Under the pieces are notes generated by a model that was given only the letters and a program-made list of their open reading frames with translations, searched no databases and was not told where the DNA came from. A DNA stretch of 64,000 nt, from the NCBI GenBank assembly GCA_040758355.1, contig JBFLWF010000006.1, forward strand, positions 1 through 64,000, in the 5' to 3' direction. This stretch comes from Nitrospirota bacterium (GTDB lineage: Bacteria; Nitrospirota; Thermodesulfovibrionia; Thermodesulfovibrionales; Dissulfurispiraceae). Shown here piece by piece: positions 1 through 64,000 of the stretch. The translations under genes and the position numbers were made by a program. Positions within the stretch are counted from its first letter, which is position 1; every line of letters begins with the position of its first letter.

Positions 1-134
1 TATTTTTTCCCATACGGTAATCATACGGATTTTCTCGCCCCTTTGAAAGCTCTTTCCCCATTATTTGAAGCCATGTTATACCGCTTCAAGTCCATCGGTT
101 TACCCACTCTCTTCCACGATGAGCCATTATTTAT

Positions 135-353
135 ATGTTCTGGCGTGACCACCAGCCTCCCCATTTCCATGCGAGATACGGGGACGAGGAAGTCATCGTT
201 GAAATTGAAACGGGAAAGGTCACAGGCCATGTTACTCAAAGGGCAATGAATATGATTCAAGAATGGAGAGAACAACATAAAGAGGAATTGCTGGCAGACT
301 GGAAGCTGGCTGAACAAAATAAACCCTTAGTCCGAATTAGTCCATTGGAGTAA
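135..353 (+). CDS. DUF4160-family protein, probably 5'-truncated (TA-like pair with DUF2442)
   Basis: MFWRDHQPPHFHARYG motif. The upstream in-frame A-I-I-Y is preceded by TGA, so the usual N-terminal MP(E/T)ISRF segment is missing. Confidence 0.75.
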   Translation: MFWRDHQPPHFHARYGDEEVIVEIETGKVTGHVTQRAMNMIQEWREQHKEELLADWKLAEQNKPLVRISPLE

Positions 354-356
354 AAA

Positions 357-602
357 ATGATACTTCATGTCAAAGAAGCAAAATATCTTCATGATTACGT
401 GATTTGGCTGAGATTTAATGATGGTGCTGAAGGCGAAGTCAACCTCAAAGATGAACTTTACGGGGAAGTTTTCGAACCACTCAAGGATTTAGAAATGTTC
501 AAATCATTCAGGGTGGACCCGGTTCTTGAGACTATTGTCTGGGAAAATGGAGCCGACCTTGCTCCTGAATTCCTATACGACAAGATGAAAGTACTGGCAT
601 AA
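357..602 (+). CDS. DUF2442-family protein
   Basis: LRFNDG...GEVFEPLKD...F...TIVWENGADLAPEFLY signature; 3 nt after the DUF4160 gene. Confidence 0.85.
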   Translation: MILHVKEAKYLHDYVIWLRFNDGAEGEVNLKDELYGEVFEPLKDLEMFKSFRVDPVLETIVWENGADLAPEFLYDKMKVLA

Positions 603-650
603 CAAAATCACTCTTATGGATGGGCGTTCCGCCACCGCACACTTCAGTCG
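597..650 (+). other. Degenerate attC-like site remnant
   Basis: GCATAAC overlaps the stop codon (R''-like), followed by a short GC-rich imperfect hairpin and CTTCAGTCG. No GTTRRRY follows. Confidence 0.3.
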
Positions 651-679
651 CGCATATTTCTACCGCAAATCCTCAGTTT

Positions 680-1366
680 TTATTTCTCTCCCAGTCTTGT
701 CTTTGCCTCGTTTAACAAAGCTGATTTCGGGAATTTATTGATCAGTTCTCTGTATTTGTTTTTGGCATCTTCGGTTTTCCCTGACAGTTCCAGTATCTTT
801 CCTGTTTCCAGCAATGCCATATCCTGAAGGGGGATGTCTTTGATGTTTAAAATGTTTTTCAGGGAAGCAAGTGCATTATCCATGTCCCCTTTTTTAACAT
901 ATGCCATTGCCATCTTATAATATGAAAGAGAGATAACCTTCGGGTCTGAGAACTGGTTGTTAAGCTCCTTCAATGTCTTTATTGCTTCGTCGTAGTTTCC
1001 TAACTCATACTGGCAGTTTGCAATATACAGGAGGACATCGGGTCTTTTCCGTGTTGCATAGGATTTTTTGAACATCTCCAGTGCCTGTTTGTACCTTTCT
1101 GCAGGCGGAATAAGACTGGCCTGGTAATCACCATGGAATAATCTGTACCCCTCGAGCTCGAGCTCAAGTGCTTTGTTTGAAGATGTCTTTTTGTATACGG
1201 CAAATCCACCAATTGACAGTGCCAGTACAATGAAAACAGTTACGGCATAAACCAAAGTACGCTGTCTTTCCTTTAATCGCTGCCTTATATCGACAACGGT
1301 CTCTCTCAGGTCTTCTTCTGTAGCGATGCCCCTTTTCTCGGTGCGCCTTTTTATTGCCTTTGGCAT
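680..1366 (-). CDS. Membrane-anchored tetratricopeptide-repeat protein (YfgM-like)
   Basis: One hydrophobic N-terminal helix, then TPR motifs (YIANCQYELGNYDEA, YYKMAMAYVKKGDMDNA). Confidence 0.75.
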   Translation of the reverse strand: MPKAIKRRTEKRGIATEEDLRETVVDIRQRLKERQRTLVYAVTVFIVLALSIGGFAVYKKTSSNKALELELEGYRLFHGDYQASLIPPAERYKQALEMFKKSYATRKRPDVLLYIANCQYELGNYDEAIKTLKELNNQFSDPKVISLSYYKMAMAYVKKGDMDNALASLKNILNIKDIPLQDMALLETGKILELSGKTEDAKNKYRELINKFPKSALLNEAKTRLGEK

Positions 1367-1369
1367 TTA

Positions 1370-2023
1370 TCAACCTCCAAGCGCTTTTTTTACAAGTTTT
1401 TCCGCATGTTGGAATATAGAGTCTATTTCTTTATCCTCGATTCCTGCAGACATAAGTATCTGCCGCGCAAAGTTTTTTGTAATAAGGTCAGACGGAGAAT
1501 GGGCGTCGGTGTTCAGTATTAAGGGAATGCCTAAATTTAATGCCCATTTTGCCACATGGCCATTGGAAAGGCTGTGCCCTTTGCGCGCAGTTATTTCAAG
1601 GGTTATCCCTTTTTCTTTTGCAAACAAAAGGTCATCATTGGTGATCAATCCAGGATGTGCAAGTATATCTGCGCCTGCCTCAATGGCCGCCCTATTTGTG
1701 CCTTCGGCAACCGGCTCTACAATGGACTCTCCATGGACTACGACTATTTTAGCGCCGAGCTTTCTTGCCTCTTTTACCATATCAGGTATTAACGAAGGCG
1801 GGACATGGGTTATTTCTGCTCCGGGGATTATCTCGATAGAGACATGGTTCTTTAATGCAGTCACTGCCTTGACAATCCTTGGGATTATCAGGTCTATGTT
1901 TGACTGATCCATGTGGTCTGTAATTGCAATGGCCCCATATCCCATTGCAAAAGCCCTTCTTGCAAGCTCTGCAGGGATGAGTTCTCCATCGCTGAATATG
2001 CTGTGGGTGTGCAGGTCAATCAT
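1370..2023 (-). CDS. PHP-domain phosphoesterase (histidinol-phosphatase-like)
   Basis: DLHTHSIFSDG, AITDH and NTDAH PHP motifs. Confidence 0.85.
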   Translation of the reverse strand: MIDLHTHSIFSDGELIPAELARRAFAMGYGAIAITDHMDQSNIDLIIPRIVKAVTALKNHVSIEIIPGAEITHVPPSLIPDMVKEARKLGAKIVVVHGESIVEPVAEGTNRAAIEAGADILAHPGLITNDDLLFAKEKGITLEITARKGHSLSNGHVAKWALNLGIPLILNTDAHSPSDLITKNFARQILMSAGIEDKEIDSIFQHAEKLVKKALGG

Positions 2024-2025
2024 AA

Positions 2026-2088
2026 TTGCGTAATCCGTAATGCGTAATCCGTAATTAGTAGCTTATCACTCATTACGCATCACGCATT
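2026..2088. repeat. Inverted block of 7-nt tandem repeats (CGTAAT[G/C])n ... (CAT[T/C]ACG-like)n
   Basis: gcgtaatccgtaatgcgtaatccgtaat...tcattacgcatcacgcat read directly. Confidence 0.8.
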
Positions 2089-2204
2089 TCCTATCACAGA
2101 CTTTTAAGAATACAGGAAAAATCGATAAAAAGTAAAGACAATGACCCTAATAGACAAAGATATTATTTGATATAATAACTTAGAATAATATAGATTATAG
2201 GGCA

Positions 2205-4136
2205 ATGAAGGATAAGTCTCTCAGAAAAATTTTTACCTCTAAGGTCATATCGGTCTCTCCTGAGACTCCTGTTTCAGAAGCTGTCTCCTTAATGGAGAAA
2301 AATAAGATAAGCTGTCTTGTGGTTGTCCGGGATAAAAAACCTGTGGGCATTTTTACAGAACGTGATTTTGTTATTGCGGTGCATCGCCAGAACCATCTTG
2401 ACAGCCTTGAGATAAAGGAGCTGATGACCAAGCAGCCGATTACTGCAAACATAGATACAAATATATATGAGGCGTATAGCTTACTGGAGACAAACAGGAT
2501 AAGACATCTAATTATAGTGGACTCAAGCGGCGACCTCTCCGGCGTGATTACACAATCGGATATTATGAAGAATTTAGGGTTGGAGTATTTTGTCGAGATC
2601 AAAAATATATCAAAGATCATGACAAAGAATGTGGTGACAGCCGGTAAGGATTTCCTGCTCAGGGATGCCATATCGAGGATGGCGGAGTACTCCATCAGCT
2701 GCATAGTCGTTGAAGATGACAGATGTCCTGCGGGCATATTGACCGAGCGTGATGTGGTGCGCCTGTTTAAGGCAGGGGTCGATATGGACAGCTTGAAGGT
2801 AGAGGAAGTAATGGCACATCCTGTCAGGATTATATCTTCAAGTGCACCTGTTCATGAGGCAGCAAGAGTCATGAATAAGGAAAAGATCCGCAGGCTGGTG
2901 GTGGTGGACAAGGAGGGAAGGATAGCAGGACTTATTACACAATCAGACATCATAAAGAGGATCGAGGAGCGGTATATAGAATTTCTCAAGGAGATTATAA
3001 GGGGAAAGGAAGAGGTACTGCAGGAGACACGGAAAATGCTCAGCGAGAAGACAGTCCTCGAAAACATACTCCGCTCCTCCACCTCTATGGCCATTGTAGC
3101 CATGGACCATGATTTCCGCATCGTGTATTACAACCCTGTGGCAGAAAAGATATTCGGATACAGGGCAGATAAGGTCATCGGGCGCACGGCTATGGATATG
3201 CATTTAGAGAGAAAGGCGAACTCATCCCTTTTTGAAAAGGCAGTGGAGACGGTCAGGCACAACGGGTCGTATAAGTATACATTCGAACAAAAGAGGGAAG
3301 GCGGAATCCGGTTTATCGAGGCGACTGTATCCGGCATATGGGAGGGAAATAATAATCTGGCAGGGTTTGTTTTAATGGCACGGGATATCACCGAGCACAA
3401 GAGACTGGAAGAAGAACTTTTGAAGGCACAGAAGCTCGAATCCATCGGGGTGCTTGCCGGCGGCATTGCACACGACTTCAATAATCTGCTGACAGGCATT
3501 CTTAACTGTATCACCCTTTCAAAATCCTCTGTAAAACCCGAAGATAAGGTATTCGAGAGTTTAACCATGGCGGAGAAGGCATCCAGGCTTGCAAAGGACT
3601 TAACTCATCAATTGTTTACTTTTGCAAAAATCGGAGAGCCTGTTAAAAAAATGACCTCCATTGCTGAAATTATAAAGGATGCCGCCGACCTTATCCCAAC
3701 CGATTTCAATGCAAAGTGCGAGGTCTCCATACCAGACGACCTCTGGCCTGTGGATGTCGATAAAGGACAGATGGGCCGTGTATTCCATAATCTGATCATA
3801 AATGCAAAGGAGGCCATGCCACGCGGCGGGGTAATCAAGATTAATGCCGGGAACATAGACATCAGTACGAGAGACGGCCTTCCTCTAAAAGAGGGAAGAT
3901 ATATAAAAATTTCCATGGAAGATCAGGGACACGGCATCCCGAGGAAAAATTTGCAGAAGATATTTGATCCCTATTTCACGACTAAACAGCGTGGAAGCAA
4001 AAAAGGCATGGGTCTTGGTCTTGCCATATGTTATTCGATAGTTAAAAACCATGACGGCCACATCACCGTAGCATCAGAAGAAGGAACAGGAACAACCTTC
4101 TATATTTATCTCCCTGTCTCACCGACATTGTTCTAA
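2205..4136 (+). CDS. Soluble sensor histidine kinase with four CBS domains and a PAS domain
   Basis: Four CBS repeats (VGIFTERD, GVITQSD, GILTERD, GLITQSD), PAS, H-box AGGIAHDFNNLL, N-box NLIINA, FDPYFTTK, GMGLGL. Confidence 0.92.
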   Translation: MKDKSLRKIFTSKVISVSPETPVSEAVSLMEKNKISCLVVVRDKKPVGIFTERDFVIAVHRQNHLDSLEIKELMTKQPITANIDTNIYEAYSLLETNRIRHLIIVDSSGDLSGVITQSDIMKNLGLEYFVEIKNISKIMTKNVVTAGKDFLLRDAISRMAEYSISCIVVEDDRCPAGILTERDVVRLFKAGVDMDSLKVEEVMAHPVRIISSSAPVHEAARVMNKEKIRRLVVVDKEGRIAGLITQSDIIKRIEERYIEFLKEIIRGKEEVLQETRKMLSEKTVLENILRSSTSMAIVAMDHDFRIVYYNPVAEKIFGYRADKVIGRTAMDMHLERKANSSLFEKAVETVRHNGSYKYTFEQKREGGIRFIEATVSGIWEGNNNLAGFVLMARDITEHKRLEEELLKAQKLESIGVLAGGIAHDFNNLLTGILNCITLSKSSVKPEDKVFESLTMAEKASRLAKDLTHQLFTFAKIGEPVKKMTSIAEIIKDAADLIPTDFNAKCEVSIPDDLWPVDVDKGQMGRVFHNLIINAKEAMPRGGVIKINAGNIDISTRDGLPLKEGRYIKISMEDQGHGIPRKNLQKIFDPYFTTKQRGSKKGMGLGLAICYSIVKNHDGHITVASEEGTGTTFYIYLPVSPTLF

Positions 4137-4146
4137 AGATCTCGCA

Positions 4147-5442
4147 TCAGCTTTTAAACACCCTGCCGAATATATAATCCACATTCCTCAGGTAGTAGTG
4201 CAGGTCAAATATTTCCTCTATCTCCTTAGGCGAGAGATGTTTTGTTATGTCGCTGTCCTTCTGGAGGAGTTTCATAAAACTCACACCCCCTTTCCAGCTT
4301 TCCATGGCGTTCCTTTGCACCATTGTATATGCATCCTCGCGGGTTATGCCCTTCTCGGTAAGGGCGAGCATAACCCTCTGGGAATTATAAAGGCCGTAGC
4401 TCCTGTCCATATTTGTCTTCATCCTTTCGGGGTACACATGCATGTCTTTAAGTATTCCCTTTAATCTGTTCAGCATGTAGTCGACAAGTATCATGCTGTC
4501 CGGGATGATTACTCTTTCCACCGATGAATGGGATATATCCCTCTCATGCCATAGGGCGATGTTTTCTAATGCAGCTATGGCATTGGAACGGACAATCCTT
4601 GCAAGACCCGAAAGGTTTTCACATCCAACAGGATTCCTCTTGTGAGGCATTGCAGATGAGCCCTTCTGTCCTACGCTGAAAGGCTCTTCAGCCTCAAGCA
4701 CCTCTGTCCTCTGGAGATGTCTTATTTCAACAGCGATCTTTTCGATGCATGCCGCAATAAGGGCAAGGGCTGTCATGTATTCTGCATGTCTGTCCCTCTG
4801 GACAACCTGGGTTGCTACAGGCTCGGGTTTGAGTCCGAGCTTGTTGCACACCATATCTTCCAGTTCGGTTGGGATATTTGAGAATGTTCCAACTGCACCG
4901 GAGAGCTTGCCGATACTTATAACATCCTTTGCAGTCTCCATCCTTCTAAGATTTCTTTTTGCATCTTCATACCAGAGGGCGAATTTAAGTCCAAAGGTCA
5001 TGGGCTCTGCATGAACTCCGTGACTTCTGCCGATGCATGGAACAGTCTTATATTTGAATGCCTGTTCTTTTAAAACGCCCATCAATTCTTTAATGTCTTT
5101 TATGATAATGTCTGATGCCTCCCTCATGAGGAGGGAGAGGGCTGTGTCAACCACATCGGATGACGTGAGCCCTTTATGTATGAACCGCGACTCAGGGCCT
5201 ACAAACTCTGAAACGGATGTGAGAAATGCAATGACATCATGCTTTACTGTCCTTTCAACCTCGTCAATCCTCGCTATATCGAACTTTGCTTTCTCTTTTA
5301 TCACCTTGAGAGCATCCTCCGGGATTTCACCCAATTCTGCCCATGCCTCGCATACGGCTATCTCCACATCGAGCCATTTCTGAAACCTGTTTTCAGGCTC
5401 CCAGAGTCTTCCCATTTCAGTGCGTGTATATCTCGGTATCAT
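4147..5442 (-). CDS. purB: Adenylosuccinate lyase
   Basis: MIPRYTR start, HKGLTSSD, GRSHGVHAEP, GSSAMPHKRNP signature. Confidence 0.97.
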   Translation of the reverse strand: MIPRYTRTEMGRLWEPENRFQKWLDVEIAVCEAWAELGEIPEDALKVIKEKAKFDIARIDEVERTVKHDVIAFLTSVSEFVGPESRFIHKGLTSSDVVDTALSLLMREASDIIIKDIKELMGVLKEQAFKYKTVPCIGRSHGVHAEPMTFGLKFALWYEDAKRNLRRMETAKDVISIGKLSGAVGTFSNIPTELEDMVCNKLGLKPEPVATQVVQRDRHAEYMTALALIAACIEKIAVEIRHLQRTEVLEAEEPFSVGQKGSSAMPHKRNPVGCENLSGLARIVRSNAIAALENIALWHERDISHSSVERVIIPDSMILVDYMLNRLKGILKDMHVYPERMKTNMDRSYGLYNSQRVMLALTEKGITREDAYTMVQRNAMESWKGGVSFMKLLQKDSDITKHLSPKEIEEIFDLHYYLRNVDYIFGRVFKS

Positions 5443-5455
5443 AATGCCTCCCTAT

Positions 5456-6337
5456 TCATAGTTTAAGCAGCCTCTCTATCTTAATCGAACCCTTAGAAAC
5501 TTTTCCAATTCCGAAGAGTTTCCCTTCAGGGTCTTTAAGCCTGATAAATGGTGAAATGGTGACTGTGTGAATGGGCGAATCCGACGTATAAGTAATCGGG
5601 TTCCCGTTTTTGGCCTTCTTCAAATTGTCGCCTTCCAATATTATCTCCGGCAGGTGCTTTAATGCAGAGTCTATGGGATATAATGATGCGGTCTTATGAG
5701 GCAGTTCGCTTATCTTTGCGGAGTTTTCTATGGAGAACTGTCCTATCCTCGTGCGAACAAGTTCAACCATATGTGCGCCTGCGCCAAGGGCATTGCCGAT
5801 GTCATTGCATAATGAGCGCATATATGTGCCTTTTGAACATGAGACTCTCAATTTCAGGAAGGGGGATTCAAAGCTCAATATCTCTATTGAATCGATAATC
5901 ACCTTTCGGGGCTTCCTTTCAATCTCGATGCCCTTTCTGGCTAACTTGTAAAGGGGCTCCCCGGAAACCTTGATTGCCGAATACATGGGAGGTACCTGTT
6001 CGATCTCGCCTATGAATCTCTGGATTATCTCTTTTATTTCTTCAATTTGAAATTTGAAATTTGAAATTTGAAATTTTTTGATTACTTTGCCTTCGGCGTC
6101 ATATGTATCGGTGCTTTCACCCAGCTTTGCGGTCATAATGTACTCCTTGTCGATGTTAGAAAGAAGGGATGAAATCTTTGTAGCCTCATTCAGGCAGATA
6201 AGAAGAACCCCTGTAGCAATTGGGTCAAGTGTTCCTGCATGACCGGCCTTTCTGACCTTAAAGAGTTTTTTTGCAGAGGTAACAGCATCGTGTGAAGTAA
6301 TGCCGTAATCCTTGTTGAGGTTTATAATGATGTTCAT
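5456..6337 (-). CDS. truB: tRNA pseudouridine(55) synthase
   Basis: GHAGTLDP, QVPPMYSAIK, CSKGTYMRSL motifs. Confidence 0.96.
   Translation of the reverse strand: MNIIINLNKDYGITSHDAVTSAKKLFKVRKAGHAGTLDPIATGVLLICLNEATKISSLLSNIDKEYIMTAKLGESTDTYDAEGKVIKKFQISNFKFQIEEIKEIIQRFIGEIEQVPPMYSAIKVSGEPLYKLARKGIEIERKPRKVIIDSIEILSFESPFLKLRVSCSKGTYMRSLCNDIGNALGAGAHMVELVRTRIGQFSIENSAKISELPHKTASLYPIDSALKHLPEIILEGDNLKKAKNGNPITYTSDSPIHTVTISPFIRLKDPEGKLFGIGKVSKGSIKIERLLKL
6044..6076. repeat. (AATTTGA)n heptamer repeat, in frame inside truB
   Basis: aatttga x4 + aattt; encodes KFQISNFKFQI. Confidence 0.85.
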
Positions 6338-6366
6338 ACGAATCGATGCCCTTTATTATAAATCAG

Positions 6367-8451
6367 TTAGCTGTTTGGTGTGGAATGGGTCTGGTATTGA
6401 TAAAGCTTAATAGGCGGCCGTCCCAATCCCTTCAATTCGATGAATATCATGACACTGTATTCAGGAGGCCTCCTATTATCACCGGGTCTTCTTGTTGCTG
6501 AGATATTAACTGCCCAGCACTGCTCTGAATAAACAGTATTAATTGATGAATCTCTCAAACCATCCTTTGAGTCATACCACATATTGGCGCTTACAGACCA
6601 TTTCTTGGTAATGGCCGAATTAATGCCGAATGTATAGAAATACTTTTCATCTGCGTTAACGTACCGTTCTCCAAGTGTTATCGAAGTTCCATCTATCACT
6701 CTAAAACTGAGCGAAGAGTTAACCGTCTCGGCTCTTCCCTTATTAGGGTCGTATGACATATCGAAGTTTAAACTAAGAGGACCGCTCAGGGAGGCATTTA
6801 GTGTTGTAGGCGACAGGGGTCTGTCTCCTGCATTGAAGTTTAAAGATTGTGATAGACTTGCCGTCAGCGTGAAATGTTTAAATGCAAGGTTGTTGTATAG
6901 AGAGAAACTTGCTGTCGATGTTTTGTCGAATAGTTCTGTTGAATCAAAAAGGGGCAATGGATAGTGATTTTCTGGAATAAAAGTATAGGAAAGAGAAGGC
7001 TCTATGATATGTGTGAATGACTCGTAACGCTTGATAAATCTTGTCAATGCATTTGCCCTGTACTCAAAGGTTTCTCTGTGTGGTGACGAACCATAAGATG
7101 CTCCGTCTTTGAGATTATATGCTGTTTCTCTGAGAGAAAGGGCCTGGAATATTGGCACTGTCTCTCCAAAGGAATAGGACAGTGTGGGATTAATGTCTAT
7201 ACGCTGCCCCCTCGGTTCCTTTCCCCTGTAAAAATTAGCAATGCTTGAATTCATGGTGAACATTAAAGGCCCGATACCTACAGGATTAACAACATAGCCC
7301 AATTCCGGCAGCTTTTGCGGGACAGGGGTGCTCTTCGGGACCGGAGCACCATGCGGTACAGTGGCACTAATGTCCTTCAAATCTATCCAATATTGCCCTA
7401 AAAGATAAAGCCTTGAATTTTGAAGAGGTACAGTAACTTCTCCTGTCGACTGAAGGAACCTCTGGATTCTCGTCTCTCTTTTATAGCCGTACTCTTTGTA
7501 AAAGTCCTTATGATTTATATAGTTAATATCCATATATCCCCTGAGGTCTCCAAGTCTGTGGTCATGTATGCCCTTAAACTCATAAAAATCTTTTTTAAGC
7601 TCCCTGTCTTTCAAGTGGTAGATATACCACCTCCCATTGTCATCAAAATCGAGATATCTGTATTCAATCCCCTTTCCGATGCCTCGTTTGCTGTAATAAT
7701 CAAGATAGAAGGTTGCATCCTTATTTTCATCTATTGCCCAGAAAAAGGCAGGACTGAATTGAAAACCTTTATCTGAGCCGTTGCCGATAATGGGGAACAG
7801 GAAACCTGTCTCGCGTTCTGTCTTCACAGGCGCCCACATGTATGGAGAATACAGGACAGGCATCCCCTTAATCCTGTACGTCACATTCTGTGCAGTAAAC
7901 TTTTTCCCTACTATTATGTCAACATTGCTTCCCTTAAAACACCAATCAGCTTTTGAAGGAGATTCGGAATCGCATGTAGTAAAGGTTGCGGTATCTGCAT
8001 AATAGTGGTCTTCTTTTATTTTAGATACATTATCGCCGTTGACCCAGTAATTGCCTTTTTTAAAGAAAATGAGCGCATTATGGAGTTTGCCTGTTTTGGT
8101 TTTCAGGTTTAGTTCTGCCCTTTCGGTGTTTATGAAGGTTTCATTGTCCTCATAAATTACATTCCCTATTGCCTCGGCATCTGATGTCTTTTGATAGAGA
8201 ACAGCCCTGTCGGCAATCAATACAGAATCTTCTTCCTCTATTCTCACGTTGCCTGTTGCCACATATTTATCTTCGCTTTTGAAATATTCGAGATGATCCG
8301 CAGTTATTGTGGTAGCCCATGCTAAAGCAGGCAATAGACAATAGGCAATAGGCAATAGGCAATAGGCAATAGGCAATAGGTAATGGGTAATGGGTAATAA
8401 GTAATTCCTATAACCTATAACCCATAACCTATGACCTATAGCCTGTTTCAT
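6367..8451 (-). CDS. lptD: LPS-assembly outer-membrane protein LptD
   Basis: ITADHLEY/ATGNV OstA-like N-terminus, FTTC, RETGFLFP, YYSKRG, QCW, IELKGLG C-terminus. Confidence 0.88.
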   Translation of the reverse strand: MKQAIGHRLWVIGYRNYLLPITHYLLPIAYCLLPIAYCLLPALAWATTITADHLEYFKSEDKYVATGNVRIEEEDSVLIADRAVLYQKTSDAEAIGNVIYEDNETFINTERAELNLKTKTGKLHNALIFFKKGNYWVNGDNVSKIKEDHYYADTATFTTCDSESPSKADWCFKGSNVDIIVGKKFTAQNVTYRIKGMPVLYSPYMWAPVKTERETGFLFPIIGNGSDKGFQFSPAFFWAIDENKDATFYLDYYSKRGIGKGIEYRYLDFDDNGRWYIYHLKDRELKKDFYEFKGIHDHRLGDLRGYMDINYINHKDFYKEYGYKRETRIQRFLQSTGEVTVPLQNSRLYLLGQYWIDLKDISATVPHGAPVPKSTPVPQKLPELGYVVNPVGIGPLMFTMNSSIANFYRGKEPRGQRIDINPTLSYSFGETVPIFQALSLRETAYNLKDGASYGSSPHRETFEYRANALTRFIKRYESFTHIIEPSLSYTFIPENHYPLPLFDSTELFDKTSTASFSLYNNLAFKHFTLTASLSQSLNFNAGDRPLSPTTLNASLSGPLSLNFDMSYDPNKGRAETVNSSLSFRVIDGTSITLGERYVNADEKYFYTFGINSAITKKWSVSANMWYDSKDGLRDSSINTVYSEQCWAVNISATRRPGDNRRPPEYSVMIFIELKGLGRPPIKLYQYQTHSTPNS
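8329..8445. repeat. Heptamer tandem repeats (GGCAATA)n / (CCTATAA-like)n forming the 5' end of lptD
   Basis: Read directly; encodes the LLPITHYLLPIAYCLLPIAYCLLPA signal-peptide region. Confidence 0.85.
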
Positions 8452-9848
8452 ACCGTTTCCCTCAATGTCCCGAGAACGGCCTTTTTACCCAGCATCTCCA
8501 ATGCCTCTCCTATGGTATAGAAAGAACCGGTAATAAGAATGAGTGAATGAGTGAATGAGTGAATGGGTGAATGGGTGAAGTGATTATTTTTTATCTCCGA
8601 TTCTCTGATTCTCAGATTCTCCGATTCACAGCATTTTTTTGCCATCTCGATAGCATCACTTACAGAATTTGCAACCCTTGAGAAAAAACCCATGTGCAAT
8701 GCGGTCTCTGCAAGTTTTTGAGGTGATGCTGCCCTGCCGTAATCAGGCGCGGTAAATATTATTTCAGAGGCAGCAGGCAGGAGGGGTGACATGATTCCAT
8801 GAATGTCTTTATCGGCCATTATGCCCATTATGAGAATGATCCTGTAATCATTGAGATGTTTTTTTATAAATTCTGATAATGCCTTTGCTGCATCAGGGTT
8901 ATGCGCACCATCGATCATGATAGCGGGATCATTGCTTACTGTTTCGAGCCGTCCATGCCATTCTGTATTGGCAAGGCCCTCTCCAATCAATTTCGAATTT
9001 CGAATTTCGAATTTCGAATTTTGCTTCAATGCAAGGGTTGCCGCCTTTGTTGCCATGCAGGCATTGAATATCTGGTGCTCTCCTGCCAAAGGTGTGTGCA
9101 AATCTGTAATTGTACATGAATCATCGAAGTAGTCAAATGTAATTCCTTCAATGTCTGATAATCTCAGTTCTCCGCTAAAGTCTTTTCCGTATATAAAGAG
9201 AGGAGACGATCTTTCTTTTGCTGCAGCAGCAATCACTTCCCCTGCTTCTTTCTCCTGATGCGCAGAAACAACTGGGATTCCCTTTTTTATAATCCCTGCC
9301 TTTTCGTATGCAATATCTGTTAAGGTCTCTCCCAAAAATTCTTTGTGGTCATAACTTATTTTTGTGATAATAGATACTTCGGGTGTGATTATATTTGTTG
9401 CATCCAGCCTCCCTCCCATGCCTGTCTCTATAACTGCCCAATCCACACTGTTTCTTGAGAAATACAAAAAGGCCATCGCAGTAACAAATTCAAAGAATGT
9501 CGGTTCAGGGATCTGAGATTTTAGATTTGAGATTTTAGATTTGATTTCTTCTGTTAGGCTTACCACGTCCGATTCGGAAATCTGTTCATTATTAATCCTT
9601 ATCCTTTCTGTAAAACTGACAAGATGCGGAGAGGTGAATAAGCCGACCTTGAAGCCGTGGGCCATCAAAACCGATGCGGTCATTGCAGATACAGACCCTT
9701 TCCCGTTTGTGCCGGCAACATGGATAGAGAGGAAGTCTTTGTGGGGATTTCCTAATCGTGATAATATTATCCCGGTCTTTTCGAGGCCGAGTTTGATGCC
9801 GTATTTCTGAAGACCGTATAAATAATTAATTGCTTCAGGATAGCTCAT
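8448..9848 (-). CDS. folC: Bifunctional folylpolyglutamate synthase/dihydrofolate synthase
   Basis: HVAGTNGKGS, FTSPHL, ETGMGGRLDATN, DGAHN, TGSFY motifs. Confidence 0.96.
   Translation of the reverse strand: MSYPEAINYLYGLQKYGIKLGLEKTGIILSRLGNPHKDFLSIHVAGTNGKGSVSAMTASVLMAHGFKVGLFTSPHLVSFTERIRINNEQISESDVVSLTEEIKSKISNLKSQIPEPTFFEFVTAMAFLYFSRNSVDWAVIETGMGGRLDATNIITPEVSIITKISYDHKEFLGETLTDIAYEKAGIIKKGIPVVSAHQEKEAGEVIAAAAKERSSPLFIYGKDFSGELRLSDIEGITFDYFDDSCTITDLHTPLAGEHQIFNACMATKAATLALKQNSKFEIRNSKLIGEGLANTEWHGRLETVSNDPAIMIDGAHNPDAAKALSEFIKKHLNDYRIILIMGIMADKDIHGIMSPLLPAASEIIFTAPDYGRAASPQKLAETALHMGFFSRVANSVSDAIEMAKKCCESENLRIRESEIKNNHFTHSPIHSFTHSLILITGSFYTIGEALEMLGKKAVLGTLRETV
8537..8628. repeat. Octamer repeats (GAGTGAAT)n and (GATTCTCN)n inside folC
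   Basis: Encode ESENLRIRESE and FTHSPIHSFTHS. Confidence 0.8.
8990..9021. repeat. (TTTCGAA)n heptamer repeat inside folC
   Basis: Encodes NSKFEIRNSK. Confidence 0.8.
9512..9546. repeat. (AGATTT[T/G])n heptamer repeat inside folC
   Basis: Encodes KSKISNLKSQI. Confidence 0.75.
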
Positions 9849-10692
9849 TGGAGGGTTGGGGCATAAAATGCTCGATTAACTTGTAAACAGTGTTCTTGAG
9901 TTCCTTCCTCTCGACCACGACGTCTATCATCCCGTGTTCGAGAAGGAACTCTGCCCTCTGGAAGTTTTCAGGGAGTTGCTGTTTTATTGTCTGTTCGATT
10001 ACCCTCGGTCCTGCAAAACCTATGAGGCTTCTGGGTTCAGCTATGATGATGTCTCCCAGCATTGCAAAACTCGCGGTAACACCGCCGAATGTTGGATCTG
10101 CGAGTATGGCAATGTAGAGGACACCGGCCTCTTTGAGTTTTGAAATGGCTGCGGATACCTTTGCCATCTGCATGAGGGAGAACATGCCTTCCTGCATTCT
10201 TGCACCGCCTGATGATGATACGACTACCAGTGGTATCTTCTCGTCTAAAGCCCTTTCTGCAGCCCTGGATATTTTCTCTCCCACAACAGAGCCCATGCTG
10301 CCGCCCATGAATGAGAAATCCATAATGGCAAGGACAACATGCCTCTGGTTTATTGCAGCATCACCGTATATGGCAGCCTCTTTTAATCCGGTTTTCTTCT
10401 TGTTTTCTTCAAGCCTGTTTTTGTATGGCAGTGTGTCCTTAAAATCCAACGGATCGGTGGTAGAGAGTTCGGCATCCATTTCCACAAAACTGCCTTCGTC
10501 TGCTATGAGATTAATGCGCTCTGAAGCGCTGATCCTGAAGTGGTAGTTGCATTTCGGACATACCTGAAGGTTCTTTTCTATCTCTTTTTTGTAAATAATC
10601 TCCTTGCAGCTGTCGCATTTCACCCACAGCCCTTCAGGGATCTTTACCTTCTTCTCTGCCTTTACTTCCCTTGTCTTTTTAAACCAGGCCAC
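9835..10692 (-). CDS. accD: Acetyl-CoA carboxylase carboxyltransferase beta subunit
   Basis: GLWVKCDSC...CPKC zinc finger, FMGGSMGSVVGEK, SGGARMQEG, GFAGPRVIEQT; GTG start. Confidence 0.97.
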   Translation of the reverse strand: MAWFKKTREVKAEKKVKIPEGLWVKCDSCKEIIYKKEIEKNLQVCPKCNYHFRISASERINLIADEGSFVEMDAELSTTDPLDFKDTLPYKNRLEENKKKTGLKEAAIYGDAAINQRHVVLAIMDFSFMGGSMGSVVGEKISRAAERALDEKIPLVVVSSSGGARMQEGMFSLMQMAKVSAAISKLKEAGVLYIAILADPTFGGVTASFAMLGDIIIAEPRSLIGFAGPRVIEQTIKQQLPENFQRAEFLLEHGMIDVVVERKELKNTVYKLIEHFMPQPSNELS

Positions 10693-10694
10693 CT

Positions 10695-11489
10695 CTACCC
10701 GATCGCCTCCCTTAGTTTTTTTATAAACTCCTTTGCGCCTGCAGGGTGCTCGTAGAACTTTTTTACTATTGCACTTCCCACAATCACGCCATCGGCAATC
10801 TGTGAAACCCTCTTTGCATCTTCTGGCGTTGAAACCCCGAAGCCCATAGCTATAGGTTTATCAGTTGATTTTTTTACAGAAGCAATATGGCTTTTGAATG
10901 TCTCTTCAAGCGCCAGTCTTGATCCAGTTATCCCGGTTATAGAAACATAATACACAAATCCGATGGATGCGGATACTATCTGTTTTATCCTACCCTTTGT
11001 TGATGTTGGTGCAATCAGGAATATGGTGCTGAAGTTGGCATCACTGGACAGTTTAATGAAATCCTCTCCTTCTTCTGGCGGCAGGTCAGGGATTATCACA
11101 CCATCGATGCCTGCATCCACAGAATCTTTTATAAAGGCCTTTTCTCCATACTTAAATACAGGATTGTAGTATGTCATCAAAACTATCGGCACCCGTGTAC
11201 GCTGTCTGAGTTTTTTGACAAAGGGGATTATTTTTTTTAGCGTAACACCGGCCTTCAATGCCCTTTCTGCAGCCCTCTGTATTGTTGGTCCGTCTGCAAG
11301 GGGGTCAGAAAAAGGCACTCCAAGTTCTATAATGTCAGCGCCACACTCTGTTAATAGCATGACATGTTCCATGGTCTTTTCGAGATCGGGATCTCCTGCC
11401 ATGATGTACGGGATAAATGCCTTTTTGTTTTCGGATTTTAAGCTCTTAAATGTAGCTTCTATTCTGTTCAAAGACGATGTCTCCTTCAC
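10695..11489 (-). CDS. trpA: Tryptophan synthase alpha chain
   Basis: [32 protein letters not shown]. Confidence 0.97.
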
Positions 11490-12706
11490 AATTCTATCCC
11501 CTTAATCCTTGCCACCTGCTGCACATCCTTATCCCCGCGGCCTGATAGATTAACTATGATGATTTTATTTTTAGACAGAGATGGTGCAAGTTTAACAGCC
11601 TCTGCAATGGCATGGGCTGACTCAAGGGCAGGTATTATGCCCTCTGTTTCTGAAAGGAGTTCGAAGGCTGATAATGCCTCGCTGTCCGTGGCATATGTGT
11701 ATTGAACCCTTTTCATGTCCCTCAAATACGGATGCTCTGGGCCTATGGACGCATAATCCAGTCCTGCCGATACCGAATGTGTACCCAAAACATTGCCGTC
11801 ATCATCCTGAAGCAGATAGCTTTTGCATCCCTGAAAAACGCCAATGGAGCCTCCTGCAAATCTTGCTGCATGCTCTCCTGTCTCGATTCCCCTGCCCCCT
11901 GCCTCTACCCCGATCATTTTTATATCATCATTAAGGAATTCATAGAACAATCCCATGGCATTGCTGCCGCCGCCCACGCATGCTATTAGATAATCAGGCA
12001 ATTTGCCTTCTGCTTTAATAATCTGCTTCTTTGTCTCCCTGCCTATTACTGCCTGAAAATCCCTCACCATCACTGGAAATGGATGGGGTCCAAAAACAGT
12101 ACCAAGAACATAATGTGTAGTTCTAACATTTGTTGTCCAATCCCTCAATGCCTCGTTTATGGCATCCTTCAATGTCTTTGAGCCTATATTAACCTCATTA
12201 ACATTGGCGCCAAGCAGTTTCATTCTGAATACATTCAATGACTGCCTCTGTACATCCTCGGAGCCCATGTATATCTCGCACTCAAGTCCAACAAGGGAGG
12301 CGCCTGTTGCTGTTGCAACTCCATGCTGCCCTGCCCCTGTTTCTGCGATCAATCTCTTTTTGCCCATCTTTTTTGCGAGGAGTGCCTGTCCAAGTGCGTT
12401 GTTTATTTTATGCGCGCCTGTATGTGCCAAATCCTCGCGCTTTAAATATATCTTTGCCCCTCCTAAATGCTTTGTAAGCCTCTTTGCAAAATAAAGTGGG
12501 GTTGGTCTTCCGATGTATGTTTCCTGAAGGTGTTTCAGTTCCCTTTGGAATGATTTGTCCTTTTGGGCCTTTGAATATGCAGCCTCAAGTTCCTGAAGGG
12601 CTGGCATGAGCGTTTCAGGGACAAACCTTCCGCCGTATTGTCCGAAGTATCCCTTTTTGTCAGGTAAATTTTTAATTTTACTCCTCCTAACTATTACTTG
12701 CGCCAT
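11486..12706 (-). CDS. trpB: Tryptophan synthase beta chain
   Basis: [15 protein letters not shown] (PLP lysine), [18 protein letters not shown]. Confidence 0.97.
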
Positions 12707-12765
12707 CAACTTTTTGAATTTGTTATTATATCATATATTTCTTTGTGATATACTGATTTAAAGAT

Positions 12766-13389
12766 ATGGTTAGGGTTAAGATCTGCGGTATAACAAATGT
12801 CGAGGATGCGCTGGCTGCAGTGGACTACGGTGCCGATGCCCTCGGATTCATCTTCTATGAAAAAAGCCCCAGGTGCATCTCTCCTGAAAAGGCGAGGGAG
12901 ATAATATCCCATCTGCCTCCATTTGTCACAACCACCGGTGTATTTGTGAATGAGGATACAGAGAAGATAAGGGAGATGATAAATTTCACCGGTATTAATG
13001 TCCTTCAACTGCACGGAGACGAATTGCCGGAGTCCTGCCGCATCTGGCACAGGGTTATAAAGGCATTCAGGCTAAGGGACTTTACCGATTTAAAACCCCT
13101 CGAAAAATACAGATGCTCTGCATTTTTGCTCGATACCTATTCCCCTGAATCCTTTGGAGGCACCGGACAGATATTCAACTGGGACATTGCAGTGGAGGCA
13201 AAGAGGTTCGGAAGGATTGTGCTCTCCGGCGGTCTTAATCCCGATAATATAGAAAAGGCTGTCATGTATGTAAGGCCTTATGCCGTGGACGTGAGCAGCG
13301 GAATAGAGGAAGAAAAGGGCAAGAAGGATTTAAAGAAGATGAGGGAGTTCATTGAGAAAGCTAAGGCTGTTCTGAAGCAACACGGATAA
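12766..13389 (+). CDS. trpF: Phosphoribosylanthranilate isomerase
   Basis: [26 protein letters not shown]. Confidence 0.96.
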
Positions 13390-13741
13390 CGGTTTTCACA
13401 TTTCCACGCGGGTTGAAATCCCCGACTACTTCGAGAAATCTCGGCTTTAAAGCCTTTTTAAGTTCCGAATATATCCTGTTTGTTATCTCCTCGTGGGATA
13501 TGTGGACATCCCTGAATGAATTCAGATATAGCTTTAAAGCCTTTAATTCGATGATCTTTTTGTCAGGGATGTAATTTATCCTGATGGTTGCAAAGTCAGG
13601 ATAGCCAGACCTCGGACAGAGACAGGTGAATTCAGGGAATGTGATGTTAATCTCGTAATCCCTCTCAGGACTCGGATTATCCCATACCTCAAGTTTTGCC
13701 TTCTTTATTGCCTTGGTGCCGTATTTCATGGCGTAGCGCAT
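13361..13741 (-). CDS. queF: NADPH-dependent 7-cyano-7-deazaguanine reductase (short form); start may be 13729
   Basis: [32 protein letters not shown]. Confidence 0.93.
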
Positions 13742-13757
13742 AAAATTAAAGTAACAT

Positions 13758-14786
13758 TTAAGTTAAAAATTTTTCTACTGCATTAAAAACTGCTTCAATG
13801 CTTATATTCTCTGCCTTTCTGTTTTTATCCTGAAGAATCATGTGTTTTACGCCCCACGGCCTCCATATCACAGGATTCGTGGAGCCCCATATAGTCACAA
13901 TGGGCTTGCCCAGTGCTGCTGCTATATGCATTGCCCCTCCGTCACAACAAACAACGATATCTGCAAGGCTTAGTGCTGCAATGAGTTCTATCAGTTGTGT
14001 TGTTTTGCAGGCAATAATGCCCGTTTTTACTGAGTTAGCAATAACCTTTGCATTTTCGTCGTCTCCTGGATGATATGGATTTTTCTCGCTTCCCGGAGAC
14101 CATAAAAGCAATATATTAGCATCATAACGGCTGATAATAAGCCTTGCAAGCTCTATAAACCTATCAGCAGGCCATCTGTTCTCAGGACGCCTGCTGCTTA
14201 TGTGAAAGGCAATGAGTGGTTTTCCATTCTTAATACCAGCAGAGCTTAGAAAGTCTCTGATCTTTTGTGTCTCTTCTCCTTCAGGGAAAACACCTATCCG
14301 AGGCGGCATGCCATTTATGCCAAGTGGTGACAATAAATGAAAGGTTCTTTCGACTTCGTGGAGATGCTTTTCAGGTTCGTATAAGGGGATATTGTAGGAT
14401 TTTGATTTGTCGACACTCTTTGGCAGGTAGCCTATCCGTGCCAGTGCACCTGTCATGAAGGTGTATCTTGCGAGACTCGGAGAATACGAACCACAGCCGA
14501 TTGCGACATCGTATTGTTCTTTCCTTATTCTCAGGAGTACTTTTAAGTTGTTCCACCATACAGAAAATTTATTTTTATCCGGGACATGCTTTGCCTTCTC
14601 ATAAACATATATTTCATTTATGTCCGGATTGTTCCTTACAGCATCAGCATTGTAGGTGTTTACCAGTATTCCAATTTTTGCATCTGGATATTTTTCTCTC
14701 ACTGCATGAATCGCTGGAGTGGTGCAGATGAGATCCCCTATATTGTCACGGCGGATGAAGAGGATGCTATTGAGATGTTCTAACAT
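13758..14786 (-). CDS. Glycosyltransferase family 9 (heptosyltransferase-like)
   Basis: [26 protein letters not shown]. Confidence 0.9.
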
Positions 14787-14788
14787 TT

Positions 14789-16054
14789 TTATAGTTTCTT
14801 AGGCTTTTCCCTTTGACTTCCGAGAGCGCTAATTATTGCTGATGTTATTAGCCAGAATAGCCATGCATGATCCCGAATAAATAAATCATCGGTGAAATTT
14901 TTAATAATGACCCCTGCTATCATTGCAATACCGGCTATTGCATAAACAATAAAATCATTTTGACCCTTGATATTTGTGCATATAATCCACATTTTGCGCA
15001 AAGCAACCACGAAAAGCAGGCAAAATGCCAGAATGCCTGGGATGCCCATCTGAATCCCTTTGTTTAAAAGCATATTATGGGCGTGCCACGCATAAGCTTG
15101 TGTTTTTGCATATTCCGGATTTAACAGTTTGAAGGCTTCCCTTCCAAAACCACCCCCTGATAACGGCTGTTCTTTTATGTTTTTAAAAGCTACTTGCCAC
15201 CAGTTTAATCGTGGATCATCTGATAATGACTTCTGGGCTTTCCCTATCAAGATATTGTATGCAGTGAAGTTGTTTTCGTCTATGGCAAATCCACTTTTCT
15301 GTATAAGGGTAATAAGATTAAGAACAATCGTAACGATTAATAAACAAAGGCTTGCTGAAAGGAAAACTTTTTTCAGGGAAGGGAGGACACGATAATAGCT
15401 CGATAGACAAACAATCAAGATTATTTGTATGAAAAGAGCCTGCCAGGCAACTCTGTTAGCGGTGAAGTATAAGGCAATAATGTTGACAATAATAAGAAGG
15501 AATAATAAAAAAGCGATGCGTAAATTACGTTTTAAAGACAATAACGCCTGAACCCAAATGAACGGCATTACAAGAATTATGTATGAACTGAATTTGCCTA
15601 CACCTATATCAAAGGGTGCAGTTGCTATCATGGCATTATTTGATTTGAGCAATATATAAATCCCCTTAATTAATGCAGAGCAGACAAGAAAGATGTTGCC
15701 AATAATCAAGAGCCGTACTACCCGGGAAAATGAATGCTCATCTTTTACCCAAGCTGCAGCGATCAGTATAGTAATTATGCTATAACCTATTTCAAGCCAG
15801 ATTTCTCTTAAAGAATAGATTGGGTTGATCGCATAAAATAAGGAAAAAATGGAGATTGCAGTGTATATAACCCATGAATTAAACATTGGTATGTGCAGCC
15901 TGATCTCTTTTCGCCATGCCGCCCACAAGGTAACAGATAGGAGCGAAAAGAAGAGGAATTCACGTATCGTTGTTGTGTGCGCAACTGGTAATATCCATAT
16001 ATAACCAGCCAACAGCATAAAAGCAGCATGGTCGAGTTTTTTATTTTTAAGCAT
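14789..16054 (-). CDS. O-antigen ligase family (WaaL-like) membrane protein
   Basis: Many TM helices, R..WW..A...I.E.PL.GGGFG, HAHN..L...G..G; start set at the ATG overlapping the upstream stop. Confidence 0.85.
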   Translation of the reverse strand: MLKNKKLDHAAFMLLAGYIWILPVAHTTTIREFLFFSLLSVTLWAAWRKEIRLHIPMFNSWVIYTAISIFSLFYAINPIYSLREIWLEIGYSIITILIAAAWVKDEHSFSRVVRLLIIGNIFLVCSALIKGIYILLKSNNAMIATAPFDIGVGKFSSYIILVMPFIWVQALLSLKRNLRIAFLLFLLIIVNIIALYFTANRVAWQALFIQIILIVCLSSYYRVLPSLKKVFLSASLCLLIVTIVLNLITLIQKSGFAIDENNFTAYNILIGKAQKSLSDDPRLNWWQVAFKNIKEQPLSGGGFGREAFKLLNPEYAKTQAYAWHAHNMLLNKGIQMGIPGILAFCLLFVVALRKMWIICTNIKGQNDFIVYAIAGIAMIAGVIIKNFTDDLFIRDHAWLFWLITSAIISALGSQREKPKKL

Positions 16055-17165
16055 GAAGAATTTTCTCCTTGATAAGATCGATTTGTTTTCTCGCCCTTGA
16101 CTCCCATGTATAATCATATGCCTTTCGCCTCAATTTATCACCGTTTTGTTTTGCCGTCTCCGAAGCAGAAGCCAGCTTCTTTATTGCATCTGCAAGTGAA
16201 TGCGGGTTTCCCGGTTCAAACCATGTCGTATCATCGTCTTCTAATATCTCCCGCAGCGGGGGTATGTCACTGGCGACGATAGCACAGCCGGATGCCATAT
16301 ATTCAAAAAGCTTTAAGGGAGAAGTAAACGCACTTGTGGAGATGTTTCTATTTGGCAATATTGCAATGCATGAACCGTTTAAGGCAGCAATTGTTTCTTG
16401 ATGGGGAAGATGGCCAAGGAATACTATTTCGGCACCACCTGGATGGACATGCTCGCGAAGCTTTTCTATTTGATGGGGCTCCCCTCCGATTATGGTGATT
16501 TTGAAGCCTGACAGCCACTGCCCAGCCTCAACGAGGTCATGCACGCCTTTCCAGTCAAACAAACTTCCTGTATAGATTATATTGCGGTGGGCTTCTGTCC
16601 ATGGCTTTTCAGCTAACAGGTCCGGCACATTTACGCCGCTGGGTAAAACAAATATATCACGACCTGTAAGATACCTCTCCTTTAGTTTTTTTACCGTGCT
16701 GAGAGAGATAGCGGTGATCATGGAAGCCTTCTGCAAAACCATATCTTCCATTTTATGGAGTTTTGCACGCTTGTCCTCAGGTGCAACATCGGCAAATACT
16801 TCATGTGCTTCATATATGAGTGGAAGACGGGGAAAGCCGCACAGCAGAAAATAGGCAAGTTTGATATGGCGAACTATGACACACTCAGGCATTTTGCTGA
16901 CATTTTTAAGCCATCTTTTAAGTCTCCAGAAAAACAACCTATTTGACTGCATAGTACAGAGGCTTCTGGATAAAGGTATAAGCTTTACCGTATCCGGCTT
17001 CTTAAGACCATACGAAGAAAATGGATCAATCGCATCGCCTGCCGGAACATATGCGAAATATACAGTTACTCCATGAGAGGCCAGTGCACATATGAAGTGC
17101 GCTACCTGTACACCTCGGGCCATTGAAATGGGAAATGGTTCTGGAAAGACATAAAGTATTTCCAT
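16047..17165 (-). CDS. Glycosyltransferase family 4
   Basis: YEAHE, YTGSLFDWKG, SPLKLFEYMASG. Confidence 0.9.
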   Translation of the reverse strand: MEILYVFPEPFPISMARGVQVAHFICALASHGVTVYFAYVPAGDAIDPFSSYGLKKPDTVKLIPLSRSLCTMQSNRLFFWRLKRWLKNVSKMPECVIVRHIKLAYFLLCGFPRLPLIYEAHEVFADVAPEDKRAKLHKMEDMVLQKASMITAISLSTVKKLKERYLTGRDIFVLPSGVNVPDLLAEKPWTEAHRNIIYTGSLFDWKGVHDLVEAGQWLSGFKITIIGGEPHQIEKLREHVHPGGAEIVFLGHLPHQETIAALNGSCIAILPNRNISTSAFTSPLKLFEYMASGCAIVASDIPPLREILEDDDTTWFEPGNPHSLADAIKKLASASETAKQNGDKLRRKAYDYTWESRARKQIDLIKEKILHA

Positions 17166-17167
17166 GT

Positions 17168-17914
17168 TCAAATAGATTTTCGTTTTACTCCTTCTAAGAT
17201 AAGACAATCGCCGAATAATACTGTTTCTGAGGTAATCCCCATATCCGGGAAGCTGCGCTTTTTAATGTTATTACGGATTAAACGTGCAATCAATCTTTCA
17301 GTTATCCGTTTATACCATTGTGATTTATATAGAAGATTATTGGTGGATATTCTTGTAATCTGAACTCCTCCCTGCAAGAGGAAAAAGTTGAGCTGCCAGA
17401 AATAAATGGGACTGATGTGAGCATCGTCAAGTGACTTTTTCATAACCTCGAGAGGCTCTTGCATTAGTGGTTTGAATCTTGGGAAGTAGCCAGAGAGAAG
17501 ATACTTTAGTCTTGCGTCAACTGAAAATGTGTTAGGGGTTGTCAGGATAAGCCTGCCTCCCGGCTTAAGGACGCGGCATAACTCTTTAATAAAAATAAAT
17601 GGATTTTCAAAATGCTCTACACCTTCAATGCTAAAGACATTAGCAAAATATTCATCAGGAAAGGGTAGAGGATTAATCACATCATGTTGAATAAAATGCA
17701 CTTTTGGGTTAGATACCTTAAAATCATCGGAGTTTATGTCAAGACAGTAGATGTTGTCATATCCCAGCTTCAATAATTCTAAGGCGAATGCACCCTGTCC
17801 TGCAGGCACATCGAGAGTCAAACCATATGGTTTAATGTCCTCTATGAATTTTTGGATTGCTGGGTAGTGACTATCTGTTGCAAGTGCTTTGATTTCTGAC
17901 GATTTGGTTGTCAT
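17168..17914 (-). CDS. Class I SAM-dependent methyltransferase
   Basis: LDVPAGQG, EGVEHFENP, RVLKPGGRLILTTPN. Confidence 0.88.
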   Translation of the reverse strand: MTTKSSEIKALATDSHYPAIQKFIEDIKPYGLTLDVPAGQGAFALELLKLGYDNIYCLDINSDDFKVSNPKVHFIQHDVINPLPFPDEYFANVFSIEGVEHFENPFIFIKELCRVLKPGGRLILTTPNTFSVDARLKYLLSGYFPRFKPLMQEPLEVMKKSLDDAHISPIYFWQLNFFLLQGGVQITRISTNNLLYKSQWYKRITERLIARLIRNNIKKRSFPDMGITSETVLFGDCLILEGVKRKSI

Positions 17915-18038
17915 CTGTTTTATTCGTTTGCTGAAAATCGATCGTGTTTCTATAGTATAGAATTTTTAGCCATTGCATAGCAATTTTCTTCAAGCTAATA
18001 GCAAGAGATGAAAGATGAAATGCTTATGCATAAAAGAC

Positions 18039-19265
18039 CTAACCAAAATATTTATTTATCATTGCCAAGGTTTCTTCTGCTACTTTTTTAGGATGGAGTC
18101 TCTGGGCAAGTCGTCTTCCACTTTCTATCAACTCATTTTGTTCAGGGTGATGCAGGTGCTTTAAGATAGAATGCCCCCACGCTTCGGGATCCCTGTCAGG
18201 TATAATTTCACCGGCTTTCTCCTGCATCATCCAGTATGCCGACCCGGCCGTGGAAGATACAATTGAGAATGTTCCAACAAGAGCAGCCTCAATGATGGCA
18301 TAGTTAAATGTATCAATCACAGAGGGGGCAAGGTGTATATCGCCTGCAGAGAGATATTTTTTTACTTCAGCAAGCTGGATATGGCCGGCAAAAATGACAT
18401 GTTTGTCAACCCCTAACTTTTTTGAAAGTGCTTCCAAATATTCCCGATAACTGCCAATCCCGGGCACTATCCGATCGCCTCCGCAAATCATCAGGATGGT
18501 ATTCTTTTGTTGTTGGAGTACATAAGGCATGGAGCGTATTGCTAAATCCAGGCCTTTTACCGGAGCTATTTTGCACATGGTTACGAGCAGTTTTGTTTCT
18601 TCGTCGAAATGATGTTTAGCAAAGATTTCTGCGCGACAACGTTGCCTGAAGTCTTCATGGTTTTCGTTTTTATTAAGTCGCATCCATTTTGTGGTGTATA
18701 ACGGTATTACCTCTATCTTTTCTGCAGGGCATCCGCTCTCTATAAGAAAATCCCGCGTGACGTACGAGTTTGCCCTTATGAGGTCAGCGCGTCTATATAC
18801 CCACTGCCTTGCATGATGGACCCATGACTTATTTTCCCGTCCCGGATATTCGATGGGAATTTTCAGGTTGTTCAGATCATGAATTCCGACCATCCATCTG
18901 AATGGCAAAAAGAGATTGATAATCGCAACGAAGAAACCTGTCCAATCCCATTCCACTATGAATACGTCACAGTCTCTATTTCTTTTTATAAAACGATAGA
19001 TGGAGACCAGCATCGTAAAAAACCGCCTCTCCCCCAGAATTTTTTTGAACATCTTATCGAGAGCCGCAACATAGGGATGCCGCTTTTTGTCGTTAATTAC
19101 AAAGAACTCAACACCATTCTCATGAATATGCAAGAAATTTTTTGTGCCCGGTGAACGCCTATCATCGGTAAAAACGACTACCCTCTGACCTAAATCTGCG
19201 AGGGATTCTGCCATCTCGAGGAAGACAGAATTCCAGATGTCCGTAGCTATGATGCCGATCTTCAT
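18039..19265 (-). CDS. Glycosyltransferase family 4
   Basis: KGLD, PSVIDTFNYAIIEA GT-B motifs. Confidence 0.82.
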   Translation of the reverse strand: MKIGIIATDIWNSVFLEMAESLADLGQRVVVFTDDRRSPGTKNFLHIHENGVEFFVINDKKRHPYVAALDKMFKKILGERRFFTMLVSIYRFIKRNRDCDVFIVEWDWTGFFVAIINLFLPFRWMVGIHDLNNLKIPIEYPGRENKSWVHHARQWVYRRADLIRANSYVTRDFLIESGCPAEKIEVIPLYTTKWMRLNKNENHEDFRQRCRAEIFAKHHFDEETKLLVTMCKIAPVKGLDLAIRSMPYVLQQQKNTILMICGGDRIVPGIGSYREYLEALSKKLGVDKHVIFAGHIQLAEVKKYLSAGDIHLAPSVIDTFNYAIIEAALVGTFSIVSSTAGSAYWMMQEKAGEIIPDRDPEAWGHSILKHLHHPEQNELIESGRRLAQRLHPKKVAEETLAMINKYFG

Positions 19266-19272
19266 TTGTATA

Positions 19273-21015
19273 TCAATGCTCAAGCCAAAAGCGGTCTATT
19301 GCCAGACAATCCACTCGTTTGTCCATAAATGCCTTAATTGCTTCTTTCGGAGAACAGACTATCGGCTCCTCGTGCACATTAAAACTGGTATTGAGAACCA
19401 AAGGGATTCCGCTCATTTCGTAATAAGTCCCGATTAGTTTGTGGTAGAGGGGATTGGCTTTTTTAGTTACGAGTTGTGGCCGTGCTGTGCCATCGATATG
19501 CACTACTGCAGGTATGCGGTTGCGCCAATCATTCCTGACATCAAATGTAATGGTCATAAAGGCTGCTGTATGTCTGGCTTTTTCTACTCCGATAAAGATT
19601 TCATCAGCATGCTCTTCCATAACGCTGGGGGCGAAGGGCATAAATTCTGAACGTTCCAGGCGTTTATTAAGCCAATCGTTGATCGAAACATCGGTAGGGC
19701 GTGCCAGTATGCTGCGGTTGCCTAATGCACGCGGGCCGAACTCCATTCTGCCCTGAAACCAGCCCACGACCTGTCCCGAATGTATAGCCCCTGCTGCTAT
19801 CTGGAGAATTTCGTTTTCACTTTTCTGGCTAAAATGCAGTCCAGAGTTTATAAGTTCAGCCTCTATATCATCTTTATCGTATTCGGGCCCCCAATAAACA
19901 GAATCAATTGGTTGCTTCATCCTTTCAAACAGTTGTGGGTCGTGGGTCATCAAATCAAACAGGACAGCCCCGATACTGTTTCCTGTATCACTCATAGCTG
20001 GAAAAATAAAAACCTCTTTCACCTCTGGCAGCTCTGCAATGCGCTGGTTTAGCTTGACATTAGCAAAAACCCCACCGTTTAATGCAACATGGTCTGCACC
20101 CGTTTCTGACAGGAAGTTTCGGACCAGTGCGAGCACAACATCTTCGAGAACCTGCTGTGCAGCAGCAGAGATGTCCTCGCGGCTGTGGCCGGTTATCGCC
20201 TCTTTCAAAAAGTTATAGCGATTTGTTTCAGCATCGGGCAGCCCTGCAAAATCAGAATCGAGAGTTCGGCCGTCAGGGGAGAGCCGCAATGCCTTCGAGA
20301 ACTGTCTATAAAGGATGGAGGGATCGCCGTAAGCAGCCAGGCCGATAACCTTGCCCTCGTGGCGCAGAGGCATGAAGCCTAAGAGTCTTGTGATATGGCT
20401 GTAAAACAAACCTGCAGAGGTTCCCAGTTTGCTGGAGGCATAAAGTCGGTTAAGTCTCCCACTTTCGTAAATGCTTGAGGTATGACTGATATTGAAATCT
20501 CCGTTTCCATCCATGGTGAAGACAGCAGCGCGCTCAAAGCCGGAATAGTACGCGGCAGGCAGTGCATGGGCATCGTGGTGATCGTAAAACCTGACGCTTG
20601 AAAGGGCATCGAATTTTTCTCCCTTCAACATTTCCTTTTGAAGAAAGTGGTCATCGAAACGTTTGCCGCGCGATAATAGCCGTGTAAGGAGATTTTCCAG
20701 AAGTATGAGCGGGCGTTTTTCTCCTTTCAGCCTGCGCCGCAATCTGGACAGCTTGCGCTCGGCTTCTTTAAGGAAGGTTTCCCGGATGAAATATTCCTCA
20801 GGGAAAAAGGTGTACAGCAACGCCAGACGATCTACGTCTGCTCTTAAAATTCCAGCCATTTCTAAAACTTTATCGATGGAGCAGTCAGGAACCCTTCCTC
20901 CGTCATTTTTGATGCGTGTAAGCCTTTCTTCCGAAATTGCAGCCAAAAGGCTGCCGTTTTTGAAAACTACAGCAGATGATTCATGGCCAGAATGCATGCC
21001 CAGTATGATTGACAA
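19273..21015 (-). CDS. Carbamoyltransferase (NodU/CmcH family)
   Basis: HESSA, EERLTRIK, HHDAHA, EGKVIGLAAYG, GRMEFGPRALGNRS, NTSFNVHEEPIV. Confidence 0.95.
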   Translation of the reverse strand: MSIILGMHSGHESSAVVFKNGSLLAAISEERLTRIKNDGGRVPDCSIDKVLEMAGILRADVDRLALLYTFFPEEYFIRETFLKEAERKLSRLRRRLKGEKRPLILLENLLTRLLSRGKRFDDHFLQKEMLKGEKFDALSSVRFYDHHDAHALPAAYYSGFERAAVFTMDGNGDFNISHTSSIYESGRLNRLYASSKLGTSAGLFYSHITRLLGFMPLRHEGKVIGLAAYGDPSILYRQFSKALRLSPDGRTLDSDFAGLPDAETNRYNFLKEAITGHSREDISAAAQQVLEDVVLALVRNFLSETGADHVALNGGVFANVKLNQRIAELPEVKEVFIFPAMSDTGNSIGAVLFDLMTHDPQLFERMKQPIDSVYWGPEYDKDDIEAELINSGLHFSQKSENEILQIAAGAIHSGQVVGWFQGRMEFGPRALGNRSILARPTDVSINDWLNKRLERSEFMPFAPSVMEEHADEIFIGVEKARHTAAFMTITFDVRNDWRNRIPAVVHIDGTARPQLVTKKANPLYHKLIGTYYEMSGIPLVLNTSFNVHEEPIVCSPKEAIKAFMDKRVDCLAIDRFWLEH

Positions 21016-21042
21016 AAATGACTCCTTTTTAAAAAAGCAAAA

Positions 21043-22275
21043 TTATCTTGACAGTGCTTGATGCAAAAGATTAATTATGCTACTTGCTACATTTTCCATT
21101 ATAAAATTTTCTGATAATTTGGCGCAATGCTGGCTCCATGTTTCACCAAGATGAGGTTTTTGGAAAAAGTCTACGATAGCCTCGGTTAATGCAGTGGCAT
21201 CGCCGACAGGGACAACTTTACCTGCCTCGAATCTTTCTACCCATGCTGCAATGCCAGCCCCATCGCTTGTAATTGTTGGTGTCCCCACAGCAGCAGCTTC
21301 TACTGTGACCATATTAAGACTCTCACACAGAGTAGGATTTATATGAACATCGGCTGCAATAAGATGCTCAAATACTTCGAGTCCGGAGAGTTTCCCTGAC
21401 ATAAATACAGTGTCTTCAACGGCATGATTGCGCAGTAACGGCAATACCCCCTGTTCAAGCCATGGATCATTAGGACCGCATAATATCCAGCGGCAGGCGG
21501 GAATGTGCTTTAGTACTTCAGGCCATGCTGATGCAAGAACATGAAGTCCTTTCCCCTTGAGATTACTGCTTAATGTGATAATAAGGGGGGTATTTTCAGG
21601 AATTCTGTATCTTTGCCTGATCTTCAGCCGAATCTCTTTTTTATGCAGTAGCACGTTATGCAAATTTTCTGTGGAAGTAACCAGATGTGATGGAACAACA
21701 TGGATTTTGTCAGGATTGGCGCCAAGGGTTATCAACTGGTATTTAAGCAGCGGAGACACGGGTCGTAATATATCAGCACCTTTTATTGGTTGACGCATAA
21801 GCCATGTTACCAATGCTGTGCGACGTTTTCCCACATCTGCTTCCGGACAATCAAGGACATCCCCTCCGATATAGCTGATAAGTAAGGCCGGCTTAAGCAA
21901 TCCGGTTTGCTTGAGAAATACCGCTGGTATGGCATAGGCAAAACCTTCTGAACTGATGACAGCATCCGGCTTGAAGTAATTGACTGCATCCCAAATAACC
22001 CACATGCGATGACCAAGATTCCGGCCGTTGAAGGCACGCTTAAAGAAGCGATCTACAGGCCATGTGATAATTTTTTTCCATCCCTTTTTGGGGTTGTACC
22101 ATAATGTGGCAATGCTGTCGCCATGCTCATGAAAATAATCGGTGATATGGTAAGCAGGGCTGCTCTTTATCCGGTCCTCTTCTAAAACACAGATTTCATG
22201 GCCAAGGTCGCGCAATTTTTTTAGAATTGGATACTCTCCGCTCCATGCGTGGGGGTGTAGATATAGTATTTTCAT
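21043..22275 (-). CDS. Glycosyltransferase family 4
   Basis: KGL, ESLNMVTVEAAAVGTP. Confidence 0.82.
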   Translation of the reverse strand: MKILYLHPHAWSGEYPILKKLRDLGHEICVLEEDRIKSSPAYHITDYFHEHGDSIATLWYNPKKGWKKIITWPVDRFFKRAFNGRNLGHRMWVIWDAVNYFKPDAVISSEGFAYAIPAVFLKQTGLLKPALLISYIGGDVLDCPEADVGKRRTALVTWLMRQPIKGADILRPVSPLLKYQLITLGANPDKIHVVPSHLVTSTENLHNVLLHKKEIRLKIRQRYRIPENTPLIITLSSNLKGKGLHVLASAWPEVLKHIPACRWILCGPNDPWLEQGVLPLLRNHAVEDTVFMSGKLSGLEVFEHLIAADVHINPTLCESLNMVTVEAAAVGTPTITSDGAGIAAWVERFEAGKVVPVGDATALTEAIVDFFQKPHLGETWSQHCAKLSENFIMENVASSIINLLHQALSR

Positions 22276-24170
22276 ATATTTACCTTGTGCTGGCTTATCC
22301 ATTCAGCTAAAACCAAAAGCGGCCATAATTGCTTGCTGTGGGATGCATGCCCGGAAAGATGCTCATCAAGGTATTTTTTCACAATATCACGACGTATCCA
22401 CTTGTCAAGCGTCTTTTCCTCCAGAAGTCTCTGATGCAAAAGGGAGGATATATCTTTTTTAATCCATGACGGCATTGGCGCTGAGAACCCCATTTTGCCA
22501 CGCCGTGTAAAGCCTTCGGGCAGCCACTCTTTAAACGCCTCTTTAAGCAAATATTTGTGACCTCTGGGCGGCTTTAGTTTATAGTGCCACGGAAGCGAGG
22601 CTACAAATTCAATAAGCACATGGTCCAGAAAAGGCGAACGGCATTCAAGGGAGTTCAACATGCTGCAGATATCCACCTTGAAGAGGATGTCTTCAGGCAG
22701 GTATGTGGTCATGTCCACATACAGATAGCGGTTTATTCCGACGGCGCTTCGAGCCTTTTCAAAGCGACTTTCGAGATAGCCGGAGGTCACCGATTGCTGT
22801 ATCCGCGATTGAAGTTCCGGCATGAGCAGTTCTGTTTTTGCCCTGTCCGGATAAAAGGCGAGTAAATGTTTATAACGATCGATGCCCTTCATCGTCAATA
22901 TCTCATCCGCACGGCTGGCTGGAAATGCCTTGCGGCCTTTTCCGGGATGGAGGATATTTTCTATGCCGGTAGTAAGTTTTCGCATGCCTCGCCATAACGG
23001 CAGAAGTTTCAGCCTTTCAATCCTATCTATAAGATCTGCCTGATAAAACCGCTTGTACCCTGCAAACACTTCGTCACCGCCGTCTCCGGTTAGCGCAACG
23101 GTTACCTGTGTGCGTGCAAATTGCGAAACATAAAATGTTGGGATAGCAGAGTTGTCAGCCAGCGGCTCTCCAAAGTGTTGTACCAGTCTGGGAAGAATCG
23201 AGACAGCATCTGGATGCACGATCATCTCGTGATGGTCTGTCCCGAAATGCTGTGCAATAGTTCCGGCGTATGGCAGTTCGTTAAATTTTTCATCCTCAAA
23301 GCCGATGGCAAATGTCTTGAGAGGACTTACGCCCAAATGAGCCATTGCTGCAACAGTAATGCTCGAATCTATCCCTCCGGACAGAAACGCACCGAGCGGC
23401 ACATCGCTGATAAGGCGTATGCGCGTGGCCTCAAGAAATTTTTCCCTCAATGCCTCGCAAGCATCGTTAAAAGACAACTTGCTTCTCCTTGAATGGTCGA
23501 TATCCCAGTATCTCCATATCTTGTTTATGCGTCCGCCTTTCACTACCATGGCATGGGCGGGCTGCAATTTTCTTACAGCGGCAAAGGCAGACATTGGAGA
23601 AGGGATATACTGGAATGTGAGATAATGGTCTATGGCTGTATAGTCTGGATCTCGCGGGAGTGCGGGATAAAGGGAGAAAAGAGCACCAATCTCGGATGCA
23701 AAAATAAATCCCTGCGGTATTTCGGCATATACAAGCGGCTTGACACCCAGACGGTCGCGCGCAATGGATAAGGTCTGTTCTTTATTGTCCCATACAGCGA
23801 AGGAGAACATGCCGCGCAGTTGGGCAAGGCATCTCTCAAACCCTTTCCGAACAAAAAGGCGCAGTAACACCTCGGTATCCGAGGTGGTGGAGAAAAACTC
23901 TCCTTCTTTTTCCAATTTAATTTTCAGTTCAGGGAAGTTATATATCTCACCATTAAATACTATTACATAGCGACCGTCGGGGCTTGCCATGGGCTGTCTG
24001 CCTCCGGAAAGATCGATGATGCTCAGGCGGGCATGTCCCAGACCCGCGCCTTCACATTTCCATATGCCTTTCTCGTCAGGCCCGCGATGACGCAACCAAC
24101 GGAGTGCTTCATCAAGAAGCATCTGTTCGCCTTGAGAATCTCTAAGAACGTATCCAACTATGCCGCACAT
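22272..24170 (-). CDS. asnB: Asparagine synthase (glutamine-hydrolysing) family amidotransferase, probably glycan-modifying
   Basis: MCGIVG, HRGPD, FNGEIYN, RDRLGVKPL, LSGGIDSS, GDGGDEVFAGY. Confidence 0.93.
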   Translation of the reverse strand: MCGIVGYVLRDSQGEQMLLDEALRWLRHRGPDEKGIWKCEGAGLGHARLSIIDLSGGRQPMASPDGRYVIVFNGEIYNFPELKIKLEKEGEFFSTTSDTEVLLRLFVRKGFERCLAQLRGMFSFAVWDNKEQTLSIARDRLGVKPLVYAEIPQGFIFASEIGALFSLYPALPRDPDYTAIDHYLTFQYIPSPMSAFAAVRKLQPAHAMVVKGGRINKIWRYWDIDHSRRSKLSFNDACEALREKFLEATRIRLISDVPLGAFLSGGIDSSITVAAMAHLGVSPLKTFAIGFEDEKFNELPYAGTIAQHFGTDHHEMIVHPDAVSILPRLVQHFGEPLADNSAIPTFYVSQFARTQVTVALTGDGGDEVFAGYKRFYQADLIDRIERLKLLPLWRGMRKLTTGIENILHPGKGRKAFPASRADEILTMKGIDRYKHLLAFYPDRAKTELLMPELQSRIQQSVTSGYLESRFEKARSAVGINRYLYVDMTTYLPEDILFKVDICSMLNSLECRSPFLDHVLIEFVASLPWHYKLKPPRGHKYLLKEAFKEWLPEGFTRRGKMGFSAPMPSWIKKDISSLLHQRLLEEKTLDKWIRRDIVKKYLDEHLSGHASHSKQLWPLLVLAEWISQHKVNI

Positions 24171-25273
24171 CGGTTCCTTCCTTCTATGAACAGGTTTTCC
24201 AATTGCCGGGCATTGGCATTCCATGTGAAATGCTGCACAGCGCGATCACGTGCATTTATGCCCATTTCTCTCATGCGATCCGGCTGTTTCAGCAGTGTTT
24301 GCACAGCGATTCTCCACGCTTCGGTATCGCCAACAGGCAGCAGTAACCCTGTCTCTCCATCGATTACAATCTCGGTCATCCCGCCATTTCTTGAGGCACA
24401 AACAGGAACGCCGCAGGCCATGGCTTCCACAACGCTTATACCAAAGGCCTCTTCGCCTATGGATGGTTGAACGAATATATCTGCCTGCCTCAACAGTTCA
24501 GGAAGGTCTCTGTGAGGAACCATTCCTAAAAAGTGCACCCTGTCAGAAACCCCGAGTTGTTCTGCCCGCCTACGAAGGGCAGAGCTTTCCGGCCCGTCTC
24601 CAATGACTATATAATGTACAGACTCGATGGAAGGAAGCATGTCAATTATGATATGCAGCCCTTTCCATCCCACTAAACGGCCCACACTCATTAAGAGACG
24701 GCTTTCTGAATGGATTCCGAACTTCTCTTTAATTTCAGAGTGTCCTTTTTCTGGATAGAAGGCGTCGGTGTCCACGCCGTTGTGGATTACTGTTGGATCA
24801 TGATCGTAACGCTCCTTGATTTGCAGGGCATTGTAACGGCTAGCAGACACCCATATATCCACTGCACGTGCAAACAATCTGTCGCCTAAGAAAAAGTCTG
24901 TGCCTCCTGAGCGAAATATGACTCTGGCGCTTAAACCCTTCCTTTTTGCCCACCACATTACAGGGAAATCAAAAGGCTTGTTAATGACTATAATATCATA
25001 CCCGCCTTCCAACAGATGGCGCCTTGCATAACAGCCAAATGATAGGCGCTCCATAAGCTTCTGAAACCGCGTGCCGAATTTTGGGAACATAGAACGCTCC
25101 TGAAAGGGAAACTGGATCAGCTTTACATCGGTGCATCTCTGACTGCCTCCGGTACCGGCTACTATTGTTACTTCATGCCCTCTTTTCGATAATGCGCGGC
25201 CTGTTTCCCAGCAGTATGTCTCGAGACCGCCTGATTTATGGCTGGCGGTTACATTGTAGAAGCATATTTTCAT
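24158..25273 (-). CDS. Glycosyltransferase family 4
   Basis: GGLE, HNGVD, VGRLVGWKG, EAFGISVVEAMACG. Confidence 0.92.
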   Translation of the reverse strand: MKICFYNVTASHKSGGLETYCWETGRALSKRGHEVTIVAGTGGSQRCTDVKLIQFPFQERSMFPKFGTRFQKLMERLSFGCYARRHLLEGGYDIIVINKPFDFPVMWWAKRKGLSARVIFRSGGTDFFLGDRLFARAVDIWVSASRYNALQIKERYDHDPTVIHNGVDTDAFYPEKGHSEIKEKFGIHSESRLLMSVGRLVGWKGLHIIIDMLPSIESVHYIVIGDGPESSALRRRAEQLGVSDRVHFLGMVPHRDLPELLRQADIFVQPSIGEEAFGISVVEAMACGVPVCASRNGGMTEIVIDGETGLLLPVGDTEAWRIAVQTLLKQPDRMREMGINARDRAVQHFTWNANARQLENLFIEGRNRCAA

Positions 25274-25337
25274 GACACGCTCAAAAATTTATCATAAAGG
25301 CTAAAATATTTTTTACAATTTGCTCTTAAGTTTTGCA

Positions 25338-26495
25338 TTAGTTGCCTACGATTAATTTGGAATAGAGTTTTTCTGTCTCGGAAACTACATGCTCCCATGA
25401 GAATCTATCCTCTACGGTCTTCCTGCCAGCATGGCTAACGCTTTCTTTTAAACGTTTATCCGAGATGAGAGACTCTATTCTTTTAGCTATATCTTCTGCA
25501 AAGTCATCTTCTCTTATGAAAAATCCATTAAATCCATCAATAATATATTCTTTTAATCCGCCTTTTTGGGAGGCCACAACTGGCAAGCCTGTTGCCATGG
25601 CTTCGATGGCAACCATAGAGAATGGTTCATTAAAATTCGAAGGCAGAACAATAGCATCTCCCAAAAGGTACAGCAAATGGATTTTTGATGGAGGGAATAC
25701 TCCAAAAAATATTATCCTGTCTCTAAGAGGCGCTGCCATTCGCATCATTTCTTCTGCATAACTTTTCCTGCCGCCTTTTTCCGAGATTTCTCCTATAACA
25801 AGGAAGCGGGTTTTTTTTAAGCCCTTAAGCATAAGCGCGCTCTTTATAAAGTGTTCTACTCCCTTCTCAGGGGATATCCTGCCTACGAAAAGAACCACGA
25901 ACTCATCTTTATGTATCCCGAACCTGTTGCGTATGTCTTCCCTTAAACCATGTGCTTCCCAATATGGATTAAATCTTTTTAAATCTACGCCGTTATATAT
26001 ACAGCAATAATGTTTTGCCTTTACCGCAGTGCCCTTGTATGAGTCGACAATAAAGTTGCTGCACCCTGCAAAGGCATCAACTTCTATGCCGTTTGTTACT
26101 GCGACCTCGTTGTGCATGTGCAGAATTGTCTTGACGCTATTCTTATTTAAATTCTTAACCAAAGGGTCGAACCATCTTATGAAGTTATGCATGTGTACTA
26201 TATCAGGCCTGACGTCATGTATAACTCTGGCAACCCTTTTGGGATAGGATAATGGATCCACCCTTGTAATTTTTTGGAAAAGTCTTTTATAGAGCCGACT
26301 AAAATGTATTCTGTGGAAAAAAATGTCATCTTTATATTCCTTATCAGGGTAGAATGGATGCGAAATGGATACAATATGAGGTTCAAATCCTATGAATCTT
26401 TTTGATACCTCATACATCCATGTTTCTACCGCTGCCCCCTTGAGGGGGGGATTGGGGTGAATAGGCCCTGAAACCATCAGCACCTTTTTACGCAT
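25338..26495 (-). CDS. Glycosyltransferase family 4
   Basis: YNGVD, VGRISPEKG, EPFSMVAIEAMATG. Confidence 0.92.
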   Translation of the reverse strand: MRKKVLMVSGPIHPNPPLKGAAVETWMYEVSKRFIGFEPHIVSISHPFYPDKEYKDDIFFHRIHFSRLYKRLFQKITRVDPLSYPKRVARVIHDVRPDIVHMHNFIRWFDPLVKNLNKNSVKTILHMHNEVAVTNGIEVDAFAGCSNFIVDSYKGTAVKAKHYCCIYNGVDLKRFNPYWEAHGLREDIRNRFGIHKDEFVVLFVGRISPEKGVEHFIKSALMLKGLKKTRFLVIGEISEKGGRKSYAEEMMRMAAPLRDRIIFFGVFPPSKIHLLYLLGDAIVLPSNFNEPFSMVAIEAMATGLPVVASQKGGLKEYIIDGFNGFFIREDDFAEDIAKRIESLISDKRLKESVSHAGRKTVEDRFSWEHVVSETEKLYSKLIVGN

Positions 26496-26584
26496 TACTT
26501 ATATTCCTCGTAACCTTTCCAGAGACAATATCCATGTTCTGATATTTCTACTGTTTAATTTAACAGGATTATAAATGGCTGCCG

Positions 26585-27697
26585 TCATGCTAAAAACTCA
26601 CTTACTGACTTAAATGCCTCATCTGTAGAAATTAATCCCATACAAAAAGGTTTTTTGCATTGTTTTGAAATGCATGGATTACATGGCCTGTCTTTTTGTA
26701 TTACTTTATGCAGGTGTATATCCTGAAGAGGACCTACCCCCCAGGCATTTGTAGGACAGAACATGGATACGGTTCTTGTGCGGAGGGCGATTGCCATATG
26801 CATTGCGCCTGTGTCGTTAGTTACAAGGACGGTTAGTTTTTTAATTAAAGCAGTTAGTTGTTTTAAAGACAATCTGCCCGCTATGGATAAGGCGCGATCC
26901 CCTATAGACTTTGCTATAAAATTGCATAAATCTTTTTCATCCCTTGATCCAATCACCATAATATTTATGTTTGGTTTGTATTGCAGCAGTCTTTTCCCGA
27001 GTTCTATAAATTTTGTTTCCGGCCACATCTTGAATTTTGTGGCTGCACCTGCCTGAAAGCCCACAATCAGGTCTTGACCGATTATATTAGCACTTTCTAA
27101 GAAGTTATCGATGAAATATTCCGCATTCTTATCCACGATAAGTACCATCTCTTTGTTTTGTCCATTGCATCCTGCAAACGAAGCAGTCTTTAGTCTCACA
27201 TCAATGGCATGGTGGTTCCATGGATTATCAAAACCGCTATCGGTATTGCTTAATAAGAATTCATACTGTTTGGGTATTGGAATTTTATATATAAATTTAG
27301 CTCCTGAAAGGTATGCCATTGGCGTTGCCTGCGGCTCATTGCCGTGAAATATCAAAACGAGGTCGAATTTGTGCTTACGAAATTCTTTGACGGTTTTGAA
27401 GAACTTTTTGTACCCACCGTAGTATGGAATTATTCCATCTATATGAGGATTATTTTCGAAGAGTTCCATGTTTTTTGCATTGAAGTGCCCGATAATTTTT
27501 GCATGAGGATACTGCTCCCTTACTGCCCGAATGGCAGGAGTCGATAGAAGGGTATCTCCTATTGCGGTCGATGATACTACAAGGATATTTTTAATTTTGT
27601 CAGGATTGAGGTCTTTTATATCGGCCTTTCTTTTGTCCAGAGACCTCAGAAGTTTCGTGAATAAAAATATCAGGCTGTCAAAGGGGTTAATTTTCAT
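26585..27697 (-). CDS. Glycosyltransferase family 9
   Basis: AIGDTLLSTP, KMWP, NDTGAMHMA. Confidence 0.9.
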   Translation of the reverse strand: MKINPFDSLIFLFTKLLRSLDKRKADIKDLNPDKIKNILVVSSTAIGDTLLSTPAIRAVREQYPHAKIIGHFNAKNMELFENNPHIDGIIPYYGGYKKFFKTVKEFRKHKFDLVLIFHGNEPQATPMAYLSGAKFIYKIPIPKQYEFLLSNTDSGFDNPWNHHAIDVRLKTASFAGCNGQNKEMVLIVDKNAEYFIDNFLESANIIGQDLIVGFQAGAATKFKMWPETKFIELGKRLLQYKPNINIMVIGSRDEKDLCNFIAKSIGDRALSIAGRLSLKQLTALIKKLTVLVTNDTGAMHMAIALRTRTVSMFCPTNAWGVGPLQDIHLHKVIQKDRPCNPCISKQCKKPFCMGLISTDEAFKSVSEFLA

Positions 27698-28476
27698 TTC
27701 TTTATTTTAAGGTAAATCGAGGAAAGAATTGTATCTGTATATATTAACATCCTTTTTTTAAACCACGCAACATTGTCTTTGACCACAATGCGATTGATTG
27801 CAAATGGGTTGGAGTCTTTTTTTACAACCCCGTGCTTTGTTGTAAATATTGCCTTATAGCCTGCCGCTCTTGCAACTTGTAAGGCTGTATCACTATAGCT
27901 GCCGTAAGGCCAGCACAAGTAAGGGCATGGTTTGTTTAGCTTCTCTTCGATAATCTTTTTAGATTCTCCGAGTTCTTCCAAAAGTTCATTCTCTGATAGA
28001 CCGTTACACTTTGCATGACTTCTTGTATGAGAATAAAATTCCACAAGATCGCTGTCTGACATCTCCTTTATGATATCCCAGTTAAGTACAACTCTATAAT
28101 CCTCATTTTTCTCTATGAGCAGTTTTGATTCATTATGGTTTGGAACGGAAGCAGGGATCACCGTCTTATTTTTAGAAGCCCTCTCTGTCCTGTCTGTAAT
28201 CACAAAGATGGTCGCGTTGATCTTGTATTTTTTTATTACAGGAAAGGCATATATATAATTGTCGAGCCATGCGTCATCAAAGGTAACAACTACCGATTTT
28301 TCTTTAATGGTTAATTTTCCACTTATAAAATCCAGCAATTCATCTATTTTTAATGTCCTGTATCCAGATTTATACAAATACTCCATCTGCCCTTCGAAGA
28401 CCTCAGGGGTTACAGTGACCATATCTCCTTTATGGGGATTGATGTGGTGATACATTAATACCGGAATAGGTTTCAC
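27694..28476 (-). CDS. Polysaccharide deacetylase family protein
   Basis: VLMYHH, TFDDA, SHTRSH, WPYG. Confidence 0.9.
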   Translation of the reverse strand: MKPIPVLMYHHINPHKGDMVTVTPEVFEGQMEYLYKSGYRTLKIDELLDFISGKLTIKEKSVVVTFDDAWLDNYIYAFPVIKKYKINATIFVITDRTERASKNKTVIPASVPNHNESKLLIEKNEDYRVVLNWDIIKEMSDSDLVEFYSHTRSHAKCNGLSENELLEELGESKKIIEEKLNKPCPYLCWPYGSYSDTALQVARAAGYKAIFTTKHGVVKKDSNPFAINRIVVKDNVAWFKKRMLIYTDTILSSIYLKIKK

Positions 28477-29567
28477 GAGGTTTTATCCTTTAAAAGGGAT
28501 GAATAAAGGGCATACATCTTCTCGCACATCTTTTCTACGGTATAATTTTGCTCAGCAATTTTTCTCCCTTCTATGCCCATGATGTTCAGTTTCTCTTTAT
28601 CCTGAAGCGCCATGATGATTGCATCCGCTAATGCATGGGGATTATCAGGTTCTACCAGATAGCCATTTATGCCTTCTTTTATTACTTCGTTTACTCCACC
28701 GACATCTGCTCCTATGACCGGCTTTTCCATTGCCATTGCCTCTATAAATGATGTCCCGAGGGCCTCCTGTAGGGTAGGGAGAACGAAGATATCTATGGAT
28801 TTAAGGATATCGGGAATATCTTTTCTAAGGCCGAGCATGAATACCCTGCCGGTTAGCCCCAAGTCTTCTATTTTGTCAGCAATGTTTTTTTTCTGCGGAC
28901 CATCGCCTGCAAAGACAAAAACAGCATCCGGAATTTTTTCCAGTATCAAAGGAATTGCATCGAGCAGTATATGATGTCCCTTCTTCTTTCTTAAGATTGC
29001 AATTGTTCCAACCAGCGGAATCTCTGGTTTCAGTCCCAATTCTTGTTTCAGTTTTCCATTAACCATCTCTGGATCGAACCTGCTTGTATCAATGCCTGTT
29101 GGAATGGCAGTCACCTTCTCCATGGGGATGCTCTTTTTAATTAAGTAGTTCCTGACATATTCGCTGACCGTGACAACCTTGTGTGGAAGCACACTGTATG
29201 TAATCTTTGACGTTATGGGCAGGGCAAGATGCCGCGTCCTGACTATTACGGGTTTTCTTGTTGATAGCCTTCCTGCAATGCCTGCAAGGAGACTGTCCTT
29301 TCCGCTGTGGGTATTTATTACGTTAATGTTTTCGTCTTTAATCAACTTCAGGATATATTGTATGGCGCGGATGTCATAACTCTTTTTCATAGTGCATGTC
29401 CGTACTTCGATGCCTTCTGCAACAGCCCTCCTGCTCAGGGAGCTGTCAGGCTGACACAGAATAATTACCCTTGCACCAAGTTTCTTCATGCCTCTGGATT
29501 CCTGGAGAGTCCTGTTTTCCTGACCTCCCCAGCCTGTGGACGATTCTGTATGGAGTATGGTGAGCAT
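28473..29567 (-). CDS. Glycosyltransferase family 4
   Basis: HTESSTGWGGQE, KKGH, EALGTSFIEAMA. Confidence 0.92.
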   Translation of the reverse strand: MLTILHTESSTGWGGQENRTLQESRGMKKLGARVIILCQPDSSLSRRAVAEGIEVRTCTMKKSYDIRAIQYILKLIKDENINVINTHSGKDSLLAGIAGRLSTRKPVIVRTRHLALPITSKITYSVLPHKVVTVSEYVRNYLIKKSIPMEKVTAIPTGIDTSRFDPEMVNGKLKQELGLKPEIPLVGTIAILRKKKGHHILLDAIPLILEKIPDAVFVFAGDGPQKKNIADKIEDLGLTGRVFMLGLRKDIPDILKSIDIFVLPTLQEALGTSFIEAMAMEKPVIGADVGGVNEVIKEGINGYLVEPDNPHALADAIIMALQDKEKLNIMGIEGRKIAEQNYTVEKMCEKMYALYSSLLKDKTS

Positions 29568-29574
29568 AATCCCC

Positions 29575-30261
29575 TTAAGCTGTTTTAATGCCACAGATGA
29601 TTATGTGGTCGCCTGTCAGAAGTTCTCTGGATGCCAGTTTTTTAATGAGATATCCCCTATCGTTATCGTCATTTTTATTAAAGAGCGATCCGATGAGATA
29701 GAGAGCCTTTAGAATGGGATAAAGCCACAAGCCCTTTAACCTTGTCCCCGAGGCTATAACGTGTCTTGGCTCAAAGCCTGACTTTTTCATTAATTGAAAT
29801 ATCTCGACAAAGGAAATCGGGTTATAAGCAAGGAAGCTCCACTCTTTGTAGCATCGCCCTGCCTTGTATGGCTTAAAATGCGGAAAGTATCCCCGGCGTA
29901 AAAAAAACAACCTGGATGACACTGAAAGCATATTAGGCAGGCTGATTATGAGCATGCCTTCCTTTTTTAAAACTCTATGGAATTCAGAAAAGACGTGCTT
30001 GTGATTTTCAACATATTGTAAAGATTCACTGCACACTAAAAAATCAACAGCCTCCTCTTTAAAAGGCAAAAAATGGTTGATATCCGCCTTTACGAATTTT
30101 TTTTTGTTTGCAGGAGAGTCATATCTGTCCATAAAAAAGACCTCAAACCTCATATCTTCAAGGGCTGATCCCAATTCACCCTTGCCGCAGGCAGCATCCA
30201 ACAGATAACCCTTCTTTTCTTTTCTAAGGAGTTCACATATTTTTTGGTGCTCAAGTCTCAT
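29575..30261 (-). CDS. Class I SAM-dependent methyltransferase
   Basis: LDAACGKG, RVLKKEGMLIISLPN. Confidence 0.85.
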   Translation of the reverse strand: MRLEHQKICELLRKEKKGYLLDAACGKGELGSALEDMRFEVFFMDRYDSPANKKKFVKADINHFLPFKEEAVDFLVCSESLQYVENHKHVFSEFHRVLKKEGMLIISLPNMLSVSSRLFFLRRGYFPHFKPYKAGRCYKEWSFLAYNPISFVEIFQLMKKSGFEPRHVIASGTRLKGLWLYPILKALYLIGSLFNKNDDNDRGYLIKKLASRELLTGDHIIICGIKTA

Positions 30262-31406
30262 TGTGTTTTCAGTCTTTTTATCAAGATATCTTTAATTTCG
30301 GCTGGTTTTATGTCTTCAAGGCATCTGCTTATTTTACTTCCATTGCATCCGTCTTTTCCACAGGGTATACAATCCCAATCCCTTTGGATAACAGTATGCA
30401 TTCCGAATGTTTGTATTCCATTCCTGTTGGAGTAGGAGTTTTCAAGATTTGAGATTTGAAATTTGAGATTTGAAATTTTATTGTCCCACGGCCCCCAGTT
30501 GAATGCACCGCTTGGGCCGAACAGGGCAACAACAGGCGTTTCAACTGCCGCGGCAATATGCATGGGTGCAGAGTCGACGCCGAAGAATAAATCGGAAATT
30601 TCCGATAGTGCGCCGAGCTGCTTTATTGTTGTTTTTCCGCAGAGGTCTATTAACCGTAAATCGGGACTGTCCCCGACTAAAGATAGAATTCTCCTCGCCT
30701 TTTCCATTTCTCGCCTGTCAGGGGATGATGTAAATATTACTGTATTTCCACTATCAAGCAACCATCTTGTTATTTCAGCCATATGCTCATCATTCCAGCA
30801 CTTAAAGAGCCATCTTGAAGTTGGGTGAATATGTACAATGCCTGCATTTTTATCCACGCTGTTTTCTTTAAGGATGTTTTTTGCAAATGCCTTGTCCTCT
30901 TCAGGAATATAGAAATCCACGGATAGGTCTTCTGTATTTATTCCAAATCCTTTCACAACATCGAGGTTTTGGAATACCATGTGTCTGTTCCCGTCAGGCT
31001 CCGACAGATGCGTATAGATTGACTGTTTCCCCAAAAAGCCCTTTTTAGATTTCCAGCCAAGTCTATATTTTGCGCCTGATGTAAATGATAATATTGCAGC
31101 CCTATCTCCGCCGGTGAGGTCGACTGTCATATCAAAACCATTTACTCTGATATTTTTGAGAAAGGCCATTTCTTTTGCATATCGCCTTATAGGCGAGAGT
31201 CTTTTTATGCTTCTGTCCATGACGAGTATTTCATCTATCAGCGGGTTCCCCTTCAGGACATCCTCTGTGCCGGAATTTACAAGGGCTGTTATGTGTGCAT
31301 CGGGAAACGTCTCCTTTAATGCCCTGAATACAGGAACAGCAAGAAGCACATCGCCGATATGTCTGAGTTTTATAACAAGTATTTTTTTTATGCCGGCGAA
31401 ATTCAT
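30258..31406 (-). CDS. LPS heptosyltransferase III-like (GT9, RfaQ/WaaQ family)
   Basis: KLRHIGDVLL, HPTSRWLFKCW, VDSAPMHIAAA. Confidence 0.9.
   Translation of the reverse strand: MNFAGIKKILVIKLRHIGDVLLAVPVFRALKETFPDAHITALVNSGTEDVLKGNPLIDEILVMDRSIKRLSPIRRYAKEMAFLKNIRVNGFDMTVDLTGGDRAAILSFTSGAKYRLGWKSKKGFLGKQSIYTHLSEPDGNRHMVFQNLDVVKGFGINTEDLSVDFYIPEEDKAFAKNILKENSVDKNAGIVHIHPTSRWLFKCWNDEHMAEITRWLLDSGNTVIFTSSPDRREMEKARRILSLVGDSPDLRLIDLCGKTTIKQLGALSEISDLFFGVDSAPMHIAAAVETPVVALFGPSGAFNWGPWDNKISNLKFQISNLENSYSNRNGIQTFGMHTVIQRDWDCIPCGKDGCNGSKISRCLEDIKPAEIKDILIKRLKTQ
30445..30478. repeat. Heptamer repeat (A[G/A]ATTTG)n inside the GT9 gene
   Basis: Encodes KISNLKFQISNL. Confidence 0.8.
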
Positions 31407-32521
31407 TTTGCCACCAGTTGTATTGCTCCCATAAACTTTCTCGCAGCCATTTCTATTGGAAATGCCCCGGCCTTTTTTCTTGCCGTTTTACCCATGGATT
31501 CGAGATTTACAAGCGAGAGATTTATTTTATCAGCAAGTTCTTTTGCATCGGAGAGGCTGTCCATAACAAAGCCCTCATGTCCATTCTCTATCAATTCGGC
31601 CACCCCGTTGTTCTTGGTTGTTATCACGGGTATCCCTGATGCCATTGCCTCTAATGTTGCATTGCTGAACGGGTCGTAAAGTGTTGGCAGCACAAACAAA
31701 TCAGATGCTGCATAGTATTTTTCTATATCCTTCTGTATACCGAGGAAAATAATTTTGTCCGAGACCCTGAGCCTTTCTGCCAAAGCCTTGTATTTATTCG
31801 TATCGCCTTTACCGATAATCAGGGTTTTTATATCCCCTTTTATTAAGGGCATTGCATGTATAAGGGTCTTAAGCCCCTTCCTTTCAAATCCAGAACCCAC
31901 AAAAAGCAGCACCTTTGAGCCCTTCGGTATGCTGAGGTTATTTCTTGTATCGTCGCGCCAATTCTCTTTATTTTCAGGAGAAAACCTCGCCAGATCCACT
32001 CCGTTATAGATTATCATTATCTTGTCTTTATGCACGGCATAGTGCCTTATGATCTGCTCCCTCACCATCTTTGAATTGGCAATTATAAGTTTTGTATTTT
32101 CGAAGAGTTTTTTTTCGAGATTAAGAATCGCTATATGAAGCGGATTTATTCTGAAAGAGAGTTTTTTGTAAAACGGCCCGGTCTTTGACCTTATCTGAAG
32201 CCACTCTGCATGGCATCCTTCGCCGGCCCTGTATATGTCCTGGCATGTCGTCCTCTCAAAACTTATAATATAATCGTAGACCATTGACCCTTGACCCTTA
32301 ACCCTTGACCTTGCATTGATATCAAATGTCAGCGTGCTGAGGAAAGAGGTGAAGGGAATAATATTAACCTTATGAAATGTTATCCCTTCTTCATCGACCC
32401 ATTGATTTGCGAATACATGTATTTCATGGCCTGAATTTTTGAGGTGTTGTATAAGGGTTTGCAGATACCTCTCTGCACCGCCATGGATAGAGAACTTCTT
32501 TTTTATGAATGCAAGCCTCAA
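31403..32521 (-). CDS. Glycosyltransferase family 4 (WaaG/RfaG-like); contains a (TGACCCT)n heptamer insert at 32280-32312
   Basis: GGAERY, GSGFERKG, YDPFSNATLEAMASG; TTG start. Confidence 0.9.
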   Translation of the reverse strand: MRLAFIKKKFSIHGGAERYLQTLIQHLKNSGHEIHVFANQWVDEEGITFHKVNIIPFTSFLSTLTFDINARSRVKGQGSMVYDYIISFERTTCQDIYRAGEGCHAEWLQIRSKTGPFYKKLSFRINPLHIAILNLEKKLFENTKLIIANSKMVREQIIRHYAVHKDKIMIIYNGVDLARFSPENKENWRDDTRNNLSIPKGSKVLLFVGSGFERKGLKTLIHAMPLIKGDIKTLIIGKGDTNKYKALAERLRVSDKIIFLGIQKDIEKYYAASDLFVLPTLYDPFSNATLEAMASGIPVITTKNNGVAELIENGHEGFVMDSLSDAKELADKINLSLVNLESMGKTARKKAGAFPIEMAARKFMGAIQLVAK

Positions 32522-33273
32522 CTTTTAGTCTTCTCCAGTGTCTTTGCATACTTTAAGAATGTGTAAAAGCCATAGAGCACAGCAAGCATTAAGCCGTGCA
32601 ATCCGTCTCTGAAGCCCTGCTTGAGGAAGAACATCTTTATAAAGGTGAAGGCAGGGCTTATTATCATCTTGAGAGCCATGAAAGTAGAAGAAGGATGGGG
32701 ATTTTTGAGGAGTATTTCCTGTGCAGAGAGCGTGGAATAGCTTTCCATTTTTTTAATATAATCAGAGATCGTCCTGTACGTATAATGCTCCAGAGGGTTT
32801 TTCAGATAGTCCACAGGACCTTTAACGATAACCTTTTCATGGACTTCCCTTTGTTCTACGAAAGATAGATCTTTTTTGAAAAGTCTCACGGTATAATCAG
32901 GCCACCATCCGCTGTGTCTTATCCATTTGCCGAGGAAGAAATTCTTTCTCGGGATATAAAAACCGGCAGACCTCTCTATCGCTATTTTTTCCATAATCTC
33001 TGCCTTAAGCTCAGGCGTGACCCTTTCGTCAGCATCGAGGATTAGAACCCACGGCTTTTTTGCATAATCCACAGCCATTTGCTTCTGCCTTGCATATCCC
33101 TGCCATTCATGCTGAAACACCTTACTCGTGTATTGCCTGCATATCTCTACTGTTCTGTCCTCGCTGAAGGAGTCGACAATAACAATGTCCTCAAAATCCT
33201 TTACGCTTTCGAGGGCATCGCCTATGTTTTTCTCTTCGTTCTTTGTTACTATGACAACAGAAACGGGTATCAA
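32518..33273 (-). CDS. Glycosyltransferase family 2 (WaaE/KdtX-like)
   Basis: VTKNEE, VDSFSEDRT, LDADER, VHE. Confidence 0.9.
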   Translation of the reverse strand: MIPVSVVIVTKNEEKNIGDALESVKDFEDIVIVDSFSEDRTVEICRQYTSKVFQHEWQGYARQKQMAVDYAKKPWVLILDADERVTPELKAEIMEKIAIERSAGFYIPRKNFFLGKWIRHSGWWPDYTVRLFKKDLSFVEQREVHEKVIVKGPVDYLKNPLEHYTYRTISDYIKKMESYSTLSAQEILLKNPHPSSTFMALKMIISPAFTFIKMFFLKQGFRDGLHGLMLAVLYGFYTFLKYAKTLEKTKS

Positions 33274-33347
33274 TTCTTCCCCTAACAGTGGATTTTAAAA
33301 TCTAATTTTTTTATTATATCAGATTAGCTCATATGTGAGGTTGTCGC

Positions 33348-34658
33348 ATGACAGAAGATTTTGTTTCAGGCAAAAAAAAGATAGCGGTTGTAGGACTCGG
33401 ATATGTAGGGCTCCCTCTTTGCGTTGGTTTTGGAAGGGTCTTTAGAGGAGTAATAGGCTTTGATATAAGCGAATCGAGGATAAATGAATTGAAATCAGGC
33501 AATGACTGGACACTTGAGGTCTCATCTGAGGACATTAAAAAAACATCTGTTGAGTTTACTGCCAATCCCCGGACATTAAAAAATGCCGGTGTGATAATCA
33601 TTGCAGTCCCCACACCCATAAACTCCCACAATATCCCTGATCTTAGACCCCTTGAATCGGCTTCGGAAATAGTGGGCAGTAATATGTCAAAGGGAACTAT
33701 AGTTGTATATGAATCAACAGTATATCCCGGAGTGACAGAAGACATCTGCGGCCATATCCTTGAAAAGTATTCAGGGCTGAAGGCCGGCATAGACTTTAAG
33801 CTGGGATACTCACCGGAGAGGATAAACCCCGGGGACAAGATTCATACACTCGAAAATATCGTGAAGGTTGTTGCAGGACAGGACAATGAGACAACAGAAC
33901 TTCTCGCCGGGATATACGGAAAGGTGGTAAAGGCAGGAATTTATAAGGCACGGAATATAAAGACAGCAGAGGCAGCAAAGGTTATCGAGAACATACAGAG
34001 GGATCTTAATATAGCATTGATCAATGAGCTTTCCATAATCTTTCATAAGCTCGGTCTCGATACGAGGGAAGTGCTCGATGCTGCAAAGACCAAATGGAAT
34101 TTTCTTCCTTTTGAGCCAGGTCTCGTAGGGGGGCACTGCATAGGTGTCGATCCTTACTATCTAACCTTTAAGGCGCAGGAGGTCGGCTATCATCCGGAGG
34201 TTATCCTTGCGGGCAGGCGGATAAACGATTACATGGGCAAGTATATTGCCGAACAGACAATAAAGGAGTTGATAAAGGCACAGGTTGCTGTCAAGGGAAG
34301 CAAGGTATTGCTTATGGGATTTACCTTTAAGGAGAATGTAAAGGATGTCAGAAATACAAGGGTGATCGATATATACAATGAACTTAAAGATTACGGCGTC
34401 AGCCCGTTTGTCTATGACCCGGAAGCCGACAGGGAAGAAGTGCGCTTAGAATACGGTATCGATATAATCGAAAGTCCTGAGGGTTCCTCACCTTATGACG
34501 GTATCATTGTGACTGTAAAGCATGATGAATTCAAAGAGTTTTCTGTTGAATATCTGAGTTCTCTGTGCGGGAACAGCAGTCCTGTTCTTATTGACGTAAA
34601 AGGACTCTTTAATGGAGATGTTTTAGAATTGGCAGGTTTCAGATACTGGAGACTTTAA
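33348..34658 (+). CDS. UDP-N-acetylhexosamine 6-dehydrogenase (TviB/WbpO-like nucleotide-sugar dehydrogenase)
   Basis: [34 protein letters not shown]. Confidence 0.93.
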
Positions 34659-34660
34659 AA

Positions 34661-35647
34661 CTACCCGCCTATCTTCGACATAGGTTTCAGGTGCGTAAAG
34701 CACTTCTCGTGGTTTATGGAATGCCCTTCGGGCTTTATTTCGATGGAAAGCCTTAAGAGCCTCTCGATTTCTTCATCTGATGCGCCGCATCTCATTGCTG
34801 ATTTCAAATCGATCTCTGTTTCAGAGAACAGACACGGCCTGAGCTTTCCATCGGATGTTAATCTCAGCCGGTTGCATGAATTGCAGAAATGATGGGTTAT
34901 AGGGCTTATGAATCCTACAACTCCAGGCGCTCCCTCGAATCTGAAATATCTTGCAGGGCCGGATCTCCTGATCTTCACAGGAATCAGCGGCGCAATTTTT
35001 GATGCCCTCTCCTTTATTTCCTCTGTGGATATGTATTTTTCGTGGTCCCAGATTTCCTTTGCGCCTATGGGCATGAACTCTATGAATCTCACATTATAGG
35101 AGGTCTTTAATGTCAGTCTCGCAAATTCCTCTATCTCATCATCATTGAATCCTCTTATCGGAACCATGTTTATTTTTATAGGCAGAAGCCCAGCGTTTTC
35201 TGCCTCGTGGATTCCTTCCAGCACACTGTTTATATCCCCTCCCCTTGTTATCTCCCTGTATCTCTCCGGGCGGAGGGAATCAAGGCTTACATTGACCCTC
35301 CTTAATCCTGCTGATGCAAGGGATTGGGCATATTTCTTAAGCAAAAGGCCGTTAGTGGTGAGGCTTATATCCTCGATGCCTTCTATGCTGTTTATGGATG
35401 AGACTAAATAAGGAAGGTCTTTTCTTATGAGAGGCTCTCCGCCTGTGAGTCTTATCTTTCTTACGCCCAGACCTGCTGCAATCCTGACTATCCTTATAAT
35501 CTCTTCATAGCCGAGGATATCTTTATGCTCGATCGGTTTTATGCCTTCCGAGGGCATGCAGTAGATGCATCTGAGGTTGCAGCGATCGATGATGGAGATG
35601 CGCATGTAATCGATAATGCGCTCGTATTTGTCTTTTATCAGGCTCAT
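34661..35647 (-). CDS. moaA: GTP 3',8-cyclase (Moco biosynthesis)
   Basis: CNLRCIYC radical-SAM motif, FCNSCNRLRL, C-terminal MSKIGG. Confidence 0.97.
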   Translation of the reverse strand: MSLIKDKYERIIDYMRISIIDRCNLRCIYCMPSEGIKPIEHKDILGYEEIIRIVRIAAGLGVRKIRLTGGEPLIRKDLPYLVSSINSIEGIEDISLTTNGLLLKKYAQSLASAGLRRVNVSLDSLRPERYREITRGGDINSVLEGIHEAENAGLLPIKINMVPIRGFNDDEIEEFARLTLKTSYNVRFIEFMPIGAKEIWDHEKYISTEEIKERASKIAPLIPVKIRRSGPARYFRFEGAPGVVGFISPITHHFCNSCNRLRLTSDGKLRPCLFSETEIDLKSAMRCGASDEEIERLLRLSIEIKPEGHSINHEKCFTHLKPMSKIGG

Positions 35648-35663
35648 TTAGTTCCCAAATCCA

Positions 35664-35708
35664 GCGATAAGGATAAGTCTCTTTTGTTCAGAGACCCATC
35701 CTTATCGC
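35664..35708 (-). other. Intergenic hairpin between cpoB and moaA (19-bp stem with two G-U pairs on the transcribed strand)
   Basis: Minus strand GCGATAAGGATGGGTCTCT-gaacaaa-AGAGACTTATCCTTATCGC; no U-tract follows. Confidence 0.6.
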
Positions 35709-35710
35709 AG

Positions 35711-36652
35711 TTACTTTTTCTTTTTCTTTGTACTGCTCTTAGTCCCCGCATTGTTTTTAGAGAGCAGTTCTGCAATCTTCTTCTCTGCGAGATCCGCTTC
35801 ACGTGAGTTTGGATACTTCTCCATGACCTTTTCCAGAAGTACCTTGCCTGTCTTTTTGTCTCCCATTTCCACAAAGGCGAATGCCTGTTTCAGCATCGCA
35901 CCTTTTGTCTTTTCGTGGTTCGGATATTTTTTCAGAAACGCCTCGTATGCGAGTATGGCGTCTTCGTATTTCTTATCGGCATAGTAGGATTCGCCGAGCC
36001 AGAAATAAGAGTTCGGCGCTAAGGCATGCTTTGGAAAGTCCTTTGAAAACTTTTCGAACTTTTGTCTCGCATCCACATACCGCTTTTCCTTAAAATCTAT
36101 CTGGGCATCGTCATATAGTTTTTGGGGGTCGGTGGTGTCTGCAGCCTTCTGGTCTTTTGCTTCGGGCTGTGCTGCCTCTGCATCTTTATGGCCTTCCTGA
36201 ACTGCTGATGTCTCTTTCTTTTCTGCGGGCTGGCTGCTGATTTTTGATTTGAGCTCCTTCAGTTCATTTTCGAGACCTGCTATTTTAGCCTGCTGCAATT
36301 CCCTCTCGGAGAGCAGGTCTTTTATGGTTTTGTCCATAAAGTATTTATTTTCATCAAAACGGCCTTTTAGCGTCTGTAGTTCCTTTGATAGATCTGAAGT
36401 CTGGATTAAAATGGATGACTGACTCTCTTTCATTGCGCTCAGGGAATACTCCTTGAGAGTGGTTATGTCCTTTGATATATTCGAGAGTTCGGTCTTTATC
36501 TGGGCAATCTCTTTTTTCTGATTTATGGACTCCACCTGAAGACCCGTAACATTATTTTTTAGATTGTCGATGTCAGAAGTGGTTGCACAGCCGGCAATCA
36601 AAAACAGAGCAGTAGTGCAATAGCCCAGCAGAGCAATAGTCTTCTGTCTCAT
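35711..36652 (-). CDS. cpoB: Tol-Pal system protein YbgF/CpoB
   Basis: Lipobox IAGC, coiled coil, TPRs (NSYFWLGESYY), directly downstream of pal. Confidence 0.9.
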   Translation of the reverse strand: MRQKTIALLGYCTTALFLIAGCATTSDIDNLKNNVTGLQVESINQKKEIAQIKTELSNISKDITTLKEYSLSAMKESQSSILIQTSDLSKELQTLKGRFDENKYFMDKTIKDLLSERELQQAKIAGLENELKELKSKISSQPAEKKETSAVQEGHKDAEAAQPEAKDQKAADTTDPQKLYDDAQIDFKEKRYVDARQKFEKFSKDFPKHALAPNSYFWLGESYYADKKYEDAILAYEAFLKKYPNHEKTKGAMLKQAFAFVEMGDKKTGKVLLEKVMEKYPNSREADLAEKKIAELLSKNNAGTKSSTKKKKK

Positions 36653-37239
36653 CACCTGCCCCCTTCAACAAGTACAAAGTGCGCCCTTCTGTTTTTTGCC
36701 CAGCACTCTTCTGTCTGTTCGGCACAAAGGGATTTTTCTTCACCATAGCTTATTGTCTCGACCTTGCCTGAGGGGATGCCGAGTGATATAAGATACTCCT
36801 TTGCAGAGTTTGCCCTTCTGTCCCCGAGTCCGAGGTTGTATTCATTTGTGCCCCTTTCGTCACAGTGCCCTTCAATAATCACCTTTATGTCTTTATTCCT
36901 TGAGAGTATGGCTGACACCTCTTTCAATACAGGTTTTGCATCGTCCTTTATGTCATACCTGTCGTAATCAAAGCGAATATCCTGAATCCGTGTCTGGAGC
37001 TCCTTGAGCGTAGGCTGAACGTCTGCCGGCTGGGCCTTTGACAACTGCTTTTCTGTGATGGATTCTTTGGGAAGCTCCTTTGCGGCAGCAGTATCGGCTG
37101 TTGTTTTTTTATCCTCTGTTTTCATTATTTCAGGCTGTGCAGGAGGCTGCTCAGGTGCCCCGGCTATTTTCCTCTGAGCGCATCCGTTTACCGTAGTGAT
37201 TGCCAAAATGATAAAAATTGCAACACATAAGCGTCTCAT
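36652..37239 (-). CDS. pal: Peptidoglycan-associated lipoprotein
   Basis: [42 protein letters not shown]. Confidence 0.95.
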
Positions 37240-37346
37240 CTTTACCTCCAAGGCTTTGGTTTATTCTGTAATTTAGCAAATATCGCATTTCCTATGCAAC
37301 ACCGCTTTGATTGACTACGTATTCCATGTAAGAGTATTATTAAGTA

Positions 37347-38480
37347 ATGCAAAAAAAATCTCTGAATTCCCTTACAGGCAAGCTTATACTTGCAATAGGC
37401 ACAATGATGCTTATTGTGGGCCTTATTTTCGCTTATATATTCATCAAACAAAACCCTGACATTAAGCTTGAGGTTGTGCTGTTTTACGGCGGATTTTTTG
37501 TTGTTGCCATATCCTTCCTCTTGTGTCTGATCCTCTATAATTTCGTTACAAAACCCATATCGCTTCTGGTTGACGGCATGAACAAACTGTCCAGAGGGGA
37601 TATGGACTACAGGATTAACCTGAATACAAAGGATGAGATAGGACTGCTGGCGAACTCCTTCAATTCCATGGTGGGCGAGCTTAAACAGTACAGGGACAAG
37701 ATGGAGAACTGGACAAAGAACCTTGAGGGAGAGGTGCAGAAAAAGACCGCAGAAATAGTCAGGGCGCAGGAGCAATTGATAAATGCTGAGAAGCTGGCAT
37801 CCCTCGGCAGAATGGCTGCAGGCGTGGCCCACGAATTGAACAGCCCTTTAACAGGCATAGTTACTTTTGCCCATTTGATGGTGAAGCGCATGCCTCCGGA
37901 AAATACGCAGGATGCAGAGGATTTGAAGGTCATCATAGATCAGGCAGAGAGGTGTTCGAAGATCGTCAGGGGGCTTCTCGGCTTTTCGAGAAAGACCGCA
38001 TCGGAAAAGGCTCATGTCGATATGAACACATTGATAGAAAACACATTGTCGATGGTAAGGAATCAGGCGAAATTTTACAATATCGCCTTCGATGTCCGGC
38101 TCGATAAATCCATACCCGAGGTAAATGCAGATCCCAACCAGATCCAGCAGGTATTTCTTAACCTCCTTATAAATGCAGCAGATGCAATGGAGGAAAGAGG
38201 GAAGATAGCCATATCATCGAGGATGATAGAGGAGGATGCCGACAGGTTCGTGGAACTCGAATTTACTGATACAGGACCAGGCATTCCAGAAGAGATCAGG
38301 AGCAGGGTGTTCGAGCCTTTCTTTACAACCAAGCCTGCCGGCAAGGGCACAGGGCTCGGGCTTGCCGTAAGCTACGGCATTATCAAAAAACATGAAGGAC
38401 AGATATTCGTAAAAAGCGAACATGGGCAGGGAGCAAGCTTTTTCATTCGCCTGCCTGTAGCTAAAACAGATAAAGGTTAA
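37347..38480 (+). CDS. Membrane HAMP-domain histidine kinase (NtrB-like)
   Basis: Two TM helices with a short loop, HAMP (DEIGLLANSFN), AAGVAHELNSPL, NLLINA, GTGLGL. Confidence 0.93.
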   Translation: MQKKSLNSLTGKLILAIGTMMLIVGLIFAYIFIKQNPDIKLEVVLFYGGFFVVAISFLLCLILYNFVTKPISLLVDGMNKLSRGDMDYRINLNTKDEIGLLANSFNSMVGELKQYRDKMENWTKNLEGEVQKKTAEIVRAQEQLINAEKLASLGRMAAGVAHELNSPLTGIVTFAHLMVKRMPPENTQDAEDLKVIIDQAERCSKIVRGLLGFSRKTASEKAHVDMNTLIENTLSMVRNQAKFYNIAFDVRLDKSIPEVNADPNQIQQVFLNLLINAADAMEERGKIAISSRMIEEDADRFVELEFTDTGPGIPEEIRSRVFEPFFTTKPAGKGTGLGLAVSYGIIKKHEGQIFVKSEHGQGASFFIRLPVAKTDKG

Positions 38481-38482
38481 AT

Positions 38483-38833
38483 ATGAAACTTAACGACATA
38501 GCAGAACTGATTGATGGACAAATAATTGTCAACAGCGCGGATGGTTCCATAGACATTGTATCGGTCTGCAGCACAGATCTCATGAGCGATGTGCTGAGGT
38601 TTGCTACAAAGGGGTCATTGCTGGTGACTGCCCTGAACCAGTCTCAGGTGATCAGGACTGCCGAAATATCGGATATCCCTGCTGTCTTAATGGTCCTGGG
38701 AAAGAAGATGGAAAGGGAGATGATAGAGCTTGCCATGGAAAAAAATATTGCATTGATGGTGACGCATTTGCCTGCATTTACCGTATGCGGGATGCTGTAT
38801 GCAGGGGGGCTCAGGAGTTGTCTGGAGGATTGA
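38483..38833 (+). CDS. DRTGG-domain protein
   Basis: DLMSDVL, LLVT, QVIRTAE, CGMLYAGGL pattern. Confidence 0.8.
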   Translation: MKLNDIAELIDGQIIVNSADGSIDIVSVCSTDLMSDVLRFATKGSLLVTALNQSQVIRTAEISDIPAVLMVLGKKMEREMIELAMEKNIALMVTHLPAFTVCGMLYAGGLRSCLED

Positions 38834-39270
38834 TGAATATAATGGATTCCATAGAGGGCTGCTTTCAGCTCATGGGCGGAGATTTTACAAACGCAGGTAC
38901 TGCCTCGAGCGAATTGAAGAGCACATTATCAAAGCTCGGTGTGTCACAGGAAGTTGTCAGGCGTGCAGCCATTGCTGCATTTGAGGCAGAGATGAACGTC
39001 ATAATACACGCAGTTGCAGGAACCATGCACTATGTGGTCAGCAGCGAAGAGGTAAGGATAACCCTTACAGACATGGGGCCCGGAATAGAGGACATCGAAC
39101 TGGCAATGCAGGAGGGATATTCCACTGCCCCTGACTGGGTAAGGGAGATGGGATGGGGCGCAGGCATGGGACTGCCGAATATAAAAAAGAATGCGGATAG
39201 ATTTAAAATAGATTCTGTGGTGGGTGAGGGCACAACCCTCGAAATAGTCATATATACGAGGAAAGATTAA
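38833..39270 (+). CDS. Anti-sigma-factor/RsbT-like Ser/Thr kinase
   Basis: EAEMNVIIHA, DMGPGI, GYSTA, GAGMGLPN; ATG overlaps the upstream TGA. Confidence 0.88.
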   Translation: MNIMDSIEGCFQLMGGDFTNAGTASSELKSTLSKLGVSQEVVRRAAIAAFEAEMNVIIHAVAGTMHYVVSSEEVRITLTDMGPGIEDIELAMQEGYSTAPDWVREMGWGAGMGLPNIKKNADRFKIDSVVGEGTTLEIVIYTRKD

Positions 39271-39271
39271 T

Positions 39272-39610
39272 ATGCTTAAAGTTAACGACGTTATCGAGAA
39301 AATCGGGCTGGATATAAGGGTAAGCGGCGATATGCACAAACATGTAACAGGATGCTACATAAGCGACCTCCTCTCCGACGTAATGGCTCACAGCAAGGAC
39401 GGAGAACTGTGGATAACCCTCCAGACCCATCCGAATATCGTGGCTGTTGCAGTAATAAAAGGACTTTCATGCATAGTCATAACGAATGGCAGATTCCCTG
39501 AGCCTGACACTGTCAAGAAGGCCGAATCGGAAAACATAACAATTTTAACTACTCCAAAGACAACATTCGAGACAGCAGGACTGCTTTATAATCTCCTAAG
39601 AAGTGAATGA
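39272..39610 (+). CDS. DRTGG-domain protein
   Basis: YISDLLSDVM, WITLQTHPNIVAVA. Confidence 0.82.
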   Translation: MLKVNDVIEKIGLDIRVSGDMHKHVTGCYISDLLSDVMAHSKDGELWITLQTHPNIVAVAVIKGLSCIVITNGRFPEPDTVKKAESENITILTTPKTTFETAGLLYNLLRSE

Positions 39611-39614
39611 GTAA

Positions 39615-40346
39615 ATGAAGAGATTCATTGCAGACCTGCACATCCACACCTGCCTGTCCCCTTGTGCCGAACTTGATATGACCCCACTCCGTATAATAGA
39701 TGCAGCAGTTAAAAAAGGACTCGATGTAATAGCCATATCAGACCACAACTCGGCAGAGAATGCCGGGATCGCTATGAAGATAGCTCAGGAAAAGGGAATA
39801 AAGGTTCTGCCTGCAATGGAGGTTACATCCTACGAAGAGGCTCATGTCCTCGCCATATTTGATTCCATAGAGAAGGTTATGGGGATGCAGGAGATTGTTT
39901 ATAAGAACCTCCCTGACGGCATAAACGATGAAAGGCTGAGCGGCTATCAGGTGGTGGTCAATGAGAGCGATGAAGTGCTCGGATTCAATAAAAGGATTCT
40001 TTTCGGCGCCACAGGCCTTTCTCTCAATGCCCTTGTTGATGCAATCCATTCCTTTGGAGGGATTGCTGTTGCAAGCCATATAGACAAGGAGATTTTCAGC
40101 GTTGTCTCTCAATTGGGTTTTATTCCAGATGATATTGCATTCGATGCCCTCGAAATCTCGTATAATACAAAAAGGCAAAGGGCTGAGTCCGTGTTCGGGG
40201 TGTACAAATCAATTCCATGGATAACATCATCAGATGCCCATCACCTTAATGACATAGGCAGGAGGACGACCTCGTTTTTCTTAGAGGAACTTTTTTTTGA
40301 AGAGATAAAAAAAGCTTTTAAAGGTGAGAGAAGGATAGAATGGTAA
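39615..40346 (+). CDS. PHP-domain phosphoesterase
   Basis: DLHIHTCLSPC, ISDHNS, SSDAH. Confidence 0.88.
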   Translation: MKRFIADLHIHTCLSPCAELDMTPLRIIDAAVKKGLDVIAISDHNSAENAGIAMKIAQEKGIKVLPAMEVTSYEEAHVLAIFDSIEKVMGMQEIVYKNLPDGINDERLSGYQVVVNESDEVLGFNKRILFGATGLSLNALVDAIHSFGGIAVASHIDKEIFSVVSQLGFIPDDIAFDALEISYNTKRQRAESVFGVYKSIPWITSSDAHHLNDIGRRTTSFFLEELFFEEIKKAFKGERRIEW

Positions 40347-40391
40347 ATAACTGGCTACAGGCTACTAATTTAAATTCAAAATTGAGCGATT

Positions 40392-40444
40392 ATATATGTC
40401 AGGCACGGCTCAAAGACGCTCTTTTCGCCGCACCTGACATATAT
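40392..40444 (-). repeat. Structured hairpin element, copy 1 (GGT-N5-GAAAAG...CTTTGA-N5-RCC)
   Basis: Minus strand ATATATGTCAGGTGCGGC-GA-AAAGA-gcg-TCTTT-GA-GCCGTGCCTGACATATAT. Confidence 0.7.
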
Positions 40445-40478
40445 TTCTAAATTAGAGCCTCTCAACTTAGGTTAAAAT

Positions 40479-41024
40479 ATGGAAGACCTGTCGCTTCACA
40501 TGCTCGACATTGCAGAGAATTCCATAGATGCAGGCGCCAGCAGGGTGGAAATTAAAATTATCATCAGTGGGGCTGACGACAGACTTATGCTTAAGATAAG
40601 CGATAATGGAAAGGGAATGGATGAAGACATGATAAGGATGGTTAAAGACCCTTTTTTTACAACAAAGACCGTCAGGCAGAGAAAGTTCGGCCTCGGCATA
40701 CCACTTCTTGCACAGGCTGCCGAGGAGTGCAATGGCAAATTCTCCATAGAATCAGAAGTTGGCAAAGGCACGGTTATCACAGCAGAGTTCCAGCACAGCC
40801 ACATAGACATAAAACCACTCGGTGATATAGGCTCAACAATGACAGTACTCATAGGCGGACATCCGGAGATAGATTTTTTGCTCTCCTATGAGAAGGATGG
40901 CTTTTCTTATAAACTTAACACAGCGGAACTGAAGAGGGAATTAAACGATGTGCCCATTAATCTGCCGGATGTTTTAAAATTAATAAGAGAAGACATAAAT
41001 AGCGCCTTGAAAGGAGAAACTTAG
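40479..41024 (+). CDS. HATPase_c ATP-binding protein (histidine-kinase-like, no sensor or H-box)
   Basis: DLSLHMLDIAENS, DNGKGM, DPFFTTK, GLGIPL, HSHID..PLGD. Confidence 0.85.
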   Translation: MEDLSLHMLDIAENSIDAGASRVEIKIIISGADDRLMLKISDNGKGMDEDMIRMVKDPFFTTKTVRQRKFGLGIPLLAQAAEECNGKFSIESEVGKGTVITAEFQHSHIDIKPLGDIGSTMTVLIGGHPEIDFLLSYEKDGFSYKLNTAELKRELNDVPINLPDVLKLIREDINSALKGET

Positions 41025-41062
41025 ACTGAATTTGAGCGATTCAGGCACTTTAAACTTTAAAA

Positions 41063-41228
41063 ATGGATGGCAGGTGTTCTGAAAAGCCCTTTAATAGCGA
41101 TACCTTAGAGCCGAACCCTCCCGCTGTTTAAGGGCAACTTCAGTATCACTTTTGCATTCAGCGGTATAAACAGGCATCTAATAATCTCATCGCATTATTA
41201 AAGGCTTTGAGGAATACCCGCCATCCAT
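41063..41228 (+). ncRNA. 166-nt rod-like structured element (hairpin family copy 2; candidate ncRNA)
   Basis: Nested complementary arms ATGGATGGCAGGTGTTC/GAATACCCGCCATCCAT, AAAGCCCTTTAATA/TATTAAAGGCTTT, GCGAT/ATCGC, TTAGAGCC/GGCATCTAA, CCGCTG/CAGCGG. Confidence 0.5.
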
Positions 41229-41276
41229 AATCACTTTAAAATCGCTTAATTGGGGCTTAAAATAGGGAGGGCATAA

Positions 41277-41648
41277 ATGGACAAGGGAAGAATACTCGTG
41301 ATTGACGATGAAGAGATTGTACAGGTGAGCTGCAAGAGAACACTCGTTCCCGAAGGATATGCGGTCGATGCTGCTGCATCGGGCAAAGAGGGTCTTGAGC
41401 TTTTTGAAAAATCCAAATACGACCTTGTGCTCATAGACCTGAAAATGCCGGGTATGGACGGGATAGAGGTACTGGTAAATATAAAGAGACAACGCCCGGA
41501 GCAGAATGTGATGATAATGACAGGCTACGATACTGTCGAGCATATAGTCGAATCCATATCATCGGGCGCTGCCCATTATCTCGAAAAACCCTTTACACCC
41601 GATACATTGATCGAAAGGATAAAAGAGGTGCTTGGCCAGGAGATGTAA
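41277..41648 (+). CDS. Single-domain response regulator
   Basis: ILVIDDE, DLKMPGMDG, MTGY, KPF. Confidence 0.93.
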   Translation: MDKGRILVIDDEEIVQVSCKRTLVPEGYAVDAAASGKEGLELFEKSKYDLVLIDLKMPGMDGIEVLVNIKRQRPEQNVMIMTGYDTVEHIVESISSGAAHYLEKPFTPDTLIERIKEVLGQEM

Positions 41649-43051
41649 TGATGACCTTGATTAACCCGGGCATACTCATTGTTGATGACGAAGATATTGT
41701 AAGGAAGAGCTGCGTCAGGATACTTTCGCCTCAGGGCTATAATCTCGAGACTGCAAAGAATGCGAGCGAGGCCGTGAAGAAACTCCAGAACGAGTCATTT
41801 GATCTCGTGCTCGCAGACCTTGTTATGCCCGATGTAACAGGCATAGACCTTTTGAAAAAAATTAAAGAGGATTGGCCTGAAACAGAGGTGATAATAATTA
41901 CAGGGTATGGAACAGTAAAAACCGCAGTGGATGCCCTCAAATACGGTGTATACGACTTTATAGAGAAGCCCTTCACTCCAGAGGCGCTTTTAAATTCTGT
42001 TGAGCGATGCCTCGAAAAGAAAAAGCTCGAACTCGAAAATATAAGGCTCAGGCAGGAGATCAATGCCCTGTACAGTTTAGACAATATCATAGGCACATCA
42101 AAGGAGATGCAAAAGGTATTTAAGCTCATAGCCACTGTCGCGTCTACAGGCAGCACTGTATTGATAACAGGCGAGAGCGGCACAGGAAAGGAGCTTGTTG
42201 CACGGGCCATACATTACAACAGTGCAAGGAGGGAGCAGCCCTTTATGGTGGTTGACTGCGGCACAATACCCGAAAACCTCATGGAATCCGAATTGTTCGG
42301 ACATACGAAAGGCTCATTCACAGGTGCAATTGCAACAGAAAAAGGAGTTCTCGAGGCAGCCAACGGAGGGACGGTATTTCTTGACGAGATAAGCAATCTT
42401 CCGCTGTCAATGCAGGTGAAGCTTCTGAGGGTATTGCAGGAAAAGGAGTTCAGGCCTGTTGGCAGCAAAAAGACAGTGAAGATCGACATAAGGTTTATCG
42501 CAGCAACTAACAGGGATCTTTCAGAGATGGTTAAAGAAGGGAAATTCAGGGAAGACTTCTTTTACAGGCTGAATGTATTTCCCATCGATATCCCTCATTT
42601 GAGGGACAGAAAAGAAGACATCCCTGCCCTCGCTTACCATTTCCTCCACAAATACAGCAAGGAAGTCGGAAGGGATGTCCCGCACATTTCAGCAGAGGCC
42701 ATGCGCCAGCTCATCGCCAATGACTGGCCTGGCAACGTAAGGGAGCTTGAAAATGTAATCCACAGGGCAGTAATAGTTTGCGAAGGCAGGACTCTCAAGC
42801 CAGAGCATATAATGATACCTCTGAATCGGGAGGAAGAAATAGAAACTCCAAAAACGCTAAAAGAACTGAAATTAAAGAAAAAGGACTTAAGGACAAGGTC
42901 TATAGAGGATATAGAGAAGAGCTTTCTCATTGCCGCGCTTAAGCGTAATGACTGGAATATCACAAAGGCTGCTGCAGAGGTGGGCATGCAGAGGCCGAAT
43001 TTCCATGCGCTGTTAAAGAAATACAATATCTCAAAGGGGAAGGCTGATTAA
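41648..43051 (+). CDS. Sigma54-dependent response regulator (REC-AAA+-Fis HTH, NtrC family)
   Basis: REC, GESGTGKE, ESELFGHTKGSFTGA, FLDEI, WPGNVRELEN, C-terminal HTH. Confidence 0.95.
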   Translation: MMTLINPGILIVDDEDIVRKSCVRILSPQGYNLETAKNASEAVKKLQNESFDLVLADLVMPDVTGIDLLKKIKEDWPETEVIIITGYGTVKTAVDALKYGVYDFIEKPFTPEALLNSVERCLEKKKLELENIRLRQEINALYSLDNIIGTSKEMQKVFKLIATVASTGSTVLITGESGTGKELVARAIHYNSARREQPFMVVDCGTIPENLMESELFGHTKGSFTGAIATEKGVLEAANGGTVFLDEISNLPLSMQVKLLRVLQEKEFRPVGSKKTVKIDIRFIAATNRDLSEMVKEGKFREDFFYRLNVFPIDIPHLRDRKEDIPALAYHFLHKYSKEVGRDVPHISAEAMRQLIANDWPGNVRELENVIHRAVIVCEGRTLKPEHIMIPLNREEEIETPKTLKELKLKKKDLRTRSIEDIEKSFLIAALKRNDWNITKAAAEVGMQRPNFHALLKKYNISKGKAD

Positions 43052-43069
43052 ACCATAATCCGTAAACAT

Positions 43070-43122
43070 GGATAGCAGGTATGCGCTCAAAGCCGTCCCT
43101 CTTTTCGGCGCACCTGCTATCC
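43070..43122 (-). repeat. Structured hairpin element, copy 3
   Basis: Minus strand GGATAGCAGGTGCGCC-GA-AAAG-agggacgg-CTTT-GA-GCGCATACCTGCTATCC. Confidence 0.65.
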
Positions 43123-43134
43123 TGCATTAGTGAG

Positions 43135-43323
43135 ATGACAAAAATCGATTGTTTTAAATGCAAACACTTCTATATCACATGGGACAAAGGCTTTCCTTAT
43201 GGATGCAAGGCAATGGGATTCAAGACAAAAAACATGCCCTCTGATGTCGTCTATCAATCTTCGGGAATGGAGTGTTTGAAATACGAGGAAAAGGACAAAA
43301 ATCCTAAAAATATCATCAGATAA
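43135..43323 (+). CDS. Small 4-Cys conserved hypothetical protein (family often loosely annotated as uracil-DNA glycosylase)
   Basis: CFKCKHFYITWD...PYGCKAMGFK...SG.EC pattern; too short to be a UDG. Confidence 0.7.
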   Translation: MTKIDCFKCKHFYITWDKGFPYGCKAMGFKTKNMPSDVVYQSSGMECLKYEEKDKNPKNIIR

Positions 43324-43402
43324 ACCGCCTAAGCGAGGGGATACAAAACTTCTTCCTGCTTGTGTCGCCAATGAGGACAGCACAAAACTTAGCAGGTGGC
43401 AG
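43317..43402 (-). pseudogene. Fragment of the DNA-methylase gene joined to the GCGGTTTATCTG end repeat
   Basis: Translates KFCAVLIGDTSRKKFCIP, matching KHCAVLIGDTRRNKFYIP of ORF 46359-46685. Confidence 0.75.
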
Positions 43403-43449
43403 ATTATAAATCTGTGGTATAATTTAATAAAAATGAAGGGTGGATTCCA

Positions 43450-43740
43450 CTGCCAATCATAATTGATGATATAATATGGCTGGATACCATAGTTGAGAAG
43501 ATTGCATGGAAACACGGCGTACTTCCACATGAGGTTGAAGAAGTGTTATCCGGCAATTTCAGGATGTTTAAAAGAGAAAGCGGAAAGGTTGAAGGAGAGG
43601 ATCTTTATAATGCCCTCGGCATAACCGAAGGCGGACGATATCTCTCAATATTTTTTATAAGGAAACTAAATAACAAGGCCCTGATCATAACTGCAAGAGA
43701 TATGAACAAAAGGGAGAAAAGAAGATATGAAAAAAAGTAA
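43450..43740 (+). CDS. BrnT-family toxin (DUF497); probable CTG start
   Basis: IIW...VEKIAWKHGVLPHEVEEV...G.TEGGRYL...IITARDM..RE.RRY; the frame is open back to TAA at 43420. Confidence 0.8.
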   Translation: MPIIIDDIIWLDTIVEKIAWKHGVLPHEVEEVLSGNFRMFKRESGKVEGEDLYNALGITEGGRYLSIFFIRKLNNKALIITARDMNKREKRRYEKK

Positions 43741-43966
43741 ATACAGAGAGATGACAATAGCAGAGGCAAGCGACTATTTCAACGAGCATGATATATTTGA
43801 GTTTGAAGATGTAAAGGAAGTCTCTGATGTCAAATTCAAGTTGCATAAGAAAAAATATATTGGGGTTGACATAGACCTTTTTAAGAAAATTAAAAGTAAA
43901 GCAAAAAAACTCCATAAAAGCGAAGACCTGCTTATAAAAGAATGGCTTATTGAAAAAGTCGGGTAA
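43727..43966 (+). CDS. Cognate antitoxin (BrnA/CopG-like)
   Basis: EASDYFNEHD N-terminus, RHH-like C-terminus, overlaps the toxin stop. Confidence 0.72.
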   Translation: MKKSKYREMTIAEASDYFNEHDIFEFEDVKEVSDVKFKLHKKKYIGVDIDLFKKIKSKAKKLHKSEDLLIKEWLIEKVG

Positions 43967-43979
43967 GACTTTTTCAATA
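43948..43979. terminator. 13-bp perfect hairpin at the end of the antitoxin gene, between convergent TA operons
   Basis: TATTGAAAAAGTC-gggtaa-GACTTTTTCAATA. Confidence 0.55.
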
Positions 43980-44039
43980 CCTTAAAAAATCCTTCCCGAT
44001 TTGTCTTTTGCAGTTTTGTTCTTTCGCCCCTTCCATGCT

Positions 44040-44080
44040 TTTTTGAAACACAAAAATATGCTCATTAAAAGGAGGGGAAA
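44040..44080 (-). pseudogene. Short degenerate fragment of the DNA-methylase C-terminus
   Basis: Reads ...LLLM/EHIFVFQK, matching FLLIMHEHIFVFYK of 46359-46685. Confidence 0.55.
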
Positions 44081-44090
44081 AGCATTAGGA

Positions 44091-44444
44091 TTAGTAAAAC
44101 TCTTGTAAAAATCTCAGTTGATTATCAATTTCTCCATCTTTGGTAACAGCAAGCAATTTGAGAGTTAGCCTTATTAGCTCTGCAATTTTTATTTCAGGAG
44201 ATATGATAATTCCTTTGTGGCGTTTGCCTTCTTCGAGCCATGTCCTATGCAGTTTTGTGAAATCGCCAATATTAAAAGTGAGTATGGCTCTGCCCTGAGA
44301 GGCTGTAAATACAAGTTGTTCTAAATCATTTTTGCCAAGCATGCCCGCATCTCTCGCAGACAAGACATCATAATTGTATTGCTTCAATATTAAGGTGAGG
44401 TCAACAGGGATCATTTCATCGAGATAAAGCTTAATAGCAGCCAT
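44091..44444 (-). CDS. DUF5615-family PIN-like toxin
   Basis: LYLDEM, D..QL, RAILTFNIGDF, H.GII. Confidence 0.85.
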   Translation of the reverse strand: MAAIKLYLDEMIPVDLTLILKQYNYDVLSARDAGMLGKNDLEQLVFTASQGRAILTFNIGDFTKLHRTWLEEGKRHKGIIISPEIKIAELIRLTLKLLAVTKDGEIDNQLRFLQEFY

Positions 44445-44842
44445 CAGTCATATTTTTCAGGAAGGGTTTCCCATGTATATGTCTTTTCTTTTTCATCGTC
44501 CGATAGTTTTTCAAATTCTTCTTCCGTTATAAGCCGGTCAATCCCGTATTCGCCTACAACCAATCGCATATTAGATCTTTTCATAATCGCTCTGAGTGTA
44601 TTTTCCTGAATTTCCTGTTCAATCTCATTCTTATGATCAAAGTAATAGCTGATGGCGTCATGGATCTGCGCAAATGTAAGATGAGGGTATCCCATAAGAA
44701 TATCTTCCGCAGAGTTTCCGCTTTTCACCATAGAAGCGATTAAGCGCACTGTAATCCTTGTGCCGGATATAACAGGCGAACCGCCGCAGATTTCCGGATT
44801 CTTGATAATGTAAGGATGTTCGGTCTTTAATTCTGTAGGCAT
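44444..44842 (-). CDS. DUF433-family antitoxin with C-terminal extension
   Basis: PEICGGSPVISGTRITV...YPHLT.AQIHDAISYY; AGGAGG RBS. Confidence 0.88.
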   Translation of the reverse strand: MPTELKTEHPYIIKNPEICGGSPVISGTRITVRLIASMVKSGNSAEDILMGYPHLTFAQIHDAISYYFDHKNEIEQEIQENTLRAIMKRSNMRLVVGEYGIDRLITEEEFEKLSDDEKEKTYTWETLPEKYD

Positions 44843-44900
44843 TGCGGACTTCCTCCTAAGCAAATAATATCAAAATCGCTCTGAAAGATGCAATTTATAT

Positions 44901-45062
44901 TCACAGATAAACCGCCCTGCCGACTTCTCTGGCAATAAGATTGTCGAATTTATAGTTCTTAAGCCACTGAGATTCCCGTTTCAGATTTTTGAATGCATCC
45001 GCCGCATCTGTGCCTTCGGCGATGCCGATGACAACGGCATCTTCAGTTGAATGGAGTTCAGA
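44901..45062 (-). pseudogene. 53-codon 3' gene fragment ending AVYL* (repeat unit)
   Basis: SELHSTEDAVVIGIAEGTDAADAFKNLKRESQWLKNYKFDNLIAREVGRAVYL*, no start codon; begins right after the hicA stop. Confidence 0.7.
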
Positions 45063-45302
45063 TTACTTTTTGAGAAATTTTTGAAATTCCTCTGGAGACA
45101 ATTCAATATCGCGAAGGATTTTTCTTAGAAGCCCTCGACCAATGGTCTTCCCTTTATGAACGGGGACTGTTGTTTTCCTTCCATCAGGGTGGGTATATCT
45201 GAAGTGACTGCCTTTGGACTTTCTCGTATTCTTGAAGCCAAGCCTTTCAAGAATCCTTATAATTTCTTTGGAAGGCAGTATTGGAAGTCCGCCTTCAGTC
45301 AA
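45063..45302 (-). CDS. hicA: HicA-family toxin
   Basis: LERLGF...KGSH...HPDGRKTTVPVH...GLLRKIL. Confidence 0.9.
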   Translation of the reverse strand: MTEGGLPILPSKEIIRILERLGFKNTRKSKGSHFRYTHPDGRKTTVPVHKGKTIGRGLLRKILRDIELSPEEFQKFLKK

Positions 45303-45532
45303 ACTGCAACCTCAAGGCTTTTAATGCCTATTACTTCAGGATATTTTAAACTGATTTTTTTCTTTCTTTCCTTAAGTTCTTCAATGCACATGGCAATCAC
45401 ATCTTTTATATTTTCTATTGCCTCTTCAAAGGTCTCTCCCTGTGCATAGCAGCCCTGAAGTGCAGGGCATTCAGCAACATAGACGCCATCTTCATCTTGC
45501 TCGATAATTACCTGAAGATTATATTTCTTCAA
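45299..45532 (-). CDS. hicB: HicB-family antitoxin (TTG start)
   Basis: IEQDEDGVYVAECPALQGCYAQGETFEEAIENIKDVI; GGGGAGG RBS. Confidence 0.88.
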   Translation of the reverse strand: MKKYNLQVIIEQDEDGVYVAECPALQGCYAQGETFEEAIENIKDVIAMCIEELKERKKKISLKYPEVIGIKSLEVAV

Positions 45533-45582
45533 TTTTAACACCTCCCCTGTTAAGTCTATGAACATTATACACCTAAAGCCGT

Positions 45583-45693
45583 TTACAGATAAACCGCCCC
45601 GCCTGCTTTTCTGGCAGCAAGGTTGTCGAACCGTTTCAGATTTCTGAACGCATCCTTTGCATTTCTGCCTTCGGCAATGCCGATAATTACGAC
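45583..45693 (-). pseudogene. Second diverged copy of the AVYL* gene-end fragment (27-nt in-frame deletion)
   Basis: VVIIGIAEGRNAKDAFRNLKRFDNLAARKAGGAVYL*. Confidence 0.7.
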
Positions 45694-46238
45694 TTTTTGA
45701 GATGAATAATAGGCTCAAGTTTAGGAAGCAGGAAATATTTTCCAGCCAGTTTGTAGACTTTGCGAATATCGGCCTTCTTTGAAAGCTCTTTAATATCAAT
45801 AATGTCCTGACTGCTTAACGGCAGGAGTTTCAGTAAGATAAGGTATTCAGGGGTAGCGACTTTAATGCTCTTTCCCAGAACATCGGCAACAACCGCATTT
45901 TTTATCGCATCAGCCGCCAAATCAAATCCGCCCGTGCCTATAATATCAACCTGAATCTGACCTGACATGAAAGAAAATTTCTCCTGTATCGTCATTCGCG
46001 GCGTTGCTTTATGGACAGATACCTTTTTCTGCAGTCTTGTCTGGATAAGAGAGATCAGGTCTACCCAGTTTATCTTTTTTGAGATTATAACAACCAGATC
46101 AACATCCCTCGTGGTGCGCGGACGCACCCATGCCGAAAGCGCAAGCCCGCCAATAAGCGCATAATCTTCGACAATGCCTTCATTCTTCAGCTCATCGAAA
46201 AAGGAAATGGTTTTTATAAAGGCTTCGATTATAGACAT
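45687..46238 (-). CDS. Nucleotidyltransferase-superfamily protein (AbiEii/DUF6036-like)
   Basis: YALIGGLAL...PRTTRDVDL, VDI, ATPEYLILLKL...QD..DI. Confidence 0.82.
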   Translation of the reverse strand: MSIIEAFIKTISFFDELKNEGIVEDYALIGGLALSAWVRPRTTRDVDLVVIISKKINWVDLISLIQTRLQKKVSVHKATPRMTIQEKFSFMSGQIQVDIIGTGGFDLAADAIKNAVVADVLGKSIKVATPEYLILLKLLPLSSQDIIDIKELSKKADIRKVYKLAGKYFLLPKLEPIIHLKKS

Positions 46239-46351
46239 TACTTTTTCTTTCCTGCTTTATGAACCGACTTCTTGATTATTAAGGAAAGTTCGAGCAGTTC
46301 GAGGGCGATTTCTATGTTTTTGCCGTTCGGTTTTAAAGGCTTCTTTTTCAT
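46238..46351 (-). CDS. 37-aa basic peptide translationally coupled to the nucleotidyltransferase
   Basis: MKKKPLKPNGKNIEIALELLELSLIIKKSVHKAGKKK*; TAATG overlap with the next gene. Confidence 0.55.
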   Translation of the reverse strand: MKKKPLKPNGKNIEIALELLELSLIIKKSVHKAGKKK

Positions 46352-46358
46352 GCTTGAA

Positions 46359-46685
46359 TTATACACCTAAAGCCGTTTGCAGATAAACCGCAGGGCCTGC
46401 CTCTGTAGGTTTTCGTGGCTTGTAAAAAACAAAAATGTGCTCGTGCATTATGAGGAGAAAGTTGTACTCCTTTGATTTTTTGACCCAAAAACCTGTTGCC
46501 CTGCAATTGTGCTGAACCTTGATGATGTCTTCTTTGAGGACGAATCCAGCCTTTAAAAAGCGCTCCATGACGTTATACGCAAGGGGAATATAGAATTTGT
46601 TCCGCCTCGTATCGCCGATAAGAACAGCGCAATGTTTGCCGGGCTTTAAAACCCTGAAACATTTAGGATAGATTATTTTTGACAA
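46359..46685 (-). pseudogene. C-terminal fragment of an N4/N6 DNA methyltransferase, reading into the AVYL repeat
   Basis: FRVLKPGKHCAVLIGD...GFVLKEDIIKVQHN...HEHIFVF; lacks the SAM-binding and (D/N/S)PPY motifs. Confidence 0.75.
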
Positions 46686-46712
46686 TTCTAATAAAATACA
46701 TCAGGTGAACTC

Positions 46713-47165
46713 ATGAAGAAGATATTAACCCTCGCTGATCAGATCAACAAACGAATTTGGTGGCATTCTCCACCATCAGACAAAAACGCTTACAAAAAAA
46801 GAGGTATGTTCCTGTCTTCGTCATATAAGGAATGCGAATTTTATGGCCGCCCTCTTGATGAACCAATTAGGGTAAAAGTGTCTAAACCGTTAGTAGACAC
46901 TGAACGAAATGTAATTAGATTTTTCTTTGGTAATGATTCTCCACAGATGCTTACCTTAAATGCCTTAATGAATGGCACCTCAAGAAGCCCGGTAAAGGCA
47001 AGATTTAAATTAGATGCGGATTTATTTGAAGCAGCTAAGAAAAACAAATATGATGCCATTGCAATAATCCCAGAAAAGGGTCTTGAAAAAATAAAAAATC
47101 ACAAACTTCCAAGAAGTGTAGAGTTGAACGTAATTGATTTCGAGAATGGAATTGATAAAGTATGA
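46713..47165 (+). CDS. Hypothetical protein, possible ADP-ribosyltransferase fold
   Basis: 150-aa ORF with ATGA overlap to the MTase; WWH...GMFLS....EFYG...KPL...YDAI...E.NV pattern. Confidence 0.6.
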   Translation: MKKILTLADQINKRIWWHSPPSDKNAYKKRGMFLSSSYKECEFYGRPLDEPIRVKVSKPLVDTERNVIRFFFGNDSPQMLTLNALMNGTSRSPVKARFKLDADLFEAAKKNKYDAIAIIPEKGLEKIKNHKLPRSVELNVIDFENGIDKV

Positions 47166-48103
47166 AAGGCACTACACATAAAATTAAAAGCGAAAAAAAG
47201 TGGTCTATAATATACAAGTACACAGAAAGCCCAATTGAATTTTACATTTCAGAAGAAACAGTCACTTATGGCGACAACGGCAAGAAAAAGCCTTTCTCCA
47301 TTTACTACGACAACCCTGCACATTCAGTGAGACTTCTCAAAGGCGATTGCATAGAGATATTGAATCAGGCCAGGGAAAACAGTGTTGATATGATTTTTGC
47401 CGACCCGCCTTATTTTCTTTCTAATGGAGGCATCACTTGCCATGCGGGAAAGATGGTATCTGTTAATAAAGGCAAGTGGGATAAATCCAAAGGTGTGGCA
47501 GAAAATCATAAATTTACTCTCGAATGGCTCAAGGCTTGTCAGCGCGTCCTAAAGCCAAATGGAACAATATGGGTTTCGGGAACAACACATATCATTTACT
47601 CGGTCGGCTTTGCAATGCAGGAGCTTGGATATAAAATCCTTAATGACATTATCTGGTACAAGCGCAACGCTCCACCAAATCTCTCATGCAGATATTTCAC
47701 ACATTCAACAGAGATAGTTTTATGGGCTGCCAAAAATGAAAAAAGCAAACATTACTTTGATTATCATCTTATGAAGAAAATGAATCAAGGTAAGCAGATG
47801 CGTAATGTGTGGGAAATCTCAGCACCGCCAGCAGAGGAAAAGAAGTTCGGAAAACATCCAACTCAAAAACCTGTGGAGCTTTTGAAAAGAATTATCCTTG
47901 CATCTACAAAAGGGGACGATTTAGTGCTTGATCCCTTCTGTGGCAGTTCAACAACCGGCGTTGCAGCGGTCTTATTAAATCGGAAGTATGTAGGGATTGA
48001 TTTGGAGGATGAATATCTTGCTGTCTCTGTAAAGCGATTGAAAGAAGCAATTGTGAAAAAAGAACATAAGCTATTTGAGCATAAAGAGGCAGTAACACGA
48101 TGA
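47162..48103 (+). CDS. N6-adenine DNA methyltransferase, beta class (DpnA/M2.MboI-like)
   Basis: ADPPYFLSNGG...SVNKGKWD, HPTQKP, LDPFCGSSTTG. Confidence 0.92.
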   Translation: MKGTTHKIKSEKKWSIIYKYTESPIEFYISEETVTYGDNGKKKPFSIYYDNPAHSVRLLKGDCIEILNQARENSVDMIFADPPYFLSNGGITCHAGKMVSVNKGKWDKSKGVAENHKFTLEWLKACQRVLKPNGTIWVSGTTHIIYSVGFAMQELGYKILNDIIWYKRNAPPNLSCRYFTHSTEIVLWAAKNEKSKHYFDYHLMKKMNQGKQMRNVWEISAPPAEEKKFGKHPTQKPVELLKRIILASTKGDDLVLDPFCGSSTTGVAAVLLNRKYVGIDLEDEYLAVSVKRLKEAIVKKEHKLFEHKEAVTR

Positions 48104-49026
48104 AATATTCCCCAATATTTAAAAATAAGATAGGTTGTAAGAATGAAAGCGAAGTATTTGCTTATCTGATCAATAATCTTAATGATTCCATCAGATACTG
48201 GGACTATTTTGTGAACTGGAAAAAGGTTCTCGGTAACACGCGAGAGTTGGAGGTAGATTTGAATATTATGAACTACCTGATCGGCAAGGAAGATATTGAG
48301 AAAGAATTTGGTTGTCTTTTAAAAAAGCATCCTCAGATTTTAAGATTAGTTCCTGTGCTTCTTGCATGTAGAGAACATAAGTTTAAAATCCTCACAGATC
48401 TTTCTGAGGGGAATCTCAAGTATGATGATTTTTCATTTGAGGAAAAGAGAAACCTTTCCGATGCTGAAATTTCAAAAGTTGTCCGTTTTGCGCAAAAAAG
48501 TGGCTTGTTAAAAATATTCAAAGACAAAACCGTTAAGAATGTTGTTGATTACACAATTGGGATTGAGGTTGGGCTTGACAGTAATGGGCGTAAAAACCGA
48601 GGCGGTACTGCTATGGAGAAAGTTATCGAATCTTATATTAAAGTAATATGCAAAATGCATGGCTTCAGATATATGAAACAGGCGACTTCTGAAAAGGTGT
48701 CTTCAGAATGGGGACTGAAACTTAGTGTTGACAAATCAAGTAGACGATTCGATTTTGCAGTATACAATGGCAAGAAGCTTTATCTCATAGAAGCCAATTA
48801 CTATGGCGGTGGAGGCTCTAAACTTAAATCTACAGCAGGCGAATATAAAGCTCTATATGATTTTGTCTCTAAGGACGGTCATAAATTTATCTGGATTACC
48901 GATGGCTTGGGATGGAAGACTACCAGTAGGCCTTTAGAGGAAACTTTTAATCATATCGAGTATCTTTTGAATTTAAAAATGCTTACTGAAGGTATCTTAG
49001 ATGGGATTGTTGTAAATAACCTCTAA
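48100..49026 (+). CDS. Type II restriction endonuclease, DpnII/MboI family (GATC)
   Basis: DYFVNWKKV, GIEVGLDSNGRKNRGG, RFDF...IEANYYGGGGSKL, FIWITDG.GW. Confidence 0.92.
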   Translation: MKYSPIFKNKIGCKNESEVFAYLINNLNDSIRYWDYFVNWKKVLGNTRELEVDLNIMNYLIGKEDIEKEFGCLLKKHPQILRLVPVLLACREHKFKILTDLSEGNLKYDDFSFEEKRNLSDAEISKVVRFAQKSGLLKIFKDKTVKNVVDYTIGIEVGLDSNGRKNRGGTAMEKVIESYIKVICKMHGFRYMKQATSEKVSSEWGLKLSVDKSSRRFDFAVYNGKKLYLIEANYYGGGGSKLKSTAGEYKALYDFVSKDGHKFIWITDGLGWKTTSRPLEETFNHIEYLLNLKMLTEGILDGIVVNNL

Positions 49027-49064
49027 AGGGACAACAAAAATTGTACTCTGAATTTTTTAAGTCT

Positions 49065-49316
49065 CTATACTTCTATAGGCCATATAGGAGTAAAAGAATT
49101 GTTCGTCTCTTCAACTGATATTATGTTTTTGACCTCAAATTTACGCGTCCCCTTTTTCATTATGTCATAACAATAAAAGAATTCACTCCCTCTCTCAAAT
49201 CTGTAACTGTATGGTTCGGCTTCTCGAGTTTCAATAGAACCATCTTTCTCCTTAGCTGTTAATAGAATGGTATGAAGATTTTTACCAGCAGATGAAATAA
49301 TATCTTTAATTGTCAT
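49065..49316 (-). CDS. Stand-alone WYL-like domain protein
   Basis: REAEPYSYR...FYCYD...RKF....I.SV...F.P.WPIE pattern; GGAGG RBS. Confidence 0.6.
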   Translation of the reverse strand: MTIKDIISSAGKNLHTILLTAKEKDGSIETREAEPYSYRFERGSEFFYCYDIMKKGTRKFEVKNIISVEETNNSFTPIWPIEV

Positions 49317-49404
49317 TGCATACCCTCCACTGAAAAAATATTCTTAAAATAATAATCATTCTTTTTTGTCTACCCCCTACCAAAATTCAGGGTGCGACCT
49401 ATCT

Positions 49405-51318
49405 TCAGACATCTGGTAATATTCTTTTGCAGAGATCTTCTAATAGAACACATTTCTTGCCCTTCTCCCAGAGATGCTGAAGAGTAGCCACTATAACCAT
49501 TTCGTTTTTCTTTTTATTGGATATATCATTATAGCCGTAAAGCGCTACCATTTCAGCTTGTGCTTTATCCCAGACGTCATGCCCGATCTCATCTCGAACT
49601 GAATCCCTTATATTAGTACCCCACATTACCACATTTGTACCAAAATATCCGCCAGCCGACAACGGATCAACATCAGATGCTGAACATAAGTTGAGAATAC
49701 ATCTATTATCACGGCTATTGTCCTTCTTAACACAGTCCTTTGCATTCTTATCAGAATCACCATCAAAAATTACAAAATAGGGAATAGAGAGTTCCTTAGC
49801 TATAGCAAGTGGTCTGCTCATACTAGTCTTTCCACCGCATATAATGAAATGTCCGCCGCGCCGCTTAAACTCCATCATTCGCCCCAATAGTTCAATGTAT
49901 GTCGATATAAAAGCAACGTCCTCAATACCCTCTACTAATACTGCTAATCCGCTGAAATAAAGTTCGTTTAAAGAAGGTTGCATTATCTGTTGGATCATTG
50001 CCATGCAACTAGACGGCGGTGCGGGACTTTCACCTAAAGCAGCGGCAATGCAATTACTTAGCTTTTCTAATGTCAGATGAGATGCGGTGGAACAATCATC
50101 ATCGTCTTTCCATCGAACTAATCTTATATTTTCTACTCCTTTCCCAGATACAAAATATGGGCTGTGGGTAGTCACAACAACTTGAGCATTTTCCATGTCT
50201 TCAAGAAGTTTTGCCAAGTGCCGGGCCTGCGGAGGATGTTGATAGACTTCAGGCTCCTCAAACCCCAGAAGGAGCATAGGAACTTTTTCCTGTTTACTCT
50301 TTGCCAACATCTGTAATACTGAAACAATAAAAGCACGCTGTAACCCATGCCCCATTCTTCGTATATCACCAAGAAACTGCTTTTCGCCCACCTCTGCCTT
50401 AGCTAACGGCGGATCGACTTTAAATTTGCTTGGATCGAAATTCCAAGATAGTTTTACTCTGGCATCAGGATGAGTCCATTCCTGTAAAAGGCTTTGGAGC
50501 GAAGCCGAAACATCCTCTAATACATGATCTTGCTCACGAAGTATTGCTTCGTACTTTGTTCGTACTTCTTCCTTTAGGGGAATGAGATAGTCTGCAAAAT
50601 TGACACGCGACCTTATAGTTCGCTCAAGCAATTTGCCGAATGCTGTATTCTTAGATTCTTCTTGCTCGCTGGCTGCATCTTTTACAGCAGGAATGTACAC
50701 CCATTGCAGAAAGGGATCTAGTTTCCCTGATCCTTGGAATCCGAAAAATTGATCTTCGCTATCAATAAGTTCACACAATTCTGGGTGCTGGTCTTCATAA
50801 GCTCGGAGTGCTTCAAGCTTATCGTCCTTAGATTTCGGATTTGGAAGGTCTGGATACCTTTCGCGATATCCGTTATAAAGTTGCGTTAACAGGGCGGCAC
50901 TTTGACCTGCTTTATATGCCTCAAAAAATGGCCTAAATTCACCCATTCCCAGTCTTGCACCGAATTGCCTAACTTCTGCGGTTCTTTTTTCTTCATTCCA
51001 GACAGCTTTAGCAGTAAATATAAGTTTTTCGTTTCGTACATAGTGTTGCAAACTCTCTTTAGCTTCGGGTGTCAATTCGCCGAAAGTTGCCCTGATTTCT
51101 ATCGGGTCAGTGGTATTTCGATTGTGGAAATCCTCTTCTATTAATATCTGTACATCGGTTGTTACATCGGTCTTATTTCGGAATAAAACGTTTAAAGCCA
51201 TAAGGACTGTTGATTTGCCAGCGCCGTTTGGGCCTACAAGAGAGGTATACTTGCCAAAGTGGATGGTTGAGTCTTTAAATCCCCTATAGTTCTTAATCTC
51301 TAAAGTTTCAAGCTGCAT
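49405..51318 (-). CDS. OLD-family ATP-dependent nuclease (ABC ATPase + TOPRIM)
   Basis: IKNYRG, Walker A GPNGAGKST, GHGLQR, EEPEVYQHP, TTHSP, TOPRIM VEG.ED and DGD. Confidence 0.9.
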   Translation of the reverse strand: MQLETLEIKNYRGFKDSTIHFGKYTSLVGPNGAGKSTVLMALNVLFRNKTDVTTDVQILIEEDFHNRNTTDPIEIRATFGELTPEAKESLQHYVRNEKLIFTAKAVWNEEKRTAEVRQFGARLGMGEFRPFFEAYKAGQSAALLTQLYNGYRERYPDLPNPKSKDDKLEALRAYEDQHPELCELIDSEDQFFGFQGSGKLDPFLQWVYIPAVKDAASEQEESKNTAFGKLLERTIRSRVNFADYLIPLKEEVRTKYEAILREQDHVLEDVSASLQSLLQEWTHPDARVKLSWNFDPSKFKVDPPLAKAEVGEKQFLGDIRRMGHGLQRAFIVSVLQMLAKSKQEKVPMLLLGFEEPEVYQHPPQARHLAKLLEDMENAQVVVTTHSPYFVSGKGVENIRLVRWKDDDDCSTASHLTLEKLSNCIAAALGESPAPPSSCMAMIQQIMQPSLNELYFSGLAVLVEGIEDVAFISTYIELLGRMMEFKRRGGHFIICGGKTSMSRPLAIAKELSIPYFVIFDGDSDKNAKDCVKKDNSRDNRCILNLCSASDVDPLSAGGYFGTNVVMWGTNIRDSVRDEIGHDVWDKAQAEMVALYGYNDISNKKKNEMVIVATLQHLWEKGKKCVLLEDLCKRILPDV

Positions 51319-51488
51319 TCTTCCTCCTAATACGAGCTTTACTTAATAAGATATAGAGGCAACTTGTATATTATCCATGGGGCGCAGGCTTATTTTTCGA
51401 TCACTTTTTTCTGTCAGCAATCCATTTTTTGACAGTCCTGTCTTATTTCTGCCGCATTATAAATGAGAAAATGGAATTTTTTCAATAT

Positions 51489-51519
51489 AAAAACAGGACA
51501 TTTCTATTTTGGCTTGACA
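51489..51519 (-). mobile_element. Isolated IS terminal inverted repeat (IS481/IS1202-like)
   Basis: Reverse complement TGTCAAGCCAAAATAGAAATGTCCTGTTTTT: TGT terminus plus AAATGTCC motif. No transposase and no second end seen. Confidence 0.5.
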
Positions 51520-51696
51520 TCACAAAAACAAGGCGGAGATTTATCTTTAGGCGAGGCATATTCTTTTGATAGACGCCTTCAAGTGCTACATCCAGATAAC
51601 AAGCACATCCGCCCCAAAATCTGTCAGCAGTTGCAGATTCTGAGGGATAAAGGCATTCTGGAATTCAAAGGACAAGGGAAATATCAATTCAAATAA
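51520..51696 (+). pseudogene. DpnI-type (Dam-replacing) C-terminal winged-helix domain remnant
   Basis: L.EAYSF...L..LHPDNKHIRPKICQQLQILRDKGILEF.G.GKY; truncated at the IS end. Confidence 0.8.
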
Positions 51697-51811
51697 CTTA
51701 GCCCTCGCCCCGCCCCAAAATCCGCTCTATGAGTCGTTGACTCCACTCTATGAGCCGTTGGCTCAACGAGCCATAGGCGAGTCAGAGACCGGCAGCTTTA
51801 AATATAATTTT

Positions 51812-51834
51812 TTGTTATAATTGTGTTATAACAC
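51812..51834 (+). promoter_or_regulatory. Extended -10 (TGTTATAAT) plus perfect palindrome GTGTTATAACAC, likely TA autoregulatory operator
   Basis: Directly upstream of the GGAGG RBS of the AbrB-like antitoxin. Confidence 0.5.
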
Positions 51835-51849
51835 TGCACGGAGGTTTCG

Positions 51850-52098
51850 ATGCACAGGAAATTATGTTCCATAGGCAACAGTCAGGGAATATCAATTCCG
51901 CTGGATATGCTCGAAAGACTCAATCTGTCTGTAGGCTCTGAAGTGGATGTCAAGCTTGACGAAGCTGAATCAAGAATTATCATAGAGCCGGTAATGAAAA
52001 AAAAATATCCCAGGGGCATTGACAGGGAATTTGTCTCTCAGGTTAATGATTTTATCGGAAAGTACAAACCTGCGCTAAAAGAACTCGCAAAGAAGTGA
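51850..52098 (+). CDS. AbrB/MazE-family antitoxin
   Basis: RKL.SIGNSQGISIP...L.LSVGSEV; C-terminal KYKPALKELAK. Confidence 0.87.
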   Translation: MHRKLCSIGNSQGISIPLDMLERLNLSVGSEVDVKLDEAESRIIIEPVMKKKYPRGIDREFVSQVNDFIGKYKPALKELAKK

Positions 52099-52484
52099 AA
52101 TATCTTTTAGTAGAGCAGGTTCTTTTTATTCACAGCAGGCTTATAGATGAGACAGGCGGCTCGCACGGAGTCAGGGATTTGGGGCTTCTTCAGGCTGCGG
52201 TATCGAGGCCGAAGGCGACTTTCGGGGGCAAAGACCTCTATCTTGATATTTTTCACAAGGCAGCGTCCCTCATGGAATCGCTTATAAAAAACCATCCTTT
52301 TATTGACGGCAACAAAAGAACCGCAATAACATCTGTCGGTATTTTTTTGCAAAGAAACGGCTGGTTATTGGAAACTTCACAAAAGGAGCTTGAGAGATTT
52401 GTGATTTCCGTGGCTGCAGGCAATGCCTCTTTTGATGATATTGTTAAGTGGTTTAAGCAGTATTCCTCAAAAGCAAAAATATAG
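52095..52484 (+). CDS. doc: Death-on-curing (Doc/Fic) family toxin
   Basis: GVRD.GLL.AA..RP, HPFIDGNKRTA; GTGA overlap. Confidence 0.9.
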   Translation: MKYLLVEQVLFIHSRLIDETGGSHGVRDLGLLQAAVSRPKATFGGKDLYLDIFHKAASLMESLIKNHPFIDGNKRTAITSVGIFLQRNGWLLETSQKELERFVISVAAGNASFDDIVKWFKQYSSKAKI

Positions 52485-52625
52485 ACACATCCGCCCCCCA
52501 AAATCCGCTCGAAGCGAGTCTCGCGAAGAGTCGCACCGACCAGCAGCTTCAAATCCTCCGAGACAAAGGCATACTGTCCACGACTCGCAGAGGAGTTTAA
52601 ATGGGAAGGGGAGGTACGGGATTTT

Positions 52626-52919
52626 TTAAGGATGGGGTGTAATGGCTATAATAGTTATCTCTTTGTTTCCGGGACCATAATGCCAAAATATTCTATACGC
52701 GGCAGGGGTGGACTGCTCTGCATATGCCTCAAATACTTTTTCTCCTTTTGGACCTTTTAACGAAGTAAATTCATGGGTTTGCAGTCCGGGATGTCTTGGG
52801 TTTTGAGATAAAAATTGAATTGTCTTTTTTACTGCGTTATATCGTTTGGCAAGACCTTTGTCTGTCTTGAGCCGGTTTAACTGTTCTTTAGCCTCATCGG
52901 TCAGGAGTATATCGAACAA
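52626..52919 (-). CDS. RelE/ParE-like toxin (TTG start)
   Basis: NPRHPGLQTHE...FEAY......AYRIFWHYGP...ITIIAITPHP. Confidence 0.7.
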   Translation of the reverse strand: MFDILLTDEAKEQLNRLKTDKGLAKRYNAVKKTIQFLSQNPRHPGLQTHEFTSLKGPKGEKVFEAYAEQSTPAAYRIFWHYGPGNKEITIIAITPHP

Positions 52920-52928
52920 GAGAGATTC

Positions 52929-53177
52929 CTATAATTCATTGAGATTGAGTTTTGAAATCCTGCCTTCAGATGCGTCTTTCAGCCCTTTGTGAACGCTTTT
53001 AAGAGCTTCTTTATTTTTATAAAGCCATCTTTCGGGAAGCGGAATAGTTTCCAAAAGGGTTTCTAACCTGTCAAGCTCGTCCATAGCAATAACAGCAGCC
53101 ACTTTGTGCCCTCTTTTATCTGTTAAATACTGCTTAATTTTAATAAGTTCGCTTTCGCTCTTTAAGGTTGCCGGCAT
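52929..53177 (-). CDS. Putative cognate antitoxin
   Basis: E.WLYKNKEAL.SV.KGL.DA..GR C-terminus; 9 nt upstream of the toxin; AGGAGG RBS. Confidence 0.65.
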   Translation of the reverse strand: MPATLKSESELIKIKQYLTDKRGHKVAAVIAMDELDRLETLLETIPLPERWLYKNKEALKSVHKGLKDASEGRISKLNLNEL

Positions 53178-53286
53178 ATATCCTCCTTTGAAGCCTGTTG
53201 CTAAAATAAATTATAACATAATAACAAACACATCCACCCCCAAAATCCGCCGGCAGCGGTTTTTAATATGCCAATGGTCGTGAGAA

Positions 53287-53478
53287 CTACACCTGTGCGG
53301 TTTTTAATTCTCCTGAATGGGGACGTTTTCTGTTCGGACAGTATATCACGGGGCAGGACTCGCAGCTTTCAGCAGAGTCTATCTCAAAGCCGAAGGGGAT
53401 CAATTCTCCGCAGTCGCATTGCCAGCCTTCTGGGGTATGTTTTGATAATGCATTATCACAAAAAGGACATTTAAGCAT
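53287..53478 (-). CDS. Small Cys-rich hypothetical protein (possible zinc ribbon)
   Basis: CPFC, CDCG, CESC...YC in 63 aa. Confidence 0.55.
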   Translation of the reverse strand: MLKCPFCDNALSKHTPEGWQCDCGELIPFGFEIDSAESCESCPVIYCPNRKRPHSGELKTAQV

Positions 53479-53554
53479 ATGTCTAATTTAAGTATAGAAC
53501 CGGGGAAAATATTTTTTTATGACGTGTATCATATGGATGCACACCCCTGTGTAT

Positions 53555-54370
53555 TTATCCCTTCCTTGAATCCTCAAGGTTACGAACAATCTCTGCGCCT
53601 ATGAGGAATATGCAGGATGAATAGAAGACCCACAGGAGGAATATCACAAAGGCCGAGAGGGGTCCGTATATGGTTCCTAATTTCGCAACCTTTACTACAT
53701 AGAGGGTGAAGGTGTGCTTTGCTGCTTCAAGAAGGATTGCTGTAAATAACGCCCCTGATAATGCGCAGCTGAGTCTTATCCTTTTTTTCGGGAGGAAGAT
53801 GTAGAGCGTGGCTGCGGTCAGGAATACCAGTATCAATGGCACGACAAATTTTATTACAAAGCCTGTTATCTTCCCAATCTTTACATCCGGGAAAAATTCC
53901 TGAAGTGTCTTAAGCATCGAGATTGCAGCTGTTGCGCCAAAGGAGGCAAGGATAAAGGCAATTATCAGGGTGATGATGAATAGAGAGAGGACAATGGAGA
54001 TTATAAAATGTCTCTTAGCCTTTGTCTTGAATATCACATTTGTTGCTGTTTCAAGTGATGAAAAAAGCTGGTAGGACAATACGGCATAGAGGATTACTGT
54101 AAACTGCCCTATTCCTTTGTAGGATATTATCTTTTTCAGTTCGTTGGTTATCTCGTGTGTGATCTTTGGAAAGAAACCCACGAGTTTTGCTGAAAAGAAT
54201 CTGAGCAGTTCTTCATTGCCGCCGAGGAAATGTCCGAATATTGTCACGAGGAGGAGGCAGAAGGGGACGATTGCCATCATGGTGAAGTATGATATTGAGC
54301 CTGCAAGCATGAGCCCGCCGTCCCTGAAGAAGTCCACGAAGCTTCTGAGTATTGCCTTTACATATCGCAT
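53555..54370 (-). CDS. YihY/virulence factor BrkB family membrane protein
   Basis: LAGSISYF, multiple TM helices, YGPLSAFVIFLLWVFYS...LIGAE. Confidence 0.9.
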   Translation of the reverse strand: MRYVKAILRSFVDFFRDGGLMLAGSISYFTMMAIVPFCLLLVTIFGHFLGGNEELLRFFSAKLVGFFPKITHEITNELKKIISYKGIGQFTVILYAVLSYQLFSSLETATNVIFKTKAKRHFIISIVLSLFIITLIIAFILASFGATAAISMLKTLQEFFPDVKIGKITGFVIKFVVPLILVFLTAATLYIFLPKKRIRLSCALSGALFTAILLEAAKHTFTLYVVKVAKLGTIYGPLSAFVIFLLWVFYSSCIFLIGAEIVRNLEDSRKG

Positions 54371-54430
54371 TTATGCTCAATTATAACAGAATCGATTGCT
54401 GGCAGTGCGTAAGCATGGTATTATTTTAGT

Positions 54431-54943
54431 ATGAAAAGGATTTTATATATATCGGCTGTTTTATGCATTGTCTTATTCTCTTGCGCCACAGGCAATTATC
54501 TGAAGACAGAAGGTGCAAAGGATGCGGATATCAAAGGTTCTTTCACCCTCATACTTTACGGCAGCAGGCATTTAAATGATATTGAGACCATAGCAATTCT
54601 TGACATTGAAGGAGACAGCTACAGCTTTGAGCCGTATGCACCTGAATTTGACTATAAGATAAAAAAGGGTATTCCTGCTAAAGAGGCACTGGAGGAAGCA
54701 GAGAGGTTTGTAAGCTGGCACAGCTCATTCCATTACTCACAATTAAGCAGGATTCTTGATGATAAAGGCAATGTCATCGGGTATGAGATTAGACCGCTTT
54801 ACCGGCCTCTTGCCTTTGGTGCTTCGGATGTCCTCGATGTCGATTACAGGATTAAAGACAGCAGGGTAATCGTGAGAATAAGGCTCAAGCCGCAGATCGA
54901 AAGGATGCTCTTTGACGGAGACAAATCAAAAGAGGATAATTAG
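54431..54943 (+). CDS. Hypothetical lipoprotein
   Basis: Signal peptide with LFSC lipobox. Confidence 0.65.
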   Translation: MKRILYISAVLCIVLFSCATGNYLKTEGAKDADIKGSFTLILYGSRHLNDIETIAILDIEGDSYSFEPYAPEFDYKIKKGIPAKEALEEAERFVSWHSSFHYSQLSRILDDKGNVIGYEIRPLYRPLAFGASDVLDVDYRIKDSRVIVRIRLKPQIERMLFDGDKSKEDN

Positions 54944-55004
54944 TTATATCCAAAACATAGCTATTCACTCCAGAGACCTATCCGTATCGCTGGATTTATT
55001 ATAC

Positions 55005-55121
55005 TGTCTGAAAAAAGTATACATCTCTTTGCCATATGCGTTTAATGGCTTATTTTCAAGGTTTTCAGGCGATTTTTCGATTAAAAGATGGCATCCTGCG
55101 GTGTATTAAAAAAATATACAC
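55005..55121. promoter_or_regulatory. Two putative enhancer (bEBP) sites TGT-N13-ACA
   Basis: TGTCTGAAAAAAGTATACA (55005-55023) and TGTATTAAAAAAATATACA (55102-55120), upstream of a sigma54 promoter. Confidence 0.5.
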
Positions 55122-55171
55122 TTTTTTGTGTCAGTGAGTGTAAAATAGTGGTTAATGCCGATTTTTATTTC

Positions 55172-55187
55172 TGGCATCGATATTGCA
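55172..55187 (+). promoter_or_regulatory. Sigma54 -24/-12 promoter
   Basis: TGGCATCGATATTGCA matches TGGCAC-N5-TTGC, about 35 nt before the ATG at 55222. Confidence 0.8.
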
Positions 55188-55221
55188 CAGTATCTAATTA
55201 CAATTTTAGGAAGGGGGCGTT

Positions 55222-55986
55222 ATGGAGAAACAGCGGATATTGGTCGTTGACGATGACCCTGTGATATGCCTGAGCTGTAAAAGGATACTGGGTGCAGAGG
55301 GTTTTTCGGTATTTACTGTAGAGGATGGGGAAAGCGCAATCGAGAAGGTCTCGAAGGAAGAGTTCGATCTGGTTATAACAGACATCAGGCTTCCTGATGT
55401 GTACGGGCTTACGGTTGTGCAGGAAACAAAGACCGTACAGCCGAAGGCGGATGTCGTTGTTGTTACAGGCTATCCCTCCCTCGAGGATGCAAAGGAGTCC
55501 ATAAGGCTTGGCGCATTTGAATACCTCGAAAAGCCTTTTACGCCTGACTTTATGATGAATGTCGCAAGGAAGGTCTTTGACAAAAGGGGCTGGATACTGA
55601 GAAAGGCATACATCGACCAGTTCAGGAATTATGTTGTACCTGCATCAGAGATGGACAACCTAACAATTTATTATAAGGACGGCACATGGGCACGGCCTAC
55701 GAAGGATGGAGGATGGGAAATAGGGGTTGATGTAAGGCACTTCCTTGTGAGCGGTCAACTGCTTTATGTGGACATGCTGATGGATATTAAGGCAGTTGCT
55801 GCAGGAGAGCCCTTTGCAAGGCTGCTTTCAGGCGAAGGGAATATCTATGACATAAAGGCCCCGATGACGGGAGTGGTGCAGGCTACCAACGGCCATGCCA
55901 ATGACGCCATATGTTCTCTTTTAAAGGACCATCTGTGCGAAGGATGGTTTTTATGGCTTATTAAGATTAATCCAATAACTGCATAA
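55222..55986 (+). CDS. Response-regulator receiver fused to a GcvH-like (lipoyl-fold) domain
   Basis: REC (DDD, DIRLP, TGY, KPF), then YY...TWAR....IGV...GEPF...APMTG.V...N...GW. Confidence 0.82.
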   Translation: MEKQRILVVDDDPVICLSCKRILGAEGFSVFTVEDGESAIEKVSKEEFDLVITDIRLPDVYGLTVVQETKTVQPKADVVVVTGYPSLEDAKESIRLGAFEYLEKPFTPDFMMNVARKVFDKRGWILRKAYIDQFRNYVVPASEMDNLTIYYKDGTWARPTKDGGWEIGVDVRHFLVSGQLLYVDMLMDIKAVAAGEPFARLLSGEGNIYDIKAPMTGVVQATNGHANDAICSLLKDHLCEGWFLWLIKINPITA

Positions 55987-55998
55987 GGAGGATAAGGG

Positions 55999-56859
55999 AT
56001 GAAGGGGAATATCCTTGTGGTTGATGACGAACAGATTGTCCTGAGGAGCTGCGAGAGGATACTATCGCCTGAGGGATACGGAGTTGACACAGCAACATCT
56101 GCAAAAGACGCCCTGTCTCTGCTCGATAGGAATCTATACGACCTCATAATTACTGATATCAAGATGCCTGAGATGGACGGCATAGAGTTTATGAGACAGG
56201 CGAGGGCAAAGAACCCTGATATAAACATAGTGGTGATAACAGGCTACCCGTCGCAGGAAAGCATCAGGGAGGCATTGAGCTTGAGGATAATAGATTATCT
56301 GCCGAAGCCTTTCTCTCCCACCCATCTCATTGAGGTAACGAACAATGCTGTTGAACTAAAGAAAAAAGGCGTTGCACCCGAGCCTCAGGTCGAGGTTTAT
56401 ACCGAAGATGTGGCTGCAAAATTAGATGAAATCATAAATAAATATAAACACAAGCCGGGAAGCCTTATCCCCGTTCTTCAGGAGTCACAGGAGCTTGTGG
56501 GGTATCTGCCGCCTGTTGTACAGAGGCATATATCAAAGGGATTGAGAATACCTGTAAGCGAGGTGCATGGAGTCGTATCCTTCTATTCATTCTTTACAAT
56601 GAAGCCCAAAGGCAAGCACAACATCAGGGTATGCCTCGGAACCGCATGCTATGTCAAGGGCGCTGAAGAGATAGTCAAGAAGTTCAGCGATGGACTTAAG
56701 GTTGATGTGGGCGGAATAACAACAGACAAGAAGTTCTCGCTCGAGACAGTGAGATGTCTCGGTGCATGCGGGCTTGCGCCTGTCGTTGTTGTGGATAAGG
56801 ACACCCATGGCTCTGTCAACCCTGTAAAGACGCTGGATCTCTTGAAGGAATATGAATGA
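55999..56859 (+). CDS. Receiver domain fused to a NuoE/HydC-like [2Fe-2S] subunit
   Basis: REC, then LIPVLQ..Q..VGYL, VSFYSFF, VCLGTACYVKG, CLGACGLAP. Confidence 0.92.
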   Translation: MKGNILVVDDEQIVLRSCERILSPEGYGVDTATSAKDALSLLDRNLYDLIITDIKMPEMDGIEFMRQARAKNPDINIVVITGYPSQESIREALSLRIIDYLPKPFSPTHLIEVTNNAVELKKKGVAPEPQVEVYTEDVAAKLDEIINKYKHKPGSLIPVLQESQELVGYLPPVVQRHISKGLRIPVSEVHGVVSFYSFFTMKPKGKHNIRVCLGTACYVKGAEEIVKKFSDGLKVDVGGITTDKKFSLETVRCLGACGLAPVVVVDKDTHGSVNPVKTLDLLKEYE

Positions 56860-56924
56860 TAAGTAAGTGAGTAAATAAGTGAATGAAACTTAATAACTCA
56901 ATTTCTTAATTTCTTAATAACTTA
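56854..56924. repeat. Inverted octamer repeat block (TAAGTGAA-like / TTTCTTAA-like)
   Basis: gaatgataagtaagtgagtaaataagtgaatgaac...tcaatttcttaatttcttaataactta. Confidence 0.6.
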
Positions 56925-56948
56925 TTGTTTAAAAAAACGGAGGAATAT

Positions 56949-57332
56949 ATGCCCAGATTAACGGTTGATGATTTAAAAAAGATCAAGGAAGATTATAAGG
57001 CATCCCTCACATTAAGGGAGGGAGGCTACAGGGCGAAGATAACTGTTCACATGGGTACATGCGGGATTGCTGCTGGTGCGCGAAAGGTGATGGAGGCGCT
57101 CCTCGATGAGATAAATAAAGGCAATGTGAAGGATGTGATTGTGACAACATCCGGATGCGCAGGGCTTTGCAGCAAGGAGCCCATGGCAACAGTTGAGATA
57201 ATAAACGAGGCGCCTGTGAAATATGTCTATCTCAACGAAGATAAGATAAAGAAGATATTCAAAGAGCACGTAATGGAAGGAAATGCGGTTCAAGACTACG
57301 CCCTTGTCGTGGGCAGCGAAACAGCATATTAG
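56949..57332 (+). CDS. Thioredoxin-like [2Fe-2S] ferredoxin (HndB/HydD-like)
   Basis: VHMGTCGIAAGAR, SGCAGLCSKEP; GGAGG RBS. Confidence 0.88.
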   Translation: MPRLTVDDLKKIKEDYKASLTLREGGYRAKITVHMGTCGIAAGARKVMEALLDEINKGNVKDVIVTTSGCAGLCSKEPMATVEIINEAPVKYVYLNEDKIKKIFKEHVMEGNAVQDYALVVGSETAY

Positions 57333-57340
57333 GAGGAGAG

Positions 57341-59227
57341 ATGGAAAGGTATCGTGCGAGTGTTATGTTGTGCGGAGGCACCGGCTGCATAGCCGGAGGC
57401 AGTCTGAAGGTAAAGAATGCCCTTGACGAAGAACTCAAAAACAGGGGGCTTCAGAATGAAATAAATGTTGTCCTTACAGGTTGCAACGGGTTCTGTGCGC
57501 AGGGCCCTGTTATGACTGTTTATCCGGAAGATATATTTTATGAAAAGGTCACTGTAAGAGACATCCCTCTTATTGTTGAAGAGCACTTCATAAAGGGAAG
57601 GCCTGTTGAGAGGCTCATGTATAAGGAGCCTGCTAAGAAGCAGACAATACCTTTAATGAGGGATATACCGTTCTTCAGCCTCCAGGTTCTCAGGGCATTA
57701 AGGAACAAAGGTCTTGTAGACCCCGAAAAGATAGAGGAGTATATTGCACGTGATGGGTATCATGCTGCTGCAAAGGTGTTAACAGAGATGACCTCTGAGC
57801 AGGTAATAGAAGAGATTAAGAAGTCAGGACTCAGGGGCAGGGGAGGCGCTGGATTCCCTACAGGCTTGAAGTGGGAGTTCTGTTCGAAGGTAAAGGGAGA
57901 CCAGAAGTATATCCTTTGCAATGGCGACGAAGGAGACCCGGGTGCATTCATGGACAGGAGCATTATGGAGGCAGATCCCCATGTTGTCCTTGAGGGCATG
58001 ATTATCGGAGCAAGGGCGATAGGTGCGAATAAAGGCTACATATACGTGAGGGCAGAGTATCCCCTCGCGGTGCATAGGCTTCAGCTTGCCATAAAGCAGG
58101 CAAAGGAATACGGCCTCCTTGGAGAAAATATTTTAGGTGCCGGCTTTAACCTCGACATCGAGATATATCAGGGCGCAGGCGCATTTGTGTGCGGCGAGGA
58201 GACAGCACTGATGAGGTCAATAGAAGGAAAGAGGGGAATGCCGAGGCCGAGACCACCGTTCCCTGCACAGAAGGGACTCTGGGACAAGCCCTCTGTGCTC
58301 AACAATGTCGAGACATATGCAAACATCCCCCAGATAATATTGAACGGAGGAGAGTGGTACAGGAGCCTCGGTACAGAGAAGTCAACAGGCACAAAGGTCT
58401 TTGCATTGAGCGGCGCCATAAACAACATAGGTCTTATAGAAGTTCCCATGGGAATTCCTCTTAGAAAGATAATATACGATATCGGCGGCGGGATACCAAA
58501 AGGCAGGAAGTTCAAGGCAGTTCAGCTCGGAGGCCCGTCAGGCGGATGCATTCCGGAGCATCTCCTCGATACTCCTGTAACATACGAAGACATTGTCCAG
58601 ACCGGCGCAATCGTCGGTTCAGGCGGTATGGTTGTCATGAATGACCTCAACTGCATGGTGAGCGTTGCAAAGTTCTTTCTCGAATTTACCGCAGAAGAGT
58701 CATGCGGAAAATGCCCTCCGTGCAGGATCGGCACAACGGTCATGCTCGATATGTTGACGAACATAACAGAGGGCATGGGCAAGGAGGGAGATATAGAGCT
58801 CCTTGGAGACATGTCTCGGGATATAATAGCAACATCCCTCTGCGGATTGGGCCAGACAGCGCCGAACCCTGTCCTGACAACAATAAAATATTTCAGGGAC
58901 GAGTACGAGTCCCACATAAACGAAAAATGGTGCAAGACCGGCGTATGCAAAGAACTCTGCACATTCTACATAGATGAAGAAAAATGCAAGGCATGCGGCG
59001 CATGCAAGAGGGTCTGCCCCCAGAACGCAATCTCAGGCGAAAAGAAGGTCCCGCACCGCATCGATCAGTCCATATGCATACAATGCCGCTCATGCTATGA
59101 GGCATGCAAGTTCGATTCTGTGAAGATAGGACCGAGGAGTTACAGAGAGATCCTGAAAGAGAATATGCCTGCACAGGAAATTCTAAGAGAAATGCATATG
59201 GCTGTGCTTGCCGGAAAAGAAGAATAA
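57341..59227 (+). CDS. NuoF/HydB-like NAD(H)-FMN subunit with N-terminal [2Fe-2S] and C-terminal 2x[4Fe-4S]
   Basis: GLRGRGGAGFPTG, NGDEGDPGAFMDR, GAGAFVCGEETAL, ESCGKCPPCRIG, CKACGACKRVCP, CIQCRSCYEAC. Confidence 0.95.
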   Translation: MERYRASVMLCGGTGCIAGGSLKVKNALDEELKNRGLQNEINVVLTGCNGFCAQGPVMTVYPEDIFYEKVTVRDIPLIVEEHFIKGRPVERLMYKEPAKKQTIPLMRDIPFFSLQVLRALRNKGLVDPEKIEEYIARDGYHAAAKVLTEMTSEQVIEEIKKSGLRGRGGAGFPTGLKWEFCSKVKGDQKYILCNGDEGDPGAFMDRSIMEADPHVVLEGMIIGARAIGANKGYIYVRAEYPLAVHRLQLAIKQAKEYGLLGENILGAGFNLDIEIYQGAGAFVCGEETALMRSIEGKRGMPRPRPPFPAQKGLWDKPSVLNNVETYANIPQIILNGGEWYRSLGTEKSTGTKVFALSGAINNIGLIEVPMGIPLRKIIYDIGGGIPKGRKFKAVQLGGPSGGCIPEHLLDTPVTYEDIVQTGAIVGSGGMVVMNDLNCMVSVAKFFLEFTAEESCGKCPPCRIGTTVMLDMLTNITEGMGKEGDIELLGDMSRDIIATSLCGLGQTAPNPVLTTIKYFRDEYESHINEKWCKTGVCKELCTFYIDEEKCKACGACKRVCPQNAISGEKKVPHRIDQSICIQCRSCYEACKFDSVKIGPRSYREILKENMPAQEILREMHMAVLAGKEE

Positions 59228-59242
59228 AAGGAGGAATAAGAT

Positions 59243-61699
59243 ATGCCAATAGAGCTTACAATAAACGGAAAGAGTATAAAGGTTGAGCCAGGGACGACCA
59301 TTCTTCAGGCAGCACAGAAAAACGGCATTTATATACCCAATATGTGCTATGACAAGAGACTCAAGCCTTACGGCGGATGCAGGCTCTGCATTGTGGAGGT
59401 TGAAGGGCAGCCGAGGCTCTTTGCTGCATGCTCAACCCCTGTTACAGAGGGCATGGCAGTACAAACAGAGACGCCAAAGCTTGCAAAGGCGAGGAAGCTT
59501 GTCCTTGAGCTCCTTCTTGTTCACCATCCACTTGACTGCCCCATATGCGACAAGGCAGGGGAGTGCGACCTTCAGGACCTTGCCTTTAAATACGGTCCTT
59601 CCCAGAGCAGGTTTGTGGCTGAAAGAAAGCATGACCCGGAAAGGATCGATGCACCCATTGTTGAGAGGAATCCGAACAGGTGCATCCTCTGCGGAAAGTG
59701 CGTGAGGGTCTGTGCAGAGCATCAGGGAGTGGGCGCGATAAACATAATAGGCAGGGGGTTTAAGTCAAAGATAAGCCCTGCCTTTGAGGAGACCCTCAAC
59801 TGCGAGTTCTGCGGCCAGTGCATAGACGCATGCCCTGTTGGAGCCCTCGGTGCAAAGCCTTACAGGTTCCGCTCAAGGGTGTGGTATATGGACGAATACG
59901 AGACCATATGCCCTTATTGCGGATGCGGTTGTACGACGAATGTGAGCATGAGGGAAGGAAGGATAATAAGGGCAAGGGGCAAAGAGGACGTAGGAATAAA
60001 CGAAGGGAATCTCTGCAGCAAGGGCAGGTTCGGGTTCGATTACATATATTCGGAAAACAGGCTCACAACCCCAATGATTAAAAAGGACGGGAAACTGTCG
60101 CCTGCATCATGGGAAGAGGCCCTTGAGCATGTGGCAAAGAGGCTTGAGTCCATAAAGGAACAGTACGGGCCATCTGTCATCGGAGCAATCGGCTCCCAGA
60201 GATGCACCATGGAAGACAACTATATGCTCCAGAGATTCATGAGGGATGTTATTGGCACGGATAATATAGATTCTGCAGCACGATTCGGCTATGCAAAGGC
60301 GCAGAGGGCAATGGAAAAGGCATTCGGCACGGACTTCCTGCCCATAAAATGGGATGCCCCCCTTAATACAGATTTCATGCTGGTTGTGGAGTCGGATATA
60401 ACATCCACACTTCCGGTGTGGGGATTGAATTTCATCAAGGCGAGGAATGACGGTGCAACGCTGATCGTCGCAGATACAAAGGAGACAAAGCTTGCGAGGA
60501 ACAGCACACAGTGGTTAAGGATACGGCCTGGTTCAGGCACGGTGCTTTTAAATGGTGTCGCCAAGGTCATAATAGACAAAGGTTTGTATGACAAGGATAA
60601 GGCTTCTTCAATAAAGAATTTTGATGCCCTTGTGAGCAGCCTGAAGGAGTTTACGCCATCGGCAGTCTCCAAGATTACAGGCATACCCGAAAACGAGATA
60701 TTAAGCCTTGCGCAGTCTTATGCCTCTTCCAAGAAGCGGCTTGTGGCATTGACATCAAATGCATCGGAAAATACAAAGAGCATAAACACACTCCTTGCCG
60801 CTTCAAACCTCGTACTCCTCATGGGCGACGGACCGGATGCCATACAGATACCTGCCGAGTTTTCGAATACCCTCGGAATGTGGATGGTAGGAGTCAGACC
60901 CCTTGCTGACGGAAAGGATGTCCACGAGATGCTTTATGAGACAGGCACTATAAAGGCCCTTTACATAATGGGAGAAAACCCCCTCGTAACCTTCCAGGAT
61001 GTGTCAAAGGTTGAAAGGACCCTGAAGGGCCTTGAATTGCTTATAGTGCAGGATATATTCCTTACAGAGACTGCGAAGCTTGCAGATGTTGTCCTTCCTG
61101 CATGCAGTTGGTCAGAAAAGGAAGGGACATTTATGGCAGCCACAGGCAATATCCAGAAAATACCGAAACTGATATCAGAGACAGGACAGTCTATCCCGGA
61201 CTGGAAGGTGTTCAGAAACCTTGCGAGGGTAATGAACAAAGACCTCGGGTTGAAGGGACTCATGGATATAAGGGCATTAATTGCAGACATGGTTATCACG
61301 GGTGAGACAAGGGAGGTTCATCCTTCATTCAACCCTGTTTCTTACGAGGTCATGGAGAGCGTAAGCGATGAGTATCCCATGTTCCTTGTCACTGCAAATA
61401 TCCTCCAGCACTCAGGGGCACTCTCTGTCCTCTCCAAAAACCTTGACTCTGTTGTATCCGATGCATACCTGCAGATAAATACAAAGGATGCGAAGAAACA
61501 CAATATACATGATGATGCCTTTGTAAAGGTCAGATCAAAGAGGGGAGAGGTTTATCTGAAGGCAATGCTTTCCGAAGAGGTGCCTGAAGGTACGGTTTTT
61601 GCGCCCACGCATTTTGCACATGCAAAGGTTAATACCCTGACCTATCCTTCTCTGAACGGAGGCCTGCCGCTTGTGGCAGTAAAGATAGAGGCAGCATAG
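59243..61699 (+). CDS. NuoG/FdhA/SfrA-like Fe-S protein with a molybdopterin-oxidoreductase fold
   Basis: [2Fe-2S] (C..GGCRLC..C), HPLDCPICDKAGEC, two CxxCxxC motifs, CPYCGCGC...LCSKG; DSAARFGY where FDHs carry the Cys/Sec ligand. Confidence 0.9.
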   Translation: MPIELTINGKSIKVEPGTTILQAAQKNGIYIPNMCYDKRLKPYGGCRLCIVEVEGQPRLFAACSTPVTEGMAVQTETPKLAKARKLVLELLLVHHPLDCPICDKAGECDLQDLAFKYGPSQSRFVAERKHDPERIDAPIVERNPNRCILCGKCVRVCAEHQGVGAINIIGRGFKSKISPAFEETLNCEFCGQCIDACPVGALGAKPYRFRSRVWYMDEYETICPYCGCGCTTNVSMREGRIIRARGKEDVGINEGNLCSKGRFGFDYIYSENRLTTPMIKKDGKLSPASWEEALEHVAKRLESIKEQYGPSVIGAIGSQRCTMEDNYMLQRFMRDVIGTDNIDSAARFGYAKAQRAMEKAFGTDFLPIKWDAPLNTDFMLVVESDITSTLPVWGLNFIKARNDGATLIVADTKETKLARNSTQWLRIRPGSGTVLLNGVAKVIIDKGLYDKDKASSIKNFDALVSSLKEFTPSAVSKITGIPENEILSLAQSYASSKKRLVALTSNASENTKSINTLLAASNLVLLMGDGPDAIQIPAEFSNTLGMWMVGVRPLADGKDVHEMLYETGTIKALYIMGENPLVTFQDVSKVERTLKGLELLIVQDIFLTETAKLADVVLPACSWSEKEGTFMAATGNIQKIPKLISETGQSIPDWKVFRNLARVMNKDLGLKGLMDIRALIADMVITGETREVHPSFNPVSYEVMESVSDEYPMFLVTANILQHSGALSVLSKNLDSVVSDAYLQINTKDAKKHNIHDDAFVKVRSKRGEVYLKAMLSEEVPEGTVFAPTHFAHAKVNTLTYPSLNGGLPLVAVKIEAA

Positions 61700-61706
61700 T
61701 TAGAAA

Positions 61707-61786
61707 ATTGGAGTATTGGAGTGTTGGAGTATTGGGAAAAACATCACTCCATCACTCCAGTTCTTTTTACTCCATTACTCCATTCT
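61707..61786. repeat. Inverted octamer repeat block (TGGAGTAT)n ... (TACTCCAT)n, hairpin-forming, after the last oxidoreductase gene
   Basis: ttggagtattggagtgttggagtattggg...cactccatcactccag...tactccattactccatt. Confidence 0.8.
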
Positions 61787-61865
61787 TGAATGCATTCAAA
61801 ACAAAAAAACTTATATTCCTATTAACCAGCAGTAAAAAAATAATTTCTTGATATATAATAATAAA

Positions 61866-63419
61866 ATGTTTCGAAACATTTATCTCGATATTCTCAATAA
61901 TATCTCCGACGGCGTCTATTACATCAACAGCGACAGGAAGATAGAGTACTGGAATAAGGGCGCAGAAATCCTTACAGGATATTCCTCTGAAGAGGTCAAG
62001 GGGAGAATTTGTGATGAGGTACTTTCATTCGAGGACGAATCCGGGGCCAAGCTGCCTGTCTATGAATATCCAGCGATTCTCTGTTTGCAGTCATCCAGAA
62101 CACATGTTAAGAGCCTGTTCCTTGTAGATAAGAATAAAGAAAAGATATATATAGAGGAGCAGGCATCCCCTGTCTTGCGGGGAGGGAAAATAATCGGCGC
62201 TGTCTGTGTCTTAAGGGACAATATGCGGGTATTTCCTGCTGTTGAGGCGCATATAAAGAGCCAGAGAAGGGAAAGGCTGGTTCCCATATGCGCATGGTGC
62301 AAGAAGATAAAGATAAGCGAGAACTCATGGGAGCAGATAGAGAAGCACCTTACAGACGAGGGGTTCGGGGTATTCACACACGGCATGTGCCCTGATTGCG
62401 CAGACAAGATATTCGAAAAGAAGGTCTATCTCGAGAGCTATCAGAATATCTGCAAGGCAATAAGTGCAAGCCTGTCCCTTAATGAGGTGTTGAACCTTAT
62501 CGTGACCAATGCCGTGAAGGTAATGAATGTGAAGGCGAGCATGCTCAGGCTTTTAAACAAGGAGACACAGAAGCTGGAAGTGGCTGCCTATTATGGACTG
62601 AGTGAAAGGTATGTAAATAAAGGCCCTGTTGATTACGACAAGAGCATTGCAGATGCCATGGAGGGCAAGGCTGTATCTATTTATGACATCACCTCTGATT
62701 CGGATGCGCGATACCGCAGAGATGCAGAGCAAGAGGGGATAAGGAGCATACTGTCGATTCCTGTCAAGTTTAAGAAAGAGGTGATCGGGGTTTTAAGGAT
62801 GTATACTGCCGAGCCTGTAAAGTATAAAGATGAAGACTTGAAATTTATGGCAGCAATAGCAGAGCAGGCAGCCATCGCAATAGTGAATGCAAGGACATTC
62901 GAGACCACCGTGTCCCGTGCAAGGGAATATCTCAGGGTGTTTGAAGAGGTGACAAAGGCGGTGAGCTCTACATTAAGGCTGAATGAGGTGCTTAATCTCA
63001 TAGTCAAGAAACTGCCCGAGGTAATGAACCTCAAGGCTGCTACTATAAGATTGCTCGATGCTACCGGCCAGAAGCTGGAATTGGCAGCAGCCTATGGACT
63101 TAGCGAGAAATACCTCGGTAGGGGGCCTGTCGATACAGAGGAAAATGTAAGGGAGGCTCTCCAGACAAGGCCTGTTGCCATATACGATGTAACAACCGAC
63201 CAGAGGATTAATTACCAGAAAGAGGCCATGGAAGAAGGGATAAAGAGCATACTTACCCTTCCAATAATTGCAAAGGACAAGGTAATAGGGGTTTTGAGGC
63301 TCCTTACAGACATGCCGCGCCATTTTACAGAAGAGGATATTGCATTTTCAGCATCTCTGGCAGAGGTGTGCGGCACTGCAATCGAGAATGCAAAGATGTA
63401 TGAGCAACTCTCCCGGTAA
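61866..63419 (+). CDS. PAS + Cys/His metal-binding motif + two GAF domains, no recognisable output domain
   Basis: PAS (WNKGAE.LTGY), ICAWCKKI...FTHGMCPDC, two related GAF repeats (LE.AA.YGLSE.Y..KGPVD...EGI.SIL..P). Confidence 0.88.
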   Translation: MFRNIYLDILNNISDGVYYINSDRKIEYWNKGAEILTGYSSEEVKGRICDEVLSFEDESGAKLPVYEYPAILCLQSSRTHVKSLFLVDKNKEKIYIEEQASPVLRGGKIIGAVCVLRDNMRVFPAVEAHIKSQRRERLVPICAWCKKIKISENSWEQIEKHLTDEGFGVFTHGMCPDCADKIFEKKVYLESYQNICKAISASLSLNEVLNLIVTNAVKVMNVKASMLRLLNKETQKLEVAAYYGLSERYVNKGPVDYDKSIADAMEGKAVSIYDITSDSDARYRRDAEQEGIRSILSIPVKFKKEVIGVLRMYTAEPVKYKDEDLKFMAAIAEQAAIAIVNARTFETTVSRAREYLRVFEEVTKAVSSTLRLNEVLNLIVKKLPEVMNLKAATIRLLDATGQKLELAAAYGLSEKYLGRGPVDTEENVREALQTRPVAIYDVTTDQRINYQKEAMEEGIKSILTLPIIAKDKVIGVLRLLTDMPRHFTEEDIAFSASLAEVCGTAIENAKMYEQLSR

Positions 63420-63425
63420 ATCAGC

Positions 63426-63521
63426 AAATGAGTATATGGGTAAATGTGTATCTGATGTCAGAGCATTTTTAAAAATCTTTTACACCCATTTACTCATAAA
63501 CCCATTCACTCATTTACTAAT
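63426..63521. repeat. Inverted octamer repeat block (ATGRGTAA-like / TTACTCAT-like)
   Basis: aaatgagtatatgggtaaatgtgta...tacacccatttactcataaacccattcactcattt. Confidence 0.7.
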
Positions 63522-63524
63522 ACA

Positions 63525-64000
63525 ATGGAAGCTTTTATAAAGCGAAGGATATATAAGAGCGCCAGCGACTCTCTCGAAGAGAGGGAAGACCTTATAGCTA
63601 TTGAAAAGAGGCTAAAGGTTTCTGTAAACGGCAAAGAGGTCTTGAGCCTCTACTGCACGCCGCTTATGATAAGGGAACTTGTTGTCGGCATGTTCATGAC
63701 CGAGGATATCATCAAAGGCAAATGGTGTGCAGAGAGGATGTCCATAGAGTACGGGGAAGATGTCCTGGTAGACATCCCTGCCGAGGGAGAGGCCTCCACT
63801 GACGGTGCTGTAATCACATCAGGATGCATCGGCGGCATAACATTTCCAAAGAGATTGTCCCTGCAAAAAATAGATGACCGGTTTCAGATAAAGATGTCTG
63901 CATTGAAAGAGTTGTTCAGGAGATTCCAGAATGCCTCCGAGCTTTATAAAATAACAGGATGTGTGCACAGCGCAGGACTCAGCGACGGCAATGAAATCTT
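63525..64000 (+). CDS. fdhD: Formate dehydrogenase accessory sulfurtransferase FdhD (runs off the window)
   Basis: E..L...VNG......CTP...EL..G...TE, ITSGC.GG, LYKITGCVHSAG. Confidence 0.85.
   Translation, partial: MEAFIKRRIYKSASDSLEEREDLIAIEKRLKVSVNGKEVLSLYCTPLMIRELVVGMFMTEDIIKGKWCAERMSIEYGEDVLVDIPAEGEASTDGAVITSGCIGGITFPKRLSLQKIDDRFQIKMSALKELFRRFQNASELYKITGCVHSAGLSDGNEI

Follow-up and report, generated by a model that had tools for sequence, protein, structure and literature searches.

The toxin-antitoxin (TA) array described here, part of a bacterial defence island in a window of 64,000 nucleotides (the whole stretch of DNA that was analysed), probably grows and is reshuffled by homologous or homology-facilitated recombination without a recombinase of its own, and the 12-bp repeat at its junctions would be the last part of a gene end that has been displaced. 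We read this mechanism from sequence footprints. Three island genes, encoding an AF_1447-family protein, a type II methyltransferase (methylase) and a DpnI-like nuclease, supply the 3' stubs that separate the modules, and ordinary recombination likely uses these stubs as its homology anchors.

Results

Stubs of AF_1447 and the methyltransferase form the left arm of an island of ~10 kb, which has a DpnII-type system in its centre and stubs of the DpnI-like gene in its right arm:

43081..43323, + strand: small Cys-rich chromosomal ORF, left border; it adjoins brkB in the island-free genomes G003, G024 and G052
43317..43328, - strand: core D, the terminal copy, an AF_1447 stub reading AVYL
43331..43402, - strand: CAVLIGDT stub of the methyltransferase (aa ~205-229), which travels with the BrnTA module
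43462..43966, + strand: BrnTA module of a BrnT toxin, whose start is uncertain, and a CopG-type antitoxin (PF04365 above cut-off; PF12441 below cut-off)
about 44041..44080, - strand: fifth stub, a 3' end of the methyltransferase (EHIFVFQK) that lacks the 12-mer
44091..44842, - strand: DUF433 and DUF5615 module (PF04255, PF18480)
44901..45052, - strand: stub C, last ~49 AF_1447 codons including the stop; core 44904-44915
45063..45532, - strand: HicB-HicA module (PF15919, PF07927)
45564..45707, - strand: stub B, AF_1447 end with a 27-nt internal deletion; core 45586-45597; TATAAT 45564-45569
45687..46351, - strand: nucleotidyltransferase (AbiEii-like, 183 aa; PF08843) and an upstream 37-aa ORF
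46358..46679, - strand: stub A, in which a methyltransferase 3' end (aa 195-282) has lost its stop and runs into a short AF_1447 end; core 46380-46391; TATAAT 46358-46363
46713..51318: island centre, with an unknown ORF, a beta-class methyltransferase, a DpnII-family endonuclease, a small ORF and an OLD-like nuclease
51537..53258, + strand: right arm, four DpnI-like 3' stubs around MazE-Doc and RelB/RelE-like modules
about 51612, 51713, 52496 and 53238: right-arm cores, codons PKIR
53555..54370, - strand: brkB-family chromosomal gene, right border

The stop codon of the left-border ORF (TAA, 43321-43323) falls inside core copy D. The 37-aa ORF before the nucleotidyltransferase starts 6 nt past TATAAT, and the pair is also present in G004, G016, G022, G175 and G136. 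PADLOC labels the methyl-directed and DpnII-type systems mREase_II and REase_II/MTase_II. An earlier, sequence-only reading had recognised the left array by its four cores, all of which are present, yet had overlooked the coreless fifth stub. A palindrome spanning core B was rejected, as the other copies do not keep it, and for the hairpin inserts of the right-arm stubs a second copy was absent from G000.

That reading had also treated all fragments as remnants of one repeated gene, an origin that is ruled out by the identification of two source genes. The AVYL and IGIAEG pieces derive from an AF_1447-family gene of 78 aa, of which G058, G038 and other genomes have intact copies, and the CAVLIGDT pieces from a separate 282-aa type II methyltransferase gene, intact in G022. 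The AF_1447 family is PF27350, an assignment precomputed on 15 of the 22 homologues of the intact 78-aa gene, for which the top Atlas matches were at 0.93; the 49-aa AF_1447 stub was assigned no family by the local Pfam copy. In G136, G203, G022 and G183, cargo and stubs lie behind a gene that is still intact.

The 12-mer makes up the last four codons (AVYL) of the 78-aa gene. As first reported, CAGATAAACCGC occurs exactly at 43317, 44904, 45586 and 46380 in the whole window, and none of 100 shuffled windows had any exact match. The minus strand of every copy translates to AVYL, and a stop codon comes after those at 44904 (TGA) and 45586 (TAA). One further exact copy in the genome lies on C37, unrelated to the array; an uptake or Chi-like motif spread over the genome is rejected, since its 2.77 Mb hold just five exact copies. 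The supposed invariance at wobble positions does not extend beyond this genome: across genomes the exact 12-mer is found in 11/19 stubs versus 0/12 intact AF_1447 genes, with GCA, GCT, CTT and CTA as wobble variants outside the exact copies. The expectation that the 12-mer outdoes its neighbouring codons holds among the stubs, where the preceding codons are 40-80% conserved. Even copy C is conserved beyond its flanks, and its module likely has a separate -35 box. When the order was scanned, 114 of 201 genomes had a match, many of them single, and single matches were left out of inference; tight clusters occur in this genus and G016 only, among the matches listed (150 listed, 51 more unlisted).

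The proposal that the flanking fragments diverged as coding alleles elsewhere and arrived with their modules is supported by several comparisons. Differences between the two CAVLIGDT pieces are mostly synonymous, as had been claimed (10 synonymous and 3 non-synonymous in 16 codons), and dN/dS of stub A against the intact methylase is 0.02 over 82 codons; the same measure is weak for the two IGIAEG pieces (6 synonymous and 11 non-synonymous differences in 34 codons, dN/dS 0.59). Wobble positions of the stubs vary as between alleles. Furthermore, over 734 nt the BrnTA module and the stubs on its two sides share 87.5% identity with G071, a genome of another family, versus 76% for serS. The RelBE cassette reaches 87.5% versus 74% for serS (G183) and 84% versus 77% (G168), and the NTase cassette 89.5% to G016 versus 81%, so that cassettes are about 84-89% identical across families or genera where serS is at 74-81%. 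The stubs are different alleles, resembling same-module stubs in other families more than their own neighbours, and the modules travel with their stubs between relatives.

The stop codon is reached by 32/47 methylase, 10/15 AF_1447 and 32/45 DpnI stubs. At their other end, methylase stubs start at scattered positions from nt 491 to 809 (two further matches lie at the 5' end) and AF_1447 stubs anywhere from nt 12 to 190. As such, the stop codon is the common boundary and the other boundary wanders, the reverse of a tandem att array. For DpnI, 30 of 45 starts fall within nt 683-701, a 19-nt window; this clustering is tighter than illegitimate joining alone predicts, though many of these stubs share descent. 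In G016, a 39-bp perfect repeat of core and promoter surrounds an inserted module, beginning at a 5-nt GC-rich match. Insertions had been expected to start at the edge of the 12-mer: several stubs are indeed trimmed right up to it, whereas the methylase stubs start anywhere.

Across Thermodesulfovibrionales, the layout comes back with its cargo shuffled, and several chromosomal sites are occupied. At least two stubs were found in 26 of 46 genomes, the 46 being a selected set, and a DpnI-motif scan of the phylum matched 15 of 401 genomes, all within the same class. Contigs of two other studies carry the same modules in a different order; one joint in these ends at 45598, beside the core edge, and was counted neither way. 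One sequencing run carries two other island centres. Intact DpnI is present in the loci of 7 genomes and a DpnII-type methylase in those of 10, with an overlap of 0. In the same genome as the array, serS, rluD and an asparaginase-like gene also have TA-like modules with a divergent, displaced gene end behind them; the pattern is therefore not bound to one sequence.

Discussion

How could such an array be assembled? Donor DNA carrying a gene end and cargo would cross over within the resident gene and rejoin at a second stub or at a microhomology, upon which the donor end would complete the gene and the old gene end would be pushed outward. From then on, RecA alone could insert, take out or reorder cargo that has a stub on either side, with natural transformation as the probable preceding step. 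ComEC, DprA and ComM are present in the genome, and ComEC in 5/5 other island-bearing genomes tested; competence genes are found in 10-11 of 14 control genomes too, and their presence is no proof of transformation. The stubs, 40-100 nt long at 75-90% identity, are short for RecA, which in E. coli has a threshold of about 30 bp (PMC2884548).

So why would the last 12 bases outlast the rest of the gene? We infer that they do because the core persists as the -35 region of a cargo promoter in copies A and B and as the stop codon of a neighbour in copy D, to which homogenisation of neighbouring copies by recombination would add. TATAAT begins exactly 16 nt after the core in 9/19 stubs with three different spacers, and the core is probably kept as a -35 box; this putative box matches 3/6 consensus bases, and the proposed promoters of modules A and B were absent from the list of a promoter scan.

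The 12-mer had originally been interpreted as an att or crossover core. Extended to both arms, this would make the 12-mer and the PKIR motif true attachment cores, at which integrase-less modules were added in tandem by a site-specific recombinase acting in trans, as in CIME accretion, a scenario that we consider unlikely, if worth weighing. It would account for the conservation of the 12-mer over its preceding codons and for stubs cut to its edge, and the narrow window of DpnI starts fits an attB within the gene with a replacement 3' end; moreover, tyrosine recombinases have six matches in the genome, one of them an integron integrase. However, the intact AF_1447 genes do not carry the exact 12-mer, MNT-HEPN-like cargo is also found behind an AF_1447 end without a core, and the left-arm junction at 44041-44080 is coreless. 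Left-arm stubs have the stop end in common and not a crossover start, and the left and right cores are unlike each other, with wobble variation in both. The empty site of island-free G003 does carry a core-like sequence at its border (10 of 12 positions), but this is more likely a deletion scar than an empty att site, because border-gene homologues in other genera (17 among those listed, including two abutting brkB) have no core. In tblastn searches, six recombinases from G000, serine recombinases not being among the queries, had no match in 53 loci, many of which end at contig ends, nor in 11 metagenome loci, and no resolvase-family match was found in G000. Neither AF_1447 nor core patterns were found in viral contigs, which hold methylase relatives at 56% identity or less only. 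A tRNA as integration target was discarded, the window being without one.

Far less credible still is a CALIN-like array, with the stubs as single-stranded, attC-like sites on which the genome's integron integrase would act. The small co-oriented modules with TA cargo would suit it, as would an IntI gene on C3 and an IntI fragment on C6, but that fragment, the only trace on C6, is 38 kb away and neither IntI nor attI stands at the array head. The RYYYAAC...GTTRRRY box pair is absent from 43000-53500, in a scan that found no strong attC in the C3 integron either, and folding z-scores of the stubs are just 0 to -2.0. Improbable, to a lesser degree, is local tandem duplication of one gene end and promoter, followed by decay and cargo replacement that left the core as last remnant. 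Copies A and B do have 43 nt at 91% identity in common, promoter included, and the perfect repeat in G016 points the same way, but neutral decay after duplication would not yield the mostly synonymous change seen between the CAVLIGDT pieces and against the intact gene, and the stubs are closer to same-module stubs of other families than to their neighbours. For the methylase stubs, these comparisons largely refute duplication.

If recombination between displaced gene ends is indeed what builds the array, short pseudogene stubs are working parts that provide common homology for the exchange of defence modules between distant relatives without a mobile element, and a concrete, testable route opens by which defence islands and TA clusters could build up in places without a visible integrase. 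A further caution is that a short invariant gene-end repeat need not be an att site; here most of it may come down to a promoter box and the stop codon of a neighbour. More tentatively, with chances that we put slightly below even, Thermodesulfovibrionia may harbour an integrase-free, two-armed capture island, in which decayed R-M gene ends are portable anchors for trading TA and defence cassettes by transformation and RecA, and whose centre flips between DpnI- and DpnII-type epigenetic states. This would permit cassette trade between families otherwise too divergent to recombine, and would obtain an integron-like function from pseudogene stubs alone. Our literature search, at search level only, found no relevant account of such an arrangement.

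Several known systems resemble parts of this island. Integrons and CALINs hold small, mostly co-oriented cassettes, TA modules among them, and attC hairpins. Co-oriented small cassettes, TA modules and an order shuffled between relatives are shared by our array, but its spacers are coding-derived stubs rather than recognisable attC hairpins, and neither IntI nor attI is adjacent. [quoted passage not shown] Here too, 3' ends of divergent alleles are displaced downstream of a conserved anchor gene and the distal junction varies, with scattered methylase and AF_1447 starts and one 5-nt microhomology. Unlike in those arrays, where a functional immunity gene or toxin tip is displaced (PMC5361080), the displaced ends here are non-functional R-M-type stubs, the TA cargo is unrelated, and two arms surround a swappable centre.

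Accretion of IMEs, ICEs and CIMEs at gene 3' ends likewise places integrase-less tandem modules between copies of a target-gene end, and depends on att sites used site-specifically and on an element that carries an integrase (PMC5704250); in the present island, recombinase matches are absent from the 53 loci, left-arm starts are scattered and cores variable. Finally, as with the DpnI/DpnII cassettes of Streptococcus pneumoniae (PMC2993543), both types occur in the same island and never together, a likeness at the level of enzyme families, with GATC specificity putative. In contrast to the pneumococcal locus, the DpnI and methylase genes here supply the shared flanks as their own stubs, and these stubs also bound the TA arrays; the island is found at several chromosomal sites across an order. 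With this locus, the DpnI/DpnII swap of pneumococci gains a counterpart in a distant phylum.

Results

The left array and its source genes

The core, CAGATAAACCGC, lies exactly where the sequence-only reading had placed it (43317, 44904, 45586 and 46380), and its minus strand indeed reads GCG GTT TAT CTG (AVYL); none of 100 shuffled windows contained any match, and the genome holds one further, unrelated copy. Each copy sits in a stub, the leftover 3' end of a gene, and the copies set apart modules of the BrnT/CopG-type, DUF433/DUF5615 and HicB/HicA, as well as a 37-aa ORF with a nucleotidyltransferase (NTase).

46380, copy A: methylase end with a few codons of AF_1447 fused to it
45586, copy B: AF_1447 end
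44904, copy C: AF_1447 end, the longest stub
43317, copy D: methylase piece joined straight onto the core
~44041-44080, fifth stub: methylase end without core

The fragments had been read as one repeated gene, but they derive from two. AVYL and IGIAEG belong to the 3' portion of a 78-aa AF_1447-family gene (PF27350), intact in G058, G038 and further genomes, while CAVLIGDT is part of a separate 282-aa type II methyltransferase with an intact copy in G022; named relatives are Nitrospirae / Thermodesulfovibrionales. In several genomes of family f11, an intact AF_1447 gene lies between a methylase-like, GATC-containing promoter and a methylase stub, which suggests that AF_1447 was once cargo itself, its end later turning into an anchor.

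The 37-aa ORF (46238-46351, minus strand) is conserved, starts 6 nt past a TATAAT and is always located 5' of the nucleotidyltransferase; it is probably leaderless, and a candidate small antitoxin. In G001 (L005 1679-2213), a gene with short tandem-repeat arms, presumably encoding a four-helix-bundle-like protein, is inserted immediately ahead of the core. Units of 7 and 8 bases also form short tandem arrays in the window, at 6031-6077, 8329-8398, 8538-8579, 8990-9022, 30447-30479 and 63483-63524.

Layout and distribution of the island

The array forms the left arm of a larger island, which continues rightward with a DpnII-type methylase and endonuclease and an OLD-like nuclease. Beyond these comes a second arm, where 3' stubs of a DpnI-like, methyl-directed nuclease lie between MazE-Doc and RelBE-like modules. 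In G022, G203, G183 and G133 the centre instead consists of an intact methylase and an intact DpnI-like gene. Intact DpnI occurs in the fetched loci of 7 genomes and the DpnII-type methylase in those of 10, with no overlap. A genome-wide search of 317 genomes of the order gave DpnI-like matches in 38, and at least two stubs are present in 26 of 46 genomes or records, which were picked for having matches and include profile hits with E up to 0.05, a few of them possibly spurious. Although widespread, the layout is patchy. G003, a complete genome from the same genus, lacks the island and has its border genes (a small Cys-rich ORF and a brkB-family gene) 27 bp apart. The island occupies several chromosomal sites, and its chromosomal neighbours vary between genera and families.

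Upstream of the intact 282-aa methyltransferase, GATC sites cluster at up to 7 per 100 nt, against a genome-wide mean of 2.0 per kb. Their position at the promoter of a methylase adjoining the DpnI-like nuclease suggests a methylation-controlled switch, and a methylase mark that may be compatible with DpnI. In many genomes, DpnI stubs carry differing short hairpin elements at one position, immediately ahead of GCGG, and similar inserts interrupt methylase stubs; a second copy of the window's inserts was not found in its source genome, G000.

Dense GATC clusters, methylase adjoining DpnI-like nuclease: L003 (G022), L043, L044, L046, L063, L068
Hairpin inserts in DpnI stubs: window 51726-51790, 52509-52540; L056, L058, L069, L061

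Imported alleles

That the copies diverged as functional alleles and arrived with their modules is supported. Against the intact methylase of G022, stub A gives a dN/dS of 0.02 over 82 codons; for stub C, comparison with five intact AF_1447 alleles yields 0.10-0.27 where dS is unsaturated. Between stubs A and D, 16 codons contain 10 synonymous and 3 non-synonymous changes. B versus C is weaker, with a dN/dS of 0.59. Furthermore, modules and stubs are closer across taxa than serS: 43333-44065 is 87.5% identical over 734 nt to G071, of another family (serS 76%), the RelBE module 87.5% to G183 (serS 74%) and 84% to G168 (serS 77%), and the NTase module 89.5% to G016 (serS 81%). Modules thus move together with their stubs. 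In public contigs of two studies, from relatives (~93% identity) and not from the strain itself, HicAB and NTase adjoin the left border with DUF433 farther out. A different centre is present in one run that is nearly identical to the window; this run also has a low-depth contig in which 1357 other letters connect the methylase end with that of DpnI.

Discussion

Donor DNA carrying a gene end and cargo would cross over within the resident gene and rejoin at a second stub or at microhomology, pushing the old gene end outward; cargo flanked by stubs on both sides could then be mobile through RecA alone. The same footprint, in which a TA-like module precedes a divergent copy of the gene's final codons, is seen at unrelated genes of G000:

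C1:28251-29976, 3' of serS
C13:36957-37737, 3' of rluD
C32:21651-22418, 3' of an asparaginase-like gene

The displaced serS end is 88% identical over 83 nt, and among 68 family genomes searched only G000 has a second serS-end copy of this kind. ComEC, DprA and ComM are present and would permit transformation. G000 also carries, at C3:122494-129324, an integron integrase accompanied by a series of small ORFs and, at C6:90071-91936, TA modules with an integrase fragment between prfA- and prmC-like genes.

The sequence-only reading likened the core to an att/crossover site. The site-specific alternative would be accretion of the kind described for CIMEs (PMC5704250). The core is indeed better kept than its surroundings in stubs, being exact in 11 of 19 where the codons ahead of it are 40-80% conserved, yet it is absent from all 12 intact AF_1447 genes; these counts, whose rows are not mutually independent, leave out a G001 copy with an indel, a G018 copy that has decayed and three intact genes that are near-duplicates. 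Several stubs are trimmed back to the core edge, and in the right arm 30 of 45 DpnI stubs begin within nt 683-701, but methylase and AF_1447 stubs share a stop codon while starting anywhere. Moreover, stubs show wobble variants of the core, and the same MNT-HEPN-like cargo lies behind the core in G001 but behind a coreless AF_1447 end in L116/L117. The G003 border matches the core at 10 of 12 positions; since the core is missing from all 17 border-gene homologues shown from other genera, two of which adjoin brkB, this is more likely a scar. Tblastn searches with six G000 recombinases found no match across 53 loci, resolvase-family matches are absent from G000, and neither cores nor AF_1447 were found in the viral contigs searched. 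Taken together, these results do not support an att site.

So why does the core persist? TATAAT begins exactly 16 nt past it in 9 of 19 stubs, across three distinct spacer sequences, so that TTATCT stands 17 nt ahead of a perfect -10 box. The core might hypothetically be kept as a -35 box, although TTATCT matches the consensus at only 3 of 6 positions and is missing from the output of a promoter scan. Copy D provides the TAA stop of the convergent border gene. Neither role accounts for copy C. Recombination between neighbouring copies plausibly homogenises the core; G016 carries a perfect 39-bp repeat.

Listings of literature outside subscription journals and supplements gave no published description of the stub arrangement or family. 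For competent species, homology-facilitated joining is reviewed in PMC2884548. The exclusivity of DpnI and the DpnII-type methylase recalls the pneumococcal DpnI/DpnII cassettes (PMC2993543). For the stub array itself, the closest published model is the sequential displacement proposed for V. cholerae T6SS arrays (PMC5361080).

Follow-up and report, generated by a model that had tools for sequence, protein, structure and literature searches.

Toxin-antitoxin modules stacked between repeated gene ends on both sides of an exchangeable core in a Nitrospirota bacterium

Introduction

Chromosomal integrons that carry toxin-antitoxin (TA) cassettes share with the locus described here an array of minimal modules, stop codons that abut the repeat, variable order and an apparent age gradient, but this locus has no attC hairpin, attI or linked IntI, its repeats are the ends of coding genes and its joints are imprecise. 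In pdif (Xer) modules, XerC/XerD 11-6-11 sites lie at the module ends. Insertion with long target duplication of restriction-modification (R-M) genes was reportedly treated by Nobusato in 2000, and the alternative DpnI/DpnII cassettes of the pneumococcus are said to have been the subject of Lacks in 1986. To our knowledge, the pneumococcal locus has no TA arms or repeated gene ends.

In function, the arrays reported here would be like the T6SS orphan arrays of Vibrio and like insertion with long target duplication; they are not an integron. In the orphan immunity arrays of Vibrio cholerae, as set out in the accessible part of PMC5361080, two-gene toxin modules are added serially without an integrase; growth is proposed to occur by homology-facilitated illegitimate recombination, with the older parts moving outward, and the copies within one genome derive from different strains, all of which has a likeness here. 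Displacement of Rhs/CDI C-terminal regions, as cited in the same part, is a further parallel. In those arrays, however, the anchor is a live effector gene, the clusters are fixed and old effectors are lost, whereas here whole stand-alone TA pairs are kept, R-M gene ends are left at each junction as the anchors, growth runs in opposite directions on the two arms and, at chromosomal sites that differ, genera have modules in common. Insertion with long target duplication, in the portion of PMC2853133 available, involves duplications of more than 30 bp that vary in length and often span a stop codon, no mobility gene and mostly competent species; in those cases single events bring in R-M genes as cargo, whereas here R-M ends are the target and are reused serially for TA modules. 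The TA islets of Photorhabdus are also compact clusters without mobile elements, and their spread by homologous recombination has been suggested, but at flanking core genes, and no internal repeated pads are described in the accessible sections (PMC13617665). In the pneumococcus, a transformable species, DpnI and DpnII cassettes stand in for one another at a single locus (PMC3812788, in the part available). We found no published description of the present arrangement of pads and TA modules in the main texts of the open literature.

Layout of the island

The window, a stretch of 64,000 nt, holds an island in which TA modules and short gene-end fragments, here called pads, form two arms on either side of an exchangeable core:

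43114..43323, +: small conserved Cys-rich chromosomal gene, the left-flank "anchor", found in 16 of the 41 genomes searched
43317..43423, -: outermost left pad, in which an AF_1447-like end is joined to an inner segment of the parent methylase (methylase profile 530-598)
43450..43966, +: module 1, BrnT toxin (PF04365), probably starting at CTG 43450, and CopG-type antitoxin (43727-43966; PF12441 below cut-off)
44041..44080, -: degraded methylase C-terminal piece, a weak blastn match to the intact parent (E 0.29), with clearer counterparts in L017 and L029
44091..44842, -: module 2, DUF433 (44444-44842) and DUF5615 (44091-44444), by family searches
44901..45078, -: left pad, AF_1447-like 3' part (profile positions 60-237), overlapping the hicA stop
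45063..45532, -: module 3, HicB (45299-45532) and HicA (45063-45302), by family searches
45564..45708, -: left pad, AF_1447-like 3' end with an internal deletion, plus a TATAAT-bearing leader common to the pad and module 4, by sequence comparison
45687..46351, -: module 4, 37-aa peptide (46238-46351) and AbiEii-like nucleotidyltransferase (NTase; 45687-46238; PF08843)
46359..46685, -: innermost left pad, 3' third of the parent methylase (PF01555; 84% to the intact parent of L103), ending in the shared left core
46713..51318, strand not assigned: exchangeable core of five genes by family searches, with other cores in relatives and in run X1; a 150-aa gene without assignment, a methylase (47162-48103), DpnII (48100-49026), a WYL-like gene (49065-49316) and an OLD-family nuclease (49405-51318)
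51536..51696, +: innermost right pad, dpnI 3' end with stop (PF17726; profile 43-202); the 77-aa ORF here (51463-51696) is a chimera
51709..51800, +: extra partial right pad, the 16-bp core and then a palindromic insert, by sequence comparison
51850..52484, +: module 5, AbrB/MazE antitoxin and Fic/Doc toxin, by family searches
52481..52628, +: right pad, dpnI 3' end with hairpin inserts, abutting the doc and RelE-like stops, by sequence comparison
52626..53177, -: module 6, RelB-like gene (52929-53177; PF18506 below cut-off) and a 97-aa gene labelled RelE-like from its size and context, with no match in Pfam or NCBIfam
53220..53258, +: outermost right pad, reaching barely beyond the 16-bp core and fused to the module 6 leader, by sequence comparison
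53555..54370, -: yihY/BrkB gene (PF03631), the right chromosomal flank

The last codons of the anchor gene overlap the left edge of the island, and its last seven codons vary within the genus; in G003 and G024 the yihY/BrkB gene adjoins the anchor gene directly. All six TA-type pairs were found at the positions given in the earlier note, along with the meeting of stop codons and fragments that it had described (hicA -16, NTase -4, doc -4 and RelE-like -3 nt), and the island yielded no ORF for an integrase or a transposase. The note had also raised the possibility of an assembly artefact, but the reads of run X1, from a strain about 99% alike whose core differs, rebuild both arms (43065-45583, 45554-46535, 46506-48015 and 51753-54979), and the island is therefore real.

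Identity and origin of the pads

The left repeats have a common core, CAGATAAACCGC, at 43317, 44904, 45586 and 46380, and the right repeats another, CCCCAAAATC(C/T)G, at 51612, 51713, 52496 and 53238. Elsewhere in the genome the left 12-mer has one match with unrelated flanks (contig C37), and the right core has none outside the island. The earlier proposal that each module is bounded by R-M gene fragments holds for the methylase and dpnI pieces, but some left-arm pads are AF_1447-like and not of R-M type. Nor does the left arm reuse one segment, since the ends of two genes are used: the 3' third of the methylase (43331-43423, 44041-44080 and 46403-46685) and the 3' end of an AF_1447-like 78-aa gene (44901-45078 and 45583-45708). 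The latter gene is intact in six genomes and has an Atlas match to PF27350 (score 0.93); a protein database search with an AF_1447-like fragment as query gave no matches, which is weak evidence.

The parent is a pair of genes in divergent orientation, methylase <- -> dpnI. Intact parent genes had been expected at an empty locus; they were found in other genomes, but the empty locus of G003 has none and retains just a degenerate left-end scar. In L103 an intact dpnI is followed by HicBA and then by a 90-bp copy of the dpnI end, 89% alike, so that direct repeats of more than 30 bp flank an insert without a mobility gene. Divergence among the methylase fragments (n=23) was 0.45 at third codon positions against 0.15/0.05 at the others, with 67% of changes synonymous, and among the dpnI fragments (n=32) 0.42 against 0.19/0.12, with 58% synonymous, where neutrality would give about 24%. 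This coding-type divergence identifies the fragments as the ends of many donor genes and not local duplicates. For 7 of 10 methylase fragments and 14 of 18 dpnI fragments the closest relative was not in the same island; taken with the divergence, this means that the copies within one array came from different donors.

Pads are 70-90% alike over about 90 bp, which is short for RecA and counts against a homology-based model. Synonymous divergence between intact dpnI alleles (n=8) was 0.42-0.62 around the core and 0.9-0.98, near saturation, after it, and from these alignments the dpnI tails look as if they had been exchanged at the core. As a control, the family of G581 had a DpnI_C match in 8 of 53 genomes, one apiece, with no short core-start fragment. 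In a comparison made for microhomology at the illegitimate joints, several stops coincided with a TAA in the parent sequence, and a promoter scan (36 sites against 25.7 +/- 4.4) added little. Three other roles for the repeats were rejected: translated mini-genes (in-frame ATG/GTG within 23 codons in only 5 of 49 fragments), an uptake sequence or Chi-like site (6- and 8-mers of the core not over-represented in the genome), and a copied 3' end of the anchor gene as in an att model, because the end also occurs at sites without that gene.

Variation and spread

As the earlier note had predicted, the identity, number and order of modules vary at the same junctions, in four genomes of the same genus and in L029. 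The fixed gene order that would have spoken against it was not seen; in L029, for example, the DUF433/DUF5615 module sits after the NTase module. The module 1 pair also lies between methylase fragments in G318 and G528. Repeat-to-repeat joints were seen in four sequencing runs and likewise in environmental contigs: module 1 is skipped in run X6 (43325->44074), module 5 in runs X2, X3 and X6 (51696/51697->52496), and run X1 reaches its other core through 48015->51710. Single-module empty sites with one repeat copy occur in runs and relatives, the whole-island empty site being the scar only. A back-joint, 53236->52495, was considered as an excised circle but equally fits another order, as in G002.

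The two-armed layout recurs across Thermodesulfovibrionia at many chromosomal sites, its hosts being a group of aquifer and sediment bacteria. Modules travel with the fragment of their own arm between islands at different chromosomal sites, which is what the landing-pad idea predicted. Among TA protein clusters found each in at least two genomes, 39 of 41 keep to one arm, against a shuffled mean of 13.8 and with 0 of 10,000 shuffles reaching 39, a permutation that overstates the effect because the genomes are related and the genes of one pair are not independent. As 28 of the 41 clusters occur at two or more flank labels, flank homology cannot have moved the modules. The NTase of module 4 was in the left arm every time (seven genomes, four flank labels) and module 6 in the right arm every time (5-6 genomes, 4-5 flank labels). 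The joint of the RelE-like gene with the 3' end of the dpnI pad is identical beside several different upstream partners, and in one leader class (nine pads) the downstream partners differ; the two ends of one dpnI pad are thus tied to different modules.

Searches for integrases, attC sites and carriers

The description "integron-like" suits the layout and the variable content and order, but attC, hairpin and a linked recombinase were not found. A tblastn search of 81 array loci (735 kb) gave no tyrosine recombinase match, and no integrase or remnant appeared among 214 ORF representatives of the mapped islands (Pfam), where many array loci stop at contig breaks and an integrase-bearing element with the same ends therefore counts as "not found". 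The host genome has no resolvase. On its contig C3 there is an integron integrase, together with an attC-like hairpin whose form is quite unlike that of the pads. Hairpins of ten pads scored z -2.1 to +1.4 against -3.9/-3.2 for this attC-like site, 25 dpnI ends had no consensus base pairs, and no RNA structure was found; a scan of the pads for RYYYAAC..GTTRRRY gave 0 matches, but the pattern would miss the attC-like control too. A check by eye for Xer sites found one leader class with an XerD-like stretch doubling as a -10 box and no XerC arm. A shared 366-aa core protein was rejected as a recombinase as it looks radical-SAM-like, and a phage or plasmid carrier was rejected because arrays had 0 matches in viral contigs (strict pattern) and none in plasmids.

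Proposed mechanism and alternatives

We hold with moderate confidence that the arrays grew during natural transformation, through RecA-type addition anchored in homology and through unequal exchange, and that TA addiction tipped the balance from loss towards addition. The ancestor would be the divergent methylase-dpnI pair, whose 3' ends would serve as portable homology arms. An incoming gene 3' end with its TA module, probably taken up by natural transformation, would pair by RecA with a resident gene end or fragment, and the far end would form an illegitimate joint with the left edge of the paired region. A module would thus be added, and the old gene end, displaced outward, would become a new pad. 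The process would amount to homology-facilitated illegitimate recombination, that is, insertion with long target duplication. An existing fragment could pair only from its own 5' boundary, and the recopying of that boundary in each round would explain the sharp dpnI start. Later crossovers between pads, ordinary or unequal, may delete, reorder or export modules, while TA addiction would favour events that add without loss of a resident module; deletion bias may trim spacers down to stop codons and promoters, and the core would be exchanged separately from the arms. Truncation of dpnI here would be expected once a GATC-methylating DpnII-type core had arrived. Putative competence genes are present: comEC in the host genome and in all five others tested, and dprA in the host genome. 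The inner pad was better kept than the outer in 11 of 12 islands (12 of 16 when four further islands were judged), which speaks for this model, and the gradient was contradicted in 3 of 16, which speaks against it.

We consider it unlikely that an enzyme acting in trans (a site-specific recombinase, HUH nickase or restriction nuclease, dedicated or borrowed) recognises TCCGCCCCAAAATCCG and cuts or recombines beside it, which would make the right arm a genuine cassette site cut out of dpnI. The left joint lies 0-13 nt before the 16-bp core in 39 of 46 core-bearing dpnI fragments and 26 of 30 upstream-partner classes, although these copies were chosen by motif (33 of 47 in a profile-based set start within positions 97-118) and the joints range over 0-39 nt and are not base-precise. 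Small palindromic inserts directly follow the core in many dpnI copies, the 16-mer is frequently the sole remnant of an otherwise lost pad, including the pads that are most decayed, and the host genome has six tyrosine recombinase matches; IntI, however, was not found in two of five genomes with arrays, one of the two being 100% complete. No comparable site exists on the left arm, where the 5' ends of 38 methylase fragments are scattered over 486-722 and those of 18 AF_1447-like fragments over 18-188, and the absence of conserved structure and of over-represented motif words also argues against such an enzyme. Simple homology would predict a less sharp dpnI 5' boundary than the one seen, a point against the homology model, and a limit of homology was rejected as the sole cause of that boundary because the 40-70 nt upstream of the core are well conserved too between intact dpnI alleles. 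We are similarly doubtful of a class-wide cassette exchange network, in which a trans-acting enzyme would use the 16-bp dpnI site and a left counterpart and would also seed new chromosomal positions; if real, it would be a new cassette system with recombination sites recruited from restriction-gene coding sequence. The homology model leaves the spread of islands to new chromosomal sites unexplained, and recombination of this kind is described as rare in the accessible part of PMC5361080, a further point against that model.

Repeated gene 3' ends are typical att duplications, and the pads resemble them. It is nevertheless quite improbable that the arrays arose by CIME-like tandem accretion, in which integrase-bearing elements entered one att site and each eroded to an addictive module and its ends. 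In most cases the greatest decay is seen in the outermost pad, which adjoins the chromosomal flank. Stepwise streamlining of TA loci has been proposed in the available part of PMC13617665, but no integrase or remnant was found in the mapped islands, viral contigs or plasmids, boundaries are not fixed, and a pair of unrelated arms would call for two separate systems. An ordinary local origin, in which copies made by tandem duplication decayed within a defence island and TA pairs inserted at random, is very hard to credit, as is an assembly artefact; both are largely refuted by the coding-type divergence, the nearest relatives outside the island, arm fidelity, altered order and the agreement of independent assemblies and runs, even though near-identical copies within a few islands (G004, about 105 bp; L106, 96%; L107, 94-95%) indicate that recent local duplication does happen.

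Implications

The accessible text of PMC13617665 poses as an open question by what route TA pairs reach the chromosome and come to cluster there in the absence of mobile elements. Some 90 bp from the end of a widely shared gene, acting as a portable docking sequence, would be a concrete and testable route for their arrival, one that would let modules cross genus boundaries and land in any recipient island whatever its flanking genes. As pads mark positions of capture, gene pairs of no known family between pads are candidate new TA or defence systems. These arrays suggest that short R-M "pseudogenes" located in defence islands can function as substrates for recombination.

Island anatomy

The source genome of 2.77 Mb carries the island on the contig of the window, between two flanking genes:

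43114-43323, the anchor, a small conserved gene on the left flank
53555-54370, yihY, on the right flank

This interval holds six two-gene TA-type modules and one defence core. The earlier note had described the modules as bounded by R-M gene fragments, and they were seen at those places, with Pfam backing most of their genes (matches to BrnT, DUF433, DUF5615, HicA, HicB, AbiEii-like NTase, AbrB/MazE and Fic); CopG and RelB-like matches fell below the cut-off, and the RelE-like gene had no family match in the Pfam scan. Its account of the fragments, here called pads, held for 3' pieces of a methylase gene in the left arm and of dpnI in the right, but the left arm also uses 3' pieces of a 78-aa AF_1447-like gene. 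The four module stops that it saw abutting or overlapping a fragment (hicA, NTase, doc, RelE-like) overlap their pads by 3-16 nt each, and across all mapped islands module-end stops lay at most 10 nt from a pad in 25/61 cases and at most 30 nt in 39/61, a count that includes a few rows with genes not truly last in their module.

Two genes had no family match: a 150-aa core gene (46713-47165) and a Cys-rich 63-aa gene (53287-53478), the latter at the same place in the relative G002 and absent from G001, G003 and G004. A 45-bp dispersed repeat (43050-43094) has copies on contigs C2, C7, C47 and C28 of the source genome; it has no relation to the pads and was not found at the corresponding place in relatives. 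Genome-wide, CTAG is nearly missing (observed/expected 0.02) and GATC is at half expectation (0.48).

The locus in relatives and sequencing runs

The anchor was found in four further genomes of the genus. G002 carries DUF433/5615 and HicBA in its left arm, a core that differs from that of the window, and three other TA pairs in its right arm; the left arm of G001 holds HEPN/MNT and a four-helix-bundle gene, and the sole module of G004 is the NTase pair, lying between copies near-identical over ~105 bp. The order HicBA, NTase, DUF433/5615 in the metagenome locus L029 replaces DUF433/5615, HicBA, NTase in the window. Among the 4 of 22 listed sequencing runs compared with the window, run X1 reconstructs both arms at ~99% with another core, and run contigs contain pad-to-pad joints skipping single modules (43325->44074, 44956->46410, 45627->46406, 51696->52496, 52545->53555) and one that inverts module order (46448->44081); because the contigs stem from mixed communities, these represent other arrays, not events inside one clone. 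Different TA pairs in variable number and order at the same junctions, as the earlier note had anticipated, were thus seen in G001, G002, G004, L029 and run contigs.

The four-helix-bundle gene (L019 4057-4545) is flanked by short-repeat arrays and inserted directly after a methylase fragment. One promoter and ribosome-binding leader (window 53183-53258; L017 7313-7387) drives RelB-like here and HicB there, and such a common leader before different TA pairs implies that ORFs were swapped at the start codon. Runs X2, X3 and X6 share an identical 752-bp deletion, with 8 shared letters, that takes out the 5' portion of the gene for the OLD nuclease (50565-51318).

In G003 the anchor directly adjoins yihY, as in locus L046, whose independence from G003 is doubtful. 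The intact parent gene expected at such an empty locus is absent from the site in G003, which keeps only a degenerate left-core copy, although an intact divergent methylase/dpnI pair does exist in seven other loci (L103, L117, L119, L149, L150, L170, L177). Since the degenerate core is kept at the G003-type site and missing in other genera, the island-free site resembles the remnant of an earlier island more than an untouched locus.

Distribution and arm fidelity

DpnI_C matches occurred in 9/68 family and 32/401 phylum genomes, and methylase DNA matches in 44/301 class genomes, chiefly via the 3' third. Named records with the dpnI pattern are mostly Nitrospirota, Thermodesulfovibrionia among them (15/17 rows non-Selenomonas, one archaeal bin). 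On maps of fetched loci the two-armed layout recurs beside 22 flank labels, although the real number of sites may be smaller because many labels are known from one side only; flanking genes on the two sides are known at anchor-yihY, mgsA-greA, rpmA-cls, tRNA synthetase-Yip1, ribH-hydrolase, gyrB-gyrA, paaK-aroF and pgk-DUF3187. Defence cores vary freely among islands (DpnII, MutH-like, PD-(D/E)XK, AccI/Eco57I, AIPR, NERD and others). A ParB-like protein of 485 aa and a radical-SAM-like protein of 366 aa recur together in cores (L132 9309-11860, L133, L173, L176) and may form a DNA-modification defence module. For an isolated dpnI 3' end found between gyrB and gyrA (L139 8600-8686), the simplest reading is a scar left after an island was lost.

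The proposed tie between modules and landing pads was supported by TA protein clusters (at least 70% identity, present in at least two genomes): 39/41 were confined to one arm (label shuffles: mean 13.8, never 39), a statistic inflated by kinship of genomes and by paired genes, and 28/41 occurred at two or more flank labels. This count covered 45 genome labels, two of them one contig; twelve loci were set aside because they were duplicates, matched weakly, or held distant homologues of DpnI or the methylase. The RelE-like stop joint is identical in 5 loci, though their pads have several different upstream partners.

Pad boundaries

Fragments reach the stop or close to it in 30/38 methylase, 15/18 AF_1447-like and 34/47 dpnI cases. 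Their 5' ends are scattered on the left arm and clustered on the right, where 33/47 dpnI fragments begin at profile positions 97-118; anchored on the motif, 39/46 joints lie 0-13 nt before TCCGCCCCAAAATCCG, spanning 26/30 partner classes. That tally omits intact genes, a copy at a contig end and two matches that probably arose by chance. Inner pads are better preserved than outer ones in 11/12 islands, or 12/16 after four further islands were added. The dpnI core, a 16-bp motif common to the right-arm pads, falls within the most conserved 30-nt window of intact alleles (0.86); synonymous divergence among these alleles rises sharply after it, with a second low-divergence window at codons 179-183. 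Most fragments are not translatable, yet their divergence pattern is that of coding alleles, and the nearest relative of most sits in another island.

Tiny palindromic inserts, possibly REP-like elements, directly follow the dpnI core or occupy a second position in the pad (window 51725-51795 and 52509-52540; L117, L124, L134, L140), and related words are dispersed through the genome.

Mechanism

The earlier note's report of no attC, integrase or transposase was upheld: no integrase or transposase family was found among 214 ORF representatives (one long flanking gene lay outside the scan), no tyrosine recombinase in 735 kb of loci, no hairpin in the pads tested and no Rfam match. The host carries a separate integron with canonical integrase, attC-like hairpin and cassettes (contig C3 122521-123477, L199); IntI was not found in the array-bearing G002 or G018.

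Alongside the directly observed island anatomy and allele evidence, homology-anchored addition with unequal exchange is the best supported mechanism and probably the correct one. Transformation would supply the incoming DNA (ComEC and DprA genes are present), RecA would act in module addition, the dpnI pad boundary would copy itself, and TA addiction may have a role in array growth. In L103, intact dpnI is succeeded by HicBA, a 90-bp repeat of the dpnI 3' end, a further TA pair and then a third copy of that end. That a trans-acting enzyme works at the dpnI 16-mer seems unlikely; what speaks for such an enzyme is how sharply the dpnI pads begin and that the 16-mer persists on its own.

'Integron-like' is apt for the layout alone: the array behaves as a homology-anchored cassette array and, with no hairpin or recombinase found, falls outside the integrons. 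Systems for comparison include CIME accretion and pdif modules. The Vibrio T6SS orphan-array model (PMC5361080) is the nearest precedent, with supporting mechanisms in long-target-duplication insertion (PMC2853133) and in unequal crossing-over at repeats driven by transformation (PMC3784515); DpnI/DpnII are treated in PMC3812788, and PMC13617665 sets out the open question of TA pairs that cluster without mobile elements. In the literature searched, chiefly open-access papers, TA arrays built on the ends of R-M genes were not described. We conclude that the array is real and class-wide and, apparently, undescribed so far.

Follow-up and report, generated by a model that had tools for sequence, protein, structure and literature searches.

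The 3′ end of a dpnI restriction gene is present in four co-oriented copies (51536–53257, all on the + strand) within the 64-kb window, the whole stretch of 64,000 nucleotides analysed here, where the copies alternate with toxin–antitoxin (TA) cargo. The array is made up of a short core repeated four times, with a winged-helix tail on copies 1 and 3; its unit is core, tail and cargo, and it forms the right arm of an island whose left arm is a second TA-type array. Our preferred reading, to which we give a probability of about 0.5, is that of an integrase-free array in which dpnI tails separate swappable TA modules that are exchanged by anchored, out-of-register homologous recombination, shortened by deletions and retained through TA addiction. 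The core is understood throughout as the 16–20-nt stretch at the start of the copies, ending with AAAATCCG. The features of the locus are collected in Table 1.

Table 1. Features of the island and of its right dpnI-tail array (positions in the 64-kb window).
Feature	Position	Strand	Remarks
Whole island	43331..53549		10.2 kb; flanks 6 nt apart in G003
Left (mirror) array	43317..46400	-	four tails of a small AF_1447-like gene ending GCGGTTTATCTG
Replaceable island core	47162..51318		DpnII-type MTase and REase (+), WYL-like gene and OLD nuclease (-)
IS-end-like 32-mer	51488..51519	+	shortly 5′ of copy 1; several copies in relatives, one in G000
Copy 1	51536..51696	+	dpnI 3′ remnant, second part of winged-helix domain with stop; core 51604-51623
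Copy 2	51710..51796	+	core 51710-51724, 64-nt nested palindromic insert 51725-51788, 8-nt tail
Promoter/operator-like TGTTATAAT...GTTATAAC of AbrB-Doc module	51810..51835	+	putative function
AbrB/MazE-type antitoxin	51850..52098	+	profile match (PF04014)
Doc/Fic toxin	52095..52484	+	TIGR01550 above cut-off, PF02661
Copy 3	52485..52629	+	core 52486-52507 (6-C run), palindromic insert, QQLQILRDKGIL, 17-nt insert, tail to TAA
RelE/ParE-like toxin	52626..52919	-	ESM Atlas neighbours named RelE/ParE
RelB-like antitoxin	52929..53177	-	E 0.0011, below cut-off
Extended -10-like TGTTATAAT of reverse TA operon	53210..53218	-	putative; 17 nt from copy 4 core
Copy 4	53221..53257	+	core only (53229-53249) and 8 nt

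The core 12-mer CCCCAAAATCYG occurs four times in the window, always on the + strand and between 51612 and 53249, where 0.04 occurrences are expected and none of 100 shuffles gets to four, while the exact CCCCAAAATCCG is found three times in the 2.77-Mb genome (G000), every time inside the right array. Copy 1 corresponds to the final 160 nt of a dpnI gene, with homology to a full-length dpnI HMM beginning at ~51536, and its open reading frame (51463–51696) matches the Pfam domain DpnI_C (PF17726) with an E-value of 4.6e-19 over profile positions 20–69; the nominal ATG of this frame lies inside unrelated DNA that includes the 32-mer just upstream, which resembles an IS end and for which a transposase was not found. 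Copy 2 comes after copy 1 as an empty 101-nt unit and is a breakpoint in strain X1. Copy 3 begins 1 nt past the doc stop and its TAA (52627–52629) and the stop codon of the convergent toxin gene overlap, just as the initial annotation of this DNA had placed it, but the unbroken reading given to it there has to be abandoned, as it is interrupted by the run of six C, by a 32-nt palindromic insert that follows AAAATCCG (52508–52539) and by the 17-nt insert near 52576–52592. The match of copy 3 to DpnI_C stays below the cut-off (E 6.8e-4), and copies 2 and 4, both short cores (that of copy 4 ~30 nt), give no match to the winged-helix profile. The four winged-helix copies of the initial annotation are thus four co-oriented cores derived from the dpnI 3′ end, of which only copies 1 and 3 match the profile, and copy 1 reads HIRPKICQQ in place of the HIRPKIRQQ reported for it; the observation that all four copies face the same way despite the opposed TA pairs, AbrB-Doc on the + strand and the RelB/RelE-like pair on the - strand, is borne out.

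Copies 1 and 3 both encode QQLQILRDKGIL, with 12 identical codons, 9 nucleotide differences and zero amino-acid changes, the synonymous pattern already remarked on in that annotation. Pairwise pN/pS is 0.18 among 43 uninterrupted tails compared with 0.13 among native dpnI genes, and this near-synonymous divergence argues that the tails are different once-coding dpnI alleles rather than one allele duplicated locally. The DpnI catalytic domain (PF06044) has no match above cut-off in G000, a 99% complete genome.

From its sequence the first cargo would be a type II TA arrangement, with an antitoxin followed by a Fic/Doc toxin in one predicted operon, and homology to free-standing copies of the AbrB-Doc module begins at its promoter/operator-like element. 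The RelE/ParE-like gene has no match in Pfam, NCBIfam, PADLOC or PDB-sequence searches; inside it lies a pseudo-core (52896–52907), which is used by a deletion in strain X2. Searches of PADLOC, Rfam and PDB sequences gave no match for the repeats of the right array.

G003, a complete genome of the same genus, lacks the entire island, and three other genomes of the genus (G001, G002 and G004) hold other cassettes at the same brkB-flanked site. The left array carries AbiEii-like, HicAB, DUF433/DUF5615 and BrnT/CopG cargo. Loss of the DpnI catalytic domain fits the DpnII-type core alongside, since such a core, GATC-methylating to judge from its Pfam domains, would require that loss; in pneumococcus, DpnI and DpnII form a complementary pair of systems, as described in the accessible part of PMC3812788.

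In a survey at the level of the order Thermodesulfovibrionales, DpnI_C matches were obtained in 43 of 317 genomes, displaced dpnI fragments in 26 genomes and at least two copies at one locus in ~20 genomes of the order. The arrays of these relatives hold different TA pairs in different orders and in mixed orientation, and the same cassettes reappear across families with their order differing. Intervals between cores (n = 52) measure 92–1621 nt, and 32 of the 43 proteins scanned in or beside them match TA-type families (HicAB, PIN, HEPN-MNT, ParE, HigBA-like, DUF433/5615 and AbiEii), the others being three NERD proteins, one AIPR and seven with no match. Intact dpnI can head an array (L041, L063, L074, L080, L144, L154, L160 and L191), with the catalytic domain intact in, for example, L041/L066, L063, L074 and L080, or can be replaced by other restriction–modification (R-M) genes of DpnII-type, MutH-like, AccI/Eco57I-like, DUF6996/6997 or PLD-wH kind. 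A second, downstream copy accompanies seven of the 12 intact dpnI genes of this allele clade with at least 1.2 kb of downstream sequence, a count that passed over the intact-dpnI array of L066, treated as a duplicate, and did not pick up two downstream copies consisting of the core only; outside the clade three of 29 intact genes reach the same score, one of them a Nitrospirota array and two near chance level. Four dpnI genes from other phyla with the same core (L062, L068, L073 and L182) have no clear array downstream, so a host factor may be needed. A search with the core pattern gave 28 matches in 21 of the 317 genomes, against five for the reversed control; the core sits mostly at one locus per genome and the inserts are confined to tails, on which grounds a dispersed REP element was rejected.

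The 5′ boundary of the displaced copies is sharp. At 50 loci they start between positions 641 and 716 of the 765-nt dpnI HMM, with copy 1 at 605, and earlier starts belong to genes that are complete, cut by a contig end or divergent wH fusions, with one further match at chance level. An HMM restricted to the tail, and so independent of the core, recovered 78 non-native tails, of which 58 have a near-exact core upstream (at most two errors), 12 a degenerate one and eight none, where the background is 28 of 1500 windows; the boundary is therefore not produced by the design of the search. The 88 fragments fall into 58 clusters of upstream arms, which we count as independent junctions: 44 start at most 22 nt before the end of AAAATCCG, seven at 23–30 nt and seven beyond 30 nt, these last reaching 32–87 nt upstream. 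Left out of the counts were duplicates, six loci that are chance or misclassified natives (L069, L071, L097, L170, L151 and L181) and seven ‘junk’ sites, among which were three genuine degenerate cores. Several cargo ends are seen with both a long and a trimmed arm (as in L074/L066 and L191/L099), as erosion toward a wall predicts. Among the 21-nt windows of 18 dpnI genes of the clade, conservation peaks at the core (0.87), a ranking inflated because the genes were gathered with patterns covering this region. The RelE-like cassette, present at five loci and in two composite intervals, has its pre-core arm and distal tail in common while the post-core sequences all differ: what lies before the core moves together with the cargo upstream of it, and what lies after the core is not carried along.

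Close strains were compared through Logan contigs of runs designated X, which show presence only; X1 may be related to the source sample. A contig of X1 is 99.5% identical over 51753–54500 in one piece, further X1 contigs cover the left arm, and 48016–51709 is replaced by 3205 other nt, the sequences diverging within the MTase gene and rejoining at the core of copy 2. There are 14 differences in the 2747 nt of 51753–54500. Copy 4 differs by four changes, and five of the 14 differences lie in the left halves (~20 nt) of the copy 3 and copy 4 cores, with the flanks around them unchanged; such a patch fits exchange left by variable crossovers, and fixed cut-and-restore would not leave it. X2 has other DNA before 51594 and a 393-nt deletion running from the end of the copy 3 core into the toxin gene, with the antitoxin kept, which ends at the best match of the cassette to the right half of the core (9/12, next best 7). 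In X14 and X18 the downstream gene is immediately preceded by a different repeat. Joints in X3, X4 and X14 that lead back from 53236–53245 to ~52495–52500 were considered as circles and rejected, because the contigs run on into a different, degenerate repeat, and the RNA run X20, which covered three short pieces only, was rejected as evidence of expression; runs with small word shares were left out as indicators of habitat. Close strains thus differ at the cores, and the core itself is hypervariable between near-identical strains. Exchange of cargo between fragments, supposed in the initial annotation, is found in other genomes as well as in near-identical strains, with breakpoints at the CCCCAAAATC core, which supports its general interpretation; it makes no mention of the inserts or the island context, nor of the R-M core being replaced and the 5′ boundary being fixed.

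The length of the C-run differs from four in 29 of 64 cores, and this variant is seen in 0 of 80 native dpnI genes. Sequencing or assembly error, or repeats arising by chance, could be entertained here, as the CACA-to-CCCC change before the core resembles the context of a T-to-G error familiar from Illumina data, but this is a scarcely credible account when the C-run variant is confined to displaced cores, a single contig of an independent run spans the region, and arrays are found in many genomes. For the array itself it is refuted.

If the core were a hot spot only, each joint would be a fresh event of homology-facilitated illegitimate recombination, combining a long anchor with 3–10 nt of GC-rich microhomology, a model proposed for the T6SS immunity arrays of Vibrio in the available text of PMC5361080. 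The core does contain an 8-mer that ties as the most GC-rich of dpnI and is its most C-rich, and X2 provides a microhomology deletion, yet the equally GC-rich 8-mer at dpnI position 402 is never a fragment start. The same text (PMC5361080) puts the frequency of such events orders of magnitude below that of homologous recombination, which does not sit well with the repeated differences among close strains. Cassettes that recur do so with one and the same arm in different families, so most moves reuse an old joint, and we regard fresh illegitimate joining as an improbable source of the array.

A search for candidate recombinases covered 138 of the 145 neighbouring ORFs of at least 170 aa at 59 loci (seven ORFs above 560 aa were left out) and found no tyrosine or serine recombinase and no intI beside the array. 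The one Y1-transposase match among these 138 proteins, at L160, is to a gene with its own GTAG-type repeats, unlike the dpnI core. Elsewhere G000 holds XerC/D, an IntI integron with its own cassettes on contig C3, two phage-type integrases and two Y1 genes that are closest to RAYT, below the NCBIfam cut-off and one of them broken. IntI is present in 15 of 26 fragment-bearing genomes and six of 20 comparison genomes; with 11 of the 26 lacking a detected IntI, three of them 99–100% complete although as drafts they leave its absence unproven, a dependence on IntI is not supported. The repeats might nevertheless be att remnants of decayed integrative elements, or secondary sites of IntI or XerCD, given that their geometry is that of tandem integration at a gene 3′ end and that G000 has both enzymes. 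Against this, the units, of 92–1621 nt, contain no remnant of an integrase, an attC-like fold is missing from the core, which also has no Rfam match (R boxes were checked by eye only), no dif or pdif site with XerC and XerD arms around a 6-nt spacer was found in the array, the one dif-like site in G000 (C3:21216, by the dif consensus) is unlike the core, and IntI was not found in the 11 draft genomes just mentioned; we consider this explanation very unlikely.

A trans-acting, site-directed enzyme deserves more weight, though still as a tentative proposal. A HUH/RAYT-like nickase, or a machinery writing micro-palindromes in these genomes, would cut AAAATCCGC^CAG, using the upstream 16–20 nt as a binding arm, and would move core–tail–cargo circles and make cassettes at pseudo-sites. 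The fixed 5′ wall of the fragments speaks for such a cut, as does the interruption of 25 of the 88 fragments at this very base, +1 to +3 past AAAATCCG, where micro-palindromes of several kinds are inserted; the X2 deletion starts at exactly the cut base and runs to the 9/12 pseudo-site. Two further AAATCCGC sites in G000 (C14 and C39) bear short palindromes, the left-array core has A[TA]CCGCC on the equivalent strand, as the dpnI core does (a likeness noticed post hoc), and the two RAYT-nearest Y1 genes of G000, below the cut-off and one of them broken, would supply a candidate enzyme; TnpA-REP of E. coli cleaves and recombines BIMEs in vitro, in the accessible part of PMC3333891. Such an enzyme is harder to reconcile with a C-run that varies and frequent substitutions inside the core, with the patch differences between near-identical strains, with the seven arm clusters that reach far upstream, with copies 1 and 3, which have no conserved hairpin and fold no better than shuffles (z -0.1 to -0.9), and with the sole array-adjacent Y1 gene having repeats of its own. 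The palindromic inserts of G000 are confined to array tails and do not match the sequences on either side of its Y1 genes. A weak tail hairpin was rejected as it is not conserved among alleles (by eye), and so was a Chi site, GGCGG being under-represented (z -10) with a strand skew not above that of other G-rich words. In its widest form, which we also put forward only tentatively, the proposal would describe an integron-like gene capture of the Nitrospirota, hitherto undescribed, in which the enzyme cuts AAAATCCGC^CAG in the dpnI end, as well as a motif like it at the end of another gene, mobilises units and mints cassettes at pseudo-sites, giving a two-armed TA library around an exchangeable R-M core.

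Under the preferred reading, homologous recombination, a first crossover would take place in a long shared flank (the dpnI body, the MTase gene or the downstream flank) and a second, out of register, in the short conserved core. An incoming dpnI-tail-B-core would pair with a recipient dpnI-tail-A, the second core of the donor with the first core of the recipient, to give dpnI-tail-B-core-tail-A, so that the head dpnI would be restored and the older tail displaced backward. Units that retain the core would stay mobile while deletions trimmed the remaining sequence up to it, and only core-keeping units would enter foreign arrays because the core is most conserved in dpnI alleles that are near-saturated at synonymous sites. 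TA addiction would oppose excision between repeats, which would account for the TA-rich cargo; resistance of TA cassettes to loss has been shown for integrons, in the available portion of PMC13108822. The build of the units, the change of linkage at the core, the exchanges between strains and the lack of a recombinase nearby are shown for this array; the crossover chemistry, transformation and addiction are what we infer, and the presence in G000 of ComEC, DprA and ComM, which are common genes, argues weakly for homologous exchange. The minimal homology for RecA is ~25–30 nt, against which a 20-nt core is short. The X2 deletion, the at least 44 converging junctions and the 25 interrupted fragments point to a defined break, which goes against homology, and homology leaves the first joining of new cargo to the core unexplained. 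The two can be combined, with a nick provoking homology-based repair.

This locus bears on how TA pairs move and accumulate in defence islands without recombinases of their own. Its joint is a defined stretch of 20 nt, the independent junctions run to dozens, and cassettes recur and are exchanged between strains, which makes the route directly testable in laboratory strains. The locus also links switching between DpnI and DpnII-type cores to TA accretion on both sides of an island. Should a nickase be at work, this would be a new cassette system; should homologous recombination be, a conserved gene end alone would suffice as an integron-like platform in bacteria. In the literature searched, with subscription papers mostly out of reach, no description was found of dpnI-tail arrays or of TA arrays in Nitrospirota.

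Among known systems the effector–immunity arrays of the V. cholerae T6SS and the orphan modules of Rhs/CDI loci come close, with modules that enter behind a conserved gene and push the older ones back; for these, in the portion of PMC5361080 available, no integrase is known and homologous and anchored recombination are proposed, as we propose for the dpnI array. The dpnI array differs in that its modules sit behind a gene for a restriction enzyme, the cargo consists of complete, self-promoted, stand-alone TA pairs in both orientations (and also of NERD and AIPR proteins) instead of toxin domains of the host protein with their immunity genes, the units are bounded by a fixed short core and a gene tail, and a second array lies on the other side of the island. 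Tandem integrative elements at the 3′ ends of tRNA or protein genes restore the gene end with each incoming unit and displace the old tail. dpnI arrays share with them the displaced 3′ fragment, the sharp 5′ boundary and the restored gene, but the units are of ~0.6–1.6 kb with no integrase and no element body. The pdif modules of Acinetobacter likewise place small TA modules between short recombination sites; the dpnI core is not dif-like, and all its copies point in the same direction. Unlike REP/RAYT systems there are no high-copy dispersed palindromes flanking a Y1 gene, and the inserts of G000 occur only in the array. Like pneumococcal DpnI/DpnII, in the part of PMC3812788 consulted, DpnI and DpnII-type cores alternate at one locus, but here AccI/Eco57I-like, MutH-like, DUF6996/6997 and PLD-wH cores alternate too and dpnI tails persist as joints. 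The array resembles sedentary chromosomal integrons, as presented in the available parts of PMC13108822 and PMC12614218, in its ordered small cassettes and co-oriented repeats, reshuffled among strains and rich in TA pairs that carry promoters and oppose excision, and departs from them in having no adjacent intI and no attC hairpin, the integron of G000 lying elsewhere (C3), and in a repeat that is the tail of a coding gene.

Some fragments of dpnI differ from the intact, native gene in the bases just before the core, the short conserved stretch with which nearly every tail copy begins. The CACA that precedes the native core is shifted toward CCCC in about one-third of the fragments (cores of L042, L048, L088, L099, L171, L188 and other loci), with a C at position -1 in 23 of 64, whereas 80 native genes show no such shift; one and the same joint was found with both CACA-type and CCCC-type forms. 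A solitary tail with its core lies without cargo between gyrB and gyrA in a relative (L051, G041:C19:21600-21685). A dpnI-methyltransferase pair of this clade occurs in a record whose title calls it an archaeal MAG (L064), reflecting either transfer or a binning error. The island core of some relatives (L042, L088, L107, L053) consists of PLD-winged-helix fusion genes, from which the tails do not themselves derive.

The dpnI tails also carry nested micro-palindromes of 16-65 nt with GAGTC within, and the same kind is present at L044, L047, L050, L079, L080, L083 and L156. At the loci examined they are inserted at two or three fixed positions in the tails and almost nowhere else. Degenerate tails of relatives have been invaded by junk resembling the heptamer and octamer repeats of the window. 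The IS-end-like 32-mer is single-copy in the source genome (G000) and multi-copy in relatives, where contig ends often hold it.

Location of repeats, arrays and other elements in the window and in G000
Feature	Location	Strand
IS-end-like 32-mer adjoining the dpnI remnant	window 51488-51519	
Nested micro-palindromes	window 51725-51788, 52508-52539, 52576-52592	
Intergenic heptamer and octamer tandem repeats	window 5543-9546, 30447-30479, 63483-63524	
Mirror array, tails of a small AF_1447-like gene	window 43317-46400	-
True integron (L223)	G000:C3:119500-126500	
~215-nt repeat family	G000 C1:151876, 153992, 155158, 206399, 208455, 210616; C5:84715, 85673; C22; C26	
Small element (L224)	G000:C14:13000-19000	

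In the left array, the AF_1447-like tails end GCGGTTTATCTG and the cargo comprises AbiEii-like, HicAB, DUF433/5615 and BrnT/CopG genes; relatives too carry such a mirror array. A[TA]CCGCC is common to the left-array core and, on the equivalent strand, the dpnI core.

Across the whole of G000, CTAG hardly occurs at all (0.025 of the expected number), GATC is halved (0.48), and CCWGG and GGWCC are strongly avoided. The same genome holds a small element that encodes a phage-type integrase together with a replication protein of the II/X family, and a true integron whose IntI matches TIGR02249 above the cut-off, with attC-like cassettes upstream. Its ~215-nt repeats, which have inverted ends and are often spaced 1-2 kb apart, may represent a MITE or else a further cassette system.
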